Shown: piece by piece, positions 1 to 64,000 of the stretch | Numbering within the stretch: position 1 is the first letter of the stretch | How the letters are laid out: each line of letters begins with the position of its first letter | DNA from: Thermoplasmata archaeon | Lineage (GTDB): Archaea > Thermoplasmatota > E2 > JACPAO01 > JAHFTW01 | Length of the DNA: 64,000 nt | NCBI GenBank assembly: GCA_034667745.1 | Contig: JAXDQP010000062.1 | Coordinates: 958-64,957, forward strand | Direction of reading: 5' to 3' | Translations under genes and position numbers: made by a program | Notes under the pieces: generated by a model | What the model saw: the letters and a program-made list of their open reading frames with translations, nothing else | What the model was told of the DNA's origin: nothing | The model's database searches: none

Positions 1-1008
1 GCGCCCGTCCTCGCGGGTGAGGATTTGGATGGGGTTGGCGAGCATGAGGAACTTGATGTTCTCGTCGCGCGCCTGCACCACCTCCTCGGGGCTCGCCGTC
101 ATCTCGCGGCGGCCGCGGCGGTAGACGATATGGACCGACTTGGCCCCGAGGCGGATGGCGTTGCGGGCGACGTCCATCGCGGTGGAGCCGCCGCCGATGA
201 TGACGATGCGCTGCCCCGTGAGGTCGTCCTTCTGGCCAAGCTCCAGGCGGCGCAGCCAGTCGACGGCGTGCGTGACGCCCTTGCTGCGCTCGCCGGGGAC
301 GCGGATCTCCTTGGGGCTGTGGCAGCCGACGCCGAGGAACACGAGGTCGTGCGCCTTCTCCAGCTCGTCCAGGGTGTGGCCCTCGCCGAGGCGCCAGTTG
401 GTGGCGAACTGCACGCCCCACTCGCGCAGCTTCTCCAGCTCGCGCTCCACCACGTCGCGGGGGAGGCGGTACTCGGGGATGCCGACGGTGAGCATGCCGC
501 CCAGCTTGGGCAGCGCCTCGTAGACGGTGACGGCGTGGCCGAGGCGCGCGAGGTCGTAGGCGACCTGGAGGCCGGCGGGGCCGGAGCCGACGACGCCGAC
601 GCTCCTGCCGGTCGGCGGCGGGCGCTCGATGGCGGGCCACTGGCCGTAGTCGAAGGCGGCGCGCTTGAGGGTGCAGATGGCGATGGGCTCGCCCTTGAAG
701 CCGACGACGCAGGAGTCCTCGCACGGGTGGAAGCAGGTGCGGCCCAGCGTGCCCGGCAGCGGGTAGGTCTCCAGCGCGATGGCGAGCGACTTGTCGAAGT
801 CCGCGTTCGCGATGGCCTGGATGTACTCTGGCGCCCGCGTTAGGGCGGGGCAGGCGTAGGTGCACGGCTTGGTCTTGCAGTCGATGCAGCGCATCGCCTC
901 CGCGATGGCCAGCTTGCGCGTGTAGCCCAGGACGGCCTCGTCGTAGGTCTTGACGCGCACCGCCGGCTGCAACTCGGGAATCTTGACCCGCTCGAGAGAG
1001 ACCGCCAT
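1..1008 (-). CDS. NADPH-dependent glutamate synthase small-subunit-like (GltD/SudA family) oxidoreductase; C-terminus cut by window start
   Basis: Manual minus-strand translation from ATG at 1008 gives MAVSLERVKIPELQ..CIDCKTKPC..CP (Fe-S Cys motifs) followed by GSGPAGL Rossmann motif; continuous ORF to position 1. Not in ORF track because no stop inside window. Confidence 0.65.
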   Translation of the reverse strand, partial: MAVSLERVKIPELQPAVRVKTYDEAVLGYTRKLAIAEAMRCIDCKTKPCTYACPALTRAPEYIQAIANADFDKSLAIALETYPLPGTLGRTCFHPCEDSCVVGFKGEPIAICTLKRAAFDYGQWPAIERPPPTGRSVGVVGSGPAGLQVAYDLARLGHAVTVYEALPKLGGMLTVGIPEYRLPRDVVERELEKLREWGVQFATNWRLGEGHTLDELEKAHDLVFLGVGCHSPKEIRVPGERSKGVTHAVDWLRRLELGQKDDLTGQRIVIIGGGSTAMDVARNAIRLGAKSVHIVYRRGRREMTASPEEVVQARDENIKFLMLANPIQILTREDGR

Positions 1009-1082
1009 GCTTCCTGAGTCCAGTGGACGGCTCGCGCGATATGAGGGTGTCGTCTGGAGAGGCATCAGACGGGAGAAGGAGC

Positions 1083-1281
1083 GGAGGCCTGGGATTTCGG
1101 CGATTGAGGGGATTTGGGGAGCGTGGCGCCCACTCGCTCCACATGCAGGGATGGTTCGCCAAAGTTCAAGAGCAGGCCCGTTGGCCGCTGGGTGGCCCGC
1201 AGGTAGTGGGCGAGTTGGCTTTGACTGCGTGGTGGGTGAACGTTCCCCGAAATCTGGAAATCGCCGAAATCCCAGGCCTCC
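1083..1281. repeat. MITE-like palindromic element, type A (copy A1, ~199 bp), 23-bp terminal inverted repeats GGAGGCCTGGGATTTCGGCGATT / AATCGCCGAAATCCCAGGCCTCC
   Basis: Exact inverted repeats read at 1083-1105 and 1259-1281; related copies at 8625-8702 and 24059-24145; intergenic. Confidence 0.8.
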
Positions 1282-1285
1282 CACA

Positions 1286-1789
1286 CTAGCCAGAGAGGCC
1301 CAACTCCCACTCCTGCTCGTGCGCCCAGGGTGCCCACGGGCAGGGCTCCGGCGACTCTTCCACGAGCCGGAAGCCTGCGCGTTCGTACATCTTGCGCGCC
1401 TCCACCAAATCGCTGACGGTGTGCAGGTGGACGCCCTGGTAGCCGGCCTGCCGCGCGAAGGCCAGGGACGCGTCGAACAGCCTCCGGCCCAGGCCGGTGC
1501 CGCGTGCCCGCCTCTCGACGAGGAACCACCGGAGCTTGGCCCACCCGGGCCGGTCGGCGTCGTGGTGGATGGCGACGAAGCCCGTGATGCCCTCCGGGTC
1601 CTCGGCGACCCAGGTGCGGTCCTTGGCGGGGTCGAGGCCGTGCAGGAAGGGCGGGATGGTCTCGGCGACGTACTTGCCGAAGACGGGGCCGTAGCCGAAC
1701 TCCTCCGCATACACGGTGACCTTGCGGGTGCGCACCCACTCCATGTCGGCGGGGGTGCCGGGACGGATGCGCGCCTCGGCGGGTGTCAT
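1286..1789 (-). CDS. GNAT family N-acetyltransferase
   Basis: 167 aa; acetyl-CoA binding-like motif RRARGTGLGRRL, typical GNAT length and pattern. Confidence 0.75.
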   Translation of the reverse strand: MTPAEARIRPGTPADMEWVRTRKVTVYAEEFGYGPVFGKYVAETIPPFLHGLDPAKDRTWVAEDPEGITGFVAIHHDADRPGWAKLRWFLVERRARGTGLGRRLFDASLAFARQAGYQGVHLHTVSDLVEARKMYERAGFRLVEESPEPCPWAPWAHEQEWELGLSG

Positions 1790-1995
1790 GCCTGGACGCG
1801 GAGGGCCCGCTCCAGGCGGCGGCGCATCTTGTCGTGGCGGCGGACGGAGCCCTTGGCCTGCGCCAGCGCGCGGCTGCGCTCCTTCGAGTCGTGATGGGTG
1901 AGGAGCTTCTTCTGGTGCTCCTCCAGGCGGCGCAGCAGCTCCTGCTCCTCGGCCAGCAGTTGGCGCAGGTGCGCGTTCATCGCTTCGGGGTCCAT
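1786..1995 (-). CDS. small coiled-coil protein (DUF465/YdcH-like guess)
   Basis: Internal ATG at 1995 gives 69 aa MDPEAMNAHLRQLLAEEQELLRRLEEHQKK..; ATGA overlap with GNAT gene; longer ORF to 2118 possible. Confidence 0.4.
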   Translation of the reverse strand: MDPEAMNAHLRQLLAEEQELLRRLEEHQKKLLTHHDSKERSRALAQAKGSVRRHDKMRRRLERALRVQA

Positions 1996-2042
1996 GCCGG
2001 CGGCAAGGCCGCCTCGCTCATAACCAAGTCGGGGGCAAGGAT

Positions 2043-2446
2043 TCATCGCTTGCGCTGCGCGGCCATGCGCCCGGCCTTGAGACGCTGGTATGCGGGGTCG
2101 GCGCGCACCTTGTCCCACGCCGCCTTGAACGCCTCGGCGCTCGCCTGCTTCTGCGCGTCGGGGTCAAGCGGAAGCTCGCTCCCGTCCGCCGCCTTCTTGC
2201 GGCCGCTGCGGTGGCGCGCGTAGCGGCGGCTGCGGGTGTAGCCCATTTGTAGGAACTTGCGGCACATGTCCATCCCCGCGAAGTCCCCTTCCTTGCGATA
2301 GGCGCGGTAGCGGGCGAGGATTGCCTTGGCGCTGCGCTTGGCGATGGCTGGCGTGCGGAAGCGCCACAGTGGCAGGATGGCTTGCGTGTACGGGGGCGTG
2401 CTGAGGACGCCTTCCTCCCCGCGGCCGATGCGGTAGGCGCGCATCA
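2043..2446 (-). CDS. hypothetical basic protein (possibly DUF3253-like)
   Basis: 133 aa starting [12 protein letters not shown]; its ATG overlaps the hutU stop codon by 1 nt (TGATG), implying translational coupling; motif MCRKFLQMGYTRSRRYARHRSGRK. Confidence 0.5.
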
Positions 2447-4156
2447 CATCAGCGGCGTGCGGACCTTCTCCCTCTTCGCGACGGCCTTGGCCTTGGCGTA
2501 CCCCGCGTCGGCGTGGCGGACGATGCCCATGCCGGGGTCGGCGCGGAAGACGCGCTTGGCCTTCTCGCGCGCGAGCTTGGTGCCGTCGAGGACGACGACG
2601 ACGCCGGCGTGGGTGCTGTAGCCGATGCCGACGCCGCCGCCGTTGTGGATGTGGACCGAGTCCGCGCCCGCCGCGACGTTGAGCATGGCGTTGAGCAGCG
2701 GCCAGTCCGCGATGGCGTCGCTGCCGTCCAGCATGCCCTCGGTCTCGCGGTAGGGGCTCGCCACGCTGCCGCAGTCGAGGTGGTCGCGCGTCACGGCGAT
2801 GGGGCCAATCTCGCCCTTGCGCACGAGGTCGTTCATGGCGAGGGCGAAGCGGTCGCGCTCGCCCATGCCGAGCCAGCAGACGCGCGCCGCGAGGCCCTCC
2901 CACGGCAGGTGCTTCCCGGCGAGGTCGAGCCAGTTGTTGAGGGTGCGGTTCCTGGGGAACATCTCGCGCACGAGCTGCTCGGTGCGGCGGATGTCTTCGG
3001 GCCGGTTCTGCAGGCTGAGCCAGCGGAAGGGGCCGCGGCCCTCGCAGAACATGGGGCGGATGTAGGCTGGGACGAAGCCCGGGAAGCTGAACGCCGTGTC
3101 GCGGGCCAGGCCCCCGAGCCGCGCTCCCTCGCGGATGTTGTTGCCGTAGTCGAACACGTGGCTGCCGGCGCGGGCGAAGCCGACCATGGCCTCCACGTGG
3201 CGGGCCATCGACTCCTGCGCGAGCCTCGTGTGCTTGGCGGGGTCCTTCTGCCGCAGCGCAGCCGACGCCGCGACGGTGAGGCCGGCGGGGACGTAGCGCA
3301 GGGGGTCGTGCGCGCTCGTCTGGTCGGTCACGAGGTCCGGCTTGAACCCGGCCGCGAGCAGCGCGGGGAACGCCTCGGCCGCGTTGGCGAGGAGACCGAC
3401 CGAAAGGGGCTGCTTCGCGGCGGCGGCCTTCTCCACGAGGTCGAGCGCGAGGTCGAGGTCCTCCACGACCATGCCGAGGAAGCCGGACTCCAGGCGGCGC
3501 TGGGCGCGGGCCGGGTCCACCTCGACGCAGAGGGCGACGCCGCCGTTCATCGTGACGGCCAAGGGCTGCGCGCCCCCCATGCCGCCCAGCCCACCCGTCA
3601 GCACGGTGCGGCCGCGCAGGTCGGACTTGAAGTGGGTGCGCGCGGCGGCCGCGAACGTCTCGTAGGTCCCCTGGATGATGCCCTGCGTCCCGATGTAGCA
3701 CCAGGAGCCGGCCGTCATCTGGCCGTACATCGTGAGCCCCTCCGCCTCCAGCTTGTTGAACTCCGTCCAGTTGCTCCAGTGCGGCACGAGGTGGCTGTTG
3801 GCGATGAGGACGCGCGGCGCCTGCTCCCAGGTCGGGAAGATGGCGACCGGCTTGCCCGACTGGATGAGCAGCGTCTCGTCGTCGCCGAGCCCCGCGAGCG
3901 CCTTCTTGATGGCGGCGAGCGCCTTGGGGTTGCGCGCCGCCTTCCCGGTGCCGCCGTAGACGATGAGCTTGTCCGGCTCCTCCGCGTTGTGCAGGTTGTT
4001 CTCCAGCATCCGCAGGATGGCCTCGGTGCGCCACGACTTGCAGCGCAGCGGCGTGCGGGGGCCGGCCACGGCGGGGCGGGAGGTCGTCTTGGCGGGGCTC
4101 TTGGCGCCGGGCACGCGGTGGGGACCGGAGGCGGGCGCATAGCGGTTTCGTGCCAT
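2444..4156 (-). CDS. hutU: urocanate hydratase
   Basis: 570 aa; conserved urocanase blocks [10 protein letters not shown], DPx[15 protein letters not shown]; N-terminal start may be internal. Confidence 0.9.
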
Positions 4157-4278
4157 TCCCGGCGTCGCCCCCGAGCGCGCTGGGCCACTTGTCCGATTTG
4201 GGACACGCGTGCCCGGCGTTGTTCCCCCGTCGCCACCACCCCTATATTGTCAGCCACGCAGTTCGGGTCCCGTCGTTC

Positions 4279-5259
4279 ATGGTGGACGTTGCCGTTGTCG
4301 GCGCCCGGGGCTACCTGGGCCGGGAATTGATGCGCTGGCTGCTCCTGCACCCCGAGGTCACCTCGGTCGCGCCCATCACGAGCGGCGCGCCGGGCACGCC
4401 CTACGGCGACTCCGTGCCCGCGTTCCGGCACCGCACCGACCTCGTCATGGCGGGGCCCGCCGCCGCGCAGGACGCCGACGTCGTGTTCCTGGCCACCGAC
4501 GGCGAGGAGGCGCGCCACCACGCCGCCAGCCTCGCCGACGCCCCGCTCCTCGTCGACCTCAGCCGCGCCCACCGCGCCCAGGCCCTCGACGGCCGGGACG
4601 GCTGGACCTACGGCCTGAGCGAGTTCCTGCCGGTCCCCAAGGGCAGCCGCCGCATCGCCAACCCCGGCTGCTACCCCACCGCGACCCTGATTGCCGCCGG
4701 CCCCGCACTGAAGGCGGGCCTCTGCGAGCCCGGCCCTCTCATCAGCGACGGCAAGAGCGGCGTCTCCGGCGCCGGCGCCACGCCGCGCGGCGACCTGCAC
4801 TACCCCGAGGCCCACGACGCCGTGCGCGCCTACAAGGTCCTCGGCCACGACCACCTGGGCGAGATCCGCGGCGCCGCGGCCCGCATCGAGGGCAAGCCTC
4901 TCGCCGCTGCCCGCCCCGTCCGCTTCACGCCCCACCTCGTGCCCATGAACCGCGGCCTCCTCGCCACCGTCTACCTGCCGGTCAGCGCCTCCGCCGAGTC
5001 CGTCAAGGCGACCTACGCGCAGCACTACGCCGGCAACCCGTTCGTGCGCACCGTCGCCGAGCCCGACACGACCCACGTGCGCGGCAGCAACTACGCCGAC
5101 GTCGCCGTCGATGTGGACCCCGCCAGCGGCCTGCTGGTGGCGCGCTGCGCCATCGACAACCTCGTCAAGGGCGGCAGCGGCGCCGCCATCCAGAACATGA
5201 ACCTCGCCCTCGGCCTCGCGCCCACGCTCGGCCTCGACCGCGTCGCGGGAGGGCCCTGA
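4279..5259 (+). CDS. argC: N-acetyl-gamma-glutamyl-phosphate reductase
   Basis: Start MVDVAVVGARGYLGREL (NAD-binding GxxGxxG), catalytic GCYPT motif; upstream in-frame extension from 4150 judged spurious. Confidence 0.85.
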   Translation: MVDVAVVGARGYLGRELMRWLLLHPEVTSVAPITSGAPGTPYGDSVPAFRHRTDLVMAGPAAAQDADVVFLATDGEEARHHAASLADAPLLVDLSRAHRAQALDGRDGWTYGLSEFLPVPKGSRRIANPGCYPTATLIAAGPALKAGLCEPGPLISDGKSGVSGAGATPRGDLHYPEAHDAVRAYKVLGHDHLGEIRGAAARIEGKPLAAARPVRFTPHLVPMNRGLLATVYLPVSASAESVKATYAQHYAGNPFVRTVAEPDTTHVRGSNYADVAVDVDPASGLLVARCAIDNLVKGGSGAAIQNMNLALGLAPTLGLDRVAGGP

Positions 5260-5323
5260 TGCTGGCCAGCCGCAGCGAAGGTGCGGGTGCGCCCCGCTCG
5301 GGCAGCGCCGCAGGCGGTGCCTG

Positions 5324-6658
5324 ATGCTCCTCGGCTGGCGCCGCACGGTCGCCAAGCTTCAAGGCGACGAGCCGGCATCCCCGGCCCCGTCCGTGCCCCC
5401 GCAACGCGTCGAGGCGACCGCCGTGCCGCAGACCTACACGCTCACCGTCGTGCCCGACCGGCACCTCAACCACGTGCCCGGCTTCCGCGCCCAGGGCGTG
5501 TGGGCGCAGATCAAGAAGAAGAGCAAGGACGTCTGCCTCATCGTCAGCGACCGCCCCTCCAAGGGCGCCGCCGTCTTCACGCAGAACGCCTTCTGCGCCG
5601 CCCCCGTCACCGTCAGCCGTGAGCACGTCGAGAACGGCGACATCCGCGCCATCGTCTGCAACGCCGGCAACGCCAACGCCGTCACCGGCGAGCAGGGCCT
5701 GGCGGACGCCCGTGCGATGGCCGCCCACGCCGCCAAGGCGCTCAACCTGTCGCCCGACCAGATGATTGTGTGCAGCACCGGCATCATCGGCCGCCCGCTC
5801 CCGCTCGACAAGGTCACGAAGGGCATCGACGAGTGCGCCCGCACCCTCTACCAGGCGCAGGGCGGCGAGGCGGCCGAGGCCATCACCACGACCGACAGCC
5901 ACCCCAAGCACGTCTTCGTCGAGGTCAGCGTCGGCGGCCGCCACTTCCACATCGCCGGCATCGCCAAGGGCGCCGGCATGATTCACCCCAACATGGCCAC
6001 GATGCTGTCGTTCCTCGTGACCGACGCGCCGTTCAACGCCACGCTGCTGCAGGCGCAGCTCAAGCAGGCGGCCGACGCGACGTTCAACATGATCACCATC
6101 GACGGCGACCAGAGCACGAACGACACCTGCGCCATCATCGCCAACGGCGCCGCCGGCGGCCCGAACCTGCGCAAGGGCACCGTCGAGGCGGACGCGTTCC
6201 AGGCCGGCCTCCAGCTCGCCTGCAAGACGCTCGCCAAGCACATCGCCGGCGACGGCGAGGGCGCGACGGCCCTTCTCGAGGTGCGCGTCGAGGGCGCCAA
6301 CACCCTCCAGGACGCCCGCCTCATCGCGCGCAGCGTCGCCAAAAGCAGCCTCGTCAAGTCGGCGCTGCACGGCAAGGACCCCAACTGGGGCCGCATCGTG
6401 GCCGCCGTGGGCGCCTGCGGCGCGACCGTGGACCCCGGCAAGGTGAGCGTCCGCTTCGAGTCGAGCAAGGGCAGCGTCCCCGTCATGGACGACGGCGAGC
6501 CCCTGGGCGGCGCGAGCCTGAAGGAGGCCAACGCGGTCCTGCAGGACCACGAGGTCCGCATCCTCGTCCAGCTCGGCCTCGGCCAGCACAGCGCCGAGGC
6601 GTGGGGCTGCGACCTCTCCGAGGAGTACGTCACGTTCAACAGCGCGTACACGACGTGA
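5324..6658 (+). CDS. argJ: bifunctional glutamate N-acetyltransferase / amino-acid acetyltransferase
   Basis: 444 aa; ArgJ autoproteolysis site region ATMLSF (ATML motif), family length. Confidence 0.9.
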   Translation: MLLGWRRTVAKLQGDEPASPAPSVPPQRVEATAVPQTYTLTVVPDRHLNHVPGFRAQGVWAQIKKKSKDVCLIVSDRPSKGAAVFTQNAFCAAPVTVSREHVENGDIRAIVCNAGNANAVTGEQGLADARAMAAHAAKALNLSPDQMIVCSTGIIGRPLPLDKVTKGIDECARTLYQAQGGEAAEAITTTDSHPKHVFVEVSVGGRHFHIAGIAKGAGMIHPNMATMLSFLVTDAPFNATLLQAQLKQAADATFNMITIDGDQSTNDTCAIIANGAAGGPNLRKGTVEADAFQAGLQLACKTLAKHIAGDGEGATALLEVRVEGANTLQDARLIARSVAKSSLVKSALHGKDPNWGRIVAAVGACGATVDPGKVSVRFESSKGSVPVMDDGEPLGGASLKEANAVLQDHEVRILVQLGLGQHSAEAWGCDLSEEYVTFNSAYTT

Positions 6659-6662
6659 CCCC

Positions 6663-7430
6663 ATGGCCCAGGTCGTCCTCAAGCTCGGCGGCGCCGTCGT
6701 CCTCGACGCGGAGCAGGTGCGCATGGTGGCGCGCGACATCGACGCGCTCCTCGACGAGGGCCACACCCTCGTGCTGGTGCACGGCGGCGGCCCGCAGCTC
6801 GACAAGGCCCTCGCGGCGGCGGGCGAGCCTGCGTCCAAGATCGACGGCCTCCGGGTCACGAGCAAGAGCGCCGCCGGCATCGTCCAGACGGTGATGGATA
6901 GCATCGGCGCCGACCTCGCGGACCTGCTGGAGGACGAGGGCATCCAGGCCGAGCACGTGAACTCCGGCGAGGAGCGCCTCGCGGCGGTGGCAAAGAAGAT
7001 TCCGAACGGCGACCTCGGCCGCGTCGGCACCGTCCAGAAGTTCTCGGCGCGCGACCTGCCGGACGGCATCCCGGTCATCACCCCCGTCGGCTTCGACGGC
7101 AAAGGCCCCCTGAACGTCAACGCCGACGAGGGAGCGTGCGCCGTCGCCGCCGCGCTCAAGGCGGACTGGCTCGTCCTGGGCACCGACGTCTCCGCCGTAC
7201 GCGACCACCTGGGCGCCAGCATCGAGGAGCTGACCCCCGCCAAGGCGCGCGAGCTGATTGCGTCCAGCGCGGCGACCGGCGGCATGATTCCCAAGCTCAC
7301 GAGCGCCATCGCCGCCCTCGACGCTGGCGTCGGCCGCGTCCTCATCACCCGCCTGCAGCCCGGCACCCTGGCCGGCGCCATCCTCGACGGCAAGTGCGAG
7401 GGAACCCTCCTGCGCGGAGACGCCGCATGA
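6663..7430 (+). CDS. argB: acetylglutamate kinase
   Basis: 255 aa; amino-acid kinase fold motifs LKLGGAV, VHGGGPQ. Confidence 0.9.
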   Translation: MAQVVLKLGGAVVLDAEQVRMVARDIDALLDEGHTLVLVHGGGPQLDKALAAAGEPASKIDGLRVTSKSAAGIVQTVMDSIGADLADLLEDEGIQAEHVNSGEERLAAVAKKIPNGDLGRVGTVQKFSARDLPDGIPVITPVGFDGKGPLNVNADEGACAVAAALKADWLVLGTDVSAVRDHLGASIEELTPAKARELIASSAATGGMIPKLTSAIAALDAGVGRVLITRLQPGTLAGAILDGKCEGTLLRGDAA

Positions 7431-8623
7431 CCTACAGCCCCGCCCGCTGGGAGGCCGCCATGGCCCCCAACTACCCGACGCCCGCCCTCCAGCTCGTGAG
7501 CGGCAAGGGAGCGAAGGTCACCGACAGCGAGGGCCGCACCTACACGGACCTGCTGGCGGGCATCGCGGTCAGCAGCCTCGGCCACGCCCACCCCGCCCTC
7601 GTCCGCGCCGTCACCACGCAGGTCGGCCTCATCGCGCACACGAGCAACCTCTACGCCAACGCGCCCAGCCTGCGCCTCGCGGAGCGGTTGCAGGAGCGCA
7701 CGCGCGGCTTCTCGGCCGGCCACAAGGTCATCTTCCAGAACTCGGGCACGGAGGCCAACGAGGCCGCGCTGAAGCTCGTGCGCCGCCACGCCCACGCCCA
7801 AGGCATGCCGGACGCCGTGGTGCTGTCGTTCCAGAACTCCTTCCACGGCCGCACGGCCGGAGCCGTCCGCCTCACCGGGCAGGCGCACTATCAGGAAGGC
7901 TTCACGCCGCTGCCGGAGCAGATTGTCCACGTTCCCTTCAACGACGCGGCCGCGCTGGAGCAGGCGTTCGCGCGGCACCGCGTCTCCGGCGTCTTCTTCG
8001 AGGCCGTCCAGGGCGAGGGCGGCGTCCTCCCGCTCACGGCGGACGCGGCGCGCACGATGCAGAGGCTCTGCACGGACAACAACGCGCTCCTCGTCGCGGA
8101 CGAAATCCAGACCGGCGTCGGCCGCACGGGCAAGTTCTTCGGCTTCGAGCACGACGGCCTCGCCCCCGACGCCATCACCCTCGCCAAGGGGTTGGGCGGC
8201 GGCCTGCCGATTGGCGCCATCCTCATCCGCCCCGACCGCGCCGCCCTCCTGCCGGCCGGCACCCACGGCACCACGTTCGGCGGCAACCCCGTGGCCTGCG
8301 CCGCCGGCAACGCCGTCCTGGACGTCGTGGAGTCGGAGAACCTGGTCGGCCGCGCGACGGCGCTGGGGCGCACGTTCCAGTCCGCGCTGGCTGAGTCCGG
8401 CGTGCAGAGCCGTGGCCGTGGCCTCCTGCTGGGGCTGCCGCTTGCCGGCCCGACCGCGCCGGACGCTGTGAAGACGATGCGCGAGGCAGGCTACCTCGTC
8501 GGCCAGGCGGGGAAGTCGGTGGTCCGCATCGCGCCGCCGCTCATCATCCCCGAGGCGGACCTGCTGGGCGCCGTGCCTCACCTTGCCAAGGCGGTTCAGT
8601 CAGTCCCTGCGCCGGCCCAGTAA
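7427..8623 (+). CDS. argD: acetylornithine aminotransferase (class III PLP aminotransferase)
   Basis: ATG at 7427 overlaps argB stop (ATGA); PLP-lysine context DEIQTGVGRTGK; 398 aa. Confidence 0.9.
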   Translation: MTYSPARWEAAMAPNYPTPALQLVSGKGAKVTDSEGRTYTDLLAGIAVSSLGHAHPALVRAVTTQVGLIAHTSNLYANAPSLRLAERLQERTRGFSAGHKVIFQNSGTEANEAALKLVRRHAHAQGMPDAVVLSFQNSFHGRTAGAVRLTGQAHYQEGFTPLPEQIVHVPFNDAAALEQAFARHRVSGVFFEAVQGEGGVLPLTADAARTMQRLCTDNNALLVADEIQTGVGRTGKFFGFEHDGLAPDAITLAKGLGGGLPIGAILIRPDRAALLPAGTHGTTFGGNPVACAAGNAVLDVVESENLVGRATALGRTFQSALAESGVQSRGRGLLLGLPLAGPTAPDAVKTMREAGYLVGQAGKSVVRIAPPLIIPEADLLGAVPHLAKAVQSVPAPAQ

Positions 8624-8624
8624 G

Positions 8625-8702
8625 GGAGGCCTGGGATTTCGGCGATTTGGGGAGGTGTGGGGGATTCCTAAAATCTGGGAATCGCTGGAATCCCAGGCCT
8701 CC
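8625..8702. repeat. MITE-like palindromic element, type A (copy A2, 78 bp)
   Basis: Left arm GGAGGCCTGGGATTTCGGCGATT 8625-8647; right arm AATCGCTGGAATCCCAGGCCTCC 8680-8702; between convergent argD and regulator gene ends. Confidence 0.8.
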
Positions 8703-8712
8703 CACACTCGCC

Positions 8713-9378
8713 TTAACCGGTCTTGATGAGCCCGTTGAGGACCTCGAACGCCGGAAACAAATCGGCCTCGTCGATGAGGAAGATGTTGTCCTTGTAGCAG
8801 GAGACGACCTCGTTGAAGTTGATGCCCTTGCCCGCGAGGCTGCTGGCGAGGAACGCGAGGATGCCGGGAACGTCCTCGATGGAGTCCGGACTGCGGATGT
8901 TCAGTTCCACGAGCCCCTTGCGCGTCTTGAACGCCTCGTCGGCCATGATGGCCTCCATCTCTCCCAGGAGCGCCTCGTCGGTGATGATGGTGATGGACTC
9001 GCTGCCGTGCAGGACGTGGATGGGGTGGCTGCGGCCCTGGATGGCGGCGAGCGCCTTCTCCAGGCGCGCGAACGTCTTCCAGTTCGGGTGCGCCGTCAGC
9101 GTGGCGACCTTGGTGCGGACCTCCAGCTTCGACTTGTCCAGCACGCGCCGGATGGCGGCCTGGTAGTCGGGGCCCGCGGTCTGCGGCTTGTAGCGTCGGC
9201 ACGCCACCAGGACCGCCTCCTCGGAGCCGAGGCCGGTCTCGTCCTGGATGCGCCGCGTCAGCGCGCTCAGGTTGACGATGCCGAGGCTGAGGGCGTCGCG
9301 GACGACGGGGCGGGCGTCGATGTAGGCGCGCACCGACTGGGCGACGCTCCGGGTCTCCGGGCGCTTGCGCTTGGGCAC
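8713..9378 (-). CDS. putative transcriptional regulator, N-terminal wHTH plus C-terminal ACT-like ligand-binding domain
   Basis: 221 aa; N-terminal helix-turn-helix-like segment, C-terminal GILAFLASSLAGKGINFNEVV ACT-like pattern; embedded in arg cluster. Confidence 0.5.
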   Translation of the reverse strand: MPKRKRPETRSVAQSVRAYIDARPVVRDALSLGIVNLSALTRRIQDETGLGSEEAVLVACRRYKPQTAGPDYQAAIRRVLDKSKLEVRTKVATLTAHPNWKTFARLEKALAAIQGRSHPIHVLHGSESITIITDEALLGEMEAIMADEAFKTRKGLVELNIRSPDSIEDVPGILAFLASSLAGKGINFNEVVSCYKDNIFLIDEADLFPAFEVLNGLIKTG

Positions 9379-9392
9379 CGGTCCGGGAGCGG

Positions 9393-10790
9393 TTGTCCGA
9401 TTTTAGTCATGCCTGCCCAGGCGCGCCGAGGAATCGCCACGCGCTTCATATCCTCTCTCCCGGGATTCCGGGTGTGCCCAAGCACATCGTCCTCGCCTAC
9501 TCCGGCGGCCTCGACACCTCCGTGATGGTCCACTGGCTCAAGACCCGCCACGGCGCGAAGGTCACCTGCGCCATGCTGGACCTCGGCCAGGGCAAGGAGG
9601 CGCTCGCGGAGGCCAAGGCGCGCGCCATGGCCAACGGCGCCGCCGCCTGCATCGTGCTGCCCGCGAAGGAGGAGTTCGCCAGCGACTTCCTGGCCCCCTC
9701 CATCCGCGCCAACGCCATCTACGAGGGCGTCTACCCGCTCGCGACCGCCATCGGGCGCCCCCTCATCGCCAAGAAGCTCGTCGAGGCCGTCCAGCAGGTC
9801 GGCGGCGACGCCGTCGCGCACGGCTGCACCGGCAAGGGCAACGACCAGGTCCGCATCGAGGCCGGCGTCAAGGCGCTCCTGCCCGGCATGGTCTGCCTCG
9901 CCCCGCAGCGCAGCCACCCCATGACCCGCGTCGCGACCGTCGAGTACGCGGCCAAGCACAAGCTCCAGGTGCCGCAGCTCAAGCGCAGTACCTACTCCAC
10001 GGACGAGAACCTGTGGGGCCGCAGCATCGAGGGCGGCGACACCGAGGACCCGGCGCACGCCGTCCACGAGGACGCCTACCTGTGGACCGTTTCGCCCCAG
10101 AAGGCCCCCAACACGCCCGCCGAGATGAGCATCCAGTTCGAGGCGGGCCTCCCCGTCGCGGTCGACGGCAAGCGCATGGCCCTGTGGGACCTCGTCGCCC
10201 ACGTCGGCAAGCTCGCCGGCGCGCACGGCGTCGGCCGCATCGACCACGTCGAGAACCGCCTCGTCGGCATCAAGAGCCGCGAGATCTACGAGGCGCCCGC
10301 CGCCGTCACCATCCTGTTCGCCAAGAAGGCGCTGGAGGCGCTCACCCTCACGAAGGAGGAGATGAAGCTCAAGCCCTTCCTGGAGCAGCAGTTCGCGCAG
10401 AACGTCTACGACGGCCTCTGGTACGCGCCGGTCATGCAGGCCCTCCGCGCCGGCATCGACACCATGCAGCAGCACGTCTCCGGCACGGTCAAGGTCCAGC
10501 TCTACAAGGGCAACGTCAGCCTGCTCGGCCGCACCAGCCCGCTGTCGCTGTTCAAGGACAACCTCGCCACCTACGGCACGAAGGACGCCTTCAACCACGG
10601 CGCCAGCGAGGGCTTCATCGAGATCTGGAGCCTGCCGACCGAGACCGCGAACGCGGTGCGCCAGGGCCAGAAGAAAGCCGTCGGCGCCAAGCCGAAGGGC
10701 GCCCAGGCGGCCGTCAGCGTGGGCAAGCCCGGCAAGGACATCACCGGCGTCGTGGCCAAGGCCAAGGTGGCCCTCAAGGCGAAGGCATGA
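9393..10790 (+). CDS. argG: argininosuccinate synthase
   Basis: AYSGGLDTS PP-loop, full-length family match; true start probably the GTG at 9474 (VPKHIVLAYSGG), the 27 upstream codons look like an over-extension. Confidence 0.95.
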   Translation: MSDFSHACPGAPRNRHALHILSPGIPGVPKHIVLAYSGGLDTSVMVHWLKTRHGAKVTCAMLDLGQGKEALAEAKARAMANGAAACIVLPAKEEFASDFLAPSIRANAIYEGVYPLATAIGRPLIAKKLVEAVQQVGGDAVAHGCTGKGNDQVRIEAGVKALLPGMVCLAPQRSHPMTRVATVEYAAKHKLQVPQLKRSTYSTDENLWGRSIEGGDTEDPAHAVHEDAYLWTVSPQKAPNTPAEMSIQFEAGLPVAVDGKRMALWDLVAHVGKLAGAHGVGRIDHVENRLVGIKSREIYEAPAAVTILFAKKALEALTLTKEEMKLKPFLEQQFAQNVYDGLWYAPVMQALRAGIDTMQQHVSGTVKVQLYKGNVSLLGRTSPLSLFKDNLATYGTKDAFNHGASEGFIEIWSLPTETANAVRQGQKKAVGAKPKGAQAAVSVGKPGKDITGVVAKAKVALKAKA

Positions 10791-12223
10791 GCACGGCAGT
10801 CTGGCAGGCGCGTACCGGCTCCGGGCTGCACCCCGACCTCCTGGCCTACTCGCAGACCATCGCGGAGGACCGTCCGTTCCTGGTGCACGACCTCGCCGGC
10901 AGCAGCGCCCACGTCCTCGGCCTCGCCAAGGCGGGCCTGCTGACGAAGGACGAGGCGAAGCAGCTCCTCGCGGGCCTGCGGCTCGTGCTGCGCGACCACG
11001 AGGCCGGCACCTTCGCCCTCGACGTCGAGCTGGAGGACGTCCACATGAACGTCGAGGCCCGCCTCACCGCGCAACTCGGCGACGTGGGCCGCCGCCTGCA
11101 CACCGGGCGCTCGCGCAACGACCAGGTCGCCACCTGCATCGTCCTCTACGCGCGCGCCGGCTTGGCCCGCCTCGCCCAGGGCCTCAACGCCCTCGGCGAC
11201 GCCGTCGCCCGGCAGGCCGAGGCCAACCTGGAAACGCCGTGGGTCGCCCGCACGCACGGGATGCCCGCGCAGCCCGCCACGGTCGGCTTCCTGCTCGCCG
11301 CGCACGCGCACCGCCTCCAGGACGCGGCCAAGGCCACCCTCGCCGCGTTCGAGGCCGTCGGCGAGTCACCGCTCGGTTCCGGCGCCATCGGCGGCTCCAC
11401 GCTGCCGCTCGACCCGGCCTACACGGCGCGCCTCATGGGCCTGCGCCCGCCGCGCAGCGCGCTGCTGGCCACCGGCACCCGCGACGCCGTGCTCCTGCCG
11501 TGCCTTGCGGCGCAGCAGGCCGGCCTCGCGCTCGCCAGCCTCAGCCAGGACCTCATCGACCTGTTCAAGGAGGGCGCCCTCAAGCTGCCCCCTGGCTACA
11601 CGACGGGCTCCAGCCTGATGCCGCAGAAGCGCAACCCAGACGCGTTGGAGTTGGCGCGCGGCCGCAGCAAGGCCCTCGCAGGCCCCGCCGCCGCGGTGTC
11701 CGCCATCCTGTCGGGGCTGGGGCTGGGCTACCAGCGCGACTTCCAGCTCACCAAGCCCTACCTGGTGGCCGCCCTGGGGGACGCCGCCGCGACGGCCGAG
11801 CTTCTCGCGCCGCTCGTGGACGGGATGCAGTGCCTTCCTGCCGGCGCCGAGTGGGGCAAGCCGGGCATCGTCGCCACCGACGTCGCCGAGGCCCTCGTGC
11901 GCGCGGGCCAGCCGTTCCGCACCGCCTACGCCACCGTCGCGCAGGCGTTCGCCAAGGTGGAGTCCGGCATGACGTTCCAGGCCGCGCTTGAGGCCCAGGG
12001 CCTCTCCGCCGAGCACCTGGAGGCCGCGCTCTCGGCCTTGCAGCCGGACCCCTCCCGCCGCGCCACCGTCGGCGGCCCCGCGCCGGTCGCCGTCAAGGCC
12101 AGCCTTTCCCACTTCACTGCACAGTCCCGCGAGGTCGCCGCGCGCGTCGCCGCCGCGCAGAAGGCAGCCGAGTTGCCCCTCGACCTCCTGACCCGACCGA
12201 CCGACACCCTCCTGGAGAGCTAG
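10787..12223 (+). CDS. argH: argininosuccinate lyase
   Basis: ATG at 10787 overlaps argG stop (ATGA); fumarate-lyase signature GSSLMPQKRNPD. Confidence 0.9.
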   Translation: MSTAVWQARTGSGLHPDLLAYSQTIAEDRPFLVHDLAGSSAHVLGLAKAGLLTKDEAKQLLAGLRLVLRDHEAGTFALDVELEDVHMNVEARLTAQLGDVGRRLHTGRSRNDQVATCIVLYARAGLARLAQGLNALGDAVARQAEANLETPWVARTHGMPAQPATVGFLLAAHAHRLQDAAKATLAAFEAVGESPLGSGAIGGSTLPLDPAYTARLMGLRPPRSALLATGTRDAVLLPCLAAQQAGLALASLSQDLIDLFKEGALKLPPGYTTGSSLMPQKRNPDALELARGRSKALAGPAAAVSAILSGLGLGYQRDFQLTKPYLVAALGDAAATAELLAPLVDGMQCLPAGAEWGKPGIVATDVAEALVRAGQPFRTAYATVAQAFAKVESGMTFQAALEAQGLSAEHLEAALSALQPDPSRRATVGGPAPVAVKASLSHFTAQSREVAARVAAAQKAAELPLDLLTRPTDTLLES

Positions 12224-13237
12224 ATGACCACGACCGTCACGAAGGCCCGCGCCGCGACCGCCGCCCCCACCCCCATCCGGGCCGCCGCCGTCCCCGGCGC
12301 CCGCAGCGTCTTGGGCATGCAGGACGTCGCGCCCTACCTCGGCGAGCTGCTGGAGGACGCGATGGCGCTCAAGGCGCAGGGCCGCAAGGGGCCGCTGCCG
12401 CAGAGCCTCGCCGGCAAGGCCATCCTCATGATCTACGAGAAGAACTCGACGCGCACCCGCGTCAGCTTCGAGGTCGGCGTGCAGCGCCTGGGCGGCATCG
12501 CCATCAACCTCGACAGCCAGACCTCGCAGCTCTCGCGCGGCGAGTCGATGGAGGACACTGCACAGGTGCTGTCGCGCTACGGCCACGCGCTGGTCTACCG
12601 CGCCAACCGCCACGACTCGCTGGAGGCGCTCGCGCGCTACGCGACGGTGCCGGTCGTGAACGCGCTCACCGACAAGGAGCACCCGTGCCAGATCCTGGCC
12701 GACTGGATGACGCTGGCCGAGCACTACGGCGGCGTGGCCAAGCTCAGGGGCAAGGTGTTCTGCTACGTCGGCGACGGCAACAACATGCTCCACTCCTACC
12801 TCCTGGGCGCGGCGATGGCGGGCATGCACGTGCAGGCCGCCTGCCCCAAGGGCTACGAGCCCGACCCCGACGTCCTCGAACAGGCCAAGGCCATCGCGGC
12901 CGCCAACGGCACCCGCATCGTGGTCTTCCGCAAGCCCGAGCAGGCCCTCGACGGCGCCGACGTCGTCGCGACCGACACTTGGGTCAGCATGGGCGACGAG
13001 GCGGAGATGGTGCAGCGCCAGAAGGCGTTCGCCGGCTACACCCTCACCGAGGAGTTGCTGGCCGCCCACGCCGCGCCCGGCGCCGTCTTCCTGCACTGCC
13101 TGCCCGGCCACTGGGGCGAGGAGGCCACCTACGAACTGGCGCACGGCCCGCGCAGCCTCATCTACGACGAGGCCGAGAACCGCATGTGGGCGCAGATGGC
13201 CCTCCTGGTGCGGCTGGTCGGCGACGGGCAAGCCTAA
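12224..13237 (+). CDS. argF: ornithine carbamoyltransferase
   Basis: STRTR carbamoyl-phosphate motif, HCLP motif; starts directly after argH stop. Confidence 0.9.
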   Translation: MTTTVTKARAATAAPTPIRAAAVPGARSVLGMQDVAPYLGELLEDAMALKAQGRKGPLPQSLAGKAILMIYEKNSTRTRVSFEVGVQRLGGIAINLDSQTSQLSRGESMEDTAQVLSRYGHALVYRANRHDSLEALARYATVPVVNALTDKEHPCQILADWMTLAEHYGGVAKLRGKVFCYVGDGNNMLHSYLLGAAMAGMHVQAACPKGYEPDPDVLEQAKAIAAANGTRIVVFRKPEQALDGADVVATDTWVSMGDEAEMVQRQKAFAGYTLTEELLAAHAAPGAVFLHCLPGHWGEEATYELAHGPRSLIYDEAENRMWAQMALLVRLVGDGQA

Positions 13238-13262
13238 TCCGGCGCGGCGGGGTGGAACGCGC

Positions 13263-13895
13263 GTGCGGGTCCTGGACCTGGGGCGCATGGAATACGGCGA
13301 GTGCCTCCAGCTCCAGCACCGTCTGCGCGACGAGCGGCAGCGCGGCGAGGGCGAGGACACGCTGCTGATGGTGGAGCACCCCCCCGTGGCGACGCTGGGG
13401 CGGCGCGGCAGCCCCGACGAGGTCTTCGACAAGACGCTGCCCGTGTTCACCATCGAGCGCGGCGGCAAGGCCACTTACCACGCGCCGGGGCAACTGGTCC
13501 TCTACCCCATCGTCCACCTCGGCGAGGGGAACCGCGACGTGCGCGCCTGGGTGCAGCACCTGGAGCGCTTCGTCATCGGACTGCTGGCGGCGCACGGCAT
13601 CGCGGCGCGCATCGAGCCCGACCTGCCGGGCGTGTGGACGGGGCCGCGCAAGGTCGCGAGCATCGGCATCGCCATCCAGCACTGGGTCAGCTTCCACGGC
13701 ATCGCCGTCAACGTGACGCTGGAGCCGAAAGAGTTCGAGCGCATCGACCCCTGCGGCCTGGGCGCGCAGGTGATGACGAGCATGGCGCGCGAAGGCAGCC
13801 CAGCGACGCTTCAGGATGTGAAGCAATGGGTCGTGCAGCACGCGCCAGGGCATTTCGGTAAGTTTGTTTCAAATCGCAATCAAATCACGAATTAA
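13263..13895 (+). CDS. lipB: lipoyl(octanoyl) transferase
   Basis: 210 aa; LipB-like core (ATYHAPGQLVLYP, GIAVNV); last ~12 codons lie in an AT-rich patch. Confidence 0.8.
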   Translation: MRVLDLGRMEYGECLQLQHRLRDERQRGEGEDTLLMVEHPPVATLGRRGSPDEVFDKTLPVFTIERGGKATYHAPGQLVLYPIVHLGEGNRDVRAWVQHLERFVIGLLAAHGIAARIEPDLPGVWTGPRKVASIGIAIQHWVSFHGIAVNVTLEPKEFERIDPCGLGAQVMTSMAREGSPATLQDVKQWVVQHAPGHFGKFVSNRNQITN

Positions 13896-14079
13896 CGATT
13901 CTTAGTGATTGATTGCTCAATTGCAGTATTTTACTAAATGAATGTATAGCTCATATAGTATTTAAGATTCAAATTGACGCATGGGAAATGCGCATTGCGA
14001 TAAATTGAAGCTAAATCCAGAACAAGCGAGAACAAATCGCGCAGAAGAAAAATCTAAGGAGTGAACCTGACGGTTTCTT
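13896..14079. promoter_or_regulatory. AT-rich (~30-35% GC by eye) non-coding patch with near-palindrome CAATCAAATCAC..GTGATTGATTG; left boundary of island and upstream region of recombinase gene
   Basis: Strong compositional contrast with the surrounding high-GC DNA; palindrome read directly. Confidence 0.5.
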
Positions 14080-14104
14080 GTGGAGATTCCAGGAGTGCAG
14101 TGCA

Positions 14105-14928
14105 TGGTCCGGGTTGCGCTCTACACCCGCGTCTCGACGGAGGACCAGGCGAAGGAGGGCTTCAGCCTGGACGCCCAGCTCGACCGCCTCCGCTTCTACT
14201 CAAAGGCGCAGGGATGGGACGTCGCGGGCGAGTACGTCGACGAGGGGCACAGCGGCCGCACGACGAAGCGCCCAATGTACCAGAAGATGATGGCCGAGCG
14301 CGCCGCGTGGGATGTCCTCTTGGTCCTCAAGATGGACCGCATCCACCGCAACAGCCGCAACTTCATGGCGATGATGGACGAGCTGCGCAAGGAGCAGAAG
14401 GAGTTCGCCAGCGTCACGGAGAGCCTGGACACCGGCACCGCGATGGGCCGCTTCGTCATGGACATCATCCAGCGCATCGCGCAGCTGGAGTCGGACCAGA
14501 TTGGGGAGCGCACCTACGTCGGGATGGAGCAGAAGGCCAAGACCCGCGCCGGCAACCTGGGCAAGCCCGCGCCGTTCGGCTACCGCTACACGCCGGAGGG
14601 CCCGTTTGCCATCGTTCCAGAGGAAGCTACGTTTGTCAGGATTATGTTCGATTCATACGCGAAAGGCGAAAAAAGAGGCGATATAGCGCAAAAGTTGGTC
14701 GAAATGGGGTCGAGGACCCGGTCCGGAAAGGAGTGGGACCGCTGGGCCGTCGCTGACATTCTGCTCAACCCCACCTATGCCGGCGCCACGCAGTGGGCGG
14801 ACCAGGTGCAGCTCGACACCCACCCCGCCATCATCCCGCCGGAGCAGTTTGACGCCGTGCAGGAACGCACGAAAATGGACAGTCCGAAGGCAAACGTGAC
14901 CTTCCTGACCCGGCTCACGGTCAACTGA
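14105..14928 (+). CDS. serine recombinase (resolvase/invertase catalytic domain plus partial 'recombinase' domain; short, ~274 aa)
   Basis: N-terminus MVRVALYTRVSTEDQ (catalytic Ser in the YxRVST motif), DRIHRN; C-terminal part resembles the recombinase domain of large serine recombinases but lacks zinc ribbon and coiled coil. Confidence 0.85.
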
Positions 14929-14956
14929 AGCGACTCGGCTTGGTTAGACCATTTTG

Positions 14957-14982
14957 GTGCCATACGGGCTCCCGTATGGCAC
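14957..14982. other. perfect 26-bp palindrome GTGCCATACGGG-CT-CCCGTATGGCAC (12-2-12), candidate serine-recombinase crossover site
   Basis: Read directly; 29 bp downstream of recombinase stop; geometry matches hix/gix/res-type sites with a central dinucleotide. Confidence 0.6.
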
Positions 14983-14994
14983 TCGGAGAGAACC
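14969..14994. repeat. direct repeat copy 1 CTCCCGTATGGCACTCGGAGAGAACC (pairs with 20745-20770)
   Basis: 26 bp, 25/26 identical to the second copy, same orientation; overlaps the right half of the palindrome. Confidence 0.8.
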
Positions 14995-15083
14995 AGGGGT
15001 CCTGCCGATTGCCATACGGGGTTCCGTGCCACGTGCGGCACGACGTCCGGTATATTTGACATATTCCGGCGGCCGCGCCGGAG

Positions 15084-15090
15084 ATATTTT
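15084..15090 (+). promoter_or_regulatory. TATA-box-like element (ATATTTT) about 25-30 nt upstream of small ORF 15115
   Basis: AT-rich heptamer in GC-rich context; a second TATATTT at 15051-15057. Confidence 0.3.
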
Positions 15091-15114
15091 CTCCAGCTCG
15101 GCCGTGCAGGGGGC

Positions 15115-15207
15115 ATGGACAAGCCGTTCGGCTGGAAGGCGTGGGTCGCGTTCGGGGCCTGCTCCGTGTTTGGGCTCGGCGCCCTCGCCTGGATCTTAGT
15201 GTCCTAG
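15115..15207 (+). CDS. putative 30-aa hydrophobic peptide MDKPFGWKAWVAFGACSVFGLGALAWILVS
   Basis: ATG..TAG ORF below the ORF-track size cutoff; single predicted TM helix; TATA-like box upstream. Confidence 0.3.
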   Translation: MDKPFGWKAWVAFGACSVFGLGALAWILVS

Positions 15208-15299
15208 GCAGTGGACCGCGACGGTGACGACCCCGAGGACGGCGGTCGACGCGAGGCCGAAGGCCCAGGACGCTAGGCGGGCGACGAGCCTCTGGTTCG

Positions 15300-16255
15300 T
15301 CATTCCCACTTCCTCCAGGGCTGGAGCCAGTCGCGGAAGGTGGCGAGGCCGTAGGGGTCGCGCTTCGTCTTCTCGACCTGCTCGGCGGACCACTCGCGGA
15401 CCGCGCGGTCGGGGGCGTCCCCGGCGCCGGGCGTGGCTGCGTTGACGAGCCAACGGGTGATGCCGGAAACGATGCCCGCAGACCCGGACGCGGCCTCGAC
15501 GCCCGTGACGATGGTGTGCCGGGCCGCGTAGTCGACGCCCCCGATGAACTCGTGCCCGACCGCGCTGCCGGTGTCGGCGCTGCCAGGCCAGATGATGGGC
15601 TCGAACGGGACCTTGACCCAGTCGCCCAGGTCAAGCTGCTTCTTCTCCGTCAGTCCGTCCCATCCTACGCCTGCGCCCCAGCCGGAGCTGGAGGATTTAT
15701 CGCCCTCGAGCGGGAGATATTCTTGCGAGCTGGGTGGGGGCGGGGCGACGTCGGCGTAGTGGGCGCCTGCGGGGTCGCGGCCGAGGTCGGCGGGTGGCGC
15801 GTCGAGGAAGTCCCAGTGTCCGTCCTTGGCGTCGTCGCGCAGGCGGAGGTTCAGGTCGAGGCGCGTCTGCGCTTCGGCTGCGGCCTGCTCGGGGTCGGCG
15901 TAGGTGCCGCGCACGTAGTTGGGGCCGCGGATGAAGTCGAGGATGCCGCGCGACTGCTCCACTTGAGCGTCAATCTGCGGGAGCCACTTGGACGCGTCCT
16001 CGCTGCTGCGAACGGAGTCGGCGAGGCGGCCCGCGTTCGGGGTCCACTTGAGCAAGTCGCTCCACGAGATGCGGGACGGCGCCGGAGCGGGCCCAGGAGC
16101 GGAGGCGGGCGTGGGCTCCGGCGCAGGAGTCTCTGGCGAGGGGGAGCTCCCAGGCGCAGGAGCGGGAGGGTGTTTCTTGCGCCACCAGAGCCACCCGCCC
16201 CAGCCCGCGAGGGCGGCCGCGCCGAGGGCGGCGGCTGCGACGTCGTCGCGCTGGG
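15300..16255 (-). CDS. island protein: N-terminal TM helix, Pro-rich linker, ~250-aa C-terminal domain of unknown function; no methionine anywhere in the 318 aa, start codon unresolved
   Basis: Long in-frame ORF immediately after the stop of the 16256-16750 gene; no ATG/GTG/TTG near its 5' end, first TTG is ~70 codons in; possible non-canonical start or -1 frameshift fusion with the upstream gene. Confidence 0.45.
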
Positions 16256-16750
16256 TCAGGTGAACTTCAACTCCCCGCTGACGGCGACGCCGTTGATGCC
16301 TGCGTCGGTGCTGACGACCTGGATGGTGATGCGGTCGCCGAGGGCGGCGACAGGTTCGTTCACGGTGTCGGCTTGCGCGTCGTTGGCAGCGGCCAGGGCG
16401 GGGTGCGTCACGGTGAGCGCGGACGCCACGCCGTTGATGAAGACCGTGACGACGACGGTCTCGCCTGCGCCCAGGGCGGTGCGCAGGACGCTGCGCAACT
16501 GGCGGATGCTGCCGGCGCGCGGCATGACGTAGCTGGATACGACGCTGACGGCGCCGAAGCCGCCGAGGCTGGCGTCCGTGTAGCCCTGCGGGTGGATGTA
16601 GCAGGTGGCGGCGGCCTGGAGCAGGGCGCCGCACCCGAAGGGCTTGCCGCGCTGCGAGTTGCCGAGCTTCGGCGCAGTGACGGCCTGGTCGTCTATCTCG
16701 GCGGTCTGGATGGTCTGGCCGACGCCAGCGCCGCGCCCGATGGTGGTCAC
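16256..16750 (-). CDS. island protein, 164 aa, beta-rich, unknown function
   Basis: ATG start; overlaps next gene by 4 nt (operon-like). Confidence 0.5.
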   Translation of the reverse strand: MTTIGRGAGVGQTIQTAEIDDQAVTAPKLGNSQRGKPFGCGALLQAAATCYIHPQGYTDASLGGFGAVSVVSSYVMPRAGSIRQLRSVLRTALGAGETVVVTVFINGVASALTVTHPALAAANDAQADTVNEPVAALGDRITIQVVSTDAGINGVAVSGELKFT

Positions 16751-17073
16751 TCGTAGGCCTCCAGTTCCTCAACATAGAGGTTGCCCGAGGCGGCATCCAA
16801 GTTGACCCAGAACTCGCCTTGGATGCTCTTGCCGTCGTGCTCGTAGTCCTTCACGATGCTGCCGCCGACGGCGTCGAGGCGGACGCCGCCAGTCAGGCTG
16901 CCGCCGGGGCGGCGGCGCAGGTGCGCGGCGTTGGCCTCGTTGTTGACCACGACGAGCGCGACCCGCAGGGGGTTGAAGGGGAGAAGGAGGGTGTCGACCG
17001 TGCCGACGGCCACGTTGCCCTCGGTCTTGATGCGCACGTTGCCCTTGGCGATGAGCGCGCGGACGTCGGGCAT
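16747..17073 (-). CDS. island protein, 108 aa, unknown function
   Basis: ATG start, 4-nt overlap with downstream gene. Confidence 0.5.
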   Translation of the reverse strand: MPDVRALIAKGNVRIKTEGNVAVGTVDTLLLPFNPLRVALVVVNNEANAAHLRRRPGGSLTGGVRLDAVGGSIVKDYEHDGKSIQGEFWVNLDAASGNLYVEELEAYE

Positions 17074-17076
17074 GGC

Positions 17077-17880
17077 TTACACCTTGGTGTTGACCGGGCG
17101 GACGTAGAGGTCCACGATTTGGACCTCATTGTCGGCGGCGTCGACCAGGAAGTCCGCCGTCGGCATGACCTGGGTGCTGAAGCGCCCGAGGACGCCCAGC
17201 TGGCCCGGCTCGAACATGGCGTGCGCGACGTCGGTGCGGGTGTCGTAGCACAGCACGCCGGGGCGGTGCGTCTGGCCCGCGAAGGCGAGGCGCATGGCGA
17301 TGCCGCTCGTGCTGATGGGGAACGCGGCCAGGACGTCGTAGACGCCCTCCAGCAGCGACTCGTCGGGGGTCAGCGCGCGGTTGTTCCAGTCGTTCGCGTT
17401 CATCGCGGCGGCGGCCGTGACGGTGCGAATCCAGAACCCGCCCTTGGGGTCCACGGCCTGCACGGGGCCGTCGCAGAACTGGGTCACGATGAACTGGTCC
17501 GTGGCGGCGGCCGGGTTGTTGACGGTCTCGTAGCCGACGAGCTCGCCGGGGCGCAGGCGGATGGGCTCGCGGCGGAAGTCGTTGACGACCGGCGGGGAGC
17601 CCGGCTCGACGGTGCTGGAGAGCTTGGGGACCTCGATGGCGCTGCGCTTGTAGGTGTCGCGCAGGCTGGGGGCGACGATGCGGCAGCGGGGCTGCACGGT
17701 GGCGTCGATGCCCGCGAACACGAACGCGACGCCGGGCAGTTCGCCGGGGACGCGGTAGAAGTCGCCGCTGCTGTCGCGCTGGAACAGCGGGGACAGGGTC
17801 TCCGCGATGGCGGCGAGCGGCTGGAGCGTGGCGGCGCCGTCCTGGTTCTCGAACCAGGCGACCATGTGCTGCCGCGTCAC
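17077..17880 (-). CDS. island protein, 267 aa, beta-rich (candidate structural/capsid-like protein; speculative)
   Basis: GTG start overlapping stop of upstream 50-aa gene (GTGA); no recognisable motif. Confidence 0.5.
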   Translation of the reverse strand: MTRQHMVAWFENQDGAATLQPLAAIAETLSPLFQRDSSGDFYRVPGELPGVAFVFAGIDATVQPRCRIVAPSLRDTYKRSAIEVPKLSSTVEPGSPPVVNDFRREPIRLRPGELVGYETVNNPAAATDQFIVTQFCDGPVQAVDPKGGFWIRTVTAAAAMNANDWNNRALTPDESLLEGVYDVLAAFPISTSGIAMRLAFAGQTHRPGVLCYDTRTDVAHAMFEPGQLGVLGRFSTQVMPTADFLVDAADNEVQIVDLYVRPVNTKV

Positions 17881-18029
17881 GCGAGCACCTCCAGGGCGGC
17901 GACCACTTCAGCGGGCGCGAGGGGCTGGAGGCGGGTCAGGCCGGGGCGCTTGACGGTGCCGTCCGCGTTGTAGACGAAGCCGGTCTCGGGGTCCCAGGCC
18001 TCGCGGTCCTTGTTGAGGATGACGGGCAT
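17877..18029 (-). CDS. small island protein, 50 aa (MPVILNKDREAWDPETGFVYNADGTVKRPGL...)
   Basis: ATG..TGA ORF found by manual translation, tightly packed between neighbours (3-nt gap upstream, GTGA overlap downstream). Confidence 0.45.
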   Translation of the reverse strand: MPVILNKDREAWDPETGFVYNADGTVKRPGLTRLQPLAPAEVVAALEVLA

Positions 18030-18032
18030 GGT

Positions 18033-18329
18033 TCACCAGATTTTGCGGCCGAACACCTTCGGCGAGCGGATTTTCAGGGCGCTGGCGATGCGCTTCTGGA
18101 GGCCGCGCCCCATCACGGGGATGGCCATCTGGGCGATGTTCCGGGCGGACACGGCCTCCTTGAGGGCGGGCTTGGCGGCGTTCATGGCGCCCTGCATGTC
18201 GCCGTTCATCGCCGCCTGGACGGCAGGGGTGAACGGCTCGACGGCCTGGACGACGATGTTCGTGGCGACGGCGAGGTCGCTCCAGGACTGCTTCGGCTTG
18301 CGGGGCTTGCTGTTCTTGGGCTTGGTCAT
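18033..18329 (-). CDS. small basic island protein, 98 aa (Lys/Arg-rich N-terminus, possible nucleic-acid binding)
   Basis: MTKPKNSKPRKPKQSW..; ATG start. Confidence 0.5.
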   Translation of the reverse strand: MTKPKNSKPRKPKQSWSDLAVATNIVVQAVEPFTPAVQAAMNGDMQGAMNAAKPALKEAVSARNIAQMAIPVMGRGLQKRIASALKIRSPKVFGRKIW

Positions 18330-18351
18330 GTCAGTGGTCTCCTTGGGTGTC

Positions 18352-18457
18352 TTACTTGCCCCACGTGGGGCGGGGGGCGAGGCGGCGCTTGCACTTGTTG
18401 TAGGCGCTCTTCTTGCGGTGCAGCCCGTGGCAGTACGGGCACTTCTTCAGTTGGGCC
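18352..18457 (-). CDS. 35-aa zinc-ribbon peptide MAQLKKCPYCHGLHRKKSAYNKCKRRLAPRPTWGK
   Basis: CPxC...C spacing typical of a zinc ribbon; ORF below track cutoff, found manually. Confidence 0.4.
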
Positions 18458-18460
18458 ATG

Positions 18461-18913
18461 TCAGGCGGGTCTCCAGGTGTTTTCCTTCGTTGCGTCGTTC
18501 ATGTGGGGGACAGTGCGGAGGAACGGTTCGAGGATGGGCTTCCAGCGGGCGCCGGACTCGTAGACGCCTTGCATGGTGTCCGGGCCGAGGAAGGCCTCGA
18601 TGCGCGCCACGTTGTCCGGGCCGAAGCGCTGCGCGATGAGCGTCTTGACCTCGACCTTCGTGGCGAGGGCGGTCAGGCGCTTCTCTTCGGCCTTCTGCCA
18701 GCGCAGGGCGGCGGCGTCCGTGGGGTCCACGCCGCCGCGCATGACGCCGGGCTTCAGCAGCGCATCCAGCCGAGCGCCTAGACGCGTCTCGGCGGCTGCA
18801 ATGTCGCGGTTGACGCGGGGGATGGTGTGCAACGTGGCGATGCAGGTGTCGGTGACGCACTGGGCGAACAGGCCGATGATGAAGGCGCCGATGGTCAGCA
18901 AAACCTGGTCCAT
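18461..18913 (-). CDS. island protein, 150 aa, N-terminal hydrophobic segment (membrane-associated)
   Basis: MDQVLLTIGAFIIGLFAQCV.. hydrophobic N-terminus. Confidence 0.45.
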   Translation of the reverse strand: MDQVLLTIGAFIIGLFAQCVTDTCIATLHTIPRVNRDIAAAETRLGARLDALLKPGVMRGGVDPTDAAALRWQKAEEKRLTALATKVEVKTLIAQRFGPDNVARIEAFLGPDTMQGVYESGARWKPILEPFLRTVPHMNDATKENTWRPA

Positions 18914-19339
18914 GTTTCACAGCAAGGATTGAACAGCATTTAGCTAGCGAGGTTTTCGGCTAAACGAGCGAATACATGTGGCGAGCTTGCGCTAAACAGC
19001 GTCCCAAATGCGTTCCGTGCGTTGACCTTAAGGGGAAACGCCAGCGTTGGGGGGTTTGGGGGGCGTAGGATGGAGCACAGGATTACCTGGGCGCACAGGC
19101 GCACAAGGCGACCGGACAAGGCGGCATCCTCAGCGGCCGGACAAGGGGGAGGTATGGAGGGGGAGCACCCCTTACGGCACGGTGCTCGCTTCGCTCGCGC
19201 CCCGTCATCTTGGGCGCGCTGCTGCGCGCACCCCCGACCGAGAGGAATCCCCCGGACCCCAGCCCGGAATCGACGGCAAGGCCCCTAGGCGCGCGTCCCT
19301 TGGCTCAGAAAAGGGAAGAAGGGGGAAGAGGCGACCGGG

Positions 19340-19549
19340 CTAGGATTCGAGCCAGCGCGCGCCCTGCGGAAGGGGCTCGTTGGCGGGCCACCACCCGGCG
19401 CGGCCGTCCACGCCCGCGGCGTAGCGCACGTGGGTGTGGCTGCCGTCAGGCCAGCTGACGCGCATGGTGCGCGCCCGAGGCGTAGGGCGGGCCGGTCGGA
19501 AGTCTCGGCGGGCGAGTTGGCAGCGGCAGCTAGTCGTCTTCTTGGCCAT
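19340..19549 (-). CDS. possible small Cys-containing protein, 69 aa
   Basis: ATG ORF MAKKTTSCRCQLARRD..; weak support. Confidence 0.25.
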   Translation of the reverse strand: MAKKTTSCRCQLARRDFRPARPTPRARTMRVSWPDGSHTHVRYAAGVDGRAGWWPANEPLPQGARWLES

Positions 19550-19775
19550 CGGGGGCCTCCACTCCAGACCTAGCCGAGCTGGCGGATTTATTCCGTGCCG
19601 ACGTCGCCTTGCCCAGCTGGAGCTCCGCGAGGCGGCCCAGGCGCGAGCTCACCGAGTGATAGCTCCAGGGGCGGTCCTTGAACGCGGGGTGCTTGTAGGC
19701 GTCGAGCTTGCGGATGCGCTCGGCCAGGCTGACCGGGATGCTGATGGTGGTGCGAGGCTCCTTGCTCACCGTCAC
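19530..19775 (-). CDS. ribbon-helix-helix (CopG/Arc-like) DNA-binding protein, ~80 aa
   Basis: GTG start overlapping upstream stop (GTGA); beta-strand TTISIPVSL followed by helices LAERIRKL..; the longer 117-aa ORF is probably an over-extension. Confidence 0.45.
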   Translation of the reverse strand: MTVSKEPRTTISIPVSLAERIRKLDAYKHPAFKDRPWSYHSVSSRLGRLAELQLGKATSARNKSASSARSGVEAPDGQEDD

Positions 19776-19903
19776 ACCACCGTGGGCGCGCGGGGACAGG
19801 TGGCGTGGTAGCAGGCGCTGCACACCACGGGCTTGCTGTCGGGGTCGAGCCAGCCCGGGTGTCCGCCCCGGCAGCCAGGGCACGAGTCGCAGAAGCCGCT
19901 CAC
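19772..19903 (-). CDS. small zinc-finger protein (~43 aa: VSGFCDSCPGC...CSACYHATCP)
   Basis: Two CxxC pairs; GTG start overlapping upstream stop (GTGA). Confidence 0.4.
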   Translation of the reverse strand: MSGFCDSCPGCRGGHPGWLDPDSKPVVCSACYHATCPRAPTVV

Positions 19904-20079
19904 GCGATAGCCCCCCGGCCGATGGCGTCGAGGATGCCGGGCTTGTCGAGGAGCTTCTCGACGCGGTCGAGGAGCCGGACGCAACTGGTGAGGGTTCCTC
20001 GACACTCGACCTCGACCTGTCCGATGCGGACGGAGATGCTGTTCCCGTAGTCCGGGCGGAGCCGGGCGGCGCGGCCCAT
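19900..20079 (-). CDS. small island protein, 59 aa
   Basis: ATG at 20079 immediately after upstream stop (TGACGATG); manual translation MGRAARLRPDYGNSISVRIGQVEVECRG.. Confidence 0.4.
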   Translation of the reverse strand: MGRAARLRPDYGNSISVRIGQVEVECRGTLTSCVRLLDRVEKLLDKPGILDAIGRGAIA

Positions 20080-20081
20080 CG

Positions 20082-20249
20082 TCAGGCCCCCGGCTTGCGC
20101 CAGCTGTTGCCGCCGTGCTGGCGGCAGTCGTTGTAGCTCAGGAGCTCGTAGGTCTCCGAGTTGCGCGACCAGGTGCAGCCGCAGGGCGCGGTGACCTGCT
20201 CCTCCTTGGCGGCCTTGGGGTGGAACGCCTTGCGCAGCAGGCCCTTCAC
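20082..20249 (-). CDS. small Cys-containing island protein, 55 aa
   Basis: GTG start overlapping stop of 20246 gene (GTGA); VKGLLRKAFHPKAAKEEQVTAPCGCTW.. Confidence 0.35.
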   Translation of the reverse strand: MKGLLRKAFHPKAAKEEQVTAPCGCTWSRNSETYELLSYNDCRQHGGNSWRKPGA

Positions 20250-20719
20250 TGCGACGCCCCCGGCACAGGGAGGTCCGAGTCCGAGTCCGTCAGGGGTCGT
20301 GCGACGCTCACGACTGTGAGGTGGAACGTCTTCTTCAGGCCCCGGCCTTCGCTGTGGATATCCAGGACGACGTTGCCGCTCCAGTCGGGGCCGCTGCGCA
20401 CGATGACGTCACGCAGGGAGACGGCCGCCGGGAGGCTCAGGATTTCCCAGACGCTCTCACGGGCGGTGCCTACTTCCAGGAAGGTCGCCACCGCGTACTT
20501 GGTGACGGCCTTCGAGCTCACGATGTTCCCGTTGTCGTCGTGGTTGGCGATGGTGTGCGGGATGCCCTGGGGGCCGTAGCCCTTCACGTCCACCAGGACG
20601 ACGCGCTGGGGCGTGCTCTCCGGCTGGAAGAACGTGGGCTTCGCCTTGTCGGGGAGGTTCAGGCCCGCGAGCCACGCGCCACGGTCAAGGGTCTTCTGTT
20701 CAGGGGTCGTCTCTTGCAT
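20246..20719 (-). CDS. island protein, ~157 aa (ATG at 20719; alternative GTG at 20758 lies inside the direct repeat)
   Basis: MQETTPEQKTLDRGAWLAGLNLP..; unknown function. Confidence 0.5.
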   Translation of the reverse strand: MQETTPEQKTLDRGAWLAGLNLPDKAKPTFFQPESTPQRVVLVDVKGYGPQGIPHTIANHDDNGNIVSSKAVTKYAVATFLEVGTARESVWEILSLPAAVSLRDVIVRSGPDWSGNVVLDIHSEGRGLKKTFHLTVVSVARPLTDSDSDLPVPGASQ

Positions 20720-20744
20720 ACGGTTCGCTCCAAATTGGCTCGAA

Positions 20745-20770
20745 CTCCCGTATGGCACTCGAAGAGAACC
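20745..20770. repeat. direct repeat copy 2 CTCCCGTATGGCACTCGAAGAGAACC
   Basis: 25/26 identity with 14969-14994, same orientation; the sequence to its left does not match the left palindrome half. Confidence 0.8.
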
Positions 20771-20792
20771 GCATTTTTCCCGTAGATTTTGC

Positions 20793-21176
20793 TCATTTTT
20801 GTGCAGAACTGGCCAAAATCATCAGGATGTCCGCTTCCAACTGGCTCAGCAGCCGGGTGAGGAACAGGTAGACCAAGGTGAGGAGGCCGGTGAGCGCGCC
20901 GGCCACGCGAACGGCGGCGGTGACGACCGGGGTTGCCTGTGAGAGTCCGGGGACGAAGTTGGCCGCCAGGCCGACGACGGTGCCGGCGAAGCCCAGGTAG
21001 AGCAGCACGAGGGCGCCGGTGCGGACGCGGTCCCAGCGGCGCAGGCTTGCGGCGCGCTCGTGCAGGAGGCTGTCGCGGCCGCGGCTGCCCAGCTCGAGGG
21101 CCTGCAGGATGTGCCCATAGCGGCTGTGCAATAGCCACTGGAGGCGGGACTCGTAGGGGTACACGCGGCCGGCAAG
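20793..21176 (-). CDS. small membrane protein (two predicted TM helices); start uncertain (TTG/GTG)
   Basis: C-terminal part GALVLLYLGFAGTVVGLAANFV..VVTAAVRVAGALTGLLTLVYLFL hydrophobic; no internal ATG. Confidence 0.4.
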   Translation of the reverse strand, partial: LAGRVYPYESRLQWLLHSRYGHILQALELGSRGRDSLLHERAASLRRWDRVRTGALVLLYLGFAGTVVGLAANFVPGLSQATPVVTAAVRVAGALTGLLTLVYLFLTRLLSQLEADILMILASSAQK

Positions 21177-21399
21177 GGGGGCGCGGAGATGGGGTTGCCG
21201 CTCCGTTGCGTCGGGAGCAAAAGGGGGAGAAGGGGGAAGATTGGGGTGGTCACGCCAGGCGTTCGGTGTATTCCCATTCGCTGGTGACCACACGGATCCA
21301 GACGTAGCTGTCCATGCGATGCCTCCCATTTCCTTGGGGCGCCGACGGCCTCCCAGCCGTGCGACAGAGTCGCGGGGCGTCCCGAGGGAAACCGGACTA

Positions 21400-21596
21400 T
21401 GCGTTGCGTGATTTAAGGCGTTCCAAGCGAAGCGACGGTGCCGATGCAACACCACCCAGAAATGTTCCCGTGCAGTTATAAGATTTATAAATAAATGGGA
21501 GCAACTTTGCATCAAAGCATTTGATTCGCGCAAAAGCGCAACGACACGACTGATTCTCAATCAGCGAAATTCAATCTGAATCCGCAAATCTGTTCA
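21400..21596. promoter_or_regulatory. AT-rich patch with TTTATTTATAAATC TATA-like box on the minus strand; right boundary of island
   Basis: Composition contrast; TATA-like sequence read directly. Confidence 0.45.
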
Positions 21597-21863
21597 TCAG
21601 TCGAGCAGCGTGAACAGGACGTCATCCTGCCCCACGTCGAACACGCCCAGCCGCGCGCCCGCGTCGAGCCAGCCGTGCGCGTAGTTGACCTGCGCGAACG
21701 CGTTCACGAAGTCGCCCTGGGCGTGGAAGTGCTGCGCGTCGGCGTAGTAGCGCTTGGCCATGTCGAGGAAGTTGTCGGCGATCTTGGCCGCGAAGGACTT
21801 CGGCGGCGCCACGACCTTGACCTTCTCGAAGGCGCGCCGCGTGGTGTCGAGGTACTTCCCCAT
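21597..21863 (-). CDS. small conserved archaeal protein, 88 aa (DUF357-like guess)
   Basis: MGKYLDTTRRAFEKVKVV..YYADAQHFHAQGDFVNAFAQVNYAHGWLDAGARLG; 29-nt gap after the HerA-like gene, same strand. Confidence 0.5.
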   Translation of the reverse strand: MGKYLDTTRRAFEKVKVVAPPKSFAAKIADNFLDMAKRYYADAQHFHAQGDFVNAFAQVNYAHGWLDAGARLGVFDVGQDDVLFTLLD

Positions 21864-21892
21864 CTTCTCCGCGGAAATCTCCCTCTGCGGGG

Positions 21893-23992
21893 TCAACGCC
21901 ACAGCCGGCGCAAGGTGGAGCGGGTCTTTTGCCGTTCCTGCTGCAGCAGGCGGTGGTAGGTGCAGCCCGCCTGCTCGGGGCAGCGGATGCAGGCCGGTCC
22001 CTCCGGCAGGCAGGCGTTCTCCGCGATCTCCAGCAGCAGCCGCAGGCGGGCGTCGGGGTCGCGGTGGTGTGACGCCTCGAGGTCGCCGACGATGGCGACG
22101 GTGCGCGCGGGGTCCTGGTCTGGCCCCACGAGGCCGATGCGGGAGGCGACGCGGTGGATGTCCTTGGCGTCCCCGGCGGTCCAGCTCTTGCGGACCTTGT
22201 GGGCGAGGAACGCGTCGTCCGGGATGAGGCGGCGCGGGGAGCGGGGCAGCGTCTGGAACTCGACCTCGGGCGCCTGGACCGGGAGGACCGGCTTGGGGCG
22301 CGCGGGCGGCGCGATGGCCGGGGCAGCGGGCGAGGCAGCGGGAGCCGGTGGGACGGGCGCAGGCGGGGGTTGGAACGCGCTGGGCGGCGTCCACACCGGC
22401 GCCACGGGCTTCGGCGGGTCAACACTCGGGGCCGGGTTCAGGGGCGCGCGGGGCGCAGGGGGCGGCAGAACGGGCGCCTGGGGCGCTTCGCCATCGTCCT
22501 CCTCTTCGTCCTCGTCCGACTCCTGGTGCAGCACGGACACGGAGCGGCCGCCGTGGCGCGTCAGGCGGGGGCGCACCGACACGAAGACCGGCTGCGTGAG
22601 GCCGCCACCCGCCACGAGGGCCTCCCCCACGGCGAGGCGCTGGATTTCATCGGCGACCTCCGCCGAGATGCCCTCGACGCTCTGGACGATGGCCTTGAGG
22701 TCATTCGGGTTCGTGACCTTCAGCACGACCTGGGTGTTGCACTGCGACAGCACGTTCTTGTCGATCTTCGCCGGGCGCTGGCTCACGATGACGAGGCCCA
22801 TGCCGAATTTGCGGCCCTCCGAGGCCACGGTGCGGATGATGGCTCCGCTCACGGCGTTGCCCACGTTCCTTTCCGGGCAGAAGTTGTGCGCCTCCTCCAC
22901 CACGAGGATGTGCGCGGGAATCTCGCCGCGCTTGCGCGCCTCCCAGAGCATGTTCGCGATTCGCGTGACGACGATCTCCTGGATGTCGGGGTTGACACCC
23001 TTGAGGTTCACGATGGTGCACTGGCCCGGCGCGACCAGCTCCTTGACGGGGGTGCCGCGGATGTCGAAGACCTTCGTGGACTCCAGGACCTCGAGGGCGT
23101 TGAGGACGTTCCACTTGGCGTTCGATTTGTTGCGCGCGACGCCGTCCATGATGTCGCGCAGCGTGTAGGCGGGGAGATGCTCCTTGATCTCCTTGATGGC
23201 CTGGTAGAGCACGCCCACCTGGCCGCCGGAGAGCTTGCCGCCCAGCAGGTCCACGATGTCGCGGCCCTCCAGGTTCATGCCCTCCAGCACCAGGCGCTGC
23301 GCTTCGGGGTTGAGCTGGACGTCGAGGGCGTACTCCTTGACCTGCTTGGCGAACGACTTGGGCTTCACCTTGTAGCGCGCCATCGCCTCCAGCTCGCCCT
23401 CGTCGAGGTTGGGGCTCCGCAGGGAGCCGTACTCGCCGTGCGGGTCGAGGATGACCAGCGGCACGTTGGCCTTGATGAGCTCCTCCAGGATGACCGCGAC
23501 GGTGTAGGATTTGCCGGCGCCGGTCTTCGCCAGCACCGAGAGGTGCTTCTGCGCCACCGTGTCCATGGAGAGCGCGACGGGAATCTTGCTGCCCTTGACG
23601 AAGCCGAGGTAGGCGCCGCCCTCCGCCGACTGCTCCAGCCCCAGCACGGTCGTGACGAGGCGGTCGTCGGCGTTGTAGACCGGCACCCCGGCGCGGAACG
23701 GCGTGCGCGGCGTCTGGATGCGGCCCTGCTGGTCCTGGTAGCCGATGACGCGCACGCCGGCCGAGAGCTGGTCCTCGGCATCGGCGGCCAGCCCCTCGGG
23801 AATCGCGACGGCCTGCTCGTAGCTCAGGCTGCTGCGCCGCAGGACGGCGTCGACCTGCGCCAGGACGCGGTGGCCCTCGGACTCCACCTCGACGTAGTCC
23901 AGGCGCTTGAGCCCGGAGTCCCCCACGGCGATGTCGAACGCGGTGCTCGACACGTTGCCGTAGATGATGCCGACCTGGCGGCGCAGGGCCAT
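21893..23992 (-). CDS. HerA-like (DUF87/FtsK-HerA superfamily) ATPase with N-terminal HAS-barrel-like region, Pro-rich linker and C-terminal Cys-cluster domain
   Basis: Walker A LAKTGAGKS, Walker B HILVVEEAH; acidic patch DEDEEEDDGE then ~80 aa Pro-rich; C-terminus ..ACLPEGPACIRCPEQAGC.. Confidence 0.8.
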   Translation of the reverse strand: MALRRQVGIIYGNVSSTAFDIAVGDSGLKRLDYVEVESEGHRVLAQVDAVLRRSSLSYEQAVAIPEGLAADAEDQLSAGVRVIGYQDQQGRIQTPRTPFRAGVPVYNADDRLVTTVLGLEQSAEGGAYLGFVKGSKIPVALSMDTVAQKHLSVLAKTGAGKSYTVAVILEELIKANVPLVILDPHGEYGSLRSPNLDEGELEAMARYKVKPKSFAKQVKEYALDVQLNPEAQRLVLEGMNLEGRDIVDLLGGKLSGGQVGVLYQAIKEIKEHLPAYTLRDIMDGVARNKSNAKWNVLNALEVLESTKVFDIRGTPVKELVAPGQCTIVNLKGVNPDIQEIVVTRIANMLWEARKRGEIPAHILVVEEAHNFCPERNVGNAVSGAIIRTVASEGRKFGMGLVIVSQRPAKIDKNVLSQCNTQVVLKVTNPNDLKAIVQSVEGISAEVADEIQRLAVGEALVAGGGLTQPVFVSVRPRLTRHGGRSVSVLHQESDEDEEEDDGEAPQAPVLPPPAPRAPLNPAPSVDPPKPVAPVWTPPSAFQPPPAPVPPAPAASPAAPAIAPPARPKPVLPVQAPEVEFQTLPRSPRRLIPDDAFLAHKVRKSWTAGDAKDIHRVASRIGLVGPDQDPARTVAIVGDLEASHHRDPDARLRLLLEIAENACLPEGPACIRCPEQAGCTYHRLLQQERQKTRSTLRRLWR

Positions 23993-24058
23993 CAGGAGAC
24001 CACTCCTGGAGGTCCTATATCAGGCCGCCCAAATGGACCTAGGAGGGCCGCCGGGAAC

Positions 24059-24145
24059 GGAGGCCTGGGATTCCAGCGATTTCAGAGTTTAGGAAACCTG
24101 GGCCAAGTCTTCGCAATCCCAAATCACCGCAACCCTCCGGCCTCC
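24059..24145. repeat. MITE-like palindromic element, type A (copy A3, degenerate right arm)
   Basis: Left arm GGAGGCCTGGGATTCCAGCGATT is the exact reverse complement of the A2 right arm; right arm only partially conserved (..CCGGCCTCC). Confidence 0.6.
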
Positions 24146-24171
24146 CCGCACGCGGGAGGAAAAACCTCGCG

Positions 24172-24420
24172 TTAGGCGAGCGTCTCGAGCTGGGACATGA
24201 TGTTCCAGACGAGGGTGCGGCCGTGCAGGGGGATGTTGGGGTCGTTGGCCATGTCGTCCAGGGTGCCGATGGCCTTGGCCTTGCGGACGTCGAGGGGCTC
24301 GCCCTGGTTGGTGAGGAGGGCCTTGATCTGCTCCGCGGCGCGGCGGATGTTGCGGGGGACGCTGGTGTCCTCGACGAGCATGTCCAAGCCGGTCGTGATG
24401 TTCTGGATGCGCGACGCCAT
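24172..24420 (-). CDS. small conserved archaeal protein, 82 aa (UPF0147-like guess)
   Basis: MASRIQNITTGLDMLVEDTSVPRNIRRAAEQIKALL..; located 56 nt downstream of hef. Confidence 0.45.
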   Translation of the reverse strand: MASRIQNITTGLDMLVEDTSVPRNIRRAAEQIKALLTNQGEPLDVRKAKAIGTLDDMANDPNIPLHGRTLVWNIMSQLETLA

Positions 24421-24476
24421 GAAAACGACCCCAGGAGCGGATGCCCCTTGACGGGTCGCGCGACGGAAGGGGCCTC

Positions 24477-26786
24477 TTAAGCCGTTTCGGTGTGCCGACC
24501 CGTTGCCGCGCGCACGCGGCGGCCCTCCAGCTCCAGGATGCGGCGCATCTCGCTGGCCTTCGCGCCGCCGATGCCCTCGACCTCGGCGAGCTCGGCGACG
24601 GTGGCGGCGAAGACGCGGTGGGCGCTGCCGAAGTGGTCGAGCAGGCGCTGCGCCAGCACCTCGCTGACGCCCGGCAGCCCCGCGACCAGGAAGATGCGCA
24701 GGTCGTCGTCGCTCGCGGGCTTGCCGGGACGGACCGCGATCTTGCGCCCCTCGCGCTCCTGCTCGCGCTTGGCGGCGGCGTGCAGGAAGCGCGCGGTCTC
24801 GAGGCCGTCGCGGGTCTGGAGGACGGGGATGCCGTAGTCCACGCTGACGGAGGCGAGGGCGCCCAGGATGGCCTCCGGGCTGAGGTTGCGGTGGCCGTGC
24901 AGCGACTCGCCCTCCAGGATGAGGAATGGGCGCGGGTAGGCCTTGAGCTGCCGCAGCTGCTCGAAGAGGCGGCCGTCGACGAGGGACTCCACGAAGTCGG
25001 CGCAGGTCTTGCGCTCGACGGCGACGCGGTCGCTCAGGATGAAGTCCGCGACGTCCAGTTGCCGCGCCTCCAGGGCGCACCCAAGCTCGTGCAGGTGGCG
25101 GACGACCGCGCCGGACTGCTCGCGGTGGTCGAACAGCACCTTGGGGCCGGGCGGCATGGAGGCGGATGCGGGGGGGGCGTGCTGCTGGCCGAGTGTCGTC
25201 TGGCCGGTGGGGCGGGCGGGCAGCGGCGGCAGGGGCGCGATGGGGACGCGGGCGATGGTGCCCCGCAGGGAGTGCAGTTCGCGCACCATCTCCTGCTCCT
25301 TGCGGCGGGCGGACCAGTGCGCGGCCTCGTCCTGCGTGCCCTTCGTCATCAGCACGACGACGCGGCCCTCGCGCTGGCGCCCGGTGCGGCCGCGGCGCTG
25401 GATGGCCCGGATTTCGCTCGGGATGGGCTCGAAGAAGACCACGAGGTCCGTCTCGGGGATGTCGAGCCCCTCCTCCGCGACGCTGGTGGCCACCAGGACG
25501 TTGTGCCCGCCGGCGCGGAAGCGGTCGAGGGTCTCCTTCTGCTCCTTCTGGGTCATGCCGTCCTGGCCGCCGCGCTTGCCCTGCCCGACGAACAGGACGG
25601 GCTTGACGCCAGGGAGCTTGGAGAGCGCGTCCACGACGGCCTCGCAGGTGGAGCGGTAGTGCGTGAAGACGATGCAGCGCGCGGTGGGCGCCGCCTCGAT
25701 GTACTCCTTGACGAGGACGCCGGTGCGCGCCAGCTTGGGGTTCTCCGAGGTGTCGAAGCGCGCGATGTGGTACGCCTCGTTGACGCGCGGGTCCTCCGCG
25801 ATGGAGCGGCTGGCCTTCGTCGCCTTGGGGCCTTGCGCCTCGCCGCGCATCCCCTCGACGTACTCGATGAACGCGGCCGAGCCCTGCGTCTCGACCTGCT
25901 CGATGGCGTGCTGGAGCTTGAGCGCCTGCGCCTGGAGACTCATGGCTTGGAACAGGGAGGGGTCCGGGTTCGGCAACTGGCTCAGCTTGCCCTGGAGGAT
26001 GCCGGCCAACTCCAGCAGCTCGCGGCGGTTGGGCTTGCTGCCGATGGTCTTGAGGACGCCGAGCCCCTTCAGCGTCCGCACGCGCTCGGCGAGGGCCTCG
26101 TGCAGCTTGCCGCTGACCCGCGCCATCGCGGGCGGCAGGGGCAGCGTCTCCCACTCCATCTGCACCGTCTGGACGTAGGGGGCGACGTCGGCGTCGGCGG
26201 GGGTGCGGATCTCGACGAAGGGAAGCCCGAGGTTCTGGCGCACCTCGTCGATCTTGCGCACGTCGTGGCCGGGGCTCGCGGTGAGGCCGAGGCGGCGGCC
26301 CTTGGGGTGCCGGCGCTGCAGCTCCTGGCCGATGAAGGCATACGGATAGTCGCCGACAGCGCGGTGGGCCTCGTCGAACACCACCCAGTCGAGCGCGGCG
26401 AGGTCGAGGCGGCCGCCCACGAGGTCGTTCTGCACGACCTGGGGCGTGGCGCACACGAGCCCCTCGTCCCTGTAGGCCGCGGCGCGCCTGTCGGGTGACT
26501 GGGTGCCGGTGAGGCCGTGCACGCGGCCGGCCCACGGCTCGGCCAGGACGGAGGCGAAGAACCGTTGGTGCTGCTCGACCAGGGGCCGCGTCGGGGCAAG
26601 CAGGAGCACGCGCTTGGCGCCGGCCTGGAGCGCGTCGGCGATGGCCAGCAGCGCGACGATGGTCTTGCCCATCCCCGTCGGCAGCACGACGAGCGTGTCG
26701 CCTTTCTGCGCGATGCGGGCCAGGTTCGCCTGGTAGCCGCGGAACTCCACCGTCTCCGCCTTAAGGAGGGGGTGGACCACATGCAC
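24477..26786 (-). CDS. hef: Hef helicase/nuclease (SF2 helicase + XPF/ERCC4 nuclease + HhH2)
   Basis: 769 aa; helicase motifs PTGMGKT, DEAH-like VFDEAHR, C-terminal ERCC4 nuclease block VAVERKTCADFV and HhH region. Confidence 0.9.
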   Translation of the reverse strand: MHVVHPLLKAETVEFRGYQANLARIAQKGDTLVVLPTGMGKTIVALLAIADALQAGAKRVLLLAPTRPLVEQHQRFFASVLAEPWAGRVHGLTGTQSPDRRAAAYRDEGLVCATPQVVQNDLVGGRLDLAALDWVVFDEAHRAVGDYPYAFIGQELQRRHPKGRRLGLTASPGHDVRKIDEVRQNLGLPFVEIRTPADADVAPYVQTVQMEWETLPLPPAMARVSGKLHEALAERVRTLKGLGVLKTIGSKPNRRELLELAGILQGKLSQLPNPDPSLFQAMSLQAQALKLQHAIEQVETQGSAAFIEYVEGMRGEAQGPKATKASRSIAEDPRVNEAYHIARFDTSENPKLARTGVLVKEYIEAAPTARCIVFTHYRSTCEAVVDALSKLPGVKPVLFVGQGKRGGQDGMTQKEQKETLDRFRAGGHNVLVATSVAEEGLDIPETDLVVFFEPIPSEIRAIQRRGRTGRQREGRVVVLMTKGTQDEAAHWSARRKEQEMVRELHSLRGTIARVPIAPLPPLPARPTGQTTLGQQHAPPASASMPPGPKVLFDHREQSGAVVRHLHELGCALEARQLDVADFILSDRVAVERKTCADFVESLVDGRLFEQLRQLKAYPRPFLILEGESLHGHRNLSPEAILGALASVSVDYGIPVLQTRDGLETARFLHAAAKREQEREGRKIAVRPGKPASDDDLRIFLVAGLPGVSEVLAQRLLDHFGSAHRVFAATVAELAEVEGIGGAKASEMRRILELEGRRVRAATGRHTETA

Positions 26787-26858
26787 GGCCGTTCCAAGAC
26801 CGGCGCCGGGATGAAGGATTCGCCTCGGGGAGAAAATGCGGCGAAACCATTCCTGGGC

Positions 26859-27854
26859 TCAGGGCTGGAGGCGGTCCAGGTTCGCCGGGTCCGGCCGCAG
26901 CCTCCCCTCCTCGATGCGGTGCACCAGCTCGACAAGCGCCTCGTTGACCGGCGCCTCCAGGCCGTGCTCCCGCGCGGTGGCGACGATGTGGCCGTTCAGG
27001 AACTCCACCTCGGTCCTCTGGCCGCGCTCCAGGCTCTGCAGGCTGCTCGACTTGTGCCGCCCCTGCCGCCGCCCGATGGCGCGCAGCATCAGGTGGCGGC
27101 CGGGGAGGGGCGTGGCGAACATCCAGGGCCGGAACCCCGCGACGGGCTCGAACCTGACGCCCGCCGCGTGGCCCGCGCGGTGGCCCTCCTCCACGATGGC
27201 GAGGAAGGCGGCGCGGGCGCGGCGGTCCTCCAGCAGCCTCGCCAGCTGCTCGCCGGCGGCCACGCCCAGGGTCGAGATGCAGCTGTTGATGAGCAGCTTG
27301 CTCCACTTGACGCCCAGCATGTTCGCGCTGACCGACACGGGCGCCGCGGGGGCCAGCAAGGTTGCCGCCGAGCGCACGGCCTGGCTTGGCGCGCCGCGCG
27401 GCCAGGGTCCCAGGATGAGGTGGCCCGCGCCGGTCTGGGCGCTCATGCCTGGGCCCAGCAGGGTCGCGGGGAGGCTGACGGTGCACTCCACGTGTCGCGC
27501 GCCGGCGATGGCGGCAAGCTTGTCGCCAAGCACGCCGTTTTGGAGTGTGACGACGGGCGCGTCGGGCCGCACCGCCGCCAGCCAGTGCCGCAGCGCGGGC
27601 GCGGCGTCGGCGCACTTGGTGGCCAGCACCAGCGCGCGGGCCTGGGCCCGGACGTCGCCGGGGTGGGCCACCGTGGGGACCGTGGCGCGCAGGACGGCGC
27701 CGCGCTCGTCCGTCGCCTCCAGCCCCGAGGCGGCGAGGTGGGCGGCGGCCTCCTCGGTGCGGCAGGCGAGCAGGGTGGGGGTGCCCGCTGCGTGCAGGCG
27801 CGCCGCCACGAGGACGCCGAGCGCGCCGGGGCCGACGACGAGCACGGGGTCCAC
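26859..27854 (-). CDS. 2-dehydropantoate 2-reductase family (ApbA/PanE-like) oxidoreductase
   Basis: 331 aa; N-terminal Rossmann VLVVGPGALG, family-typical length. Confidence 0.65.
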   Translation of the reverse strand: MDPVLVVGPGALGVLVAARLHAAGTPTLLACRTEEAAAHLAASGLEATDERGAVLRATVPTVAHPGDVRAQARALVLATKCADAAPALRHWLAAVRPDAPVVTLQNGVLGDKLAAIAGARHVECTVSLPATLLGPGMSAQTGAGHLILGPWPRGAPSQAVRSAATLLAPAAPVSVSANMLGVKWSKLLINSCISTLGVAAGEQLARLLEDRRARAAFLAIVEEGHRAGHAAGVRFEPVAGFRPWMFATPLPGRHLMLRAIGRRQGRHKSSSLQSLERGQRTEVEFLNGHIVATAREHGLEAPVNEALVELVHRIEEGRLRPDPANLDRLQP

Positions 27855-28013
27855 GCCGCCGCAGCCCGCGCGCGGGGGAAAAGGGCGCCGACCCGCGTCG
27901 ACCCCCCCTTGATTTCACTTCGAACGGTCAAGTAGGGGAGGCCAGTCCGACGGTCGTTGACGGTCGTTTCACCCCTCCCGGGCCAAGGATTCTCCCCCCA
28001 GGACGGCATCTAG

Positions 28014-30128
28014 ATGCAGCCGATGGCCCCCGTCCAGCTCACCGTCCAGGACGCCCAGCTCGCGGCGAAGTGGGACTCGTTCCTGCAGGACTACACGAAG
28101 TCCCAGATCCAGCAGGCGGCGCTCGACTTCCCGGAGACCCGCAGCGTCACGGTCGCCTTCAACGACATCCAGCTGCGCGACCCCGACCTCGCCAACTACC
28201 TCCTGCACAAGCCCACCCAGTCCCTCCGCCTCGGCGCCCAGGTCCTGCACCAAGTGGACGTCACCGTGGACCCGCGGCCCAAGCTGCACCTGCGCATCAA
28301 CGGCCTGCCGGACTCGCAGCGCATCATCCCGCGCAACCTGCGGGCCGAGCACCTGGGGAAGTTCCTCGCCGTCGAGGGGCTCGTCAAGAAGGTCACCGAG
28401 GTGCGCCCCACCGTGCAGGAGGCGGTCTTCGAGTGCAAGGTGTGCACCACCCAGGTCCGCATCCTCCAGGACGACGAATTCCTCCAGGAGCCGGTCCTCT
28501 GCGAGACCTGTGACGCGCAGCGGCCGTGGCGCTTCGTCGAGGAGGACAGCCGCTACCTGGACCACCAAAAAGTCGAGATCCAGGAGGCGCCCGAGGGATT
28601 GCGCGGCGGCAGCCAGCCCGAGCGCCTCACCATCCACCTCACCGACGATTTGGTGCACAAGGTCGCGCCCGGCGACCGCATCCGCATCAACGGCATCCTC
28701 ACGACGCAGGCGCGCCGCCAGGGCAGCCAGAAGCGCGTCGAGTTCAACAAGATCCTGAACGGCGTCAGCATCGAGGTGCAGCAGCAGGAGTTTAGCGAGG
28801 TGCAGTACACCGCCGAGGAGGAGGACGAAATCTGCACCCTCGGCGAGGACCCGCGCATCTACGACCGCCTGCGCGCCAGCTTCGCCCCGACCATCTACGG
28901 CCTCGACGTGGAGAAGGACGCGCTCATCCTGAGCCTGTTCGGCGGCGTCGAGAAGACCTACAAGGACGGCAGCCGCAGCCGTGGCGACATCCACGTCCTC
29001 CTGGTCGGCGACCCCGGTGTCGCCAAGTCGCAGCTCCTTCGCTACCTCTCCAAGCTCGCCCCGCGCGCCATCTTCACGAGCGGCAAGGGCGCGAGCGCGG
29101 CCGGCCTCACCGCCGCCGCCGTGAAGGACGAGTTCGGCGAGGGCCAGTGGACCCTGGAGGCCGGCGCGCTCGTTCTGGCCGACAAGGGCATCGCCTGCAT
29201 CGACGAACTGGACAAGATGGACAAGAACGACCAGTCTTCGATGCACCAGGCGATGGAGCAGCAGGAAATCTCCATCGCGAAGGCCGGCATCTCGGCCACC
29301 CTGAAGTCGCGCTGCGCGGTCATCGGCGCCGCGAACCCCAAGCTGGGCCGCTTCGACGAGTTCACCCCCATCCACGAGCAGATCAACATGCCGCCGGCCC
29401 TCCTGAGCCGCTTCGACCTCATCTTCAGCCTGCTCGACAAGCCCGGCCGCGACAAGGACAGCCAGCTCGCGGGGCATCTCCTGAAGACCCACCAGGCGGG
29501 CGAGGTGCGCGAGCACCGCATGGCCCACCCCGGCGGCGCCTACACGATGGAGGACGAGGAGCGGCTGATGCAGCGCGTCAAGCCGGACCTCAGCGCGGAG
29601 CTGCTGCGCAAGTACGTCGCCTACGCCAAGCGCAACGTCTTCCCCGTCCTCTCGGAGGAGGCGCTCGAGACCATCAAGCAGTACTACGTCAACCTCCGCA
29701 ACAGCGGCGACGGCAGCATCCCCTTCACCGCCCGCCAGCTCGAGGCGTTCGTGCGCCTCGCCGAGGCAAGCGCCCGCATCCGCCTCAGCCAGGAGGCCGG
29801 CCTGGAGGATGCCCAGCGCGCCATCCGCATCGTCGAGTCCTACCTGCGCAGCGTCGGCGTGGACCGCGAGACCGGCAAGTTCGACATCGACGTCATCGCC
29901 ACCGGCGTCAGCCACAGCCAGCACGACCGCATGCGCATCCTCCTGGACGTCGTGCGGACCCTGGCCAAGAACGACAAGGGCTACGCGGCGGAGGACGACA
30001 TCGTGCGCGAGGCGAGCAAGCAGGGCATCGCGCCCGACCTGGCCCGCAAGAGCCTGGAGACGATGCACCGCAACGGCACCATCTTCGCGAAGGGCGGCGC
30101 CGGCAAGTACGCTCCCCTCAGCAACTGA
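28014..30128 (+). CDS. mcm: minichromosome maintenance (MCM) replicative helicase
   Basis: 704 aa; Walker A DPGVAKSQ, Walker B CIDELDKM, arginine finger SRFDL, zinc motif C..C..C..C in the N-terminal domain. Confidence 0.95.
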   Translation: MQPMAPVQLTVQDAQLAAKWDSFLQDYTKSQIQQAALDFPETRSVTVAFNDIQLRDPDLANYLLHKPTQSLRLGAQVLHQVDVTVDPRPKLHLRINGLPDSQRIIPRNLRAEHLGKFLAVEGLVKKVTEVRPTVQEAVFECKVCTTQVRILQDDEFLQEPVLCETCDAQRPWRFVEEDSRYLDHQKVEIQEAPEGLRGGSQPERLTIHLTDDLVHKVAPGDRIRINGILTTQARRQGSQKRVEFNKILNGVSIEVQQQEFSEVQYTAEEEDEICTLGEDPRIYDRLRASFAPTIYGLDVEKDALILSLFGGVEKTYKDGSRSRGDIHVLLVGDPGVAKSQLLRYLSKLAPRAIFTSGKGASAAGLTAAAVKDEFGEGQWTLEAGALVLADKGIACIDELDKMDKNDQSSMHQAMEQQEISIAKAGISATLKSRCAVIGAANPKLGRFDEFTPIHEQINMPPALLSRFDLIFSLLDKPGRDKDSQLAGHLLKTHQAGEVREHRMAHPGGAYTMEDEERLMQRVKPDLSAELLRKYVAYAKRNVFPVLSEEALETIKQYYVNLRNSGDGSIPFTARQLEAFVRLAEASARIRLSQEAGLEDAQRAIRIVESYLRSVGVDRETGKFDIDVIATGVSHSQHDRMRILLDVVRTLAKNDKGYAAEDDIVREASKQGIAPDLARKSLETMHRNGTIFAKGGAGKYAPLSN

Positions 30129-30137
30129 CCAGTCTGA

Positions 30138-30242
30138 ACAGGGATTTCGGGGATTCCGGGGACCTTCGGTCATCCCTGTGCGATGTAAATAGGGAATTCA
30201 GTGGTTCCAGGAAACTCTCCCCGGAATCCCCGAAATCCCTGT
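30138..30242. repeat. MITE-like palindromic element, type B (copy B1, 105 bp), perfect 25-bp inverted repeats ACAGGGATTTCGGGGATTCCGGGGA
   Basis: Arms at 30138-30162 and 30218-30242 are exact reverse complements; 10 nt after MCM stop. Confidence 0.85.
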
Positions 30243-30318
30243 CCGGCTGGGGGGAGGGACCCGGCCTCATCCCTCCCCGTTATGTAGGGGTCCCTCGTAG
30301 GAAAAACCGAAGGAAACC

Positions 30319-30621
30319 GTGTTCGCCGTCAAGAACTACCAGCAAGGGCTCCAGCGCCTCCTGGCCGCGTGCGACGAGGAGCTTCTCGGCACCCGCCACA
30401 GCGAGGGCAAGTTCCGGCTGGACGTGGCGCCGAACTTCTACGACGGCATGCGCGTGGGGGCGCCCGAGCTGGGCCACTACCTGAAGTCCTGCACCGTGGC
30501 GAACCTGGTGGGGCCGCGCACCGTCGGCGTCGCGGTCGAGCTGGGCCTCGTGGACCCCGGCAACGTCCTCACCGTGGGGGGCGTCCCGCACGCGCAGGTG
30601 CTGGTGATGGACCTCTCATGA
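30319..30621 (+). CDS. hypothetical protein, 100 aa, co-transcribed with NMD3
   Basis: ATG ORF whose stop overlaps the NMD3 start (ATGA). Confidence 0.4.
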   Translation: MFAVKNYQQGLQRLLAACDEELLGTRHSEGKFRLDVAPNFYDGMRVGAPELGHYLKSCTVANLVGPRTVGVAVELGLVDPGNVLTVGGVPHAQVLVMDLS

Positions 30622-31679
30622 TGCAGACCTGCGTGGAGTGCGGCGCCCAGGTGCCCAAGCTCATCGGCGGCTGCTGCCCGGACTGCTTCGTCAAGAAGGA
30701 GGCCCTCCTGATGGTCCCCGAGGTGCTGGACGTGGAGCTGTGCGCGCACTGCGACGCCCGCCACGTCGGCGCCCACTGGTTCGACCCCGACGAGGGCGTG
30801 CCGCTGTCGCACATCCGCGAGGAGGCCCTGCGGGGCTCCGTGCGGGTGCATCCCCTGGTGCGCAGCGCCGACGTGGAGATCGTGGAGCGGGTGCAGGACG
30901 AGCGCAACTTCCAGCACACCGTCCGCCTCGCGGGCGACGTCGAGGGCGTGCCCGTCCACGGCGAGTCGAAGGCCCTGGTGCGGATGCGCAAGAGCGTCTG
31001 CGACCGCTGCAGCCGCATGTTCGGCGGCTACTACGCGGCCATCATCCAGCTGCGCGGCAACCAGCGCGACGCGCGCCCCGAGGAGATCAAGCGGGCGCAC
31101 AAGGTCATCGGCGACGAGATGGACCGCCTGCGCGCCTCCGGCAACCGGCAGGCGTTCCTCACCAAGTCCGGCCCCGTCCCGGGCGGCTTCGACTACTACA
31201 TCGGCGACATCGAGGCGGCGCGCATCATCTCCAAGCTCATCGCCTCCCGCCTCTTCGCCACCGTGCAGGAGACGGCCAAGCTGGCGGGCCGCAAGGAGGG
31301 CGAGGACATCTACCGCGTCACCTTCCTGGTCCGCATCGCCCTCTACTCGACCGGCGACTTCGCCCGGCGCGGCGCCGAGGGCCTCGTGCAGGTGCTCCAG
31401 ATCGACAAGGGCAAGGTCCTGGTCTACGACATGGGCACCCACCGCCGCGACAAGGTCCCGGAGGAGGAGTTGCGCCGCCTGGGCGGCCCGGAGCTCCTGA
31501 AGGAGGCCGTCCTGGTGAGCCAGGACTCGGGAAACCTGCAGGTCTTGGACCCGGTGTCCCTCCATACCGTGGACCTGCCCCGGCCAGAAGGCTACGTGGC
31601 CGATGGAGCCACAATTTGGGTGCTTCGGCACGAGGAACGGCTGTTCGTTCCCCCGGTCCTGCCTGCACACCTGAAATGA
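30618..31679 (+). CDS. NMD3 family protein (ribosomal large-subunit export/biogenesis factor homolog)
   Basis: N-terminal double zinc ribbon CVECG..CCPDC..CAHCD and later CDRC; family length ~350 aa; upstream in-frame extension from 30369 rejected. Confidence 0.75.
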   Translation: MMQTCVECGAQVPKLIGGCCPDCFVKKEALLMVPEVLDVELCAHCDARHVGAHWFDPDEGVPLSHIREEALRGSVRVHPLVRSADVEIVERVQDERNFQHTVRLAGDVEGVPVHGESKALVRMRKSVCDRCSRMFGGYYAAIIQLRGNQRDARPEEIKRAHKVIGDEMDRLRASGNRQAFLTKSGPVPGGFDYYIGDIEAARIISKLIASRLFATVQETAKLAGRKEGEDIYRVTFLVRIALYSTGDFARRGAEGLVQVLQIDKGKVLVYDMGTHRRDKVPEEELRRLGGPELLKEAVLVSQDSGNLQVLDPVSLHTVDLPRPEGYVADGATIWVLRHEERLFVPPVLPAHLK

Positions 31680-31730
31680 TTTATATAGGTCTGGCAGCAA
31701 ACCAAGCTCGTCCCTGGGAGTCCGCCGCTT

Positions 31731-32120
31731 TTGACCCAACGAATCCTGACCCTCGAAGACTTGGCAATGGCTGTCTCCAACCGAATCGGCATCGACGAGG
31801 AGGACGCCATGCGCGACGCGAACTTCGTGATGGACATCTTCGGCTTCGACGACCGCGTCATCGACAACGTCCTGGAGCCCGAGGACCGCCAGCTCTTCTA
31901 CATCCTCGAGGAGGAGGGCATGCTCACCACCGAGCGCGAGGAGACCACCCTCTACGACGGCCGCGAGTGGCGCACCCACTACTGGCTGTTCAAGAAGAAC
32001 CAGGTCTTCCTCATGTCGGAGGAGGAGCGCGAGGTCCGCCGCCGCAAGAAGGCGCAGCCGACCGAGGCCACCGTCTACACCCAGATCCCTGACGAGATGT
32101 GGGCCAGCCGGCAAATCTGA
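31731..32120 (+). CDS. conserved hypothetical acidic protein, 129 aa
   Basis: ATG ORF; unknown function. Confidence 0.4.
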   Translation: MTQRILTLEDLAMAVSNRIGIDEEDAMRDANFVMDIFGFDDRVIDNVLEPEDRQLFYILEEEGMLTTEREETTLYDGREWRTHYWLFKKNQVFLMSEEEREVRRRKKAQPTEATVYTQIPDEMWASRQI

Positions 32121-32193
32121 GCCCGCGCCCGCGCTCCCACTTTCACCCCTCTCCCCAACATCCCTTTTTCGCTCCAATCCCTGCCGGGTCCCG

Positions 32194-34176
32194 GTGCGAC
32201 TTCCCTACGCCCCCCGGCCCGGCCAGGAGGAGATGGGCGCCGCCATCGAGGCCGCCCAGAAGGAGGGCATGCACCTCCTGGTGGAGGCGGGCACCGGCAC
32301 CGGCAAGACCATCATCGCCCTCAGCGCCACGCTCGCCACGACGGACCGCGACGCCCGTCGCCTCGTCTACGCCACCCGCACCAACAGCCAGCAGAGCCAG
32401 GTCGTGGCCGAGCACAGCGCCCTCCAGGACGCCGGCCAGGCGCCCGGCCTTCTCATCCCCTTCATGGGCCGGCGCCAGTACTGCCCGCTGCTGCGGCTCA
32501 AGGACGAGTTCAAGGACGGCACCCCCGAGGAGCTGGGCCGCCTCTGCCGCGACGCCAAGCGCAAGGCGCTCCAGCAGCACGAGACCGGCAAGCCCGTCGA
32601 CGGCCACTGCCCCTTCTACCTCAAGCTGCTCCAGGACGGCCCCGACCCCGTCGAGGCGCTCCTCTCGGAGGGCGGCCTGGACGGCGGCCGGCTGGCGGCG
32701 CGCATCGAGCAGGCGGGCTCCTGCCCCTACGAGGCCCTCAAGCTCCTGATGCCCAAGGCGCGCACCGTCGTCGTGCCCTACATCTTCCTCCTCGACGACC
32801 GCCTGCGCGGCACGCTCTTCGAGTGGATGGGGACCAGCGCAACCGAGTGCCACCTCATCGTCGACGAGGCGCACAACCTCCCCGACGCGGCGCGCAGCCA
32901 CCACAGCCCGAAGCTCACCCGGGGCACGCTGCAGAGGGCGCAGAAGGAGGCCGAGGAGTACGGCGACCCGCAACTGGCCAAGCTGACCCTCACGACCAGC
33001 GTCCTCGACGCCCTGCTCGGCGCCCTGCACGACCTCGCGGACGAGCACGTGCGCGACGGCGAGGACGGCCTCGTCCCCCCCGACGGCCTCGACGAGGCCC
33101 TGATGCGCCGCCTGCGCCTGCCGACCCCCGCCATCCAGCGCATCGCCACCGACCTGGAGCGCTGGGGCGAGACCATCCGCGAGGACCGCCGCGCCAAGGG
33201 CCGCCTGCCCCGCAGCCACCTCGGCGCCATCGGCGCGTTCCTGAGCTTCTGGATGGCCAGCCGCGACGAGCCCTACGTCCAGCTCGTGGCGGGCGGCGAC
33301 AACCCCAGCCTGGAGATGTTCCTGCTCGACCCCGCCGCCGTCCTCGGCTGGCTCGGCGAGTTCCACAGCACGACCCACATGAGCGGCACCCTCGCCCCGC
33401 TGGAGGACCACCGCACCCTCTGCGGCCTCGACGCCGCGGGCACCACGCAGAAGGTGCTGCCCAGCGCGTTCCCCGCCGGCAACCTGCGCATCTACGGCCT
33501 CGAGGGGGTGCACCGCCGCTTCGAGGCCATCCAGCGCGACCCCGGCCTCGTGGCGCGGCAGCAGGAGGTCGCCCGCGAGGCGCTGCGCCGCTGCCCCGGC
33601 CGCACGGCCCTCTTCTTCCCGAGCCACCAGATGCTGCACGACTACCTCGAGGAGGGGTTCCTGCACGGCACCGGGCGCCAGCTCCACGTCGAGGAGCCGG
33701 AGGCCAGCACCGCCGACCTCGTCCGCCTCGTCGGCCGCTTCAAGGAGGACCCGTCGGGCAAGGCGCTGCTGCTCGGCGTCCTGGGGGGCCGCCTGTCCGA
33801 GGGCATGGACTTCCCGGGCAAGGCGATGGAGCACCTGCTCATCTTCGGCATCCCCTACCCGCGGCCGTCGGCGCGCGGCCAGGCGCTCATCCACCACTAT
33901 GACCGCAAGGCCGGCAACGGCTGGCAGGTCGCCGTCCACAACCCGGTCGGGCGGACGCTGCGGCAGGCCGTCGGGCGCCTGATTCGCGGCCCTGACGACA
34001 CCGGGACGGCCATTGTCCTTGACGACCGCGTCGTGCGGTTCCACGCCCACCTGAAGGGGCTGCGGATGGTCGCGGAGGTCGGGCAGATGGAGCCGCCGGG
34101 GGCCTCTTCCGATGCCGGCGATTCCTACCGCACCGCCGACACCCTCGCCAGGAAGGCCCCTCCTGGAGTGACATAA
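32194..34176 (+). CDS. xpd: XPD/Rad3-family 5'-3' DNA helicase with Fe-S cluster domain
   Basis: GTG start; Walker A EAGTGTGKT, DEAH box VDEAHNL, four Cys (YCPLL, CRDAK, CPFY, CPYEAL). Confidence 0.9.
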   Translation: MRLPYAPRPGQEEMGAAIEAAQKEGMHLLVEAGTGTGKTIIALSATLATTDRDARRLVYATRTNSQQSQVVAEHSALQDAGQAPGLLIPFMGRRQYCPLLRLKDEFKDGTPEELGRLCRDAKRKALQQHETGKPVDGHCPFYLKLLQDGPDPVEALLSEGGLDGGRLAARIEQAGSCPYEALKLLMPKARTVVVPYIFLLDDRLRGTLFEWMGTSATECHLIVDEAHNLPDAARSHHSPKLTRGTLQRAQKEAEEYGDPQLAKLTLTTSVLDALLGALHDLADEHVRDGEDGLVPPDGLDEALMRRLRLPTPAIQRIATDLERWGETIREDRRAKGRLPRSHLGAIGAFLSFWMASRDEPYVQLVAGGDNPSLEMFLLDPAAVLGWLGEFHSTTHMSGTLAPLEDHRTLCGLDAAGTTQKVLPSAFPAGNLRIYGLEGVHRRFEAIQRDPGLVARQQEVAREALRRCPGRTALFFPSHQMLHDYLEEGFLHGTGRQLHVEEPEASTADLVRLVGRFKEDPSGKALLLGVLGGRLSEGMDFPGKAMEHLLIFGIPYPRPSARGQALIHHYDRKAGNGWQVAVHNPVGRTLRQAVGRLIRGPDDTGTAIVLDDRVVRFHAHLKGLRMVAEVGQMEPPGASSDAGDSYRTADTLARKAPPGVT

Positions 34177-34284
34177 AAGACAACCCCTTTATATGCACGA
34201 GAAATGGAGGTCAATACGGAAGCGGTGTGCTGGAACTTTTGAGTGCATCCCATCCCCTCCTCGTGAGGCCAGTGCCCCTTCCTC

Positions 34285-34320
34285 GGTGAGTGTGCCGGCG
34301 TCAAACCCGGCACACTCACC
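34285..34320. terminator. perfect 14-bp stem hairpin GGTGAGTGTGCCGG-(8 nt)-CCGGCACACTCACC followed by T-rich tract on + strand; candidate terminator for xpd, possibly bidirectional with pyrI
   Basis: Read directly; followed by TTAATTCTCTCTCGCAATTTTCT. Confidence 0.5.
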
Positions 34321-34430
34321 GTTAATTCTCTCTCGCAATTTTCTAAGCGTCGCTACGCAACTTTCTGAACGAGGTCCGCAGGACACAGGCGCCTCGCCGA
34401 AGGGCTGCATCCAAGTGCGGGACGCACCCG

Positions 34431-34721
34431 CTACCAGCGCTTCTTCTCCGCGATGTCGTAGTTGCGGATGACGCTCAGGGTGCCGCGCTTGCTGATGGCC
34501 TGCACCTTGCGGATGTCCTCGGGGCTCAGCTCGACGTCCTCGAACTTCAGCACGTCCTTCTGGCCGCTGCGGCCGCTGGGAAGGTTCATGCTGAGGCTGA
34601 CGACCTTGCTGCTGCCCTGCACGGGGTGGCCGAGCGCCTGGATGATGGCGAGCGCCTTGCCGGGCTCGATGTGGTCGAGGACGGTCCCGTTGCGGATGGG
34701 GACGATCTTGAACTCCTTCAT
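34431..34721 (-). pseudogene. pyrI: aspartate carbamoyltransferase regulatory chain, allosteric domain only (zinc domain missing)
   Basis: 96 aa aligning to the PyrI N-terminal domain (IRNGTVLDHI, NLPSGRSGQKDVLKFE, IRNYDI) and terminating where the C4 zinc domain should begin; no Zn-domain coding sequence in any frame downstream. Confidence 0.6.
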
Positions 34722-35602
34722 GCGTCACCCAGGAGCGCGGAGAGGACTGCCATGCGGACGGGCACGGCATTCCGGGCTTGGTCAAAATACTTGGCCGCGG
34801 GGTGGGCGTCCACGTCGGCGGCAATCTCGTCGATGCGCGGCAGCGGGTGCATGACGATGGCCCGGCTCTTCGTGCGCTGCAGCAGCGCCGCGTCGATGCG
34901 CAGGGTGCCCTTGACCTGCTCGTAGGCGGCGGCGTCGGGGAAGCGCTCCTTCTGGATGCGCGTCATGTACAGCACGTCGCAGGTGGCCGCGGCCTCCTCC
35001 AGGGTCATCGTGCGGATGCCCTTGCCGACCTCGGCCGGCAACTCCAGGCCTGGCGCGGCGACGGAGACCGGGTGGGCGCCGAGGCGGCGCAGCGCGGGGA
35101 CGAGGCTGTGGACGGTCCGGCCGAACTTGAGGTCCCCCACGAGCGCGACCTCCAGGTCCTCGATGCCGCCCTTGCACTCCTCCATCGTGTAGAGGTCCAG
35201 CAGCGTCTGCGTCGGGTGCTCGCCGGGGCCGTCGCCGGCGTTGACGATGGGGACGCTGCTCACGGCGGCCGCGCGCTTGGCCGCGCCCTCGACGGGGTGG
35301 CGCATCACGATGAGGTCGGAGTAGCCCGCCAGCATCCGGATCGTGTCCTCCAGCGTCTCGCCCTTCGCGCTGCTCGTCGTCGCCGGGTCGGAGAAGCCGA
35401 TGACGCGGGCGCCGAGGCGGTGCGCGGCGGCCTCGAAGCTCAGCCGCGTGCGGGTGCTCGGCTCGAAGAATGCCGTGCAGACGATGCGGCCGTCCAGGAC
35501 GTGCCGCTGCTCCCGCATCCCCTTCTGCATCTCGCGGGCCCGGCGGATGAAGGAACGCAGGTCCTCGTCGCTCAGGTCATGGATGCTGGCGAGGTGCTTC
35601 AT
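34718..35602 (-). CDS. pyrB: aspartate carbamoyltransferase catalytic chain
   Basis: STRTR motif, HPLP motif; ATG at 35602; ATGA overlap with pyrI. Confidence 0.9.
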   Translation of the reverse strand: MKHLASIHDLSDEDLRSFIRRAREMQKGMREQRHVLDGRIVCTAFFEPSTRTRLSFEAAAHRLGARVIGFSDPATTSSAKGETLEDTIRMLAGYSDLIVMRHPVEGAAKRAAAVSSVPIVNAGDGPGEHPTQTLLDLYTMEECKGGIEDLEVALVGDLKFGRTVHSLVPALRRLGAHPVSVAAPGLELPAEVGKGIRTMTLEEAAATCDVLYMTRIQKERFPDAAAYEQVKGTLRIDAALLQRTKSRAIVMHPLPRIDEIAADVDAHPAAKYFDQARNAVPVRMAVLSALLGDA

Positions 35603-35627
35603 GGCCCACCCGGTTGCGTTTGCGCGA

Positions 35628-35700
35628 TAGCCCCGACCGGATTCGAACCGATGCCAAAAGCTCCAGAGGCTCCTATCCTTGACCACTAGACTACGGGGCT
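35628..35700 (-). tRNA. tRNA-Gln (anticodon CTG)
   Basis: Manual cloverleaf: A1-U72 acceptor AGCCCCG/CGGGGCT, anticodon loop CTCTGGA, T-loop TTCGAAT; 73 nt, CCA not encoded. Confidence 0.75.
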
Positions 35701-35907
35701 TTGTATCTCGTTTCGGTGCTGACCCACCGGCTTTGGGATAGGAACACGTGGAGCTTGGAGGACCAAGTCCAGTGGTCAACTTCGGCCACACAAGACCCCC
35801 ATATAAGGAAAATGGACCTGTGAACGACGCCCGCGCCGTCCACCGCCCCCTTGCCCAGATGCGGCATGGCCATCGCTAGGCAGGAGATGTCATCCAGGTG
35901 CGACAAC

Positions 35908-36300
35908 TTAGGGCGCTGTGCCGACTTGGCGCAAGACAATCTCCTCGGTTTGGCCCACCAGTAGGCAGACGGACCATCCGCAGGAAATGATGGCGCAGAT
36001 GCCATTGAACGTCCATGTGCCGCTGCCGACGCTGAAGTTCGGCACCCAGACATGCGCGCCGATGCCAAACCGGCTCGACTCGGGCCGAACCGGGACCAGG
36101 GGAAGAGGCTCGCTGCCCTCCGTCTTCAGGACACAAGGTCCGCTCACCACGCAGATGTCCACACCATAGCTTTGGCATTCCACGGCGACCGTGATATGGT
36201 CGATGATGTCCGACGGGTTGGGCAGGGGAGGCGTTTCCGCGGAGACGGAGGGGAGGAAGACAATGAGTCCGACCAAGGCCATGCAGGCAGAGCCACGCAT
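35908..36300 (-). CDS. small secreted protein, 130 aa, with signal peptide
   Basis: MRGSACMALVGLIVFLPSVSA signal; Cys-containing. Confidence 0.45.
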   Translation of the reverse strand: MRGSACMALVGLIVFLPSVSAETPPLPNPSDIIDHITVAVECQSYGVDICVVSGPCVLKTEGSEPLPLVPVRPESSRFGIGAHVWVPNFSVGSGTWTFNGICAIISCGWSVCLLVGQTEEIVLRQVGTAP

Positions 36301-36350
36301 GGTTCTGCATCAAATGCACTCAGACCTTAAGCTTACGCTGGCGGATTTTG

Positions 36351-37226
36351 TCAAGTCCTAAGGGAAAACTCTCTGACTTCCCTTCCCTGAACAATCCCCG
36401 TCTGGACCGCCATCGTCCCGCCGCTGGATGACTGCATCACCGCACCTCCATGTGCGGCAAGGGTGCCCGCGTTCCCAACGTAGCTCAACAGGACGGTGTC
36501 GGTGACGTTGGCCCAGACGGAGTGGCCCGCGTTGACCTGATGCAAACGGCCGGGTTCCGTGAACGCGCCCGGCTGGGACGCCGTTGCTTCGCCGCCTCCG
36601 ATGTAGTCGTACACATCCATGCCCCCGCGGAAAACGTGGTATTGGACAGCTGGAGGGGAAGATTGGTCGTCAATCTGGCCCATCAGCGCGCTGAAACCCA
36701 ACTGGGCAAACGCGTCGGCAACGGTCTGGCTGTTGACAATCAGTTCAAGGACGTAGAAGTCGGGTCGGGTGGTGGGGTCTGGCGACGCGACGCTGCTGGG
36801 GACCAGCGCAGGAACCCAGAACTCGGAAATCTGGAAGTTCTTCACGACGGTTTGATTGTCGAGCACGATGGAATCGCAGGAGAACAGGTTAAGGTTGCCT
36901 TGCACGAAGCTGCTGCCCGCCACAGGGTTGGGCGAGTAGCCTTCGGGGAGCAGTGCCTTCACCTTCGATGCCTCTGCCGTGACGTGCGTGGCGTAGCCGA
37001 AGCAATCGTTCATCTCGAATCGGTGCGGAACCGGGGGCGGGAGCGAACAGGTGGGCACGCCGGCCTCCGGACATTTCGGCGGCGTTGTGGTGGGGGACGT
37101 CGTCGGCGTGGGGCCGCTGGACATGGTCTGCGTCGGGTCCGGCTTGGCGTGGTTCGTGCAGCCGGCAAGCAGTACGACAGTGGCCAGCAGCAGGGAAGTG
37201 ATATGGCGGGGAGGAGGGCTGATCAC
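36351..37226 (-). CDS. lipoprotein with Thr/Pro-rich linker
   Basis: Signal plus lipobox LLAGC, then PTPTTSPTTTPP linker. Confidence 0.55.
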   Translation of the reverse strand: MISPPPRHITSLLLATVVLLAGCTNHAKPDPTQTMSSGPTPTTSPTTTPPKCPEAGVPTCSLPPPVPHRFEMNDCFGYATHVTAEASKVKALLPEGYSPNPVAGSSFVQGNLNLFSCDSIVLDNQTVVKNFQISEFWVPALVPSSVASPDPTTRPDFYVLELIVNSQTVADAFAQLGFSALMGQIDDQSSPPAVQYHVFRGGMDVYDYIGGGEATASQPGAFTEPGRLHQVNAGHSVWANVTDTVLLSYVGNAGTLAAHGGAVMQSSSGGTMAVQTGIVQGREVREFSLRT

Positions 37227-38950
37227 GTTAGGCCTCGGGAGCCGGCGGATTGGGTGCTGGCGGCGCTGGCAAAACGGGGATTGGTTTGCGGCAATAAACC
37301 CGCTTCCGCTTGAAGGGGCATGGCTTCACCGCCGGGCTTGCCCGTGAGCGCCCTGCGGGCATCCAGGAGCGCCATCGCCTGGGCGCGGATGGCCCAAAAT
37401 GTTTGGCGTCCGGCAGGAACGCGTTCGAGGACCCCTTGGCGTTCCATCAGGTGGATGTGGTAAGAAAGTCCACTCCTACCTGAGGTGTGCGGGATCTGGG
37501 CAACCAAGTCCCGGAAGGCAACGGGTCGACCGGCGTCCCGCAAGATGTCCAGGAGCGCCCCCCGCAGCGGATGGTTGGCGTGCGCCAGCACCACCTGGTG
37601 GAGCTCAGACACTTTGGCGGTCGCGCCGACGCCAAGGGGCGCGAAATGCTGGCGGTGGCCTTGCTGGTAGACTTGGATATGGCCACCTTTTTGGAGGATG
37701 GCGATGTGGAAGGCGAGCGTGGTCTTCCGGATGCCGAATTCCGCGGCAAGCTGCGTCGCGGTTGTCCCAGGGGATTCCTGAATCTTGCGCAGCATGCAAA
37801 CCCGCGTGGGATGATGCAGGGCTTGGGCGCGGTTGCGGCCCAGTACGACCAACCGAAGGTCACGGCCCAGGGATGTGAAGGCCAAAGTCAGCCACGCGAC
37901 GAGGCCGATTCCGCCCACGACTGCAAGGCCTTCTCCCAAGCGGGAACCGAGGACGCGCAATCCGTCGATGCCAAGGAACGTCGCGGTTCCGTTAAGGCGC
38001 CAATGGGAGCCGGCTCCATCGTAGGTTCCCTTCATGTGGAAGTCGCCAACAGCCTGGACGAGGCCAATGCGGGAGGAGTACCTGGCATCGACATCGGTGC
38101 GAGTCACATCTGTGAAGGCCATGTCGCCTCGGATTGCGCCGTCGAAGTCGCCCAGAAGAAGGTTCCACAGGCTTCCGCGGTCCTGATGGAGTTGCAGTGT
38201 CACCGCATTCGGCGAAGCAATCACCACATAGGTTTGGTCATAGACGCCCCCCGCCGTGTAAACGGTGGGTTCGTCGGCCGTGAGGCCTGAGCGCGGGGAA
38301 AAACCGGTGGAGATCTCGCGGTGGAGTTGGCCATTGTCGAGGATAACCCGAGCGCCGTAGGTAATGCCAAGGAAGGCTCCGGCAAGGGACTGGGGGCCCG
38401 GCTGGTCGCGGTGGAGACGTCCGAATGGAGCCTGGGCACGGGCCAAGGTGACGGGTTCATGGAGATGGTGGGGGAAGCCAGGTGGAATCTCAACGGACTG
38501 CATTCCGTTCAGGTTTAGCTGGAGGTCTTGGGCATCGGCCTGATAGGGCCGGAATTCGATGGTGGCGGGCGTCTGCTCAGAGAGGATTGTGACGTTCCCG
38601 GTGAATGGGAAATCCTCCAGCATTTGTTCCGGCAATGGAGCGTTTGCCTCCGAGTTTCCAATGGGGTTTTGGCGCGAGGTGGTGACCTGGAGGATGGGGT
38701 CTGTCACGACCTGGACGCGGGCGCCTTGCACGGCAAACGCGGCGGTGACAGTGCCGTTGTGCCAAGCCGAGTTGTAGATGACACCGTGCAGGGAAGCACG
38801 GCCTTGCAGGGTGCCAGTGAGGGTGAAGGTGCCCGTTGAATCGACCGTCCCAGCCAGGGGAAAATGGGACTCGGACGCGCCGTTCGCAGGCAAGGCCACC
38901 GCCAGGATGGCCAGCAGGAGCAAGGTGGACGACCAATGGTTGCCCGTCAT
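37223..38950 (-). CDS. membrane-anchored regulator: N-terminal signal/anchor, ~420-aa extracytoplasmic beta-rich domain, one TM helix, cytoplasmic tandem winged-helix DNA-binding domains
   Basis: Start MTGNHWSSTLLLLAILAVALPANG; TM GLAVVGGIGLVAWLTLAFTSLG; wHTH-like segments ..TTATQLAAEFGIRKTTLAFHIAILQKGGHI.. and ..LLDILRDAGRPVAFRDLVAQI..LSYHIHLMERQGVLERV; TATA-like box about 19-25 nt upstream of the ATG. Confidence 0.55.
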   Translation of the reverse strand: MTGNHWSSTLLLLAILAVALPANGASESHFPLAGTVDSTGTFTLTGTLQGRASLHGVIYNSAWHNGTVTAAFAVQGARVQVVTDPILQVTTSRQNPIGNSEANAPLPEQMLEDFPFTGNVTILSEQTPATIEFRPYQADAQDLQLNLNGMQSVEIPPGFPHHLHEPVTLARAQAPFGRLHRDQPGPQSLAGAFLGITYGARVILDNGQLHREISTGFSPRSGLTADEPTVYTAGGVYDQTYVVIASPNAVTLQLHQDRGSLWNLLLGDFDGAIRGDMAFTDVTRTDVDARYSSRIGLVQAVGDFHMKGTYDGAGSHWRLNGTATFLGIDGLRVLGSRLGEGLAVVGGIGLVAWLTLAFTSLGRDLRLVVLGRNRAQALHHPTRVCMLRKIQESPGTTATQLAAEFGIRKTTLAFHIAILQKGGHIQVYQQGHRQHFAPLGVGATAKVSELHQVVLAHANHPLRGALLDILRDAGRPVAFRDLVAQIPHTSGRSGLSYHIHLMERQGVLERVPAGRQTFWAIRAQAMALLDARRALTGKPGGEAMPLQAEAGLLPQTNPRFASAASTQSAGSRGLT

Positions 38951-38965
38951 GTTCCGGGGCTTCCA

Positions 38966-38978
38966 CCCGTCAGTCCGT
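38966..38978 (-). promoter_or_regulatory. TATA-box-like element (AAATATA on minus strand) about 19-25 nt upstream of the 38950 start; suggests a leaderless transcript
   Basis: Read directly from sequence. Confidence 0.35.
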
Positions 38979-39111
38979 ATATTTGTCTTGGCGTGACGGG
39001 ACTCCGATGGCGACAGCATGTGGCAAAAACCACCAGGCTGTGGTATTATGCCACTGACCCTTGGCTTGGCTTTGGATGTCTGGCCTCGCGACCGACACGG
39101 AGACCCAAACC

Positions 39112-40251
39112 ATGCATCGACCCAACACCCCACAAACCCCCCGGACCGCCGCCAAGGTTGGCGCCGCCATCTTTTTGGCCGCCACCCTGGCCGCCATTCC
39201 GACCTCGCAAGCGTTCCAAACTGTGCAGGCCAGGGACCAGGCGCTCGTCAAGGTCTGGAACACGCTTTGCAACCCAGTCCAGATTGCCGCCGCGCCGCCG
39301 AACGGGCCGCCAACTCCTGGAAACGGCCCACCTCCGCCGGGCGCGAACGCCCTTGGTGCAGGCTACCGTCCCGTCTATTGCCAGAACACGAATGACCTCA
39401 TCCGCTTCCTCCGTGGCGGCGGCGGGCCAGGCCCATGCCAAGGTGACTTGGCAGTGTCGAACCTCTGCGGCCTGGACGCGGACCCCCTTGTTGCCTTCGC
39501 AGGTGGCCTCGTTGGCAGCGGCCTAGGCTGCGCCCAAAACGCGCCTGGCCCCGACGGGGGAGAGGGCAACCTCGGTCTTCTTGATGGCATGGCGCAATAC
39601 AGTGTGGGCGGCTTCGTCACCTACAAGAATCCCTGCGGCGACCTAACCCTCCCCACACCGCTCATTCCAGCCGGGTTTGACTTGGGCACCATCACTACGC
39701 CCCCGTTTGGGGCGCCCCGATTCACTCTTGACACGGGGTGCCAACACGAGCCCGGGAAGGCGTTTGCGTGGGACTACAACTTCAACATGGCCTTGGACGT
39801 TGGGCTTGCGGTCTATTCCGGCCAAGCCCCGTTCTACCTGGCCGGCTCCTCGGTCACTCTCCACATCACGCCGACGACGTTCTCCGTCAACGGAGGCGGC
39901 GGTGGGGACACGGAGGAAGGCTGCGTGGGCACGGAGCTTGCAGACCAAGCCATCAAGGCCAACCTCCTGATGACCCAGGCCAACGCGTACGTGAAGGCCA
40001 AGGCATGGCCCGTTGACGGGGATGTCCGCTACCTCAAACTCTCGACGGGTGACTGGCTGCTGGACTTTCCCGGGCACGGCCTCGGCACCCTGGACTTTTC
40101 GGAGACGATTGCGTCCGACGTCATCCACGTGGGCACGACCAAGTTCAGCTTCGAGGCGACCTGGGTCGTGCTGCAGACCTGCCCGGCCACCACCACGGTT
40201 TGCGCCGGTGGCGTGGTTTGGGAACGCGGCGACAGCCTCGTGACAACGTAG
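39112..40251 (+). CDS. secreted Cys/Gly-rich protein, 379 aa
   Basis: Signal peptide ..AAIFLAATLAAIPTSQA; many Cys; no recognisable catalytic motif. Confidence 0.5.
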   Translation: MHRPNTPQTPRTAAKVGAAIFLAATLAAIPTSQAFQTVQARDQALVKVWNTLCNPVQIAAAPPNGPPTPGNGPPPPGANALGAGYRPVYCQNTNDLIRFLRGGGGPGPCQGDLAVSNLCGLDADPLVAFAGGLVGSGLGCAQNAPGPDGGEGNLGLLDGMAQYSVGGFVTYKNPCGDLTLPTPLIPAGFDLGTITTPPFGAPRFTLDTGCQHEPGKAFAWDYNFNMALDVGLAVYSGQAPFYLAGSSVTLHITPTTFSVNGGGGGDTEEGCVGTELADQAIKANLLMTQANAYVKAKAWPVDGDVRYLKLSTGDWLLDFPGHGLGTLDFSETIASDVIHVGTTKFSFEATWVVLQTCPATTTVCAGGVVWERGDSLVTT

Positions 40252-40388
40252 GCCGAGAGGGGTTCAACTCTTTTCCTTCTTTTCCGAAAATCTGGAGTTC
40301 CATGCTGCACCGTGAAGCCATTGTCCGCACGCCAAAGCCTCTGCCGCAGCGAAGCAAGCTTTATCTTCCTGCTTCGGAAACGCGGTTC

Positions 40389-41258
40389 ATGCGGGAATCG
40401 TCGTGGCGTTTCGGCGTTCCCTTGCTTTTTCTGACGCTTGCCGTCTCGGGATGCGCGGGCGCCCCGCACGTCAATTCCGGCGCTCGTTCCTCTCCCCTGA
40501 ACGAATGGGACTACATCCTCCCCCATCAGCACGGGGCCTATGCGCTTCGTTACGAAATCAGTGGTCCCAAAGACCAAGAGTGCCGTGGGCACCAGGTCTG
40601 GTACCAGGCGAACAACCACTATGGCATCGATCAGTTGGTCTACCAGGAAGGCGGGGACTTGGGCGGCTCCTACGGCGAGCCTGCCGTCCACGCCCAGGTT
40701 GGGCCGTTGCTTGACACGCGCGATGACACCGGGACGGGAACCATCAACGTCAACCAGACGCTGACCTTCAGGCTCGACCCGGCCCGCGGCGCCTACGTCT
40801 CCTATTTCGGCAACCTCACGGCTGCGGACCCCGCGTTCGCCGCCAACTTCAATCTCCCCAACTCGCTTGAGCTCCACGTCCGTTGCCCCGCGGGAACCAC
40901 CATCAAGCTGCTGGGCGTTGGAACGGAGTCCATGCCGGTCCTGCTTGGGACCCTGAAAGGCGCTGCAACCGCGTCCCAGAGGGAACGGTTCGGCAGTGAC
41001 GTGGTTGTCCAAGGCAGCGCAAGCAAGACGTTCACCTCCGCGATGGTTTCTTTCCGGCTCGAGAGCGTCTCTGGGCTGAACGGTGCCGGGCTTGTCATGA
41101 TGAACCACCCAGCGCGGCAAGAAGCCTGGCCGATGTACAGCCTCCTTTCCAAGGAGTTCACGGACGGGCCGGGCGACTATTCCATCACAATCAATGATGC
41201 GCGGCCTGAAGGCCATTTCTTTGCCATTGCCATCGGGTTCAACCCGCCTGAAAGGTGA
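40389..41258 (+). CDS. lipoprotein, 289 aa
   Basis: Signal plus lipobox LTLAVSGC. Confidence 0.5.
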   Translation: MRESSWRFGVPLLFLTLAVSGCAGAPHVNSGARSSPLNEWDYILPHQHGAYALRYEISGPKDQECRGHQVWYQANNHYGIDQLVYQEGGDLGGSYGEPAVHAQVGPLLDTRDDTGTGTINVNQTLTFRLDPARGAYVSYFGNLTAADPAFAANFNLPNSLELHVRCPAGTTIKLLGVGTESMPVLLGTLKGAATASQRERFGSDVVVQGSASKTFTSAMVSFRLESVSGLNGAGLVMMNHPARQEAWPMYSLLSKEFTDGPGDYSITINDARPEGHFFAIAIGFNPPER

Positions 41259-41314
41259 CCGGAAGTTGTTGGTGGCCACAATCGGTTCTTGGAGGTCGTG
41301 TGTGGCCGCTTCGA

Positions 41315-41388
41315 TGGGCCTGGCCGGAATCGAACCGGCGACCTGCGCTTTGTAAGAGCGCCGTCATGAACCCCTAGACCACAGGCCC
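41315..41388 (-). tRNA. tRNA-Val (anticodon TAC)
   Basis: Manual cloverleaf: acceptor GGGCCTG/CAGGCCC, anticodon stem GCGCT/AGCGC with loop CTTACAA, T-arm GCCGG-TTCGATT-CCGGC; 74 nt. Confidence 0.85.
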
Positions 41389-41442
41389 GGGGCATGGGCC
41401 ACGCGGGGGACGCGATAAGCCATCCGCTGCCCGGGCGTCCGC

Positions 41443-42132
41443 CTAGTTGCCGGTGGGGCGCACGACGCCCTGCGTGTAGAGCAGGACGAGGAACGTGATG
41501 CAGAGCGTGAGGGCGATGCCGTAGGCGACCTTGCTCCAGCGCAGCACCTTGCGGCCGTCGAGCTGGCCGAACGGGAGGAGGTTGAGCAGGCAGAGGCCGC
41601 CGTTGGCGGTCGCGACGAGCGCCATCATGCGGGGCAGCGGGGCGTCGGGGTTGACGGCGAGGGCGAAGGGGAAGGCGATGGCGCCGATGAGGAGGTTGGT
41701 GCCGGGGCCGACGAGGCTGATGATGCCGTTCTCGCGGCGCGTCACCTGGCCCTGGATGACGACGGCGCCGGGGGCGGCGGCGAGCACGCCGATGCCCATG
41801 GCGAGCAGGAGGCTGATGATGAGGCCGGTGAACTGCGCGCGGAACTCGGCCCAGTGGCCGTAGCGCTGCGCGACGACCTTGTGCGCCAGCTCGTGCAGGA
41901 CGAAGCCGGAGCCGATGGCCATCAGCGAGTCCAGCAGGAGGGCGGGGGAGGGGAGGTTGTCGAAGCGGTAGGGGTTGCCGAAGCCGTCCTTGAGGACGAG
42001 GGCGAGGCACACGGTGAGGATGGCGATGGCGCCCGCGATGTGCAGCACCTCCTGCAGGCTGAACGTGATGCGGGGGCGCCCCGCGTGGGGCTTGGGCTGC
42101 GGGACGTAGAAGGGGTTGTAGGCGGGCCTCAC
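41443..42132 (-). CDS. M50-family (site-2-protease-like) membrane zinc metalloprotease
   Basis: HELAH zinc motif within TM region, multiple TM helices, LDG motif. Confidence 0.8.
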   Translation of the reverse strand: MRPAYNPFYVPQPKPHAGRPRITFSLQEVLHIAGAIAILTVCLALVLKDGFGNPYRFDNLPSPALLLDSLMAIGSGFVLHELAHKVVAQRYGHWAEFRAQFTGLIISLLLAMGIGVLAAAPGAVVIQGQVTRRENGIISLVGPGTNLLIGAIAFPFALAVNPDAPLPRMMALVATANGGLCLLNLLPFGQLDGRKVLRWSKVAYGIALTLCITFLVLLYTQGVVRPTGN

Positions 42133-43280
42133 CCGAACACCCGGAAGATGTAGAGGCCGGTCAGGAAGTTGCCGACGATGGCGCCGAGGTTGGTCAGCGC
42201 CGTCACGAGGAGGATGCGCACGACGCCGTTGCGCCAGAACTCGCCTAGGGTCTCAATCTGCTTGATGGCCTGGAAGTCGGCCACCTTCGGGGTGCGGACC
42301 TTCGCCTCGACGAGGCCCGCGAACCAGCCGGAGGCCAGCACGGGGTGGAAGATCTTGGTGGGCGCCGCGACGGCCGCCGTCAGGATGGAGAGGGGGTGGC
42401 CGAACGCGATGGCCGCGCCCGCGGCCGCGCCGATGCTGGTGAACAGGATGTAGGCGAGCAGGCTGCTCTTGAGGTGCTCGACCTGGCTCGTCACCAGCAG
42501 GTAGGCGAGGCCGGCGGCCAGGATGAGCGGCAGGGCGTAGGCGAAGACGCGGCCGAACGTGACGCGCTTCTTCGGCAGCGTGAGCAGGCCCTCGCGGGGG
42601 GGAATCCTGCTCGGGGACTCCAGCAGCCTGCGGATGCCGGCGAGGTGCCCGGCCCCCACCACGGCCACGAGGGGGCCGAAGGCGGCGCGCTCCTTGATGT
42701 GGCTCGCCATGAAGGAGTCGCGCTCGTCAATGAGGGCAATCTTGACCACGGGAGCGAACTTGGCGAACTGCTCCGTCATCTCCGTGATGGCGTCCTGCTC
42801 CAGCAGCTTCTCGACGTCCACGGGCTCGCGCTGGCCCGGCGTCAGGACCTGCCGCATGACGTTCCAGAACAGGCGCAGCTTGGCCCAGCCGCCCATCGCG
42901 CCGAAGCCGCGCTTGAGGGTGATGGCGACCTCGCGGTCGATGAGGACCACCTCGGCGCCGACCTCCTCCGCCACCTCGACGGCGCGCAGCAATTCGGTGC
43001 CGGGGGGGACGCCGGTCTCGCGGCCCATGCTGCCCTGCATCGCCGACAGGTAGAGCTGGAGCAGGAAGAGGTGCTGCTTCTTCTGGCGGATGACCTGGAT
43101 GATGTCGGTGTTCTGCCACGCCTCGGGGTCGCGCAGGGCCTTGAGGCGGCCCGGGTCGAGCTCGACCAGGACCTGCTTGGGGCGCTGCGCGCGGATGGTG
43201 CCCTCGACCTCGGCCACGCTGGTGGCGCTGACGTGGGCGGTGCCGACGACGGTGACGCCGCCCGGCAAGGTCTCAATCAC
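42129..43280 (-). CDS. TraB/PrgY-family protein
   Basis: GTG at 43280; GTAHVS motif, C-terminal TM helices; the upstream part of the long ORF (to 43889) is antisense junk. Confidence 0.7.
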   Translation of the reverse strand: MIETLPGGVTVVGTAHVSATSVAEVEGTIRAQRPKQVLVELDPGRLKALRDPEAWQNTDIIQVIRQKKQHLFLLQLYLSAMQGSMGRETGVPPGTELLRAVEVAEEVGAEVVLIDREVAITLKRGFGAMGGWAKLRLFWNVMRQVLTPGQREPVDVEKLLEQDAITEMTEQFAKFAPVVKIALIDERDSFMASHIKERAAFGPLVAVVGAGHLAGIRRLLESPSRIPPREGLLTLPKKRVTFGRVFAYALPLILAAGLAYLLVTSQVEHLKSSLLAYILFTSIGAAAGAAIAFGHPLSILTAAVAAPTKIFHPVLASGWFAGLVEAKVRTPKVADFQAIKQIETLGEFWRNGVVRILLVTALTNLGAIVGNFLTGLYIFRVFG

Positions 43281-43405
43281 GGACAGCGCACGCAAACGGG
43301 GGCACGATATGACGGTGTTGGATGGATGGCCGGCGCTGGCGGTCCACGCCACAACGCGCGCCGCCGTTGCCCATCCTTTAAGACCGGGCCTTCTGTCCGC
43401 GACGC

Positions 43406-44012
43406 CATGGGAGCCATCATCGTGACCGGGATCCCCGGCGTGGGGAAGACCACGGTCATGGAGGCCGCCGCCAAGGCGCGCGACCTGCGCATCGCCGTCT
43501 ACGGCAGCGTCATGTTCGAGGTCGCGAGCGCCAAGGGAATCGTGCAGTCGCGCGACGAGATGCGCAAGCTCCCCGCCGAGACGCAGAAGGCCATCCAGAA
43601 GGACGCCGCCAAGCGCATCGCCGGCATGGGCGACGTCATCGTGGACACCCACTGCTCCATCAAGACGCCCACCGGCTACCTCCCCGGCCTGCCCGCCTGG
43701 GTCCTCACCGAGCTTGAGCCGACCGCCATCGTCCTCGTCGAGGCGGACCCGAAGGAGATCCTGCGCCGCCGCCAGGGGGACGCCACCCGCAAGCGCGACG
43801 ACGACACCCTGGAGGCCATCGCGGAGCACCAGGAGTACAACCGCCGCTTCGCCGCCGCCTACGCCACCCTCACCGGCGCCACCGTCCACACCGTCCAGAA
43901 CAAGGACGGCGGCGTCGAGGCGGCGCTGGCGCAGATGATGCCCGTCCTCGGCTCCGCGCCCAAGCCCGGCGCCAAGGCGAAGGCCAAGCCCGCCACCGTG
44001 GGGGCGCGCTGA
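43406..44012 (+). CDS. adk: adenylate kinase, archaeal type
   Basis: P-loop GIPGVGKTT; archaeal AdkA-like length ~200 aa; part of the conserved adk-DUF106-cmk block. Confidence 0.85.
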
Positions 44013-44701
44013 TGGCGGCGGCTCCGGCCCGCAAGGGCGGCGCGGGGAACTTCCTGAACATCATCGGCATCGTCGCCGTGTTCTTCGTCCTCTTCAACGC
44101 CGGCCTGCGCAACCAGCTCGGCACCTGGGCCGGCTACGCCCTCGACCCCGCCATCGGCTTCGGCGGGCGCTTCCCCGTCCTCACCATCCTGCTGGCGGGC
44201 GCCATCCTGGTGGCCGCGACGACGGTGCTGCGCCACTTCACCACCGACTGGATCGAGACCGCGCGCACGCAGGCGTTCAGCCGCCACTACCAGAAGGAGA
44301 TGATGGCGGCGCGCAAGGAGAACAACACCTACAAGATCAAGAAGCTCACGGAGGCGCAGCCGGAGATGATGAAGCGCAGCCAGGAGATGAACAGCAAGCA
44401 GCTCAAGACCATGCCCATCACGATGCTGGTCGCGGTGCCGCTGTTCGCCTGGGTCAGCACCTTCCTCGGCCGCCTCGACTACACGTGGTACTCCGCGCCG
44501 TGGAACCCGAGCGTGGACATGTTCACCACCAACGGCATCCTGCCGTTCGGCGCGCACGGCTCCAGCCTGTTCCAGCACTGGATCCTGCTCTACATGACGC
44601 TCAGCATCCCGCTCGGCGCGCTCATCCAGAAGACGATGAAGTACTTCGCCTGGAAGGAGCGCTGGCAGAAGCGGCACCAGCACGGGGCCGCCAGCCCATG
44701 A
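44012..44701 (+). CDS. DUF106-family membrane protein (archaeal YidC/Oxa1-like insertase homolog)
   Basis: ATGA overlap with adk; three TM helices, KKL..AQPEMMK..Q amphipathic region; conserved position between adk and cmk. Confidence 0.7.
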   Translation: MAAAPARKGGAGNFLNIIGIVAVFFVLFNAGLRNQLGTWAGYALDPAIGFGGRFPVLTILLAGAILVAATTVLRHFTTDWIETARTQAFSRHYQKEMMAARKENNTYKIKKLTEAQPEMMKRSQEMNSKQLKTMPITMLVAVPLFAWVSTFLGRLDYTWYSAPWNPSVDMFTTNGILPFGAHGSSLFQHWILLYMTLSIPLGALIQKTMKYFAWKERWQKRHQHGAASP

Positions 44702-45255
44702 GCGGCGCCCACGCCGCCACCGTCACCGTCGGGGGCCTGCCCGGCACCGGCACCAGCACGCTGTGCAAGCTGCTGGAGCAGGAGCTTGGCCTGCCCTACC
44801 ACTACGCGGGCGCCCTGTTCCGCGCGGAGGCGCAGCGCCGCGGCATGAGCCTCGCCGAGTTCGGCGCCCTCAGCCAACGCGACCCCAGCATCGACGAGGC
44901 GCTCGACGACCGCCAGATTGGCCTCCTGCGCAAGGGCGGCATCGTCCTGGAGGGCCGCCTGTCGGGCTGGCTCGCGCACCGCCACAAGATTCCCGCCTTC
45001 AAGGTCTGGGTCACCTGCGAGCCGAAGGAGCGCATCCGCCGCATCGTGCAGCGCGACGGGGGCGACGAGACGGCGCAGCAGGCATCCACGGAGAAACGCG
45101 AGGCCAGCGAGGCGGACCGGTACCGCCGCTACTACGGCGCCGACCTGAACGACCTCGCGCGCTACGACCTCGTGCTGGACTCCACGACGGCGACCCCGCA
45201 GGAGCTGGCCGCGCAGGTCAAGCAGGCCCTCGCGCGGCAGGTGGCCAAGGCGTGA
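44698..45255 (+). CDS. cmk: cytidylate kinase, archaeal type
   Basis: P-loop GLPGTGTST; ATGA overlap with upstream gene. Confidence 0.85.
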   Translation: MSGAHAATVTVGGLPGTGTSTLCKLLEQELGLPYHYAGALFRAEAQRRGMSLAEFGALSQRDPSIDEALDDRQIGLLRKGGIVLEGRLSGWLAHRHKIPAFKVWVTCEPKERIRRIVQRDGGDETAQQASTEKREASEADRYRRYYGADLNDLARYDLVLDSTTATPQELAAQVKQALARQVAKA

Positions 45256-45265
45256 CCGAACTGAA

Positions 45266-45349
45266 ACAGGGATTCCGGGGATTTCGGGGACGCTCGTCCA
45301 CCTGCCTAGAGAGAGGCGCCAAGCTCCCCGAAATCCCCGGAATCCCTGT
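45266..45349. repeat. MITE-like palindromic element, type B (copy B2, 84 bp), perfect 25-bp inverted repeats ACAGGGATTCCGGGGATTTCGGGGA
   Basis: Arms 45266-45290 and 45325-45349 are exact reverse complements; the two 10-mers are in swapped order relative to B1. Confidence 0.85.
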
Positions 45350-45367
45350 TTCGTCGGGGGTCAGGGC

Positions 45368-46393
45368 GTGAGCGCCATGCCCCCCGGTCCCGTCCGCTCG
45401 GGGATGCTCCCGGCCGAGCGCCCGCGCAAGCGCCTCGTCCGGATGGCCGCCGAGACCGACGACAAGTACGGCAAGCGCCCCGAGGACCGCACCATGGCCG
45501 AACTCATGGCCGCAGGGGTCGTCCCGCTCGACAAGCCCGCAGGCCCCACGAGCCACCAGGTCGCGGCCTGGATGAAGGGCGTCCTGGAGGTCGAGGAGGT
45601 CGGCCACGGCGGCACGCTCGACCCCAACGTGACGGGCGCGCTGCCGGTGACCATCAACGGCGCCGTCAAGTCCGTCGGCGCTCTCCTGTCGGCCGGCAAG
45701 GAGTACGTCAGCCTGCTGCGCCTGCACGAGCCGCGCCCCGAGTCGGAGGTGCGCCGCGTCGCCGCCCAGTTCGTCGGGAAGATCAACCAGACGCCGCCCG
45801 TGCGCTCCGCCGTCGCGCGCAAGCCCCGCATCCGGCGCGTGTACTACCTCGACGTCCTGGAGTGCACCGAGCGCGACGTCCTGTTCCGCGTCGGCTGCCA
45901 GGCGGGCACCTACATCCGCAACCTCTGCGTGGACATGGGCCGCTCGCTCGGGACGCGGGGCCACATGCAGGAGCTGCGCCGCACCCGCACCGGCCTCTTC
46001 ACCGAGCAGGACCTCGTGACGCTGCACGACTGCCTCGACGCGCGCATCTTCTGGCAGCAGGACCCCAGCGACGAGGTCGCCCTGCGCCGCTGCGTGAAGC
46101 CCGTCGAGGCCGTCACGGCGCACCTCAACAGCATCACCCTGCGCGACTCCGCGGTGGACGCCGTCTGCCACGGCGCGCCGCTCGCGGTCATCGGCGTGGC
46201 CAGCCTGGACGCCGGCATCGAGGCGGGCGAGCCCGTCGCGCTCCTGAGCCTCAAGGGCGAACTGGTCGCGCTGGCGGAGGCCAAGATGACGAGCCGGCAG
46301 GTGCTGGACGAGGAGAAGGGCATCGCCGCCACGCCCAGCCGCGTCGTGCTGCGCAAGGGCACCTACCCGCGCACCTGGAAGAGCAAGGAGTAG
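45368..46393 (+). CDS. cbf5: tRNA/rRNA pseudouridine synthase Cbf5 (TruB family, with PUA domain)
   Basis: Catalytic GTLDP motif (HGGTLDPNVTG), C-terminal PUA-like region. Confidence 0.9.
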   Translation: MSAMPPGPVRSGMLPAERPRKRLVRMAAETDDKYGKRPEDRTMAELMAAGVVPLDKPAGPTSHQVAAWMKGVLEVEEVGHGGTLDPNVTGALPVTINGAVKSVGALLSAGKEYVSLLRLHEPRPESEVRRVAAQFVGKINQTPPVRSAVARKPRIRRVYYLDVLECTERDVLFRVGCQAGTYIRNLCVDMGRSLGTRGHMQELRRTRTGLFTEQDLVTLHDCLDARIFWQQDPSDEVALRRCVKPVEAVTAHLNSITLRDSAVDAVCHGAPLAVIGVASLDAGIEAGEPVALLSLKGELVALAEAKMTSRQVLDEEKGIAATPSRVVLRKGTYPRTWKSKE

Positions 46394-46400
46394 GCGCGCC

Positions 46401-47336
46401 GTGCTGGACTACGCCCAGGAGCACCTCGCGGCCTGGACGTTGGCGCTGCTCGCGGGCGCCGCCTGCCGCGTCACGGGCCGCTCCGGCTGGCGCGCCGTGG
46501 GCTTCGGCCTGATGACCGTCCCGCTGTGGCTGACGCTGCTCGGCATCCTCGCGTCCCTCGCGCCGCTGCTGCAGGGCGGCACCGTCCTGGGCGCGGCGAG
46601 CACCTTCGACCTGTCGAACCAGGCCATCTCCGCCATCCTCCGGAACATCGGCTATCTTGGCGCCGGGTTCATCCTGTGGGCGACGGAGGGCGACTGGCGG
46701 CGCGCCGACCTGCGGCCGCTGGCACGCGAGCTTGGCCAGATTGTGCCGACGTGGCGCACGGAGGGACGGTCCGCCGCCGTGGGCGCGGCGCTCATCCCGC
46801 TCCTGCTGCTGGGCAACTACATCGTCGTCCGGCTGACGAGCAACGTCCCGCAGATCAACAACGGCGACGACTCGCTCTACTTCACCAACATGACCCTCTA
46901 CCACGCGCTGCTCCTGAGCGCGGCGGCGGCGCTGGGGGAGGAGCTGCTGTTCCGGGGCCTCCTGCAGGGGCTCCTGCTCCATGGGATGCGCGGCCTCGGG
47001 CGCTGGCCCAGCGTCCTGCTCGCCATCGTGGGGCAGGCCCTCGTCTTCGGCTTCGCGCACGCCGGGTACGGCAACTTCGCGCACGTGCTGTTCCCCGCCT
47101 TGTTCGGCCTGCTGGCGGGGGCCTTGGCGCTGCGCTTCGGGCTGTGGAGCGCCATCGCGCTGCACTTCCTGGCGGACTTCTACATCTTCGGGCTGGAGGC
47201 CGGCAGCCGCTCGGCGTGGGTGCTGAACCTCGTCAACGGCGTCGCGTTCGCCAACCTGGCCCTCGCCATCGTCCTCGCCGTCGTTCCCCCCGTCCAATGG
47301 GTGCGCAGGTGGCTTGCGCGCAGGGCTTTGGGATGA
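46401..47336 (+). CDS. CPBP-family (CAAX protease / Abi) intramembrane metalloprotease
   Basis: EELLFRG motif, FGFAHAGY and HFLADF conserved His motifs, multi-TM. Confidence 0.8.
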   Translation: MLDYAQEHLAAWTLALLAGAACRVTGRSGWRAVGFGLMTVPLWLTLLGILASLAPLLQGGTVLGAASTFDLSNQAISAILRNIGYLGAGFILWATEGDWRRADLRPLARELGQIVPTWRTEGRSAAVGAALIPLLLLGNYIVVRLTSNVPQINNGDDSLYFTNMTLYHALLLSAAAALGEELLFRGLLQGLLLHGMRGLGRWPSVLLAIVGQALVFGFAHAGYGNFAHVLFPALFGLLAGALALRFGLWSAIALHFLADFYIFGLEAGSRSAWVLNLVNGVAFANLALAIVLAVVPPVQWVRRWLARRALG

Positions 47337-47453
47337 GCGCCGAGGGTCGTTGGGCGCGCAGCAGCGCGGCCGACGCCGAGCGAAGCGAGGGGACCTCGAA
47401 GCTCCACCTCCGCCGCGACGCACGCGCGGCGCGTGCGTCGCTGGCGGATGGAG

Positions 47454-47539
47454 CGCCGAGGGTGAGATTTGAACTCACGCGGGAGTTTCCCCCCACAAGC
47501 TTTCCAGGCTTGCGCCTTACCGGTCTAGACTACCTCGGC
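47454..47539 (-). tRNA. tRNA-Ser (anticodon GGA), class II with long variable arm
   Basis: Manual cloverleaf: acceptor GCCGAGG/CCTCGGC, anticodon stem CAAGC/GCTTG with loop CTGGAAA, 17-nt variable arm, T-arm GTGAG-TTCAAAT-CTCAC; 86 nt. Confidence 0.8.
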
Positions 47540-47618
47540 AACGGATGGCCAGGGGAGCGCCCCCGGACGCCGCGCGCACACCGCCCGGCTATTTAACGGG
47601 AAAGGGAGTCGGCGCGGC

Positions 47619-48299
47619 GTGGCTTGGCTCTGGCAGGCGATGCGGCCGTGGTCGATGCCCATCCTGCGCGCCGTCTTCCGCATCCGCGTGGAGGGGCGCA
47701 GGCACATCCCGAAGAAGGGCGCGGCCATCCTGGCCAGCAACCACCTGTCGGCGCTCGACCACGTCGTTCTGCCGGCGGTGACGCGGCGCACCATCATCAA
47801 CATCAGCAAGGCAGAGCACTTCGACAAGCCGTTCAAGGCGTGGTTCTTCCGCAACTGGGGCGTCATCCGCCTAGTGCGCGGCAGCGGCGACCAGGTGGCG
47901 CTGGAGGCGGCGAAGAAGGCGCTGCGCGAGGGCAACCTGTTCGCCATCTACCCCGAGGGCACGCGCAGCCTCGACGGCAAACTGCACAAGGGCCACACCG
48001 GCGTCGCGCGCCTCGCGCTGGAGCTGAAGGTCCCCGTCATCCCGGTCGCGATGGTCGGCACGTTCGAGGCTAAGCCGAAGGGCGGCAAGACGAAGTATTT
48101 CTCCAAGACGGCCGCCATCGTTGGCCCGCCGCTCGACTTCTCCGCCCACTGGGGCAAGCAGAACGACAAGGAGGTGTGCCGCAAGGTCACCGACGAGGTC
48201 ATGCGCGCCCTCCAGAAGCTTTCGGGGCAGGAGTACGTGGACGAGTACCAGCACAACCCTGCGGTCCCGAGCCACGCGGCGCCCGCCAAGGCGAAGTGA
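47619..48299 (+). CDS. plsC: 1-acyl-sn-glycerol-3-phosphate acyltransferase (PlsC/LPLAT family)
   Basis: HxxxxD motif NHLSALD, EGTR motif, 226 aa. Confidence 0.8.
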   Translation: MAWLWQAMRPWSMPILRAVFRIRVEGRRHIPKKGAAILASNHLSALDHVVLPAVTRRTIINISKAEHFDKPFKAWFFRNWGVIRLVRGSGDQVALEAAKKALREGNLFAIYPEGTRSLDGKLHKGHTGVARLALELKVPVIPVAMVGTFEAKPKGGKTKYFSKTAAIVGPPLDFSAHWGKQNDKEVCRKVTDEVMRALQKLSGQEYVDEYQHNPAVPSHAAPAKAK

Positions 48300-48647
48300 A
48301 TGGCCGTTACGTTCTGGGGCCGCCGGGGCGACCCGGAAACCTTGGACGCGCTGGCGTTCCTGCGGCAGCAGCGCTACGGCGCCGACCGGGTGCTGGACCT
48401 CGACCGCACGCCGCCGACCGCCGCCGAGATGGAGTTGCTTCGCAAAGGCCTGGGCGACCTGCGCGCCGCCGTGGACCCGAAGCATCCTGACGCGGCCGCC
48501 CCTCCCGACGAGGCCTTGCCCGCGTGGCTCGCCGCCGACCCGCGCCGCATCCGCTCGCCGCTGCTGCTGACGCCCAAGGGCGCCCTGGCCGGCTTCCGTG
48601 AGCAGAAGTGGCGCGCCTTCCTGGACATCGGCAAGGGCCGCTCCTAG
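48300..48647 (+). CDS. ArsC/Spx-like thioredoxin-fold protein (no catalytic Cys seen)
   Basis: 115 aa; family-like length and spacing; weak. Confidence 0.4.
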   Translation: MAVTFWGRRGDPETLDALAFLRQQRYGADRVLDLDRTPPTAAEMELLRKGLGDLRAAVDPKHPDAAAPPDEALPAWLAADPRRIRSPLLLTPKGALAGFREQKWRAFLDIGKGRS

Positions 48648-48648
48648 C

Positions 48649-49695
48649 CTACGTCGTCCCCAGGATATAGATGAGGATGAGGTCGAGGACGAAGAGGGCC
48701 ACGACCATCGCCTCCAGGAACGTCGAGCGGCGGTGGTGCGTCTCCTCCTCCGCCAACTGGAACATGTCCTCCAAGGTCCCCATCTTGCCCGCGACGGCGC
48801 GCTCCCAACTGTCGAGGTGGAACGCGGCACGCAGGTGGCCGTGCAGCTTGGCGAGGTACCAGTCGCCGAACATCTTGCCGGTGTCGTGCAGGTTGTCCGT
48901 CAGGCGCGCGAAGTCGACCCGCAGCGCCGACATCCCCTTCAGCGTCGAGCGGGCGGAGCGGAAGATGCCGCCGCGCGCCCACAGCCGGTCGAGGCTCAGG
49001 AACGCCTTGTCGAGCTGCTGGTCGAGGTAGGCGTCGTAGGTGCGGAACTCCAGCAGCTCCAGGTTCGCGAGCTCCATCACGTCGAGGGCGTCCTCGTAGC
49101 TTCCCTCGCGCCCCACCAGGACCGCGTTGTCCCACCCGATGATGGCGGCGTCGTTGTGGTAGTAGCGGAAGGTGTGCTTGAGCGCGGTGTCCACGATGGC
49201 GTCGCTGAGGCTTCCCTCGGGCTCGCCCGCGACGAGGGCCGCCAGCGCGGGGCGGTGCGTCCGGAGCAGCTCATCGGGCGGCGGCGCCTCCGACAGGCAG
49301 TAGACCGTGTAGCGCTCCGGCTCGATCTCCACCGGGTAGGGCTCGACGCGGGCGTCCTGCAGCCCGGCGCGCACCTTGCCGAACCACGCAAGGGCAGACT
49401 CCTCCAGCGACTTCCCGTCGATGCGGAGCGCGTGCGGCAGCGCGGCCAGGCCCGCCCAGTCGGTCTCGGGGACGAGGATGCGCAGCCGCAGGGCGACCAC
49501 GCCCACCTGGTGTACCCGCACCTCGACGCGGCAGCCCGGCTCGTCGAAGGCGACCTCCAGCGGCTCGGGGAAGCTGGCGTAGGGTGGCGCGGCGGAGCGC
49601 GTCACGAGCGGCGCGGGCGCGGGGGCGCGGCCCAGGAGGGAGGGGATGCGGGAGAGGTCCAGCTCGGAGCCGGCGTCGAACAGGGTGAAGTGCAC
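48649..49695 (-). CDS. DUF155/RMD1-like protein with C-terminal TM helix
   Basis: Coding part judged to begin at the GTG at 49695 (VHFTLFDAGSELDLS..); C-terminal hydrophobic FLEAMVVALFVLDLILIYILG; upstream part of the track ORF is antisense to nfo. Confidence 0.5.
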   Translation of the reverse strand: MHFTLFDAGSELDLSRIPSLLGRAPAPAPLVTRSAAPPYASFPEPLEVAFDEPGCRVEVRVHQVGVVALRLRILVPETDWAGLAALPHALRIDGKSLEESALAWFGKVRAGLQDARVEPYPVEIEPERYTVYCLSEAPPPDELLRTHRPALAALVAGEPEGSLSDAIVDTALKHTFRYYHNDAAIIGWDNAVLVGREGSYEDALDVMELANLELLEFRTYDAYLDQQLDKAFLSLDRLWARGGIFRSARSTLKGMSALRVDFARLTDNLHDTGKMFGDWYLAKLHGHLRAAFHLDSWERAVAGKMGTLEDMFQLAEEETHHRRSTFLEAMVVALFVLDLILIYILGTT

Positions 49696-49788
49696 CAGTT
49701 CGCCGCGCACGGGGGCGGGATGGGCGGGCGTGCCATCAAGGCATGGGTCGCCACATGCGCTTTGTAGGGCAGCGGGGCTGGCGGCGCG

Positions 49789-50652
49789 ATGATGCGCATC
49801 GGCGCCCACAACTCGATTGCCGGCGGGATGCACAACGCCGTCGCGGAGTGCCTCTCTATCGGCGGCGACGCGATGCAGGTCTTCTGCAAGAACCAGCGCC
49901 AGTGGACGGCCAAGCCGCTCGCGCCCGAGGACGTCAAGCTGTTCAAGGACGCCGTCGCCGCCGCCAAGATCGGCCCCGTCATGGTGCACGACTCCTACCT
50001 CATCAACATGGCCCACCCCGACCCCGCCAAGCGCGAGGCGAGCCGCCTGGCGTTCCTGCACGAGCTGGAGCGCACCGAGGCGCTGGGCATCCAGTACCTC
50101 AACTTCCACCCCGGCAGCCACGTGCACGAGGACAAGAAGATGCGCGACGACCGGGCCCACCGCGACACCTGCCTCGACAACCTCGCGGCGGCGATGGCGC
50201 AGTGCATCGACGAGACCAAGGGCTACAAGGCCAAGCTGGTCATCGAGAACGCGGCGGGCCAGGGCACCAACGTCGGCAACTCCTGGGAGGAGATTGGCCG
50301 CCTCGTGGACGCCGTGGCCAGCCCCCGCGTCGGCGTCACCGTGGACACGCAGCACTCGTGGGCGTGCGGCTACGACTGGCGCGACCACTACGACGAGTGC
50401 TGGGACGGCTTCGACTCCGCCATCGGCCTGAAGTGGCTCGTCGCGTTCCACCTCAACGACTCCAAGCAGCCGTGCGGCGCCCGCGTGGACCGCCACGACA
50501 CCGTCGGCGAGGGCCTGCTGGGCCTGGAGTTCTTCCGCACCCTGGTCAACGACCGGCGCTTCGACGACCGCGTCGGCTACCTGGAGACGCCGGAGGGGCC
50601 GGACTCCTGGCGCAAGGAGATTGCCCTGCTGCGCTCCCTCCGCGCGGCCTGA
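49789..50652 (+). CDS. nfo: endonuclease IV (AP endonuclease, TIM-barrel xylose-isomerase-like)
   Basis: 287 aa; metal-binding His/Asp/Glu pattern (HDSYLIN, NFHPGSH, ENAAGQG, HLNDS). Confidence 0.9.
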   Translation: MMRIGAHNSIAGGMHNAVAECLSIGGDAMQVFCKNQRQWTAKPLAPEDVKLFKDAVAAAKIGPVMVHDSYLINMAHPDPAKREASRLAFLHELERTEALGIQYLNFHPGSHVHEDKKMRDDRAHRDTCLDNLAAAMAQCIDETKGYKAKLVIENAAGQGTNVGNSWEEIGRLVDAVASPRVGVTVDTQHSWACGYDWRDHYDECWDGFDSAIGLKWLVAFHLNDSKQPCGARVDRHDTVGEGLLGLEFFRTLVNDRRFDDRVGYLETPEGPDSWRKEIALLRSLRAA

Positions 50653-50704
50653 CGCAGGCTCCCGGTCTGCGCGAGTGGGCCGCACCAGTCCGTCCCACAG
50701 CGCA

Positions 50705-51065
50705 CATGAAGACCCTTGGGTGCCAATCCACGGCCATGTCCCCCCAAGGCGACAAGTCCTCCTACACGTCGAAGCAGAAGCGCCAGGCCCGCCACATCGA
50801 GCAGTCGGTGAAGAAGCGCGGCGGGTCGTCCAAGAAGGCGGCCCGCATCGCCTACGCCACCGTCAACAAGCAGGACGGCGGCGGCAAGAAGTCGGGCGCC
50901 GGCCGCGGCAAGCGCCGCAGCACCGCCTCGTCGCGCAAGGGGGGCCGCAAGGGCGGCAAGGCGGCCAGCCGCAAGGCCTCGGGCCGCAGCACCCGCTCCA
51001 CCCGCACCTCGCGCTCGAGCCGCACCACCCGGCCGGCGCGCTCCAAGTCGTCCCGCTCGCGCTAG
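50705..51065 (+). CDS. highly basic Ser/Arg/Lys-rich low-complexity protein (~120 aa)
   Basis: ..KSSYTSKQKRQARHIEQSVKKRGGSSKKAARIAYATVNKQDGGGKKSG.. then an SR/K-rich tail; start ATG 50705 or 50735. Confidence 0.5.
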
Positions 51066-51108
51066 GCGTCCCTGAAGCCCCTAATGCCCCGGCGGCCAAG
51101 CGCTGCCC

Positions 51109-51465
51109 ATGGCAACCACCCGCAGGCTGTCCACCGCCAGCCGCAAGAAGAGCTCCCGCACCCCCTCGCGCAGCGCCCGCGGCACCCGCCCGGCGCGCCG
51201 CACCGCCAAGAGCGTCGGCAAGGGCAAGACGGCCAAGCGCGGCAACACGCGCCCGTCCCGCAAGAGCGCCAGCCGCAAGGCCTCCACGCGCCGTTCCCGC
51301 CCCGCCCAGCGCGAGCAGCTTGAGTTCATCGAGCTGCCCGCCTCCGGCTCCTCGGGGTCGTCGTGGGAGCCCGACTCCTACACCCCCAAGGCCGAGCTGG
51401 CGCCGGTCAAGGAGGAGCGCAAGGAGAGCAAGGGCTTCTTCGGCAGCCTCTTCGGCGGCCGGTAG
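51109..51465 (+). CDS. second basic Ser/Arg/Lys/Thr-rich low-complexity protein, 118 aa
   Basis: MATTRRLSTASRKKSSRTPSRSARGTRPARR..; C-terminal acidic/hydrophobic end ..KGFFGSLFGGR. Confidence 0.5.
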   Translation: MATTRRLSTASRKKSSRTPSRSARGTRPARRTAKSVGKGKTAKRGNTRPSRKSASRKASTRRSRPAQREQLEFIELPASGSSGSSWEPDSYTPKAELAPVKEERKESKGFFGSLFGGR

Positions 51466-51466
51466 C

Positions 51467-51934
51467 CTAAGCGTCGAACTTGACGCCCTGCTGGATGACC
51501 AACACGGTCAGAGCCGGCTCCGCCGTCGCGTTTGCGTAGATGGGAGAGGGCTCACCGCGCGCCCCCGGGCCGGGCGTGAGCGTGACCGCCAGCGTGCAGG
51601 TCTGCGTCCCGCCGACGGCGACCGTGGATGGACCCCAGACAGTGGCGTCCAATCCCGCGCGCAGCGCCCACGCGATGCCGACCTTCGTTCCCGCGGGCGC
51701 GCCGCGCGCGTCGAGATCGAACAGGGCCACCGAGGGCGCGGCCGGGTCCAGGTCAAGCCAACTGTGGCGCTCGCGTCCGTGCGCGAAGCCGTAGGTGTTG
51801 TTCACGCGCAGCACCAGGACCGCGTCGTGCGGCTCGTCGCCGTCGAGGGCATGGCACGCCACGCGCGGGTCGCTGGGGAGGGACGGGGCGGCGCAGCCTG
51901 CCAGCAGCAGCGCAAGCGCCGCCGCGCGCAGCAC
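51467..51934 (-). CDS. small lipoprotein (~155 aa), GTG start
   Basis: Lipobox LLLAGC near N-terminus after GTG at 51934 with upstream GGAG; longer track ORF N-terminus looks spurious. Confidence 0.4.
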   Translation of the reverse strand: MLRAAALALLLAGCAAPSLPSDPRVACHALDGDEPHDAVLVLRVNNTYGFAHGRERHSWLDLDPAAPSVALFDLDARGAPAGTKVGIAWALRAGLDATVWGPSTVAVGGTQTCTLAVTLTPGPGARGEPSPIYANATAEPALTVLVIQQGVKFDA

Positions 51935-51936
51935 GC

Positions 51937-52560
51937 CTACTCCTTCGGCTTCGTGGAGAGTTCGGCGAACGCCATCTTCCCGCTGAGGCGGTTGACCTTC
52001 GCCCACACGGTCTGGCCGACCTGGCCGCCGGGCACGATGAAGAAGTAGCCCTCGTAGGCGCCCTTGCCCTCGCCGCGCTGGCCGGGCTGCGTCAGGCGCA
52101 CCTCGTAGACGCCGCCCTCCTTGACGGCGGCCTCCTGGCGGCGCGCCTTGCGGGCCTTGATGGGGGTGTGCGCGCCGCACGCCTCGCAGCGCAGGATGGT
52201 GACGCGGCCGTCCTTCTCCAGGTGGGTGTCGGGGGCGCCGCACTCGACGCAGCGCACGTAGGTCTCGACGTAGTCCTCCAGCACGGCGCGCATCTTGCTC
52301 TCCGGCACCTTGCCGGTGAAGACGAGGCGGTCGCCGTCGACGCTGCCGGCCGTGCCGATCTGCGACAGCAGGAACTTGGCCATGTGGTCCTGGTCGCGGC
52401 GGGTCGCCGTCAGCATCTCCTTGAAGTTGCGCAGGAGGGTCATGCGGCCCTCGGGGATGACCTCGGGGCGGGGCAGCGCCCAGCGGTCCTTGTTGCCGAC
52501 GTTCTCCGGGAGCGTCGAGCGGGCCTTCTTCAGGAGCGCGAGGTAGTCGTTCTGGTCCAT
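51937..52560 (-). CDS. translation initiation factor aIF2 beta subunit with C-terminal TRAM-like domain extension
   Basis: aIF2-beta core (YLALLKKA.., C4 zinc finger CVECG..CEACGA) then ~60 aa ..GGVYEVRLTQPGQRGEGKGAYEGYFFIVPGGQVGQTVWAKVNRLSGKMAFAEL resembling a TRAM domain. Confidence 0.75.
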   Translation of the reverse strand: MDQNDYLALLKKARSTLPENVGNKDRWALPRPEVIPEGRMTLLRNFKEMLTATRRDQDHMAKFLLSQIGTAGSVDGDRLVFTGKVPESKMRAVLEDYVETYVRCVECGAPDTHLEKDGRVTILRCEACGAHTPIKARKARRQEAAVKEGGVYEVRLTQPGQRGEGKGAYEGYFFIVPGGQVGQTVWAKVNRLSGKMAFAELSTKPKE

Positions 52561-52606
52561 GCCGTGCGGACAGGACGCATCCCTATAAGGTGCGGGGTTG
52601 GCGTCT

Positions 52607-53170
52607 TCAGCAGGTCTTCAGCGTGAGCCCGGCGGGCGGCTCGCCCTGCCCCTGCGCGACCACCCAGAGCGCGAAGGCGCCGTGGAACGCCCCTTGCGGC
52701 CGGAGCCCGATGGCCCACGCCCCGGGCGCCGCGCCGGGGACGCTGATGACGGTGACGGCGTCGTGGGCGGCGTTGACGGGGACCGGCCCGGCCATCTGCG
52801 TGCCGGCCGGGAAGTGCGCGTCGCCGGAGGGCCCGCTGACGTCCATGGAGAGCCAGCCCTGGTCCGTGGAGGCGTTGAGCTGGAAGCGGATGGACGTCAC
52901 GCCCTTGGGCGCCGCCAGCATGGCCCCCGGGAACGGGCAGCGGGCGGGGTCGTCCGGGACCTTGAGCGCCCCCACGGCCGCCTGGCCTGCGGCGGTGAGG
53001 GTGCCGGCAAGGGTCGTGCTGGCGGACCACGCAGGCGGGATTTCGGCCGCGCCGGTGTCTTTGTCGGGGCTAGGCGTGGCGGTCGCGGACGGGGCGGGGA
53101 TGGGGGGCGGGGCGGCGCAGCCGGCCAGGAGGGCGGCAACCAGCAGAACCGCGGGCCATGCGGAGGGCAT
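52607..53170 (-). CDS. lipoprotein, ~188 aa
   Basis: MPSAWPAVLLVAALLAGC lipobox; Ala/Pro-rich linker. Confidence 0.45.
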   Translation of the reverse strand: MPSAWPAVLLVAALLAGCAAPPPIPAPSATATPSPDKDTGAAEIPPAWSASTTLAGTLTAAGQAAVGALKVPDDPARCPFPGAMLAAPKGVTSIRFQLNASTDQGWLSMDVSGPSGDAHFPAGTQMAGPVPVNAAHDAVTVISVPGAAPGAWAIGLRPQGAFHGAFALWVVAQGQGEPPAGLTLKTC

Positions 53171-53262
53171 GGTTCCAAAGCCGCCGGCACGCAACTTAAG
53201 GATTCAGGCCGCCCGGGGAAAGGATTGGCCCATTGCTTTGCCGAGCCGTCGCGAACCTTCGC

Positions 53263-54912
53263 TCAGGCGGCCGCGACCGGTTCGGGGCCCTCGTTCAGGA
53301 CGCCCTTCTCGGCGAGCGCGGCGCGGACCAGGCCCACGAAGAGCGGGCCTGGCTTCTGCGGGCGGCTGTTGAACTCAGGGTGGAACTGGCCGCCGATGAA
53401 GTACGGGTGCTGACTGCGCGGCAGCTCCATGACCTCCATGATGGGGCGGTCGGGCATGCGGCCCGAGAACACCATGCCCGCCTTCTCCATGCGCGCGACG
53501 TACTCGGGGTTCATCTCGTAGCGGTGGCGGTGGCGCTCGCTCACCACGTCGCTGCCGTACAGTTCCGCCGCGAGGCTGCCGGGCGCCAGGACGCACTCGT
53601 AGCTGCCCAGCCGCATCGTGCCGCCAAGCTCCGCGATCTCGTACTGCTCCGGCAGGATGCAGATGACGGGGTGCGCCGTGTTGACGTCCATCTCGGTCGA
53701 GTTGGCGCCGGGGAGGCCGCACAGGTTGCGCGCGAACTCCACGATGGCGAGCTGGAAGCCAAGGCAGATGCCGAGGAAGGGCACCTGGTTCTCGCGGGCG
53801 TGCTGCACGGCGCGCACCTTCCCCTCGGTGCCGCGGCTGCCGAAGCCGGGGCCGACCAGGATGGCGTCGGCCTCCTTCAGCTTCCGCCACGCCTCGCTGT
53901 CGTCGCTCTCCAGGTCCTCGCCCTCGACGTAGGCGATCTTGACCTTGGTGTCGAGGCTGGCGCCGGCGTGCCGGAGGGCCTCGTTGATGCTGAGGTAGGA
54001 GTCGCTCAGGTCGGTGTACTTGCCGACGAAGGCGACGGTGACGGTGTGGCTGGGGTTGACGATGCGGTCCACCAGCTCGCGCCACGCCTGCAGGTCGGGC
54101 GCCTTGGCCTTGACCTTGAGGCGCCTGAGGATGGTCTCGGGGACGCCCTGCTCCTCCAGGATGAGGGGGACCTCGTAGATGCTGCGCGCGTCGTGGGCCG
54201 AGATGACGGCGGCCTCGTCCACGTCGCAGAAGCTCGCGATTTTCTCGCGGATTTCGGGGTGGAGCGGCTGCGTGCTGCGGCAGACAATCATGTCCGGGTG
54301 CAGGCCGATGGACTTGAGGTCGCGCACGGTGTGCTGCGTTGGCTTGGTCTTCTGCTCCCCGACGGCGCCGACCACGGGCACCAGGCTCGTGTGGATGAGG
54401 AAGAGGTTCTCGTGGCCGACCTCACGGTGGAGCTGGCGGATGGCCTCCAGGAACGGGGCGCTCTCGATGTCGCCCACGGTGCCGCCGACCTCGACGAGGC
54501 AGACGTCTGCGCCGGAGGTCTTCGCCACGCGCTTGATCCACTCGCGAATCTCGTTCGTGATGTGCGGGACGATTTGGACGGTCTTGCCGAGGTAGTCGCC
54601 GCGGCGCTCCTTGTCGATGACTGACTTGTAGACCTTCCCGGTCGTGATGTTGTTGTCCCGCGTCAGCGGGATGTCGAGGAAGCGCTCGTAGTTTCCCAGG
54701 TCGAGGTCGGCCTCGCCGCCGTCGTTGAGGACGAACACCTCGCCGTGCTCGAACGGGTTCATGGTCCCCGCGTCCGAGTTGAGGTAGGGGTCAATCTTGA
54801 CGGCGGTGAGGCTCACGCCGCGGGCCTTGAGGAGCGTGCCGATGGAGCTGGTGGTGATGCCCTTGCCCAGCCCAGAAAGGACCCCGCCCGTGACGACGAT
54901 GTACTTCGTCAT
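53263..54912 (-). CDS. pyrG: CTP synthase
   Basis: 549 aa; N-terminal [13 protein letters not shown]-loop, glutamine amidotransferase Cys in GICLGFQ. Confidence 0.95.
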
Positions 54913-54988
54913 ACGCTACGGGAACCTCCCTACGCTAGCGCTCCATTTAGGGTTTGGCCAGGCGGCCGCCACGCCTGCGCCCACGGAA

Positions 54989-57900
54989 CTAGGGCGACCA
55001 CAGCGAGACCGTCCCCGGCAGTTGGCCCAGGCTGGCCTCGAAGCTGCCGCCGCCCGCCGGGAGGTCCAGCGCGCCGACGACGATGCGGCCGTCCGCGAGG
55101 GCCGCGCCGCCCAGGACGCCGCCTCCCGCGTCCAGCGAGACCGCCTCGCGGCCGGTGTGGAGGTCGTAGGCCTTGAGCTGCCCCGCGTAGGAGCCAATCC
55201 AGGCGAGGCCGTTGCCGATGGCCACCGGCGCGAAGGCCGTCGAGGGCAGGGACTGCTCCCACAGCAGGTCGCCGGTCGCCGCGTCGAAGCCGGCGATGCG
55301 GTCCGCGTCCGTGGAGCTGATGACCTCGACGCCGTCCGCGTAGCCGCCGGAGCCGACCAAGGCGGTGCGCATCTCCAGCAGGTGGCTGCCGTGCAGGAGC
55401 GCGCCGGTGCCGAGGTCCACCGCCCACGCGGGCCCGTGCTTCTCGGAGGCCAGGACGACGGGGCGGCCCGCCACGACGGCGAGGTGCGGGGTGCCGCTGA
55501 GGTCGCGGTTCATGGCGCGCGTCACCTCCGGCGTCGTCTCCTGGTTCGTGTCGTAGGGGAAGAAGCGGTGGCTCCAGACGAGGTGGCCGTCGGCGCGGTC
55601 GAGCGCGAGCAGGGAGTCCATCGTGGCGGGCTGGCCGGTGTCCGTGCCGGGGCTGGTGCCGACGACGACGAGGCCGCTGCCGCCGGGCGCAAGCGGCGAG
55701 GCCCAGACGCGGGCGCCGGAGTTCGGCTGCGGCGCGGTGGGCACTTGCCACACGAGCGCGCCGGTGGCGGGCACCAGGCGGGCGACGTAGCCACGGTCGG
55801 CATCGACGCCAACGAAGAGGTCGCCGCCCTGCACGGTGGGGCTGGCCCACAGGCGGCCGGTGAACGCGTGGCTCCACGCGATGGCGCCCGTGTCGGCGCG
55901 GAGCGCGTAGAGGGTGGGGCCGGCGCCCACGAGAACAAGGCCGTCGGACAGCGAGGCCGACCCGTCGACGGGCGCGGGCAGCGTGGTGCGCCACACGACG
56001 GCGCCGGTGGCGGCGTTGAGGGCGTACATCGACTTGCCCCAGGTGCCGACGTAGACGCGCCCGTCCACGACGGCGGGCGTGGCCGTGACGCTGCCGTCAA
56101 CGTGCGCGCGCCAGCGCAGGGTCACGCCGGGGGCGGTCGGGCTGGGCAGCGTCGGGTCGGGGTTGCTGCGGGTGTTCCAGCTGTCGCGCCCGTACTGCGG
56201 CCAACCGGTTGCCTCGGCAGGCGGGTCCACGGTTGCGATGGGAAGCGGTGAGGGGACGCTCGCGGAGGGCGTCACCGAGAGCGTGTCGAAGCGCGCCGTC
56301 GGCCCCGTGAACGGGTCCTCGAACGAGGCGCCAAGCGTGTAGCCGACGCCCGCGACAAGGTAGCGTTGCGCCGTGAGGTCGATGGTGGTTCCCTGCACGG
56401 CCTCCGCGACGACGGTGCGGTTGAGCCAGAGATGCACGAGCGGCCCCACTGTCGCGACGGTGCCGGCGCCCTGCACGCGCAGGTCGTACCAGCCGGACTC
56501 CTGCACCACGACGGGGGACTCCAGGAAGCCGAAGTCGGTGAACTTCCAGCCAGGGCCCTCCGCCGCGCCGCCCGAATGGACGCGGGCTGCGGCGCCGGTG
56601 AAGGTGAGCGGTGGCGGGCTGCCGTCGATGCGCAGGTCGGACAGGACGACGGGGCCGCCCACGGCGCGGTAGGTCACGGTGCGCTGGCCGCCGGGCAGGT
56701 CGAAGGGCGTGAGGCGGGGCCGCGCGACGGGTCCCGCCACGAGGGCGTCCTGCGCAAGCACCCCATCGACGTCCACCTGGACGCGCTGGCGCACGTTCAG
56801 CTCCGGCGGCGTGGCCACCATCGCGAGCAGGTCGCCGGGGCCGCCCATCCACGCGAACTGGAAGCTGCGCGACTGGCCCGCCGCCAGCGTGAAGGGGCCG
56901 CCGGGGAAGGTCGAGGCGGCGCCGGTGCGGACCACGTCGAGGATGAGGTTGCGGTCCTCGGTGCTGCTTGCGGCGTCGTTGGTGAACGAGATGCGCAGGA
57001 GGTGGTCGCCGCTGGGCAGGATGGGCGCCGCGTAGTCCGCGAACGCCGCACTGGCCACTGCCACCGTGTAGACGAGGGCGCCATCGACCCGGACCTGCAT
57101 CTGCGGCCAGGCGCCGCCAAGCGGGGTGCCGCGCGCCACGATGGTCAGCGGGTTGGTGCCGTCGCCGGCGACGTGGTCCTCGACGTAGCCGTTCGTCCAC
57201 AGGTTCCACGCCGCGCCTCCGCTGGCGCTGCCGGTGAGCACCTTGCCGCCCGTGCTCTTCACGGCGAACGCCTCGGCCTCGAGCGAGCCGGGGCTGCCGG
57301 GCGGCGGCGGGGGAGGGGGCGGTGGCGGAGGCGGCGAGCCGCTGCACGCCGTCGTCGGGGTCGCGGAGGGCCAGGTGTAGCCGCCGGAGAGCGCCGCGGC
57401 TCCGCCGGTGGAGCGGGCGCGGAAATCGACCTTGGAGCCGGGCGTCACGTGAAAGCTCGCGGCCCACCCGCCCCACGACTGCTTGGTGAGCGCGGTCCAG
57501 GTCGCAGGGCAGCCGGCGCGGGCATCGACGCCGGCGAGGGGCTGGTTGGCGTTGACGCTCGCCTGCACCCACCACTCGTTGCCCTGCACGCCCGAGAACG
57601 TGGCCGTGAAGTTGCCGCTGGGTGGCGGGGGCGGCGGTGGGGGTGGCGGAGGCGGGGGAGGCGTGCCGCACTGCTCTACGGCGCCGGGGTGCGTGAACCA
57701 GCAGCTCTCGAAGTTGCTCGCCCCGCCGGGGAACGAGGCGCGGAAGCGGACCTGGTTGCCGGGCTCGACGTGGAAGCTGCCGGCCCACCAGGTGTGGTCG
57801 CTGGTCCAGGCCTGGGGCGAGAGCGCGACCCAGGGGCCGCCGGTGTCCATCGCCTGCACGCTGGAGGCCGTCGCGCCGTCCATGCCGCCGAGGCGGACCT

Positions 57901-58049
57901 GCACCCACCACTCGTTGCCGCCGCCGTCCGCGAACGACACGGTGCGTCCGTTGGGCATCGCCTGCGGATGGTTGGCGGTGGCGGGGAACGCGAACGCCAG
58001 GAGGAGAAAAGCCAAGATGGCGGCCGCTGGGCGCGCGCGTCGTCCCCGC
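54989..58049 (-). CDS. large secreted multidomain protein: signal peptide, two related ~100-aa domains (GNEWWVQ..) separated by poly-Pro linkers, carbohydrate-binding-like module, C-terminal PQQ-type beta-propeller repeats
   Basis: Signal MRGRRARPAAAILAFLLLAFAFPATA; PPPPPPPPPPPPPP runs; repeated GNEWWVQ blocks; propeller repeats YALNAATGAVVWR / YALRADTGAIAWSH / LVWQV / LLWEQ; the ORF-track N-terminal extension rejected. Confidence 0.65.
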
Positions 58050-58161
58050 ATGCGCCCCGATTGGCGACCGCAGGCCGAATCCGCATCCCTATGGGCAACC
58101 CTAGGGCTGCAAAGGTGGGGGGTTCCGCAACCGTTTTCCACCACCGCGCCCGCTCTGCCCT

Positions 58162-58950
58162 GTGCGGGCCTTCCTCCTCGCGGCGCTCCTGCTGGCGGGC
58201 TGCCTGTCGCCGCCCGCCGCTCCCGCAGGCCCAGCAGCCGTGACGGGGCCGGCGACCCATGCGTGGGGCCTGTCGGAGTGCGCCTTCGCCATCGCGCGCG
58301 TCGCCGTGCCCGCGGCCGCCCTCCAGCAGCTCCTTCCAGAGGGGTTCGCGCCCGCGCCGTCCGACCTGCCCGGCGCCGCGGGGGCGCCCGGCGCGGAGCT
58401 GCACCTCGACGCCTACGTGTGCAAGGCCGGCGTGGGCCTCGACGGCTCACCGCTGCGGGAGGTGCAGTACGGCTCCTACTATGTTCCCGCGATTCCGCCG
58501 GCTGCCCTCAAGGAACCCGGCTACGACGCCTATTTCGTGAAACTCCAGCACCTCGTCCCCGACGCGGCCCGGCGCGAGGTCCTAGCGGCAGGCGGCCTGC
58601 CCGCGCTCAACGGCTCGGCCACGGTCACCTCTCTGGGGCCGCGTTGGACGGCCCACCTCGCTCTGGGCGGCGCCGGCGGCTTCTCGCTCGACGGCGTCGC
58701 GCAGCCCGCCACCCCGCAGGGTGCGCCGCTGCCCTTCATCGAGTACACGCCGCTCGCGAAGGGCGGCCTCGCCCGCTGGCACGCGCGGCTGCACGACGCC
58801 ACGCTGGCCTCCGGCGACGGCGTCCTCCGGCTGGCGCCCGGGAAGATGCGCGACCTGGTGGGCGCCGAAGAGGTCCCGGTGCGGTTCCTGGCGGGAACGT
58901 GGAACCTCGACCACGCGGACGTCACGTTCCCGCTGCCTTGGCCGCGCTGA
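58162..58950 (+). CDS. lipoprotein, 262 aa
   Basis: MRAFLLAALLLAGC lipobox. Confidence 0.5.
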   Translation: MRAFLLAALLLAGCLSPPAAPAGPAAVTGPATHAWGLSECAFAIARVAVPAAALQQLLPEGFAPAPSDLPGAAGAPGAELHLDAYVCKAGVGLDGSPLREVQYGSYYVPAIPPAALKEPGYDAYFVKLQHLVPDAARREVLAAGGLPALNGSATVTSLGPRWTAHLALGGAGGFSLDGVAQPATPQGAPLPFIEYTPLAKGGLARWHARLHDATLASGDGVLRLAPGKMRDLVGAEEVPVRFLAGTWNLDHADVTFPLPWPR

Positions 58951-58952
58951 GG

Positions 58953-59585
58953 TCAGTCGGCGGCGCGGCGCACCGGCGCGACCGGGCGGGCAGGCCGGTT
59001 GGCGCGCTCCTCGTGGCCCTCGCGTGCCGGCTCGCGCACCTGCTTCATGGCGTTGCTCCACGCCACGAGCTGGCCGAGCATCGTGTCGAGGATGCCCGCG
59101 TGGTGCGGCAGCGGCTTGAACGTGCGGTAGCTCTCGAAGTCCGTCGCGAGGCTAAGGGCGACCTGGGCGCGCACGGTGGCGACCTGGACCTCGGCCATGA
59201 CGAGGCGCAGGTGCTCGACGGCGCGGACGCCGCCCATGCTGCCGTACGAGACGAACCCCGCCGCCTTGTTGTTCCATTCCTTGTAGAGGAAGTCGATGGC
59301 GTTCTTGAGCGCGCCAGGGATGCCGTGGTTGTACTCGGGGGTCACGAAAACGAAGCCGTCGTACTGCGCGACCTTCGCGGCCCAGGCGATGGTGTGCGGC
59401 CGGTTGTGCTGGCCCAGCGACGGCGGCAGCGGCTCGTCCAGGAGGGGGAGGCCCTGCTCGGCAAGGTCGACCAACTCGAACTCGGCGTCGGTGCGCTGGC
59501 TGGCCAATTCGTGGACCCACCTGGCGACGGCCTCGCCATTGCGGCCGGGGCGCGTGCTGCCAAGGATGACTGCGATGCGGGGCAT
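58953..59585 (-). CDS. NADPH-dependent FMN reductase family flavoprotein
   Basis: MPRIAVILGSTRPGRNGEAVA.. flavodoxin-like N-terminus, TPEYNHGIPGALKNAIDF motif. Confidence 0.8.
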   Translation of the reverse strand: MPRIAVILGSTRPGRNGEAVARWVHELASQRTDAEFELVDLAEQGLPLLDEPLPPSLGQHNRPHTIAWAAKVAQYDGFVFVTPEYNHGIPGALKNAIDFLYKEWNNKAAGFVSYGSMGGVRAVEHLRLVMAEVQVATVRAQVALSLATDFESYRTFKPLPHHAGILDTMLGQLVAWSNAMKQVREPAREGHEERANRPARPVAPVRRAAD

Positions 59586-59642
59586 AGCCGGTGCCGAGCG
59601 GTTTCTTGAATTAAGGCTGCCACTCCCGGCAAGGGAAGCGGC

Positions 59643-60209
59643 TCAGGCCCGTGGGAGCCACGCCTCGACGAGCAGCGCGACGCCCGCGACGGCGAACGCG
59701 GTGGCCGCCGTCCAGCGCAGGGCCTTGGGCGGCAGCCGCGCCAGCACCTTGGCGCCGAGCAGCGCGGCCAGCAGGGCGCTCAGGGCGAGGGCGACGAACG
59801 CGCCGATGCCCACCAGCCAGGCGTTGCCGCTCGCCGCCAGCGTCGCGGTCGCTAACTGCGTCTTGTCGCCCATCTCGGCGAGCAGGATGGCGGCGAAGGC
59901 GCCCACGAACGAGGCCTTCGGCGTCGCGGCCTCCCCGCCGTCGCCCTTGTTGCGCAGCGCGAGCGCGGCCATCGCGAGGAACAGGAGGCCCGCCGCCGTG
60001 CGCAGGAGCCTCGCCGGCACGTAGGCGGCCAGCGCCGCGCCCAGCGTGCAGGCGAGGACGGTGAGGATGGCGAAGGCGGCCCACGCGCCCAGCACGACGC
60101 CGGTGGCGCGGCCGCGCGAGGCCAGGAGGGCCACGGCCAGCTGCGTCTTGTCGCCCAGCTCCGCCACGAAGACGACGGCGAAGGCGAGCAGCAGGTCGCT
60201 GGCGGCCAC
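59643..60209 (-). CDS. GDT1/TMEM165 (UPF0016) family cation transporter
   Basis: Two E-x-G-D-K-T motifs (ELGDKTQLA, EMGDKTQLA), 6 TM. Confidence 0.85.
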   Translation of the reverse strand: MAASDLLLAFAVVFVAELGDKTQLAVALLASRGRATGVVLGAWAAFAILTVLACTLGAALAAYVPARLLRTAAGLLFLAMAALALRNKGDGGEAATPKASFVGAFAAILLAEMGDKTQLATATLAASGNAWLVGIGAFVALALSALLAALLGAKVLARLPPKALRWTAATAFAVAGVALLVEAWLPRA

Positions 60210-60251
60210 GCTGCGGCCAGGGGGTGGCGCGGAAAGGCGCTTCGGCTAGGG

Positions 60252-60605
60252 CTAGCGGGAGTCGCGGGAGGAGTTGCGGCTGCGGCCGTTGCCTTCGCCA
60301 CTGTCCTCGTCGCTGTCGCGGCGCTCGACGCCGAACACGAGCTTGAGGTTCACCTTGTAGGAGGTGATGCGGCCGTCCTCGCACTGCACGCTCATCGCCT
60401 CGACGTGCGCGCCCGTGATGCCGCGCGTGGTCTGGCGGGCGTCCTCGAGGGCGTTCTGGACCGCCTCCTCGAAGCTGCGGCTGGAGCTGCTGACCAGCTC
60501 GACGACCTTGGCGGTGCGGTGGTCGTGCGTGGCGCTGTCGGACTGGCGGATGGTCTGCGTGGAGGGCATGGCGGTGACCGGCCCGGCGATGGGCGCCTCC
60601 GGCAT
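60252..60605 (-). CDS. dodecin-family flavin-binding protein with N- and C-terminal extensions
   Basis: Core KVVELVSSSSRSFEEAVQNALEDARQTTRGITGAHVEAMSVQCEDGRITSYKVNLKLVF matches the dodecin pattern; tail is Ser/Arg/Asp-rich. Confidence 0.7.
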   Translation of the reverse strand: MPEAPIAGPVTAMPSTQTIRQSDSATHDHRTAKVVELVSSSSRSFEEAVQNALEDARQTTRGITGAHVEAMSVQCEDGRITSYKVNLKLVFGVERRDSDEDSGEGNGRSRNSSRDSR

Positions 60606-60672
60606 GAATCCAGGAACGGGCCTGACATGTGGGGGCGGCGCCGTTTTCTACGCCACGCGCCTCGGCGCGGCC

Positions 60673-61113
60673 ATGCCAGTGACCGCCATCCAGCTGCGCT
60701 CCATCGAGGCGCGGCGCTTCAGCGACCCCGTCCCCAACCAGCAGATCCGCATCGACCACAACTCGACGCTGACACTGGTGGCGCGCGAGGCCGACGACCG
60801 CCTCCGGGTCGAGTTCGGCTACACCACGAGCTACGGGCCACTAGGCGTCATCAAGATCGAGGGCACGCTCTCCTTCACCGACCCCACGGCGGGCGCGGCG
60901 GCGGACGCGTGGGCGACCTCGCGCAACCTGCCGCCCGAGATGGCGCAGCAGGTGCACGGCGCCGTCATGGGCATGGCCGTCCCCGAGGCGGTCGGCCTCG
61001 CGAAGGAGCTGCGCCTGCCGCCCCCGATTCCCCTGCCGCAGATCCAGTTCCAGGCCCCCGCGGCGCCCGCCAAGCCCAAGGCGGACTCCTTCGGCTCGCC
61101 CGAAGTGGGATAG
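60673..61113 (+). CDS. hypothetical protein, ~146 aa, with Pro/Ala-rich C-terminus
   Basis: ATG at 60673; upstream part of the track ORF is antisense to the dodecin gene. Confidence 0.4.
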   Translation: MPVTAIQLRSIEARRFSDPVPNQQIRIDHNSTLTLVAREADDRLRVEFGYTTSYGPLGVIKIEGTLSFTDPTAGAAADAWATSRNLPPEMAQQVHGAVMGMAVPEAVGLAKELRLPPPIPLPQIQFQAPAAPAKPKADSFGSPEVG

Positions 61114-61171
61114 CCGCAGCAGACCGGAAACCCCTAAAGGCTCCACAGGAGTCGCCTTCCTGTAGATTCGC

Positions 61172-61711
61172 ATGGCGGAAACCGAGACGCTGCAAGCCGA
61201 CGACCCGCGCGCCGAGCTGCGCCGCGAGCAGGACCGCCTCGCCAAGCTCTGGCAGGCGTACAAGAACCAGGAGGACGAGCTGGAGCAGCTGCGCCGCGAG
61301 CGCCCCGTCCTGGTCGAGACCGTCGCCGAGCAGGACCGCGCCATCGCCGGCCTCCGCCGCGAGCAGGCCGCCCTCAAGGAGGCCGCCGGCTTCAAGGACC
61401 GGCACGAGGAGTCCGACCGCCGCAACCGCGTCCTCCTGATCGAGGTCGAGAACCTGAACCGCGAGGTGCGCGCCGCCAACCAGGCCGTCGCCGCCCACCA
61501 GAAGGACCTCGCCGACAAGACCGCGCAGCTCGAGGCGGACCTCCGCAAGGAGCAGGAGCGCCTCGCGAAGCTGTTCAAGGTCTACGAGGAGCAGGAGCAG
61601 GAAGTCGCGGCTGCCAAGGCCCGCCTGGAGAAATGGGAGTCCTGGTTCAGCCGCATGGAGCCCGCCATCGTCGCGCTCCCCAAGTTCTTCGCCGACGCGC
61701 CGCGCGCCTGA
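61172..61711 (+). CDS. coiled-coil protein, 179 aa
   Basis: Heptad-like charged repeats (ELRREQDRLAKLWQAYKNQEDELEQLRRE..). Confidence 0.5.
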   Translation: MAETETLQADDPRAELRREQDRLAKLWQAYKNQEDELEQLRRERPVLVETVAEQDRAIAGLRREQAALKEAAGFKDRHEESDRRNRVLLIEVENLNREVRAANQAVAAHQKDLADKTAQLEADLRKEQERLAKLFKVYEEQEQEVAAAKARLEKWESWFSRMEPAIVALPKFFADAPRA

Positions 61712-61801
61712 CGCCCAACCAGACGGGTGGAGTCGGCAGGAGCAGCGAGAAGGACGGCTCCTTCTAGGCCGTGCCTCGCTCGCTCGCTTGGCAGCGCTGT
61801 C

Positions 61802-62338
61802 CTACTTTCCGTTGGCAGCGCGCTCCAAGGCGGCGACGTCGAGTTTCTTCATGTCCATCATGGCCGCGTACGCCCGCGCCGCCCTCTTGGGGTCCGGGTC
61901 CACGAGGAGCTCGAACATGCGGGTGGGGACAATCTGCCACGAGGCGCCGAACTTGTCCTTGAGCCAACCACACTGCTCGGCATCCGGCACCGCGGAGAGG
62001 GCCTTCCAGTAGCGGTCGACCTCGGCCTGGTCCTTGCAGGGAACGTAGAAGGAGACGGCCTCGTTCAGGTGGAAGTAGGGGCCGCCGTTGAGGGCCATGA
62101 ACTTGCGCCCCATGAGGGTGAACTCGACGAGGACCGTGTCCCCCTTCTTGCCAGCCGGGTAGTCGCTTGGCGCCGGCACAACGCGGTCGAGGCTGGACTC
62201 CGGGAAGACGGAGACGTAGAACCTCGCCGCCTTCTCGGCCTGGCCGTCGAACCACAGGCAAGGGGTGACGGTGTCCAAGCCTTGGGACGGCTTGGTCTGC
62301 TTGGCCTGCGTCGTGGACGCCGTCTTGGTTGGAGCCAT
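61802..62338 (-). CDS. VOC-family protein (PhnB-like / 3-demethylubiquinone-9 3-methyltransferase-domain family)
   Basis: ..VTPCLWFDGQAEKAARFY..MGRKFMALNGGP..QCGWLKDKFGASWQI pattern typical of this glyoxalase-fold family; start ATG 62338 chosen. Confidence 0.75.
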   Translation of the reverse strand: MAPTKTASTTQAKQTKPSQGLDTVTPCLWFDGQAEKAARFYVSVFPESSLDRVVPAPSDYPAGKKGDTVLVEFTLMGRKFMALNGGPYFHLNEAVSFYVPCKDQAEVDRYWKALSAVPDAEQCGWLKDKFGASWQIVPTRMFELLVDPDPKRAARAYAAMMDMKKLDVAALERAANGK

Positions 62339-62445
62339 GGGGGTCGCCGGGCGGCGATTCATTGGGCGGCGATAAGCCCGAGGGTTGCGACCGGCCGTGG
62401 AAGAGAGGTAAATAGAACGCGACCTTCGGCCCCGCGGCACACGTC

Positions 62446-62919
62446 ATGGCTTCAAAGAAAGAAGGCACCACCTCATCGAAGAAAGCACGGGACGACGGGG
62501 ACGGCGCTCGGACACGCAAGCCGGCCAAGGCGGCGACGCCCAGCGACCACGCCACAGTCAACGCCTGGATTGCCGCGGTGGCCCCTGAGCGCCGCGCCAT
62601 CATCAAGCGCATCGACCGAATCCTGCGCGACGAGATTCCGGACGTCGTGCGCACCACGAAATGGCGCAAGCCCAGCGAACCCCTGGGCACCCCCTTCTAC
62701 GGGCGCCCCGGCCACGGGTGGGTCGCGATGGTCCACTCCCTCAAGCACGAGATGCGCGTGACGTTCTTCGACGGCGCCAAGCTGGACCCGCCGCTGCCCG
62801 TGGCGGGCAACGCGGGCACGCGCCGCGTCGACATCACGGGCCCGGACGACTTCGACGAAGACCAACTCCGCTCGTGGGCAAGGCAAGCCGCGAAGCTAGA
62901 GGGTTGGGCGCACGTGTAG
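62446..62919 (+). CDS. DUF1801 (YdhG-like) domain protein with basic N-terminal tail
   Basis: 157 aa; TKWRKPSEPLGTPFYGRPGHGWVAMVHSLKHEMRVTFFDGAKL pattern. Confidence 0.7.
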   Translation: MASKKEGTTSSKKARDDGDGARTRKPAKAATPSDHATVNAWIAAVAPERRAIIKRIDRILRDEIPDVVRTTKWRKPSEPLGTPFYGRPGHGWVAMVHSLKHEMRVTFFDGAKLDPPLPVAGNAGTRRVDITGPDDFDEDQLRSWARQAAKLEGWAHV

Positions 62920-62953
62920 TGGGGGAGGCCTATTTGCGGGCAAATCCGTCAGG

Positions 62954-64000
62954 CTAGCGAATCTTCGAGCCGGGCGGCACCTTGCGCTGCGGCTCCAGCA
63001 CCGCGACGGTGGTGCCGTCGTCGGCGGCGAGGACCATGCCCTGCGACTCGACGCCGCGCAGCAGCGCAGGCTGGAGGTTGGCGACGAACGCCACCGTCTT
63101 GCCCACCAGTTCGTCGGGCTTGTAGTGGGCCTTGAGGCCCGCGACGACCTGACGCTCGCCCAGTTCGCCCACATCGAGCTTGAGGACGTAGAGCTTGTCT
63201 GCCTTCGGGTGCGGCTCGACGGACTTCACGGTGGCCAGGCGAAGTTGGACGCGCTGAAACTCGTCGATGGTGATGGTGGCGGGCGCTGCGGCCGGACCAT
63301 CCGCGGATTTTGCGGAGGGTGCGGATTTTGCGGGGCTCTGCGGGCTCGGCGCGCCCTGCGGTTGGGCGGGGGTGGATTCTTGCGGGATGTCGGTCGCCTC
63401 CAGTTTGCGGAAGAGGGCCTTGGGCTCCGCGAGGGGCTTGCCCGATTGGAGGGGGAGCCCCGCGGCGGACCAGGGCTGGTCGTGGACGCTGCCGGACTCG
63501 CCGAGCATCTCCCACAGTTGCTGCGCGGCGGTCGGGAGGTAGGGCGCCATGTAGACGCTGAGCGCCTTCAGCAGGCGCAGGAGGCTGTGCAGGTTGGCCT
63601 CGGCCTCGGGGCGGTCGGTCTTGAACTTCGCCCACGGCTGCTGCTCCTGCATCCACTGGTTGCCCTGCGCGGCGAGCGCCATGATGCGCCGCATGCCGGG
63701 GCGGAGCTGGACGGAGCCGAGGTGGAGGGCGAGGTCGTCGCCGCAGGCGTGGATGGCAGCCGTCACCTTGCCGTTGAACGGGTCGGCGGGGGCGGCCGGC
63801 GGGTCGGGGATGCGGCCGACGTTCTTCTGCGTGAAGCTGAGGACGCGGTGCGCGAGGTTGCCGAGGGTGCCGACCAGCTCGTCGTTGACCTTGGCGAGGA
63901 AGTCCTCCCACACCCAGTCGGCGTCGCGGCCCTCGGGCATGTTGATGCTGAGGTAGTAGCGCACGGCGTCGGCCTGGAAGCGGTCGAGGATGTCGTGCAC
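62954..64000 (-). CDS. metG: methionine--tRNA ligase, C-terminal portion (anticodon-binding domain plus EMAP-like tRNA-binding domain); N-terminus beyond window end
   Basis: ..LGNLAHRVLSF.. anticodon-binding region, C-terminal OB-fold block VLKLDVGELGERQVVAGL..; ORF runs to position 64000 without a start. Confidence 0.85.
   Translation of the reverse strand: MHDILDRFQADAVRYYLSINMPEGRDADWVWEDFLAKVNDELVGTLGNLAHRVLSFTQKNVGRIPDPPAAPADPFNGKVTAAIHACGDDLALHLGSVQLRPGMRRIMALAAQGNQWMQEQQPWAKFKTDRPEAEANLHSLLRLLKALSVYMAPYLPTAAQQLWEMLGESGSVHDQPWSAAGLPLQSGKPLAEPKALFRKLEATDIPQESTPAQPQGAPSPQSPAKSAPSAKSADGPAAAPATITIDEFQRVQLRLATVKSVEPHPKADKLYVLKLDVGELGERQVVAGLKAHYKPDELVGKTVAFVANLQPALLRGVESQGMVLAADDGTTVAVLEPQRKVPPGSKIR

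Follow-up and report, generated by a model that had tools for sequence, protein, structure and literature searches.

On the minus strand between positions 17877 and 20249 of the window (the whole stretch of 64,000 nucleotides that was analysed, from a Thermoplasmata MAG of 70% G+C) there is a run of very small genes. The question is whether these are genuine genes, whether they form one operon and what kind of DNA carries them. The earlier note described them as a train of at least eight translationally coupled genes of 35-100 aa, characteristic of an early or regulatory region of an archaeal virus or plasmid. We consider it fairly probable that the run forms the middle of a 5,776-bp virus-like element integrated into the chromosome, with real tiny genes in two transcription units and a recombinase hijacked from the host. 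The element family is undescribed and was not found in IMG/VR, INPHARED, PLSDB, Pfam or PHROGs. The interval contains nine genes, eight of them of 35-98 aa, and is preceded by w170:

20246-20719, minus strand: w170, 157 aa from the ATG at 20719; opens the variable operon; conserved family
20082-20249, minus strand: w55, ORFan small protein with CxC...CxxH; GTGA overlap with the w170 stop
19900-20079, minus strand: w59, ORFan small protein; called by JGI and NCBI
19772-19903, minus strand: w43, 43 aa, Cys/His-rich, CxxCxxC...CxxCxHxxC; GTGA overlap
19530-19775, minus strand: w81, putative small DNA-binding protein (the 'RHH' protein of the earlier note); GTGA overlap
19340-19549, minus strand: w69, closes the variable operon; called by JGI and NCBI
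18914-19339, no strand: non-coding control region, frame signal absent; equivalent gaps in all elements
18461-18913, minus strand: w150, 150-aa gene opening the structural operon; N-terminal TM helix; homologues in every element
18352-18459, minus strand: w35, 35 aa, net charge +11, C7-C10-H14-C23
18033-18329, minus strand: w98, basic N-terminus and hydrophobic core; homologues in all elements
17877-18029, minus strand: w50, 48-72-aa family of the structural module; homologues in L001, L003, L005 and L007; codon log-odds 0.96 per codon

All the small ORFs listed earlier are present, and the eighth small gene is w69. The overlaps described between stops and starts are found in part. GTGA overlaps occur within the interval at w55, w43 and w81, and there is a further one at its lower edge, where the start of w267 (17880) overlaps the stop of w50. 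There is no ATGA overlap inside 17877-20249 (one is located at 15300-15303); w69 overlaps w81 by 20 nt and the remaining junctions are gaps of 1, 2, 3 and 22 nt. The nine genes are real but the train is not unbroken, as it is interrupted by the 150-aa gene and by the 426-nt non-coding gap.

The run consists of parts of two transcription units rather than one early operon, and is probably not transcribed as a single polycistronic RNA. The variable module runs from 20719 to 19340 (w170, then w55-w59-w43-w81-w69) and the conserved virion-like module from 18913 to 15196 (w150-w35-w98-w50, w267, w108, w164, a TM/Pro-rich protein and a 35-aa TM peptide). The control region between them gives no frame signal in a GC3 scan. 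In it, w69 is followed by a terminator-like, T/pyrimidine-rich tract; there are also three copies of the repeat CCT(T/A)G(T/C)CCGG(T/C)CGC, and a TATA-like box, GCTAAA, some 30 nt upstream of the w150 ATG. Equivalent gaps of 320-470 nt are present in all elements. This gap without coding signal, the T-rich tract and the conserved TATA-like box argue for two units, as does the comparison with L001, to which the upper module aligns at random level and the lower module is 55-100% identical. An early or regulatory role is a description that suits only the upper half (w55 to w69), which is variable and ORFan-rich; with the lower half (w150, w35, w98 and w50), which has its own TATA-like box, the conserved structural module begins.

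The small proteins of the variable module are element-specific with the exception of w170, w81 and w69, and several are Cys/His-rich or have a DNA-binding-like N-terminus. Most likely they would be regulators or replication accessories acting on the control-region repeats. The anatomy of the junctions (GTGA/ATGA overlaps or 1-3-nt gaps, with SD-like motifs) suggests that ribosomes terminate and re-initiate, and through such stop-start coupling a 6-kb genome could express 15 genes from two promoters. Archaeal viruses and plasmids have comparable early or regulatory operons, rich in RHH and zinc-finger mini-proteins: 40-100-aa ORFan genes are closely packed, part of their products being Cys/His-rich and others having an N-terminal strand that is RHH-like, with high turnover among related elements. 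The comparison fits only the upper half of the train, the lower half being conserved structural genes, and none of the proteins falls into a curated RHH or zinc-finger family.

The conserved module continues below the train:

17077-17880, minus strand: w267, two jelly-roll domains; GTGA overlap with the w50 stop; 32 homologues
16747-17073, minus strand: w108, 104-123-aa family, always after the capsid-like gene; homologues in 11 elements
16256-16750, minus strand: w164, conserved N-terminus and variable C-terminus; GTGA overlap
15300-16259, minus strand: structural protein of about 319 aa; N-terminal TM helix, Pro-rich linker, conserved C-terminal domain
15196-15303, minus strand: w35b, 35-aa TM peptide closing the structural operon; ATGA overlap with the upstream stop; called by JGI

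The AlphaFold model of w267 (pLDDT 95, pTM 0.92) has 2 x 8 beta strands, forming two 8-stranded beta sandwiches, and its Foldseek lists include PM2 P2, PRD1 P3, the tectivirus GC1 MCP and PBCV-1. TM-scores against these double jelly-roll (DJR) capsids are only 0.2-0.3, with E-values of 1e-3 to 5e-2, the best domain-level matches are generic C1q/TNF-like jelly rolls, and no PDB sequence match was found. On the basis of the model w267 is a candidate major capsid protein, as yet unproven. For w108, which has no PDB or Pfam sequence match, we suggest a candidate penton or minor capsid protein, and w164 is a candidate spike or host-recognition protein. The gene for the ~319-aa protein has CTG at the position of the GTG start of its homologues, and its first canonical start is TTG at 16055; given this lack of a canonical start codon the copy in the window may be defective. 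Positional counterparts of w35b, TM peptides of 31-46 aa, are present in L001, L003, L004, L007, L093 and L096.

Within the train, the w50 family shares the motif NKD.E.WDP..G.VYNDDGTV.RPGL. The w35 peptide, previously read as a zinc ribbon, has a conserved C-C-H-C motif rather than two CxxC pairs, and CCHC zinc knuckle is the more fitting name. It is 97% identical to its counterpart in L001, 77% in L007 and 64% in L093, and sits in an island of 97-100% nucleotide identity in a surrounding background of 55-75%. It is a candidate DNA-condensing protein, and w98 a candidate genome- or membrane-associated structural protein. Homologues of w98 of 135-154 aa have an Arg-rich N-terminal extension where w35 is absent. 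These extensions, w35 and the basic N-terminus of w98 resemble the charge-neutralising DNA-packaging peptides of ssDNA viruses (Microviridae protein J and the Arg-rich N-arms of circovirus Cap), which are likewise encoded beside the capsid gene; unlike them, w35 has a conserved CCHC zinc knuckle, and there is no sequence relationship. A DNA-packaging function for w35 and w98 is suggested by composition and position only.

The w267 model, its Foldseek lists and the TM and basic proteins of the conserved block together point to a virus-like nature. The block could instead provide envelope or transfer functions for a small integrative plasmid or cryptic element that is not a virus, with w267 a jelly-roll lectin-, adhesin- or C1q-like protein. 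We regard this as unlikely, although it would account for the low TM-scores to capsids, the best-superposing structures being C1q/TNF-like domains and a Bacillus exosporium protein, and is in keeping with the lack of a packaging ATPase and of PHROG and Pfam matches and with the absence of the family from IMG/VR and INPHARED. However, the make-up of the block is that of internal-membrane icosahedral viruses: a two-jelly-roll protein of ~267 aa (PM2 P2 has 269 aa) followed by one of ~110 aa, accompanied by several small TM proteins and by basic proteins that are Arg-rich or have a zinc knuckle. The block also stays constant while the genes for replication and integration are exchanged, these being Rep, resolvase plus methylase, or w170. 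Genome size is tightly held at 5.9-6.2 kb, which a capsid limit would lead one to expect.

A virus-like element of this kind is similar to Corticoviridae (PM2) and PM2-like integrated bacterial elements in having a small circular genome, a two-jelly-roll MCP (~269 aa in PM2), small membrane proteins that point to an internal membrane, structural genes in a conserved block joined to interchangeable replication/integration modules (including a rolling-circle Rep), and both free circles and integrated copies. It differs in its size (~6 kb rather than 10 kb), its archaeal host (Thermoplasmata) and its lack of an FtsK/HerA-type packaging ATPase; additionally, sequence similarity is undetectable and structural similarity weak (TM 0.26 to 2vvf_A). 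Finnlakeviridae (FLiP), with ssDNA, also combine a small genome and a DJR-type capsid protein with no packaging ATPase, and one member of the present family, L007, encodes a rolling-circle HUH Rep (PF23343, HIH and YxxK motifs). FLiP, in contrast, has a genome of 9.2 kb and infects Flavobacterium, and the window copy has neither Rep nor integrase.

The train of tiny overlapping genes is real. Support comes from codon statistics and ribosome-binding motifs, from the gene calls of two independent annotation pipelines and, in five cases, from homologues in related elements. The GC3 maximum changes frame exactly at each proposed gene junction. Codon log-odds are 0.51-0.96 per codon for w55, w59, w81, w35, w98 and w50, compared with 0.79 +/- 0.19 for true in-frame chunks and -1.40 +/- 0.73 (maximum -0.28) for 63 spurious ORFs of the same size; dN/dS is uninformative at a GC3 of about 0.95. 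SD-like motifs precede 10 of 13 internal starts (background 17%, P = 4e-6). Both the JGI and NCBI pipelines predicted w55, w59 and w69, and w69, with log-odds of 0.37, is nevertheless conserved over its full length in another element.

Conservation in related elements holds for w35, w98, w50, w81 and w69; no homologue of w55, w59 or w43 was found in about 20 related element sequences or elsewhere searched. This absence is weakly established, because with small proteins the positive control of the large word-indexed search was not recovered. It could be argued that the upper five ORFs, w55 to w69, or at least w43, w55 and w59, are non-genes, filler from a module swap that is open by chance in a high-GC genome; the missing homologues, the random-level alignment of this region to L001 and the weak w43 are in line with this. 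We find it very unlikely. Whereas all 63 spurious ORFs fall below -0.28, w55 (0.64, GC3 0.98), w59 (0.69) and w81 lie at 0.51-0.69 per codon; GC3 in the upper ORFs is 0.87-0.98 and changes frame precisely where stops and starts overlap, and the adjoining, truly non-coding gap looks different, an ORF inside it having log-odds of 0.10 and GC3 of 0.63. Additionally, GCCGGGGG, of which there are only 8 copies in 64 kb, precedes each of the three ORFan starts, by 7 nt at w55, 7 nt at w59 and 8 nt at w43, and L091 has syntenic homologues of w81 and w69.

The least certain of these genes is w43. Its codon log-odds of only 0.12 are ambiguous, and it was absent from both the JGI and the NCBI gene calls; GC3 is 0.91, against 0.50 upstream in the same frame. 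Across residues 2-66, w69 is 52% identical to the 66-aa ORF of L091, which shows the same synteny and the same overlap, and among 1.84 billion representatives w81 has a homologue, P0044 (82 aa, 37% identity, E = 5e-7). The N-terminus of w81 is RHH-like (RTTISIPVSLAERIRKL), but with no Pfam match and an AlphaFold model of pLDDT 56 its identification as an RHH protein was not borne out and the label is unproven. Homologues of w170 are found in L001, L004, L093 and L098, and Pfam and PDB searches with it gave no match. An alternative GTG start for w170 at 20758 lies beyond attR, in host DNA.

The limits of the element are defined by two att sites, with a recombinase gene just outside:

20736-20757, no strand: attR, TTGGCTCGAA-CT-CCCGTATGGCA (P arm, CT crossover, B' arm)
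14958-14981, no strand: attL, TGCCATACGGG-CT-CCCGTATGGCA (B arm, CT crossover, P' arm)
14104-14928, plus strand: host short serine recombinase, 274 aa, with Resolvase and Recombinase domains only (PF00239, PF07508)

The att sites are palindromic (11-2-11), of serine-recombinase type, and form a 26-nt direct repeat (25/26 identical) 5,776 bp apart. The insertion site is empty in about 20 related genomes; at the same place the empty sites L012, L014 and L015 have an intact palindromic attB, and in 12 loci rec directly adjoins the host 2-TM gene. The host flanks are collinear with L001 at 83-88% identity, host homology starting again at 20796, while the element body is 70% identical and inverted. 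Circular relatives are contigs of 5,944-6,245 bp. The precise att junctions, empty sites, circular ~6-kb relatives and capsid-like protein strongly support the reading as a mobile element of an archaeon and not a metabolic island. That the segment is instead an invertible, phase-variable part of the chromosome flipped by the adjacent recombinase (Gin/Hin-like) is hardly credible: it would explain the opposite orientation in L001, the perfect palindrome at one boundary and the recombinase just outside, but the segment is wholly missing from ~20 related genomes, which keep one intact palindrome, the two bodies share only 70% identity, against 85% in the flanks, and include a non-homologous module, free circular relatives exist, and the crossover dinucleotides CT and TT are non-palindromic and directly repeated in each genome, an arrangement that speaks for excision rather than inversion.

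The integrated element has no integrase of its own and sits in a palindromic site beside the host recombinase gene. Domain searches found no recombinase, Rep or ATPase domain in any of its ORFs, and the window copy has no packaging ATPase and no recognisable replication protein. The host recombinase lies outside the element and is presumed to be the integrase, acting in trans. It matches only the N-terminal ~250 aa of CcrB/CcrA/XisF in NCBIfam, and has about 260 relatives in Thermoplasmatota, with the synteny lipB-rec-DUF357-HerA in about 20 species. Its gene is 85% identical in nucleotides to that of L001, like the host flanks; it is vertically inherited and belongs to the host, not to the element.

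The hijack of this recombinase is suggested by the lack of a recombinase among the element ORFs and by the distribution of the host-like arm. The recombinase-less circles L007 and L093 have this arm and the centre; the resolvase-encoding circles L003, L005 and L096 have no host-like arm, and L008 only one chance-level match, inside a coding region. The model is not universal, as L004, with the same w170 type, is integrated beside a PAC2 gene and not beside the recombinase. The attP pairs one arm copying a half-site of the host palindrome with one divergent arm. Sites and insertion place integration at the palindrome about 30 nt downstream of the chromosomal recombinase gene, where the short serine recombinase would catalyse the reaction; the 2-nt crossover sets the orientation. 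The central dinucleotide explains the orientations seen: a CT centre in the host with AG in the element gives inverted elements, and TT with TT gives direct ones.

Reliance on a recombinase that is not self-encoded, integration at a chromosomal recombinase site and an attP mimicking the target of a conserved chromosomal recombinase are shared with IMEX elements (exploiting Xer, e.g. CTXphi). Thermoplasma has its own XerA (PMC8371274). Unlike in IMEX, the enzyme here is a serine recombinase with a 2-nt crossover in an 11-2-11 palindrome, not the tyrosine recombinase XerC/D or XerA at dif, and the site that is used is about 30 nt downstream of the enzyme's own gene.

The 5,776 bp between attL (14958-14981) and attR (20736-20757) are flanked by a 26-nt direct repeat (14969-14994 and 20745-20770; 25/26 identical). 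Both att sites have an 11-2-11 arrangement: attL is TGCCATACGGG-CT-CCCGTATGGCA (B-CT-P') and attR is TTGGCTCGAA-CT-CCCGTATGGCA (P-CT-B'). The predicted attP junction is …ATTGGCTCGAA-CT-CCCGTATGGCACTCGGAGAGAACC… and the predicted restored attB is TGCCATACGGG-CT-CCCGTATGGCACTCGAAGAGAACC. The sites are imperfect palindromes with a 2-nt crossover, attL and attR are hybrids and the orientation is set by the centre, as expected for integration by a serine recombinase. A 2-nt spacer does not fit the spacing needed by tyrosine recombinases.

Archaeal genes (MCM, Hef, XPD, NMD3 and HerA) flank the element, and the deposited proteins are those of a Thermoplasmata MAG (locus tags QOG31_1408-1416). A haloarchaeal host, suggested at first by archaeal genes at 70% G+C, was rejected on the NCBI and GTDB records, in which the MAGs are Thermoplasmata or Thermoplasmatota. 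The chromosomal neighbourhood of L001, a contig with a related element, is 83-88% identical to the window at the nucleotide level, including the serine recombinase gene (14104-14928); between the sites identity falls to only ~70%, and the L001 segment has the opposite orientation to that in the window. Empty sites were found by probing GTDB genomes with the recombinase. There are ~260 relatives of this protein, nearly all in Thermoplasmatota, and the ~20 closest species keep the gene order lipB-rec-(2-TM gene)-DUF357-HerA. Across ~20 species the divergence of the recombinase tracks that of housekeeping genes. The spacer after the recombinase stop codon in the empty sites contains one intact palindrome (for example TGCCATACGGG-AC-CCCGTATGGCA in L012, with AG and TT centres in L014 and L015, respectively), and no element genes are present in 80 fetched recombinase loci. 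Taken together, the empty sites and the comparison with the L001 flanks show that the 5.8-kb body is an insertion into a palindromic site beside a host-resident recombinase. The suggestion in the earlier note that the island is a mobile genetic element is thus supported by the att sites, by the empty sites and by the circular relatives described below. DUF357 (21597-21863) and HerA (21893-23992, 699 aa) adjoin attR on the outside and are host genes, syntenic in the empty-site genomes, so HerA is not the packaging ATPase of the element.

Genes of the element, from attR to attL:
20719-20246, minus strand: w170, 157 aa, the first gene
20249-20082, minus strand: w55, 55 aa, GTGA overlap with the gene before
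20079-19900, minus strand: w59, 59 aa, 2-nt gap from the gene before
19903-19772, minus strand: w43, 43 aa, GTGA overlap with the gene before
19775-19530, minus strand: w81, 81 aa, GTGA overlap with the gene before
19549-19340, minus strand: w69, 69 aa, 20-nt overlap with the gene before
19339-18914: gap of 426 nt with no coding signal
18913-18461, minus strand: w150, 150 aa, the first gene after the gap
18459-18352, minus strand: w35, 35 aa, 1-nt gap from the gene before
18329-18033, minus strand: w98, 98 aa, 22-nt gap from the gene before
18029-17877, minus strand: w50, 50 aa, 3-nt gap from the gene before
17880-17077, minus strand: w267, 267 aa, GTGA overlap with the gene before
17073-16747, minus strand: w108, 108 aa, 3-nt gap from the gene before
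16750-16256, minus strand: w164, 164 aa, GTGA overlap with the gene before
16259-15300, minus strand: TM/Pro-rich gene, ~319 aa, CTGA at the junction
15303-15196, minus strand: w35b, 35 aa, ATGA overlap with the gene before

The G+C content of the window is ~70% and long spurious ORFs occur in all frames, so third-position GC (GC3) was used as the criterion for genes. Between 17.9 and 20.3 kb the GC3 peak (0.85-1.0) switches frame exactly at the gene junctions proposed in the earlier note, and the minus strand is indicated by GC1 > GC2. A codon model trained on 23 confident genes of the window gave 0.79 ± 0.19 bits/codon for true in-frame chunks and -1.40 ± 0.73 (maximum -0.28) for spurious ORFs of 35-100 aa (n=63). 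Scores for the small genes were 0.96 (w50), 0.69 (w35 and w59), 0.64 (w55), 0.57 (w98) and 0.51 (w81), with w69 (0.37) and w43 (0.12) at the lower end; an ORF within the 426-nt gap scored 0.10. Both JGI and NCBI called w55, w59, w81, w69, w150, w35, w98 and w50. There are Shine-Dalgarno-like motifs ahead of 10 of the 13 internal starts, against a background of 17% (P = 3.6e-6). The other three starts are those of w55, w59 and w43, and each has GCCGGGGG 7-8 nt upstream, an 8-mer with only eight copies across the whole 64 kb. The two kinds of motif support the start codons and, with the frame switches, codon scores and database calls, show that the train of tiny genes described at 17877-20249 exists. 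The dN/dS ratio gave no usable signal on the conserved small ORFs because synonymous sites are saturated at a GC3 of ~0.95; even for w267 the ratio is 0.6-0.9.

In elements of this type, some genes are missed by gene callers or given a wrong start. There is no call for w43 from either JGI or NCBI. For w170 the longest ORF begins at GTG 20758, and the mechanical ORF list over-extends the gene accordingly; this codon is beyond attR, in host DNA, and the true start must therefore be ATG 20719. At 16256-16259 the ~319-aa gene has CTG in a CTGA junction, versus a GTG start in a GTGA overlap in L001. The next canonical start, TTG 16055, is used by JGI (251 aa) and would delete a conserved TM helix and Pro-rich linker. 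This gene may re-initiate at a near-cognate CTG, or the window may contain a defective provirus copy. On the plus strand, 15115-15207 is a possible ORF for a 30-aa TM peptide (GC3 0.93), convergent with w35b and overlapping its end; at the equivalent place L001 has a TM-rich ORF of 96 aa on the opposite strand.

The genes are arranged into two modules on either side of the 426-nt region. There is a T-rich tract after the w69 stop codon, and a GCTAAA…GTT.A..CC box ~30 nt ahead of the w150 ATG that is common to the related elements L003, L005 and L008. From these two features we infer two transcription units, split at the 426-nt region. Given the position of the box, the late transcript on the w150 side would be leaderless, and within each unit the stop-start overlaps and Shine-Dalgarno-like motifs would couple translation. 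The same region (18914-19339) contains three CCT(T/A)G(T/C)CCGG(T/C)CGC repeats (CCTTGTCCGG-type), on which the Cys/His-rich and RHH-like small proteins of the upper module probably act. A scan for sigma-70 promoters and intrinsic terminators, which is not applicable to archaea, gave results at chance level. The earlier note had likened the train to the early or regulatory regions of archaeal viruses and plasmids. As a description of one early regulatory operon, this holds for the upper, variable module but not for the lower half, which is part of a conserved structural block.

There is no match in Pfam or PHROGs for any of the small ORFs or structural genes. For w81, labelled an RHH protein in the earlier note, this extends to E <= 1, and an exhaustive search of 1.84 billion representatives returned only w81 itself and one homologue, P0044 (82 aa, E = 5e-7); scans of JGI metagenomes and IMG/VR gave no relative. 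The N-terminal RTTISIPV.LAER of w81 is conserved in P0044. An AlphaFold model built from these 2 sequences (pLDDT 56) has an extended N-terminus and helices at residues 15-23, 30-33 and 36-61; this low-confidence model is compatible with an RHH protein but proves nothing, and the label is not confirmed. P0044 is encoded on contig L091, where the following ORF is 52% identical to residues 2-66 of w69, overlaps its upstream neighbour by 23 nt and is followed by a gap and then a w150 homologue. This synteny supports both w81 and w69 as genes, and the w69 start at 19549.

Homologues of w35, w98 and w50, as well as of w81 and w69, are present in related elements, but w55, w59 and w43 have none in any fetched element. 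A match of w55 to a small ORF of L003 (E = 0.02) proved to be noise on inspection. The region from 20246 to 19340 aligns with L001 at random level only, and is therefore a replaced module rather than a homologue that has diverged. A concatenated query of five ORFs found nothing in a word-indexed search of 5.8 billion proteins, a result that is uninformative because the search did not retrieve the window's own deposited proteins. A word-indexed protein search with w170 likewise returned only the self-match and missed a homologue of 51% identity.

In the lower module, w35 has 35 aa and a net charge of +11. The copies in the window, L001, L007 and L093 all have C7, C10, H14 and C23; H11 is not conserved. 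With these four conserved, predicted metal ligands, w35 is a putative zinc-ribbon or zinc-knuckle mini-protein. Its neighbour w98 combines a basic N-terminus with a hydrophobic core, and where an element has no w35, its w98 homologue is longer (135-154 aa), with an Arg-rich N-terminal extension. Because of this, w35 and w98 look like the split form of one basic structural protein, which we would expect to bind or condense the genome. The conserved motif of w50 is NKD.E.WDP..G.VYNDDGTV.RPGL.

Over 18353-18502 (150 nt), which takes in the end of w150 together with the whole of w35, nucleotide identity to L001 is 97-100%, against 55-75% elsewhere in the element. Identity to L006/L007 over this stretch is 80%, compared with 51-53% for the genes beside it, and conservation extends to synonymous sites. 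This island of identity could result from recent exchange between elements or from a cis-acting DNA signal. A structured RNA as the cause was rejected (fold z-score -0.13, covariation term +0.25).

There are 32 homologues of w267, all unannotated and many on contigs of 5.2-7.4 kb. Terminal overlaps show that several of the related elements are circles: L003 (6,245 bp), L005 (5,973 bp), L007 (6,006 bp), L093 (6,021 bp) and L096 (5,944 bp). A more distant relative, L095, has a w267-like protein of 34% identity on a contig of 8,832 bp (circle of 8,802 bp). It also has a divergent train of seven genes, for products of 37-107 aa, as well as a protein of 950 aa, so that trains of this kind are found in a larger sister group too.

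All the elements have in common a block of w150, (w35), w98, w50, w267, w108, w164, a TM/Pro-rich protein of ~340 aa and a final TM peptide (31-46 aa), and in every case 320-470 nt of non-coding DNA come before the block. By eye, TM helices are apparent in w150, w35b and the ~319-aa protein. The rest of the genome is interchangeable. In L008 and L096 it is a serine resolvase with or without small genes, in L003 and L005 a serine resolvase with a DNA methylase, in L007 an HUH rolling-circle Rep (PF23343, HIH and YxxK motifs), and in the window, L001, L004, L093 and L098 the w170 family with assorted small genes. The Rep gene of L007 is at 2165-3121, its motifs are HIH and YLSKYLSK, and it is also found in L006/L092. 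The presence of this Rep is a hint of rolling-circle replication, and perhaps of ssDNA genomes, in at least part of the family. In L093 the place of the window's tiny ORFans is occupied by a 123-aa protein (2142-2513) with an N-terminal Cys cluster followed by Ala-rich tandem repeats, AAYDAAVE[PT]A[RS].

The AlphaFold model of w267 (pLDDT 95.1, pTM 0.92) has ~8 strands in each half (residues 4-136 and 149-262), and so predicts two eight-stranded barrels in one chain, as in double-jelly-roll proteins. The Foldseek lists include PM2 P2 (269 aa), PRD1 P3, the MCP of the tectivirus GC1, the PBCV-1 and SGIV capsid proteins, and DUF2961; TM-scores are low throughout (0.2-0.3), and E values for the capsid proteins range from 1e-3 to 5e-2. 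Superposition is best with single jelly rolls of the C1q type and with a 152-aa protein from an uncultured virus. Searching PDB sequences with profiles of the w267, w170 and w108 families yielded nothing useful, and for w267 no hit at all. We take w267 to be a probable, though unproven, capsid protein of the double-jelly-roll kind, and w108 is, by position, a candidate penton protein. Pfam and PHROGs detect no packaging ATPase (FtsK/HerA) or P-loop domain in any element ORF, and no replication protein is recognizable in the window copy. There is no relative of the capsid-like family in GTDB genomes or IMG/VR. INPHARED (tblastn) and PLSDB (blastn) contain no relative of the element either. For the family as a whole, nothing matched in Pfam, PHROGs, IMG/VR or GTDB representative genomes, and we found no description in the literature.

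We rate the element as a probable small, internal-membrane, jelly-roll, virus-like provirus that would exploit the host recombinase. A fuller reading is tentative, and we consider it possible but rather short of probable: that these proviruses and free genomes belong to an undescribed family of ~6 kb that infects Thermoplasmata, the smallest known double-jelly-roll viruses, with no packaging ATPase, and that the window lineage has no integrase and mimics half of the target of a short serine recombinase. If the capsid reading is true, double-jelly-roll viruses extend to genomes of ~6 kb and to Thermoplasmata, for which, to our knowledge, very few viruses are known. The family would then also form a natural series that pairs a single virion module with a rolling-circle Rep, with a resolvase and methylase, or with neither. 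Whatever the capsid is, the element uses the target site of a host serine recombinase that is conserved across Thermoplasmatota.

The host recombinase (274 aa) has only the Pfam domains Resolvase and Recombinase, with no zinc-ribbon or coiled-coil part, and matches only profile positions ~1-250 of CcrB, CcrA and XisF. This is in contrast with the large serine integrases (phiC31, Bxb1 and Ccr type), which have a C-terminal zinc-ribbon and coiled-coil and a total of 450-700 aa. Across Thermoplasmatota (L011-L090) the short recombinase is conserved together with a palindromic 11-2-11 site ~30-300 nt past its stop codon; the arms co-vary with the recombinase and the 2-nt centre varies by species (AC, AG, TT, CT or AA).

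No recombinase domain was detected between the att sites with Pfam or PHROGs. The two complete circles that lack a recombinase have a host-like arm and centre in non-coding DNA: gTGCCATTCGGG-TT in L007, an exact 14-mer common to the L001 junction, and TGCCAGTCGGG-CT in L093. Of the four circles that encode a resolvase, L003, L005 and L096 have no such arm, and L008 has one match, in a coding region and at chance level. Because of this difference we propose that the host recombinase probably catalyses both integration and excision. In the tentative reading above, the window lineage would integrate by imitating half of the palindrome on which this short, conserved and chromosomally inherited enzyme acts. 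L004, which is of the w170 type, is integrated beside a PAC2 gene and not beside the recombinase, and this limits the model.

In element orientation, the attP of both the window and L001 has a 2-nt centre between a host-like arm and a divergent one. Insertion follows the known rule that the central dinucleotide sets the polarity of serine recombinases. The centre of the window element is AG, the reverse complement of the host CT, and the element is inserted inverted; L001 is the mirror case, with TT in both element and host and a direct orientation. In the same tentative reading, host-to-host variation of the crossover would dictate which element enters and in which orientation. A third copy of the 11-nt half-site (TGCCATACGGG-GT-…) is at 15010-15020 on the minus strand, 28 nt inside the element from attL. 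It is inverted relative to the P' arm and may be an accessory recombinase-binding site.

If the tentative reading is true, the window lineage would be a serine-recombinase counterpart of the Xer-exploiting IMEX. As in IMEX, the element encodes no recombinase and is inserted at the cognate site of a host recombinase that is inherited vertically; the enzyme adjacent to the window element is a serine recombinase, whereas IMEX use the Xer tyrosine recombinase at dif. The host recombinase is unlikely to be a substitute for Xer, since Thermoplasma has XerA (PMC8371274). According to the same review, archaeal serine recombinases have never been fully investigated, and the locus therefore offers a defined set of attB, attP and enzyme for in vitro tests.

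What the first reader, a model, noticed from the sequence alone, without database searches (positions are those of the whole stretch)
18914..19340. ~430-bp non-coding region inside the island with iteron-like repeats and G-tracts: candidate replication origin
Between the 18461-18913 gene and the next small ORF there is no convincing ORF. The DNA carries a lower-GC stretch with GCTAAAC twice (ttcggctaaacgagcg .. gcgctaaacagcg). It has G-runs (ggggaaacgccagcgttggggggtttggggggcg) with G-quadruplex potential. It has tandem imperfect repeats of CCGGACAAGG (gcacaaggcg-accggacaaggcggc-..-gccggacaaggggga at ~19101-19150). Short direct repeats next to an AT-richer patch are the classic layout of plasmid or virus replication origins, or of a regulatory RNA locus.
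Basis: seen in the sequence. Interest (0 to 1): 0.55.

Follow-up and report, generated by a model that had tools for sequence, protein, structure and literature searches.

The report
Control region of tiny archaeal provirus
The 430-bp gap is the one large non-coding region of a 5.8-kb virus-like element integrated in a Thermoplasmata archaeon; it holds the promoter of the capsid-gene operon plus a conserved folded element, absent from RNA databases, that probably serves the element's replication.

Summary

The "island" is a 5.8-kb provirus (14970-20771) with 26-nt att repeats. Its host is a Thermoplasmata archaeon. It belongs to an unannotated family of about 6-kb circular elements with a probable double-jelly-roll capsid protein.

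All 12 relatives examined keep a 300-430-nt non-coding region just upstream of the structural operon. In the window it has three parts:
- A 25-nt polypyrimidine/oligo-T tract follows the last early gene and is probably a terminator.
- A roughly 220-nt conserved core (19123-19344) occurs only in the six elements that carry a 157-aa OB-fold-like early protein. It folds the same way in all six: a closing helix with compensatory changes, variable hairpins and an unpaired C-rich box.
- An AT-richer late promoter lies next to the structural genes. Its GCTAAAT box is 25 nt before the ATG and forms an inverted repeat with GCTAAAC.

A replication role for the core is my favoured reading (about 0.4), acting as a single-strand fold and not as iterons plus an AT-rich unwinding patch. 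A regulatory RNA is a serious rival. There is no Rfam match.

The parts
14970..20771 (-). Integrated 5.8-kb virus-like element (provirus). All its genes are on the minus strand. The finding is its only large internal non-coding region.
   Evidence: 26-nt direct repeats CTCCCGTATGGCACTCG[G/A]AGAGAACC lie at 14970-14995 and 20746-20771. Synteny with contig L002 breaks at 14929/14930 and at 20795/20796. Free circular relatives of 5.8-6.3 kb were found.
18914..19339 (-). Non-coding region between the last early gene (69 aa, 19340-19549) and the first gene of the structural operon (150 aa, 18461-18913).
   Evidence: There is no codon-phase GC signal and no conserved reading frame. A non-coding region of 300-430 nt sits at the same place in 12 related elements.
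18938..18944 (-). GCTAAAT, the probable TATA box of the late (structural-operon) promoter. It ends 25 nt before the ATG at 18913.
   Evidence: Host genes and tRNAs in the window carry TATA-like boxes about 25-33 nt upstream. It is the right arm of the inverted repeat TTTAGC-N14-GCTAAA.
18959..18997 (+). Two GCTAAAC copies (18959-18965 and 18991-18997). Read on the minus strand they are GTTTAGC. They are probable operator half-sites, or a divergent TATA box.
   Evidence: Analogous AT-rich palindromes (GTTATC-N6-GATAAC, CTAAAC-N3-GTTTAG, TCTGTTA-N16-TAACAGA) lie 15-42 nt upstream of the ATG in L004, L007, L010, L068 and L071, and GTTAC-N7-GTAAC lies 43 nt upstream in L006.
19049..19063 (+). G6-TTT-G6 tract (C6-AAA-C6 on the sense strand).
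   Evidence: It is shared only with L068 (CCCCCCCAACCCCCC), so it is not a conserved part of the core.
19090..19146 (+). Short-repeat cluster: GGCGCACA x2 (19090-19105) and CCGGACAAGG x2 (19112-19121 and 19137-19146).
   Evidence: The 19137-19146 copy lies 3' of the C-box on the sense strand and pairs with GGUCGG in the predicted fold. Relatives duplicate a different short sequence at the same two positions.
19123..19250 (-). Folded domain of 128 nt. The closing helix P5 pairs GGAUUCCUCUCG (19250-19239) with GCUGAGGAUGCC (19134-19123). Inside are a G-run/C-run extension and hairpins at 19212-19233 and 19163-19187.
   Evidence: P5 closes the unconstrained minimum-energy fold in all six type-A elements on this strand. 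On the extracted arms, six pairs show changes on both sides, which none of 500 shuffles reached.
19145..19163 (-). C-box CCCCCTCCATACCTCCCCC (consensus CCCCCTYCAnACMTCCCCC), nearly invariant. Its 5' C-run and centre are unpaired in five of the six predicted folds (not L002).
   Evidence: It is unique in the 64-kb window and present in all six type-A elements. Its pairing state is read.
19188..19194 (-). GCGAAGC (GCTTCGC on the + strand), a mini-hairpin motif at the same position in four of six type-A elements.
   Evidence: The motif class is known at complementary-strand origins of ssDNA phages (PMC13037366). Its frequency here is not above chance.
19257..19267 (-). 3' arm of stem P1 (CCGGGCUGGGG).
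   Evidence: Inverted repeat I1. It pairs 10/10 with the 5' arm at 19335-19344.
19271..19289 (-). Box 1: CCTAGGGGCCTTGCCGTCG (CCTAGG followed by CCnTGCCGT).
   Evidence: Conserved columns in alignments A1 and A6. CCTAGG occurs only 0-4 times per element, and in 7 of 12 elements a copy lies in the non-coding region or within about 60 nt upstream of it.
19307..19331 (-). 25-nt polypyrimidine tract with TTTT (CCTCTTCCCCCTTCTTCCCTTTTCT on the sense strand), starting 8 nt after the stop codon of the 69-aa gene. It is the probable terminator of the early operon.
   Evidence: It is the longest purine/pyrimidine run in the 64-kb window. The same tract is at the same place in type-A elements and in L067. 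Similar CT-rich tracts with T-runs follow other short ORFs in the host, for example at 21240.
19335..19344 (-). 5' arm of stem P1 (CCUAGCCCGG). It overlaps the stop codon of the 69-aa gene.
   Evidence: The equivalent stems are AGCCCGACU/AGUCGGGCU in L007 (9/9) and CCUCGCCCGG/CUGGGAGGGG in L002 (9/10, read by eye from the sequences).
20246..20719 (-). 157-aa early protein (fam 4), the only early protein shared by all elements that carry this type of core. It is possibly an OB-fold single-strand DNA-binding protein.
   Evidence: Co-occurrence is 6 of 6 against 0 of 6. The AlphaFold model has pLDDT 71. Structural matches are weak and include phage ssDNA-binding and DUF669 proteins (E 1.5e-3 to 5e-2, TM 0.3-0.4).
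17077..17880 (-). [quoted passage not shown] It is the marker of the element family.
   Evidence: The AlphaFold model has pLDDT 93. PM2 P2, PRD1 P3 and PBCV-1 capsid proteins are among weak Foldseek matches. Homologues: 32 and 839 cluster representatives.

Best explanation
The stretch is the single large intergenic control region of a 5.8-kb virus-like element integrated in a Thermoplasmata archaeon. Read on the element's coding strand (the window's minus strand) it has three parts.

1. Right after the last early gene lies a 25-nt polypyrimidine tract with a T-run. It most likely terminates early transcription.

2. Next comes a conserved core of about 220 nt (19123-19344). It consists of a stem (P1) around the pyrimidine tract and a CCTAGG..TGCCGT box, followed by a 128-nt domain. 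That domain is closed by the helix AUYCCYCUC/GAGGAU and contains variable GC hairpins. It also carries the nearly invariant box CCCCCTYCAnACMTCCCCC, which is largely unpaired in most of the predicted folds.

3. Next to the structural genes lies an AT-richer late promoter. Its TATA-like GCTAAAT ends 25 nt before the ATG, and it forms an inverted repeat with GTTTAGC that probably serves as an operator.

Shown: the anatomy; the conservation; the link between the core and one early-gene module; the common predicted fold with compensatory changes.

Inferred: the core acts in single-stranded form as the element's cis-acting replication signal. It would be a priming or initiation site used by host enzymes together with the OB-fold-like early protein. 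The nearest analogues are single-strand origins of rolling-circle plasmids and the complementary-strand origins in the intergenic regions of small ssDNA phages. It would not work as a double-stranded iteron origin.
For: Mobile-element context:
- att repeats and the synteny break define the element.
- Circular relatives of 5.8-6.3 kb exist.

Position and modularity:
- All 12 relatives have their main non-coding region at this place.
- The core comes in three unrelated sequence types that follow the early module. Type A goes with the fam-4 protein in 6 of 6 elements against 0 of 6 others. Type B goes with a resolvase, plus a DNA methylase in L001 and L004. Type C goes with a rolling-circle Rep, PF23343.

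Selection:
- The core aligns to L002 at 71% identity, the same as the coding DNA, whereas the promoter-proximal part does not align.
- The boxes stay invariant between elements whose capsid proteins are only 48% identical.

Fold:
- P5 closes the unconstrained MFE fold in 6 of 6 elements on the sense strand and 4 of 6 on the antisense strand.
- Sense z-scores are -1.0 to -4.7, all negative.
- Six pairs change on both sides, reached by 0 of 500 shuffles; 74% of cells are paired against 30-52% in slid registers.
- L068 has an 11-bp perfect version, AUCCUGAGACG/CGUCUCAGGAU.
- Hairpins are longer than in shuffles (Fisher P = 0.002).
- Type B cores also show a long-range helix in which I read a compensatory change by eye from the MFE folds.

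Hints that ssDNA matters in this family:
- No packaging ATPase was recognised in the 5.8-kb element (its largest proteins have no Pfam or PHROG match), nor in the Pfam marks of the relatives' called genes, despite a probable double-jelly-roll capsid.
- One relative encodes a rolling-circle Rep.
- Fam 4 gives weak matches to ssDNA-binding proteins.
- All genes lie on one strand.

Analogy:
- Single-strand origins are about 160 nt, fold only in single-stranded form, work in one orientation, come in several interchangeable classes and carry conserved motifs (PMC5703833).
- GCGAAGC-type mini-hairpins occur at phage complementary-strand origins (PMC13037366).

Promoter part.
Against: - No rolling-circle Rep or any other initiator, primase or polymerase was recognised in the window's element or seen in the other type-A elements. 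It is therefore unclear how ssDNA would arise.
- The nature of the virion nucleic acid is unknown.
- Co-occurrence with the early module would also be expected for a regulatory element.
- A fold conserved on one strand fits an RNA equally well.
- The strand is not settled. In P5, five C-A mismatches on the sense strand would be G-U pairs on the other strand, against two the other way (and my reading of it).
- Thermodynamic support is modest. Z-scores of the Box1-Box2 segments are unremarkable. Duplex energies are mostly no better than shuffles.
- The P5 domain boundaries and register were chosen by me from these same six sequences.
- The fam-4 assignment as an ssDNA-binding protein rests on weak structure matches only.
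- GCGAAGC is no more frequent here than chance.
Confidence: 0.4

Rival explanations
1. The core is a structured regulatory RNA, not a DNA replication signal. One version: it is the 3' untranslated end of the early operon and acts on termination, letting transcription read through into the late structural operon, as an anti-terminator or attenuator would. The other version: it is an antisense RNA started from the symmetric TATA-like palindrome and running back over the early genes.
For: - The fold is conserved and has compensatory changes and G-U pairs.
- It lies between the early and late operons, directly after a likely terminator tract.
- The short sequence after the C-box is duplicated just after the GAGGAU arm, in the window and in relatives. 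This could allow alternative pairings as in a switch.
- The GCTAAAC boxes on the + strand point into the core.
- No Rep gene was recognised, so nothing requires a viral origin here.
Against: - There is no Rfam match even at E up to 10.
- No TATA-like box lies upstream of the core in the sense direction.
- If the pyrimidine/T tract terminates efficiently, little sense RNA would cover the core.
- On the + strand no T-run of four or more follows the core within the sequence read (18300-19900).
- RNA-based anti-termination is not established in archaea (my own knowledge).
Confidence: 0.3
2. The region is only a transcriptional control region. The short direct and inverted repeats are operators for the element's own ribbon-helix-helix and zinc-finger proteins, which switch the late promoter. 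The apparent fold is a by-product of inverted binding sites in GC-rich DNA.
For: - Type-A early modules encode ribbon-helix-helix proteins (window 19530-19790, L072 3374-3637) and Cys-rich proteins.
- A family of three direct copies and one inverted copy of CCYWGYCCGG exists in the window.
- Such repeat arrays are typical ribbon-helix-helix operators (my own knowledge).
- Thermodynamic tests are weak.
Against: - The arms of P5 and P1 lie 67-110 nt apart, far for a dimer operator.
- The small DNA-binding proteins differ between type-A elements, whereas the boxes and P5 are conserved in all six.
- Single-position compensatory changes (AUCU/AGAU in L072, CCUG/CAGG in L068) are expected for base pairing. 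They are not expected for two sites read by one protein.
- The inner hairpins keep their position but not their sequence.
Confidence: 0.15
3. One reading: a double-stranded replication origin of the iteron type. An initiator binds the direct repeats, and the adjacent AT-richer patch unwinds.
For: - Two exact CCGGACAAGG copies lie 25 nt apart, with degenerate copies nearby.
- The lowest-GC patch of the element is adjacent.
- The core is linked to the early module.
Against: - There are only two exact copies. Their spacing is irregular (25, 13 and 198 nt) and the sequence is not conserved in relatives.
- No initiator gene was recognised.
- The AT-richer patch coincides with the promoter. Its motifs recur across elements with different cores, so they belong to the structural operon.
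- At 44% GC over 80 nt it is a weak unwinding element.
Confidence: 0.1
4. The region encodes a small protein that gene callers missed, for example the 98-aa open frame at 19047-19343 on the + strand.
For: Open frames of 90-150 codons exist on the + strand in all six elements. Translated segments give local similarity, for example 49% over 84 residues between the window and L002.
Against: - There is no GC3 signal (0.62 against 0.87-0.98 in real genes).
- Similarity of the same size appears in several frames and on both strands, as expected from nucleotide conservation.
- The frame is broken by stops in L002, L007 and L010, including inside the conserved box.
Confidence: 0.02

Closest known systems
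Single-strand origins (ssoA, ssoU, ssoT, ssoW, ssoL) of rolling-circle plasmids, and the sso of ICEBs1
   Same: - A non-coding cassette of about 150-250 nt in a very small replicon.
- Extensive, largely sequence-independent secondary structure on one strand.
- Short conserved motifs alongside variable stems.
- Several unrelated classes that are exchanged between otherwise related replicons (PMC5703833, PMC4595007).
   Different: - No sequence similarity was looked for or seen.
- The window's element has no recognisable rolling-circle Rep.
- The host is an archaeon, where no sso has been described to my knowledge.
- Single-stranded intermediates are not shown.
Intergenic region of Ff (M13/fd) phages and the complementary-strand origins of G4, St-1 and alpha3 microviruses
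   Same: - One large, hairpin-rich non-coding region in a genome of about 6 kb with all genes on one strand.
- It comes together with a small ssDNA-binding protein.
- GCGAAGC/GCGAAAGC-type mini-hairpins are present (PMC13037366).
   Different: - Those phages encode a Rep (gene II or gene A) and have different capsids.
- The GCGAAGC motif here is not statistically enriched.
- The strandedness of this element's genome is unknown.
Late-operon promoter region of corticovirus PM2 and PM2-like prophages
   Same: - A small circular membrane-virus-type genome with a double-jelly-roll capsid protein of about 269 aa.
- An early operon with small DNA-binding and zinc-finger regulators, followed by a promoter for a long structural operon (my own knowledge of PM2; fold match).
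   Different: - PM2 is 10 kb, bacterial, and has a packaging ATPase and the Rep P12.
- No comparable conserved folded element of about 220 nt is known upstream of its late promoter.
ColE1 RNA II / R-loop-primed origins
   Same: - No element-encoded initiator.
- A structured transcript over a G/C-skewed stretch and a purine tract could prime DNA synthesis.
- TATA-like boxes on the + strand point into the core.
   Different: This is purely an analogy. No transcript, RNase H site or start of DNA synthesis is known here. The G-richness of the + strand is a property of the whole element, not of this region.

Membership tests
Iteron-type (theta) plasmid or virus origin | Three or more direct repeats of about 17-22 bp at regular spacing | tested here: not met
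   There are two exact 10-mers 25 nt apart, plus degenerate copies at irregular spacing. The repeat sequence is not conserved in relatives.
Iteron-type (theta) plasmid or virus origin | A cognate initiator (Rep) gene in the element | tested here: not met
   The element proteins scanned, including all the larger ones, have no Pfam or PHROG match. The fam-4 profile has no hit in Pfam, PHROGs or PDB sequences. The early proteins are small. An unrecognised initiator cannot be excluded.
Iteron-type (theta) plasmid or virus origin | An adjacent AT-rich unwinding element | tested here: inconclusive
   An 80-nt patch of 44% GC starts at 18900. It coincides with the TATA-like promoter and operator motifs.
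Rolling-circle double-strand origin | An HUH or Rep_trans-type Rep gene and a nick site in a hairpin next to it | tested here: not met
   No Rep was recognised in the window's element. Only relative L006 has a PF23343 Rep, and it has a different, unrelated core.
Single-strand origin / complementary-strand origin | Non-coding, about 150-300 nt | tested here: met
   The core at 19123-19344 is about 220 nt and non-coding.
Single-strand origin / complementary-strand origin | Conserved secondary structure on one strand with variable stems and conserved motifs | tested here: met
   The caveats are that there are only six sequences and that I chose the register.
Single-strand origin / complementary-strand origin | Strand (orientation) specificity | tested here: inconclusive
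   P5 is in the MFE fold in 6 of 6 on the sense strand against 4 of 6 on the antisense strand. The balance of G-U against C-A pairs in P5 points the other way.
Single-strand origin / complementary-strand origin | The element replicates through single-stranded DNA, and the site primes lagging-strand synthesis | not testable with these tools
   There are only indirect hints: no packaging ATPase recognised, a Rep in one relative, and a weakly SSB-like protein.
Known RNA families (Rfam 15) | A covariance-model match at or near the gathering score | tested here: not met
   The gathering-threshold search of the window finds only three tRNAs. The E-value search of 18800-19450 gives only chance-level hits of 11-16 bits.
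Archaeal chromosomal-type origin (ORB boxes plus Orc1/Cdc6) | An Orc1/Cdc6 gene adjacent and inverted ORB repeats around an AT-rich stretch | tested here: not met
   No element protein scanned matches any Pfam family, Orc1/Cdc6 included. The C-box occurs once only. A direct comparison with the host's ORB sequence was not made.
Archaeal promoter (TATA box, leaderless or short-leader mRNA) | An AT-rich hexamer or octamer about 25-33 nt upstream of the start | tested here: met
   GCTAAAT ends 25 nt before the ATG at 18913. Host genes and tRNAs in the window show comparable boxes at about the same distance. Transcription itself was not tested.
Canonical G-quadruplex motif | Four G3+ tracts separated by loops of 1-7 nt | tested here: not met
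   Read directly: GGGG-N13-G6-TTT-G6. Only three usable tracts lie within reach, and the tract is absent from four of six relatives.

The most novel reading that the evidence does not exclude
These roughly 6-kb circular elements are an undescribed family of archaeal single-stranded-DNA viruses with a double-jelly-roll capsid, comparable to the bacterial phage FLiP. The conserved folded core at 19123-19344 is their complementary-strand (single-strand) origin. Host enzymes would prime it with the help of the OB-fold early protein and without an element-encoded Rep. That would be the first origin of this kind in Archaea, and it would come in interchangeable cassettes.
Probability: 0.2. Interest if true: 0.8.

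Novelty: new variant of a known kind. Interest (0 to 1): 0.55.

Why it matters
Small viruses and plasmids pack their cis-acting signals into one intergenic region. Finding that region is the entry point to how they replicate and switch from early to late genes.

Here the region belongs to a large family that has so far gone unannotated:
- The capsid protein has 839 cluster representatives.
- None of those tested matches Pfam or PHROGs, and none was found in IMG/VR or INPHARED.
- The elements are about 6-kb circles and infect high-GC Thermoplasmata archaea.
- They have a probable double-jelly-roll capsid but no recognisable packaging ATPase or Rep.

Almost nothing is known about viruses of this host group. 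The conserved folded core is a concrete object with defined helices, an unpaired invariant box and a co-occurring protein. It can be tested by binding assays, structure probing and strand-specific sequencing. If it is a host-primed origin, it would show how such minimal archaeal viruses replicate. It could also serve as a starting point for vectors.

Tried and rejected
- Rfam at gathering and at E up to 10 found nothing.
- INPHARED phages by blastn gave no match.
- IMG/VR searched by capsid protein and by alignment gave no relative.
- IMG/VR and the GTDB genomes searched with the C-box pattern gave only unrelated hits, such as phage terminator hairpins and bacterial repeats.
- The JGI metagenome scan gave only three loci, two of them already known.
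- The first alignment was too diverse for that scan.
- The fam-4 protein has no sequence-family or PDB-sequence match. Its structural matches are only weak. I therefore do not call it an SSB with any firmness.
- ssDNA folding z-scores of the Box1-Box2 segments are not remarkable.
- Duplex energies against shuffles are mostly not significant, because any G-rich and C-rich pair of windows binds well.
- I first read the motif AUCCCCUC-loop-GGGGGG as a local hairpin. I dropped this when the long-range partner GAGGAU turned up.
- The GCGAAGC motif and CCTAGG were tested for enrichment. GCGAAGC is not enriched. CCTAGG is rare and often near the region, but it is not universal.
- Stem P1 is clear in only three of six elements, so I did not test it formally.
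- The purine tract read as a retrovirus-like primer or R-loop site stays speculative. Similar CT/T tracts follow other short ORFs in the host, so a terminator is the simpler reading.
- A coding role is rejected.
- The att-like CCCTTACGGCAC inside the core is a chance-level match.
Full report
**1. The observation**

Window 18914-19339 lies between a 150-aa gene (18461-18913, minus strand) and a 69-aa gene (19340-19549, minus strand). Real genes in this 70% GC genome have third-position GC of 0.87-0.98 and second-position GC of 0.40-0.55. Across the gap all three phases stay at 0.55-0.80.

- GCTAAAC is at 18959-18965 and 18991-18997. An inverted GCTAAAT is at 18938-18944. GCTAAAY occurs 6 times in 64 kb against 1.9 expected, and three copies lie within 60 bp here.
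- GGGG is at 19032-19035 and G6-TTT-G6 at 19049-19063.
- CCGGACAAGG is at 19112-19121 and 19137-19146. These are the only exact copies in the window.
- More degenerate copies are at 19099-19108 and 19335-19344, with an inverted copy at 19253-19267.

**2. The context is an archaeal provirus**

The window encodes MCM, a Hef-type helicase-nuclease and HerA. One island protein is annotated in NCBI as coming from a Thermoplasmata archaeon MAG.

Comparison with a syntenic metagenome contig (L002) gives these identities:
- 8001-14929: 85-87%.
- 20796-25563: 83-88%.
- 14930-20795: only about 71%, and inverted.

The segment is bounded by 26-nt direct repeats (14970-14995 and 20746-20771). These contain serine-recombinase-type palindromic half-sites. 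A 282-aa serine recombinase gene ends exactly at the left boundary.

None of the element's proteins that I scanned matches Pfam or PHROGs.

The 267-aa protein (17077-17880) has 32 homologues, many on contigs of 5.2-6.3 kb. Several of these contigs have terminal overlaps, so they are circular genomes. Its AlphaFold model is confident (pLDDT 93). The weak Foldseek matches include the double-jelly-roll capsid proteins of PM2, PRD1 and PBCV-1.

An exhaustive HMMER scan finds 839 cluster representatives, 277 of them at E <= 1e-10. Ten representatives sampled across the range have no Pfam or PHROG match. IMG/VR and INPHARED hold no relative.

The "island" is therefore a 5.8-kb provirus of a large, unannotated family of small circular elements.

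**3. The gap is a conserved feature of the family and is modular**

In all 12 related elements examined, a non-coding region of about 300-430 nt sits directly upstream of the homologue of the 150-aa gene. That gene is the first of the structural operon.

The sequence of this region comes in unrelated types that follow the neighbouring early genes:
- Type A: window, L002, L007, L010, L068 and L072.
- Type B: L001, L004 and L071, which have a small resolvase; L001 and L004 also carry a DNA methylase.
- Type C: L005/L006, with a rolling-circle Rep, PF23343.

All six type-A elements encode a homologue of the 157-aa protein at 20246-20719. None of the six others does.

Between the window and L002, the distal part (19114-19344) aligns at 71% identity, the same as coding DNA. 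The promoter-proximal part does not align.

**4. The promoter-proximal part (18914 to about 19030)**

This is the lowest-GC patch of the element, at 44%. GCTAAAT ends 25 nt before the ATG. Host genes and tRNAs in the window carry TATA-like boxes about 25-33 nt upstream.

It belongs to the structural operon.

**5. The pyrimidine tract**

On the coding strand a 25-nt pure pyrimidine tract with TTTT starts 8 nt after the stop codon of the 69-aa gene. It is the longest purine or pyrimidine run in the 64-kb window. It recurs at the same position in type-A elements and in L067.

Similar CT-rich tracts with T-runs follow other short ORFs in the host DNA. I read it as the oligo-T terminator of the early operon. 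This is an inference.

**6. The conserved core (19123-19344)**

Alignments show two nearly invariant boxes:
- CCTAGG..CCnTGCCGT, at 19271-19289.
- CCCCCTYCAnACMTCCCCC, at 19145-19163, unique in the window.

Repeat finding in the six elements exposed a long-range complementarity. AUYCCYCUC lies just 3' of the first box region, and it pairs with a GAGGAU box 3' of the C-box. In L068 this is an 11-bp perfect duplex.

When the arms are extracted and counted:
- 74% of cells pair, against 67% in column shuffles (3 of 500 shuffles reach this) and 30-52% in slid registers.
- Six pairs change on both sides, which no shuffle of 500 reached. Examples are AUCU/AGAU in L072 and CCUG/CAGG in L068.

Folding each domain without constraints gives the same architecture in all six:
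- this helix closes the domain;
- it is usually extended by a G-run paired to the C-run or duplicated segment after the C-box;
- one or two GC hairpins of unrelated sequence lie inside;
- the 5' C-run and centre of the C-box are left unpaired in five of the six.

Sense-strand z-scores are -1.0 to -4.7. On the opposite strand the closing helix appears in four of six. Perfect hairpins are longer than in shuffles (Fisher P = 0.002).

A second stem (P1) encloses the pyrimidine tract and the first box:
- window: 19335-19344 with 19257-19267, 10/10 pairs;
- L007: 9/9;
- L002: 9/10, by my own reading of the sequences;
- weak in the other three.

Type B cores also show a long-range helix in which I read a compensatory change by eye from the MFE folds.

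Caveats:
- There are only six sequences.
- I derived the register and the domain ends from those same sequences.
- Broader thermodynamic tests are unremarkable.
- The G-U against C-A balance does not settle the strand.

Relatives duplicate other short sequences there: GCCCGC in four elements and UCGYCC in L002.

**7. What it is not**

- It is not a protein gene.
- It matches no known RNA family.
- It is not a canonical G-quadruplex motif, and the G6-TTT-G6 tract is shared with only one relative.
- It is not a classical iteron origin. There are too few and too irregular repeats, no recognisable initiator, and the AT-rich patch is explained by the promoter.

**8. Mechanism**

Helix arms 67-110 nt apart with single-position compensatory changes point to pairing in a single-stranded nucleic acid. 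They do not suggest duplex protein-binding sites. Two readings remain.

I favour a replication signal acting as folded single-stranded DNA (about 0.4). It would be a priming or initiation site like plasmid single-strand origins or the complementary-strand origins of small ssDNA phages. The reasons are:
- It is the only large non-coding block in a tightly packed 5.8-kb genome.
- It travels as a cassette with the early module, as single-strand origins do (PMC5703833).
- The only early protein shared by all type-A elements gives weak structural matches to phage ssDNA-binding proteins.
- The family has a probable double-jelly-roll capsid but no recognisable packaging ATPase, and one member has a rolling-circle Rep.
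- A GCGAAGC mini-hairpin sits at the same place in four of six elements. Such hairpins occur at phage complementary-strand origins (PMC13037366).

The main weakness is that no Rep was recognised in type-A elements, so the source of ssDNA is unexplained.

The rival (about 0.3) is a regulatory RNA between the early and late operons. A pure operator array (about 0.15) and the iteron model (about 0.1) fit the data less well.

**9. Novelty and verdict**

I found no description of this element family or of the core in the searchable literature. The region is a new variant of a known kind of thing: the intergenic control and origin region of a small circular virus.

The origin interpretation is partly supported, but by different features than those cited.

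Noticed in passing
window 14970-20771; L002 7418-13084: The 5.8-kb element sits between lipB plus a serine recombinase on one side and a DUF357-HerA cluster on the other. In the syntenic contig L002 a related element (about 71% identity) occupies the same site in the opposite orientation. The att half-site CCCGTATGGCAC occurs at 14957-14968(-), 14971-14982(+), 15009-15020(-, one mismatch) and 20747-20758(+).
   Followed up: partly
window 14080-14928 (+): The 282-aa serine recombinase (Resolvase plus Recombinase domains) ends exactly at the synteny break. It is conserved at host level (85% nt, 92% aa against L002), whereas the element is about 71%. It may be a resident gene that serves successive elements, or the slowly evolving part of the element.
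   Followed up: partly
window 17077-17880 (-) and loci L001-L010, L064-L073: This is a large, unannotated family of 5.8-6.3-kb circular elements with a probable double-jelly-roll capsid protein. There are 839 cluster representatives, with no Pfam, PHROG, IMG/VR or INPHARED match. No packaging ATPase or polymerase was recognised. The early modules are interchangeable: OB-fold protein plus ribbon-helix-helix proteins; resolvase (with a methylase in two of three); or a rolling-circle Rep.
   Followed up: partly
window 20796-21600: This low-GC stretch (0.64) has a 255-aa ORF rich in hydrophobic stretches. It also has a small ORF followed by a 22-nt CT tract (21219-21240) that resembles the tract in the finding. 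It is conserved with L002 at host level and may be a remnant of an older element.
   Followed up: no
window 19169-19180 (+): CCCTTACGGCAC, in the loop of a core hairpin, resembles the att half-site CCCGTATGGCAC with two mismatches. By the shuffle test this is chance level.
   Followed up: partly
L001 5440-5570; L004 5220-5330; L071 about 340-450: The unrelated type B non-coding regions also contain a long-range helix, in which I read a compensatory change by eye: CUCCGAAACGG/CUGUUUCGGAG, CCCGGAAC/GUUCCGGG and GUCGGGAAAC/CUUUUCCGGAC. A folded domain therefore seems to be a general feature of this region in the family.
   Followed up: partly
L007 4008-4379: This encodes a 123-aa protein built almost entirely of tandem AAYxAAVExA repeats, in the early module of a circular relative.
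   Followed up: no
window 19772-19960 (-); L007 4545-4967; L073 2840-2956: A small Cys-rich protein with a shared motif (C-x-NDPCGGSG-Y-x-DP in L007 and L073; FCDSCPGCRGGHPGWLDPDS in the window) recurs in type-A early modules. It overlaps other called ORFs in the window.
   Followed up: no
window 8000-30000: Host genes flanking the element: argG, an ornithine/aspartate carbamoyltransferase, lipB, HerA, Hef (helicase plus ERCC4 nuclease), a ketopantoate reductase and MCM. The proteins are not acidic, so this high-GC archaeon is not a haloarchaeon.
   Followed up: partly

What the first reader, a model, noticed from the sequence alone, without database searches (positions are those of the whole stretch)
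21597..23992. Stand-alone HerA-like ATPase with Pro-rich linker and C-terminal Cys-cluster domain, paired with an 88-aa conserved protein, at the island border
Canonical archaeal HerA sits with NurA, Mre11 and Rad50; none is present here. This 699-aa protein has the HAS-barrel plus the FtsK/HerA ATPase core (Walker A KTGAGKS, Walker B VVEEAH). It then continues with an acidic patch, an ~80-aa proline-rich linker (PVLPPPAPRAPLNPAPSVDPPKPVAP..) and a ~130-aa domain ending ACLPEGPACIRCPEQAGC. A small gene follows 29 nt downstream. It is flanked by a MITE upstream and the island downstream. HerA-family ATPases paired with small effectors occur in several anti-phage systems (for example Sir2-HerA). 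They also occur as DNA-translocating motors of conjugation or uptake systems (CedB-like) and as packaging ATPases. This two-gene module could be a novel defence or DNA-translocation system, or the island's motor protein.
Basis: partly seen in the sequence, partly recalled or inferred. Interest (0 to 1): 0.65.

Follow-up and report, generated by a model that had tools for sequence, protein, structure and literature searches.

The report
HerA-like ATPase with iron–sulfur tail
This is a chromosomal, vertically inherited DNA-pumping ATPase of the HerA family that is conserved across Thermoplasmatota archaea and carries an unreported tail domain borrowed from the iron–sulfur part of the DNA-repair enzyme endonuclease III; it is not a defence system or part of the neighbouring mobile island.

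Summary
ORF 21893-23992(-) encodes a 699-aa HerA-type ATPase: HAS-barrel, intact Walker A and B, a 117-aa disordered Pro-rich linker and a folded ~100-aa Cys domain. An 88-aa gene lies 29 nt downstream.

The defence and island-motor readings do not hold. The Cys domain is homologous to the [4Fe-4S] cluster domain of endonuclease III/MutY (profile E=2.5e-10). It has the exact Cx6Cx2Cx5C ligand spacing but no HhH-GPD motif and no conserved residue at the catalytic Asp position.

The protein family occurs in at least 567 Thermoplasmatota genomes. None of the fetched loci shows NurA/Mre11/Rad50 nearby, and the context is always housekeeping. In the window's clade that is MCM, Hef, UPF0147; in low-GC clades it is Dph5, transglutaminase-like, S12-S7-EF2-MCM.

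The small gene is DUF357, one of the 76 archaeal single-copy marker genes. It follows HerA only in the high-GC clades.

The island is a 5.8-kb insertion bounded by 26-nt repeats. It ends 827 nt beyond DUF357, past another conserved gene. No relatives were found in viral contigs.

Best reading: a housekeeping hexameric dsDNA translocase with tethered Fe-S modules. This is a new variant of a known kind. The cellular process it serves is unknown.

The parts
21893..23992 (-). HerA-like ATPase gene ('HerA-FeS'), 699 aa
   Evidence: ORF and codon bias. Pfam DUF87 4e-35. PDB S. solfataricus HerA 4d2i E=1.9e-38, colinear over aa 87-472. More than 3599 homologues.
23735..23974 (-). HAS-barrel, aa 7-86
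   Evidence: Pfam PF09378, weak. Beta-strands at aa 6-107 in the AF2 model. Foldseek TMt 0.81 to 4d2i.
22550..23608 (-). RecA-like ATPase core with helical insertion, aa 129-481; ends in the invariant RxRxTxHGG motif
23507..23530 (-). Walker A, AKTGAGKS (aa 155-162)
   Evidence: Invariant in alignment A1. KTGxGKS present in 199 of 201 relatives.
22886..22903 (-). Walker B, VVEEAH (aa 364-369)
   Evidence: E366, E367 and H369 invariant. hEEAHN present in 200 of 201 relatives.
22199..22549 (-). Acidic patch plus Pro-rich disordered linker, aa 482-598
   Evidence: AF2 pLDDT below 50. 33 Pro in 117 aa. Linker length is 29-184 aa across 179 relatives and the sequence is not conserved.
21896..22198 (-). 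C-terminal domain homologous to the EndoIII/MutY [4Fe-4S] cluster domain, plus a basic tail, aa 599-699
   Evidence: Profile against PDB: Endonuclease III 9nzc E=2.5e-10, aligned to its residues 139-201. AF2 pLDDT 93. All top Foldseek hits are MutY/EndoIII, probability 1.0.
21962..22012 (-). Cx6Cx2Cx5C motif (C661, C668, C671, C677): the presumed [4Fe-4S] ligands
   Evidence: Invariant in 20 of 20 sequences. Present in 111 of the 120 best homologues.
21597..21863 (-). DUF357 gene, 88 aa. An alternative TTG start at 21894-21896 overlaps the HerA stop codon and would give 99 aa.
   Evidence: Pfam PF04010 6e-28. PDB 2oo2 and 2pmr. Relatives are mostly called at about 95-115 aa. Sequence read directly.
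24015..24020 (-). TATA-like ATATAG, ~25 nt upstream of the HerA ATG; a possible own promoter giving a leaderless mRNA
   Evidence: Read by eye. This is inference only; no archaeal promoter tool was available.
24059..24150 (.). MITE-like repeat with terminal inverted repeats, in the UPF0147-HerA intergenic region
24172..24420 (-). UPF0147 gene; an upstream neighbour conserved in the window's clade
   Evidence: Pfam PF03685 4e-31. Synteny.
24477..26786 (-). Hef (SF2 helicase + ERCC4 nuclease + HhH); an upstream neighbour conserved in the window's clade
   Evidence: Synteny.
20793..21164 (-). Conserved small membrane-protein gene lying between DUF357 and the island
   Evidence: ORF cluster 24, present in 12 related loci. 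Nucleotide homology to L001 resumes at 20820.

Best explanation
The gene encodes the Thermoplasmatota-wide chromosomal member of the HerA family.

Shown:
- A complete HerA fold (HAS-barrel plus RecA-like ATPase) with intact catalytic motifs. It is closest in sequence and structure to the two NurA-partnered archaeal HerAs.
- A variable, disordered, acidic and Pro-rich tether.
- A C-terminal module homologous to the [4Fe-4S] cluster domain of endonuclease III/MutY. It keeps the four Cys ligands but lacks the HhH-GPD motif, and the catalytic Asp position is not conserved.
- A conserved housekeeping genomic context and vertical inheritance.

Inferred:
- It assembles as a hexameric ring that pumps double-stranded DNA using ATP, as HerA does.
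- The six Fe-S modules hang on flexible tethers. They serve as DNA-binding (or partner-binding or redox-sensing) appendages that recruit or regulate the motor on chromosomal DNA during break or stalled-fork processing.
- HerA and DUF357 are probably co-transcribed here (gap of at most 29 nt) from a promoter of their own.

The DUF357 pairing is an operon arrangement kept in the high-GC clades. It is not an obligatory two-component system, and it is neither an immune system nor a mobile-element function.
For: ATPase:
- Pfam DUF87 4e-35.
- 4d2i E=1.9e-38, colinear.
- Foldseek best hits are S. solfataricus HerA (E=1.8e-35, TMt 0.81) and the T. kodakarensis HerA of the HerA-NurA complex (2.3e-35). 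That is about 8 orders of magnitude better than Sir2-HerA or DUF4297-HerA.
- NCBIfam's best matches are the two DSB-repair HerA models, full-length.
- Catalytic motifs are invariant.

Fe-S domain:
- Profile against PDB finds EndoIII at 2.5e-10 and MutY/MUTYH at ~1e-7, aligned from the 'DTHVHRIANRLGW' helix to the Cys loop.
- AF2 pLDDT 93. Foldseek top 38 hits are all MutY/EndoIII/thymine glycosylase.
- A search of 1.84 billion representatives finds the domain mainly at the C-termini of HerA-like proteins, then in ordinary EndoIII.

Housekeeping and vertical inheritance:
- At least 567 relatives in species-representative genomes. The 80 fetched are Thermoplasmatota MAGs by identity and synteny, though a few record titles name other taxa.
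- Tree clades match GC content and synteny.
- Window clade order: MCM, Hef, UPF0147, HerA, DUF357, TM protein, resolvase, LipB.
- Low-GC clade order: Dph5, HerA, Transglut_core, then S12, S7, EF2, MCM.
- MCM lies within 10 kb in both clades.

Not mobile and not defence.

Against: - No biochemical data exist for any family member.
- Cluster binding, hexamer formation and DNA translocation are inferred from homology only.
- The loop between the first two Cys is acidic or hydrophobic in this family (CLPEGPAC, CHEEEPAC), not basic as in EndoIII/MutY. A DNA-contact role for the loop is therefore uncertain.
- A sister clade (L075, L078, L079) replaces the Fe-S domain with a coiled coil. The Fe-S module is thus not indispensable to the motor.
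- In low-GC clades the gene overlaps a secreted transglutaminase-like gene by 4 nt. A repair role does not explain that.
- I could not establish whether the same genomes also encode a canonical HerA-NurA, so the cellular process remains open.
Confidence: 0.65

Rival explanations
1. It is simply the orthologue of canonical HerA. It works with a NurA nuclease (and Mre11-Rad50) encoded elsewhere in the genome to resect DNA double-strand breaks, and the Fe-S tail is a lineage-specific accessory. This is a sub-case of the best explanation, not an exclusive alternative.
For: - The closest sequences and structures are the NurA-partnered HerAs of S. solfataricus and T. kodakarensis.
- The alignment to NCBIfam HerA_Thermprot is full-length and colinear: aa 19-483 against profile positions 14-471 of 487.
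- No second HerA-like gene lies within ±10 kb of any locus.
Against: - Scores are far below the equivalog cut-offs: 164 against 800 bits and 157 against 970 bits.
- No recurrent neighbour within ±5 kb of the 80 loci resembles NurA, Mre11 or Rad50, and none appears within ±10 kb of the four Pfam-annotated loci L081-L084.
- By contrast, a review's figure on the genomic localization of these four genes includes T. acidophilum and T. volcanium among its representative species (PMC8708640, Fig. 9 legend). That suggests a separate canonical HerA in cultured members of the phylum, which would make this family a paralogue.
Confidence: 0.3
2. It is a chromosome-segregation or division DNA pump, an archaeal functional analogue of FtsK. 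The motor would be joined by a long Pro-rich linker to a small C-terminal module that anchors or orients it.
For: - The architecture resembles FtsK in outline: motor, long low-complexity Pro-rich linker, small terminal domain.
- The extreme C-terminus is a conserved, strongly basic tail with a hydrophobic doublet (RRLW or GLF[KR], median net charge +6). It is retained even in the clade that lost the Fe-S domain.
- Neighbours include membrane or secreted proteins: the small TM protein, and the transglutaminase-like gene overlapping by 4 nt.
- The gene is loosely linked to MCM in both clades.
- That HerA might be the archaeal counterpart of FtsK is an old proposal I recall from the literature. 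I could not retrieve a paper to cite for it.
Against: - No transmembrane segment is present.
- A hydrophobic-moment test of the last 11 residues was not significant: median muH 0.48, and only 18% of tails at p<0.1. A membrane-targeting helix is therefore not supported.
- Linkage to division genes was not examined, and none appears among the recurrent neighbours.
Confidence: 0.1
3. It is a two-gene anti-virus defence module (HerA plus a small effector), analogous to Sir2-HerA or DUF4297-HerA.
For: - Generic HerA models of PADLOC and NCBIfam's anti-phage HerA models match the ATPase (PDLC04105 9e-48; NF042943 1.3e-30).
- A small gene follows within 29 nt.
- A mobile island lies ~0.8 kb away.
Against: - The anti-phage HerA scores are far below cut-off (106 against 800 bits) and cover mostly the C-terminal half.
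- The partner is DUF357, one of the 76 archaeal single-copy marker genes, with no PADLOC hit and no enzymatic domain.
- The locus is syntenic and housekeeping in 80 of 80 loci.
- DUF357 is absent next to HerA in ~50 low-GC loci.
- Structurally the protein is nearer to repair HerAs.
Confidence: 0.03
4. It is the motor (packaging, conjugation or DNA-uptake ATPase) of the adjacent integrated element or of a Ced-like transfer system.
For: - It belongs to the FtsK-HerA superfamily.
- It gives weak NCBIfam matches to CedD (6e-26) and CedB (3e-4).
- An island lies nearby.
Against: - The island is delimited by 26-nt direct repeats at 14969-14994 and 20745-20770 and is missing from L001, which still has HerA, DUF357 and the TM gene.
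- CedD scores 91 bits against a 600-bit cut-off.
- No relatives in IMG/VR. Only 2 weak phage hits. Plasmid hits are 32% identity or less and lack the tail.
- No membrane partner is conserved across clades.
Confidence: 0.02

Closest known systems
Canonical archaeal HerA (S. solfataricus, PDB 4d2i; T. kodakarensis HerA-NurA, PDB 9x1l/9x1m)
   Same: - HAS-barrel plus RecA-like ATPase with a helical insertion.
- Walker A, Walker B and the EGRKFG/SQRP motifs are conserved.
- The alignment is colinear over aa 87-472.
- These are the best sequence and fold matches.
   Different: - Identity is only ~20-24% in the structural alignments.
- It fails NCBIfam's equivalog cut-offs.
- It is not clustered with nurA/mre11/rad50 in any locus examined.
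- It has an extra ~220 aa: a disordered Pro-rich linker plus an Fe-S domain and a basic tail.
Endonuclease III / MutY (HhH-GPD glycosylases with an iron-sulfur cluster loop)
   Same: The C-terminal ~75 aa are homologous to the EndoIII [4Fe-4S] cluster domain, covering residues 139-201 of a 209-aa EndoIII. They include the 'HRVANRLGW' helix and the Cx6Cx2Cx5C ligands with the conserved Pro residues.
   Different: - There is no six-helix barrel, no HhH-GPD motif and no catalytic Lys.
- The position of the catalytic Asp is not conserved.
- The Cys1-Cys2 loop is acidic rather than basic.
- It therefore cannot be a glycosylase. It is one 'jaw' of the EndoIII DNA cleft, re-used as an appendage.
Anti-phage HerA systems (Sir2-HerA, DUF4297-HerA)
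   Same: HerA-family ATPase followed closely by a second gene.
   Different: - The fold match is about 8 orders of magnitude weaker than to repair HerAs.
- There is no effector domain; the neighbour is a core archaeal gene.
- The locus is vertically inherited and housekeeping.
FtsK (bacterial DNA translocase) — functional analogy only
   Same: Same superfamily. A motor joined by a long Pro-rich low-complexity linker to a small terminal domain.
   Different: - Different clade of the superfamily.
- No membrane domain.
- The domain order is reversed.
- The terminal domain is an Fe-S module, not a winged-helix gamma domain.

Membership tests
HerA family (FtsK-HerA superfamily, DUF87/PF01935) | HAS-barrel + RecA-like P-loop ATPase with intact Walker A/B | tested here: met
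   Pfam PF01935 122 bits against a 23.2-bit cut-off. 4d2i E=1.9e-38. Foldseek TMt 0.81. Motifs invariant.
Canonical DSB-repair HerA (NCBIfam NF040937 / NF040819 equivalogs) | Score above the curated equivalog cut-off | tested here: not met
   164 bits against 800, and 157 bits against 970.
Canonical DSB-repair HerA | Genomic linkage with nurA, mre11 and rad50 | tested here: not met
   None among the window ORFs scanned. No recurrent neighbour of that kind within ±5 kb in 80 loci. None in the Pfam-labelled ±10 kb of L081-L084.
Canonical DSB-repair HerA | Physical and functional partnership with a NurA encoded anywhere in the genome | not testable with these tools
Canonical DSB-repair HerA | Hexameric ring with ATP-driven dsDNA translocation | not testable with these tools
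   Only a monomer model was made. Needs biochemistry or cryo-EM.
Anti-phage HerA systems (Sir2-HerA, DUF4297-HerA; NF042943/NF042944; PADLOC) | Adjacent effector gene (Sir2, DUF4297 nuclease or similar) | tested here: not met
   The neighbour is DUF357, with no PADLOC hit. Other neighbours are Hef, UPF0147, Dph5 and a transglutaminase-like protein.
Anti-phage HerA systems | Score above the equivalog cut-off; patchy, island-associated distribution | tested here: not met
   106 against 800 bits and 97 against 850 bits. Synteny is conserved in 80 of 80 loci. No IMG/VR relatives.
Ced DNA-import ATPases (CedB/CedD) | Equivalog score; membrane partners | tested here: not met
   CedD 91 bits against 600; CedB 19 bits against 700. 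No membrane partner is conserved across clades.
Endonuclease III / MutY HhH-GPD glycosylases (C-terminal domain only) | Cx6Cx2Cx5C [4Fe-4S] cluster loop | tested here: met
   C661, C668, C671 and C677 are invariant. Present in 111 of 120 homologues. Aligned to the EndoIII Cys loop.
Endonuclease III / MutY HhH-GPD glycosylases | HhH-GPD motif and catalytic Lys/Asp | tested here: not met
   The match starts at EndoIII residue 139, after the HhH-GPD. No Pfam HhH-GPD hit on the C-terminal 235 aa even at E up to 10. The column aligned to the catalytic Asp is not conserved.
Endonuclease III / MutY HhH-GPD glycosylases | Actual binding of a [4Fe-4S] cluster | not testable with these tools
   Needs UV-vis or EPR spectroscopy of purified protein.
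DUF357 (PF04010) for the 88-aa protein | Pfam gathering score | tested here: met
   97.2 bits against a 29.4-bit cut-off, covering profile positions 1-73 of 73. PDB 2oo2 and 2pmr matched.

The most novel reading that the evidence does not exclude
HerA-FeS is a phylum-wide chromosome-maintenance motor. Its tethered endonuclease-III-derived [4Fe-4S] modules would sense DNA state (damage, ends or redox via the cluster) and load or regulate a hexameric dsDNA pump that works without NurA. Its operon partner in the high-GC clades, the universal but uncharacterised archaeal protein DUF357, would be a functional cofactor. That would give DUF357 its first functional context.
Probability: 0.12. Interest if true: 0.7.

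Novelty: new variant of a known kind. Interest (0 to 1): 0.4.

Why it matters
Fe-S clusters in DNA-processing enzymes (XPD, primase, Dna2, AddAB, EndoIII/MutY) are an active research topic. I found no report of a HerA-type ring translocase carrying an EndoIII-derived cluster domain.

The family is conserved across a large, mostly uncultured archaeal phylum, and it is not linked to NurA in any locus examined. It may therefore represent a different way of using a HerA motor in chromosome maintenance.

The finding also has a practical lesson. A stand-alone HerA next to a small gene and near an island is not necessarily a defence system.

The recurrent HerA-DUF357 operon is one of the few contextual clues available for DUF357, one of the 76 archaeal single-copy marker genes, whose function is unknown.

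Tried and rejected
1. **Pfam on the C-terminal 235 and 145 aa at E up to 10:** no hit. Homology to EndoIII appeared only with a family profile against PDB.
2. **Membrane-targeting amphipathic helix at the extreme C-terminus:** the hydrophobic-moment test against shuffles was not significant. I rejected this as unsupported. A PIP-box-like reading fits only the RRLW clade, by eye, so I did not pursue it.
3. **PADLOC for DUF357, UPF0147 and the small TM protein:** nothing.
4. **PHROGs for eight island ORFs:** nothing meaningful.
5. **IMG/VR scan for relatives:** none. Phage and plasmid tblastn gave only distant ATPase-only hits.
6. **Literature:** searches for HerA + Thermoplasmatota, HerA + endonuclease III + 4Fe-4S, and NurA in Thermoplasmatota orders found nothing on this family. 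Three id look-ups for two classic HerA papers failed because the papers are not held.
7. **Profile search of the 5.8-billion-protein set with the Fe-S domain:** returned only short gene fragments from short contigs, so it said nothing about taxonomy.
8. **Homologue search with DUF357:** showed only stand-alone ~100-aa proteins and no informative fusions.
9. **My first DUF357 adjacency table, based on BLAST clusters, was contaminated by overlapping-frame ORFs in high-GC DNA.** I used the jackhmmer result instead.
10. **Co-occurrence with a canonical HerA-NurA in the same genomes:** could not be determined.
Full report
**1. The observation**

The window is ~70% G+C. The ORF at 21893-23992 on the minus strand (699 aa) has strong coding bias: GC3 is 0.95 and GC2 is 0.44. 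Pfam finds the HerA central domain (DUF87, E=4e-35), HerA_C (2.5e-7) and a sub-threshold HAS-barrel. The motifs KTGxGKS and hEEAHN occur in 199 and 200 of 201 relatives.

An AlphaFold2 model built on 20 homologues folds aa 1-481 and aa 599-694 confidently and leaves aa 482-598 disordered. That stretch starts with an acidic patch and has 33 Pro in 117 residues.

The small gene at 21597-21863(-) lies 29 nt downstream and is a DUF357 protein (Pfam E=6e-28). An in-frame TTG that overlaps the HerA stop codon would give 99 aa, within the range of about 95-115 aa at which relatives are mostly called.

**2. The Cys-cluster domain**

The four cysteines C661, C668, C671 and C677 are invariant in a 20-sequence alignment that spans 45-87% identity. 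The linker between motor and domain is unalignable and varies from 29 to 184 aa. Of the 120 best homologues, 111 carry Cx5-7Cx2Cx5C. The other nine are 436-737 aa long, mostly clearly shorter than full length, and several are annotated as partial.

The spacing Cx6Cx2Cx5C is that of the iron-sulfur cluster loop of endonuclease III and MutY. I first recognised this from memory and then tested it. Pfam alone saw nothing, even at E up to 10. A profile of 26 C-terminal domains searched against all PDB sequences found Endonuclease III at E=2.5e-10, and MutY, MUTYH, NTHL1 and ROS1 at 1e-7 to 1e-5. The alignment runs from EndoIII residue 139 (the 'DTHVHRIANRLGW' helix, matching 'IHRVA.RLG') to the Cys loop at residue 201.

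The isolated domain models at pLDDT 93. Its top 38 Foldseek hits in the PDB are all MutY, EndoIII or the related thymine glycosylase, with probability about 1.0 at the top of the list and TM-score 0.5-0.6 over 70-90 columns.

The match begins after the HhH-GPD motif. The catalytic Lys is therefore absent, and the column aligned to the catalytic Asp is not conserved. The domain is the Fe-S 'jaw' of EndoIII without the glycosylase.

An exhaustive HMMER search of 1.84 billion representatives gave 40 hits at E up to 1e-10. Of the 13 top hits I retrieved, most are C-termini of HerA-like proteins, many of them fragments from short contigs. One (P0145) is a different, small P-loop ATPase carrying the same domain. 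The remaining ~210-230-aa hits, matched at about positions 140-215, have the length and match position of ordinary EndoIII.

**3. Which HerA it resembles**

By sequence, the best solved relatives are S. solfataricus HerA (4d2i, E=1.9e-38, colinear over aa 87-472) and a 592-aa 'DNA helicase' (9x1l, E=1.4e-37). Foldseek identifies the latter as the T. kodakarensis HerA of a HerA-NurA complex. These two lead the fold search (E about 2e-35; TMt 0.81 for 4d2i). Sir2-HerA, DUF4297-HerA and Deinococcus HerA follow at 1e-27 to 1e-23.

NCBIfam's best matches are the two DSB-repair HerA equivalogs, with full-length alignment. The scores (164 and 157 bits) are far below the cut-offs (800 and 970). The anti-phage HerA, CedD and CedB models score lower still.

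It is thus a bona fide HerA-family motor, nearest to the repair HerAs. It is not a member of the curated canonical, defence or Ced groups.

**4. Distribution and context**

The protein database search returned more than 3599 hits. The top 120 are 600-770-aa proteins, and those that carry a source name are almost all from Thermoplasmatota or Thermoplasmata MAGs. I fetched 80 loci with flanks of up to 10 kb where the contig allowed.

A neighbour-joining tree of the ATPase region splits the 80 loci into clades that match G+C content and gene order.

- **Window clade (L001-L018, GC 0.58-0.71).** The order is MCM, a 2-dehydropantoate-reductase-like gene, Hef, UPF0147, HerA, DUF357, a ~130-aa membrane protein, a serine recombinase, then LipB.
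- **Large low-GC clade (about 50 loci, GC 0.28-0.55).** The order is diphthine synthase (TP_methylase) at about -60 nt, HerA, then a secreted transglutaminase-like gene that overlaps the HerA stop by 4 nt in L081. Further downstream come S12, S7, EF-2 and MCM.

MCM lies within 10 kb in at least 20 loci across both clades. No recurrent neighbour resembles NurA, Mre11 or Rad50. None appears in the Pfam-labelled ±10 kb of L081-L084 or among the window ORFs I scanned.

[quoted passage not shown] 9 legend). Only the legend was available to me, so the arrangement in those two genomes was not seen. This suggests that the present family is a paralogue rather than the canonical orthologue. I could not scan whole genomes to settle the point.

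**5. The 88-aa partner**

An iterated HMM search of all ORFs within ±5 kb found DUF357 near HerA as follows.

| Group of loci | DUF357 immediately downstream of HerA |
|---|---|
| Window clade | 12 of 14 testable loci |
| L029 | yes |
| L033 | 3.2 kb away |
| L067 and the sister clade (L075, L078, L079) | yes, in all four |
| Low-GC clade | none of about 50 |

In L085, a further high-GC lineage, the DUF357 start overlaps the HerA stop by 4 nt.

The pairing is therefore conserved across HerA divergence down to about 45-50% identity. It is probably an operon in those lineages, but it is not universal.

DUF357 is also one of the 76 archaeal common (single-copy) genes of the Anvi'o set (PMC12680538). 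Structural-genomics structures exist from Archaeoglobus and one further uncharacterised entry (2oo2 and 2pmr). From the Pfam family as I recall it (not tested here), DUF357 is therefore far more widespread among archaea than this HerA family. It has no PADLOC hit. These facts speak against a dedicated effector or partner of a defence-type HerA.

**6. The island and the MITE**

Nucleotide comparison with L001 (83% protein identity) shows colinearity on both sides of a gap. Window positions 14991 and 20820 correspond to L001 positions 64 nt apart. The inserted segment is bounded by 26-nt direct repeats, CTCCCGTATGGCACTCG[G/A]AGAGAACC, at 14969-14994 and 20745-20770. The empty site in L001 carries one diverged copy.

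The island therefore ends 827 nt from the DUF357 stop, with the conserved membrane-protein gene in between. HerA and DUF357 are not part of it. The island's ORFs have no PHROG matches.

The MITE-like element in the 179-nt UPF0147-HerA spacer is real. Downstream of it, about 25 nt before the HerA ATG, lies a TATA-like ATATAG. I read this by eye as a possible own promoter for a leaderless HerA-DUF357 transcript. This is inference only.

**7. Tests of the mobile and defence readings**

- No relative was found in 2.9 million IMG/VR contigs.
- There were two weak phage hits.
- Plasmid hits were 32% identity or less, restricted to the ATPase, and mostly on haloarchaeal megaplasmids.
- PADLOC gave only generic HerA matches.

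Together with the synteny, these results disfavour defence, packaging, conjugation and island-motor roles.

**8. Mechanism**

*Shown:* a complete, catalytically intact HerA fold; a variable disordered tether; an EndoIII-type cluster domain with all four ligands; a strongly basic C-terminal tail (median net charge +6, ending RRLW, GLF[KR] or RWG); and housekeeping, vertical inheritance.

*Inferred from the established behaviour of HerA (hexameric dsDNA translocase) and of the EndoIII/MutY cluster domain (DNA-backbone contact and a DNA-dependent redox-active cluster):* a hexameric DNA pump with six tethered Fe-S modules that bind DNA or a partner and recruit or regulate the motor during chromosome repair or fork processing.

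*Caveats:*
- The Cys1-Cys2 loop is acidic here.
- A sister clade swaps the Fe-S domain for a coiled coil while keeping the tether, the basic tail and DUF357.
- The overlap with a secreted transglutaminase-like gene in low-GC clades is unexplained.
- An FtsK-like segregation role is possible. The membrane-anchor idea for the tail failed a hydrophobic-moment test.

**9. Verdict**

It is not a defence system or the island's motor. It is a new variant of a known kind: a conserved HerA-family translocase with an EndoIII-derived Fe-S tail. As far as the searchable literature shows, this has not been described.

Interest is moderate (0.4). It is a clean, testable domain innovation in an uncultured phylum, and it offers a contextual clue for DUF357. 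The cellular process and the relation to NurA remain open.

Noticed in passing
window 14969-20770: A 5776-nt integrated element bounded by 26-nt direct repeats (14969-14994 and 20745-20770, 25 of 26 identical). It is absent from the closest relative L001, whose empty site has one diverged copy. All its ORFs are on the minus strand and have no PHROG matches.
   Followed up: yes
window 14080-14928 (+): A serine recombinase gene (Resolvase + Recombinase domains, 282 aa) lies about 40 nt from the island's left repeat. It is itself conserved in synteny (62-81% identity) in relatives that lack the island. It may be a resident or domesticated recombinase beside a recurrent integration site.
   Followed up: partly
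window 1083-1281, 8625-8702, 24059-24150: A MITE-like element with terminal inverted repeats GGAGGCCNGGGATT. Five copies of the 23-nt end motif occur against 0 expected by chance. One copy sits in the HerA upstream spacer.
   Followed up: partly
L075, L078, L079 (HerA homologue, C-terminal ~150 aa): A sister clade of the HerA family has a predicted coiled-coil C-terminal domain instead of the Fe-S domain. It keeps the acidic and Pro-rich linker, a basic C-terminal tail (…GLLARLRRR) and DUF357 immediately downstream.
   Followed up: partly
L086:1720-2649 (protein P0145): A 309-aa protein from a low-GC metagenome contig joins a small, unrelated-looking P-loop ATPase to the same EndoIII-derived Fe-S domain. 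This is a second ATPase-plus-Fe-S-tail architecture.
   Followed up: no
L081:9155-12924 and ~50 low-GC loci: In low-GC Thermoplasmatota, HerA-FeS sits between diphthine synthase and a secreted transglutaminase-like gene that overlaps its stop codon by 4 nt in L081. The block lies a few kb from S12-S7-EF2-MCM. The link between a DNA motor and an extracellular transglutaminase-like protein is unexplained.
   Followed up: partly
window 21896-21961 (aa 678-699) and homologues: The extreme C-terminus after the fourth Cys is a conserved, strongly basic tail (median net charge +6) ending in clade-specific hydrophobic motifs (RRLW, GLF[KR], RWG). An amphipathic membrane-helix test was not significant. 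Its function is unknown.
   Followed up: partly
window 24172-34176: A dense run of genome-maintenance genes around the finding: UPF0147, Hef (24477-26786), MCM (28014-30128), NMD3 (30369-31679) and an XPD/Rad3-type Fe-S helicase (32194-34176). Endonuclease IV lies at 49789-50652.
   Followed up: partly
window ~35900-41300: A lower-GC stretch (0.61-0.65) lies between tRNA-Gln (35628-35700) and tRNA-Val (41315-41388). It encodes secreted or membrane proteins and a membrane protein with a C-terminal wHTH-like region. It may be a second acquired region.
   Followed up: no
L003, L004, L019, L029, L075 (record titles): Several MAGs carrying this Thermoplasmatota-type locus are titled 'uncultured Halobacteriales archaeon' or 'Proteobacteria bacterium' in their records. 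These are probably taxonomic mislabels or mis-binning.
   Followed up: no
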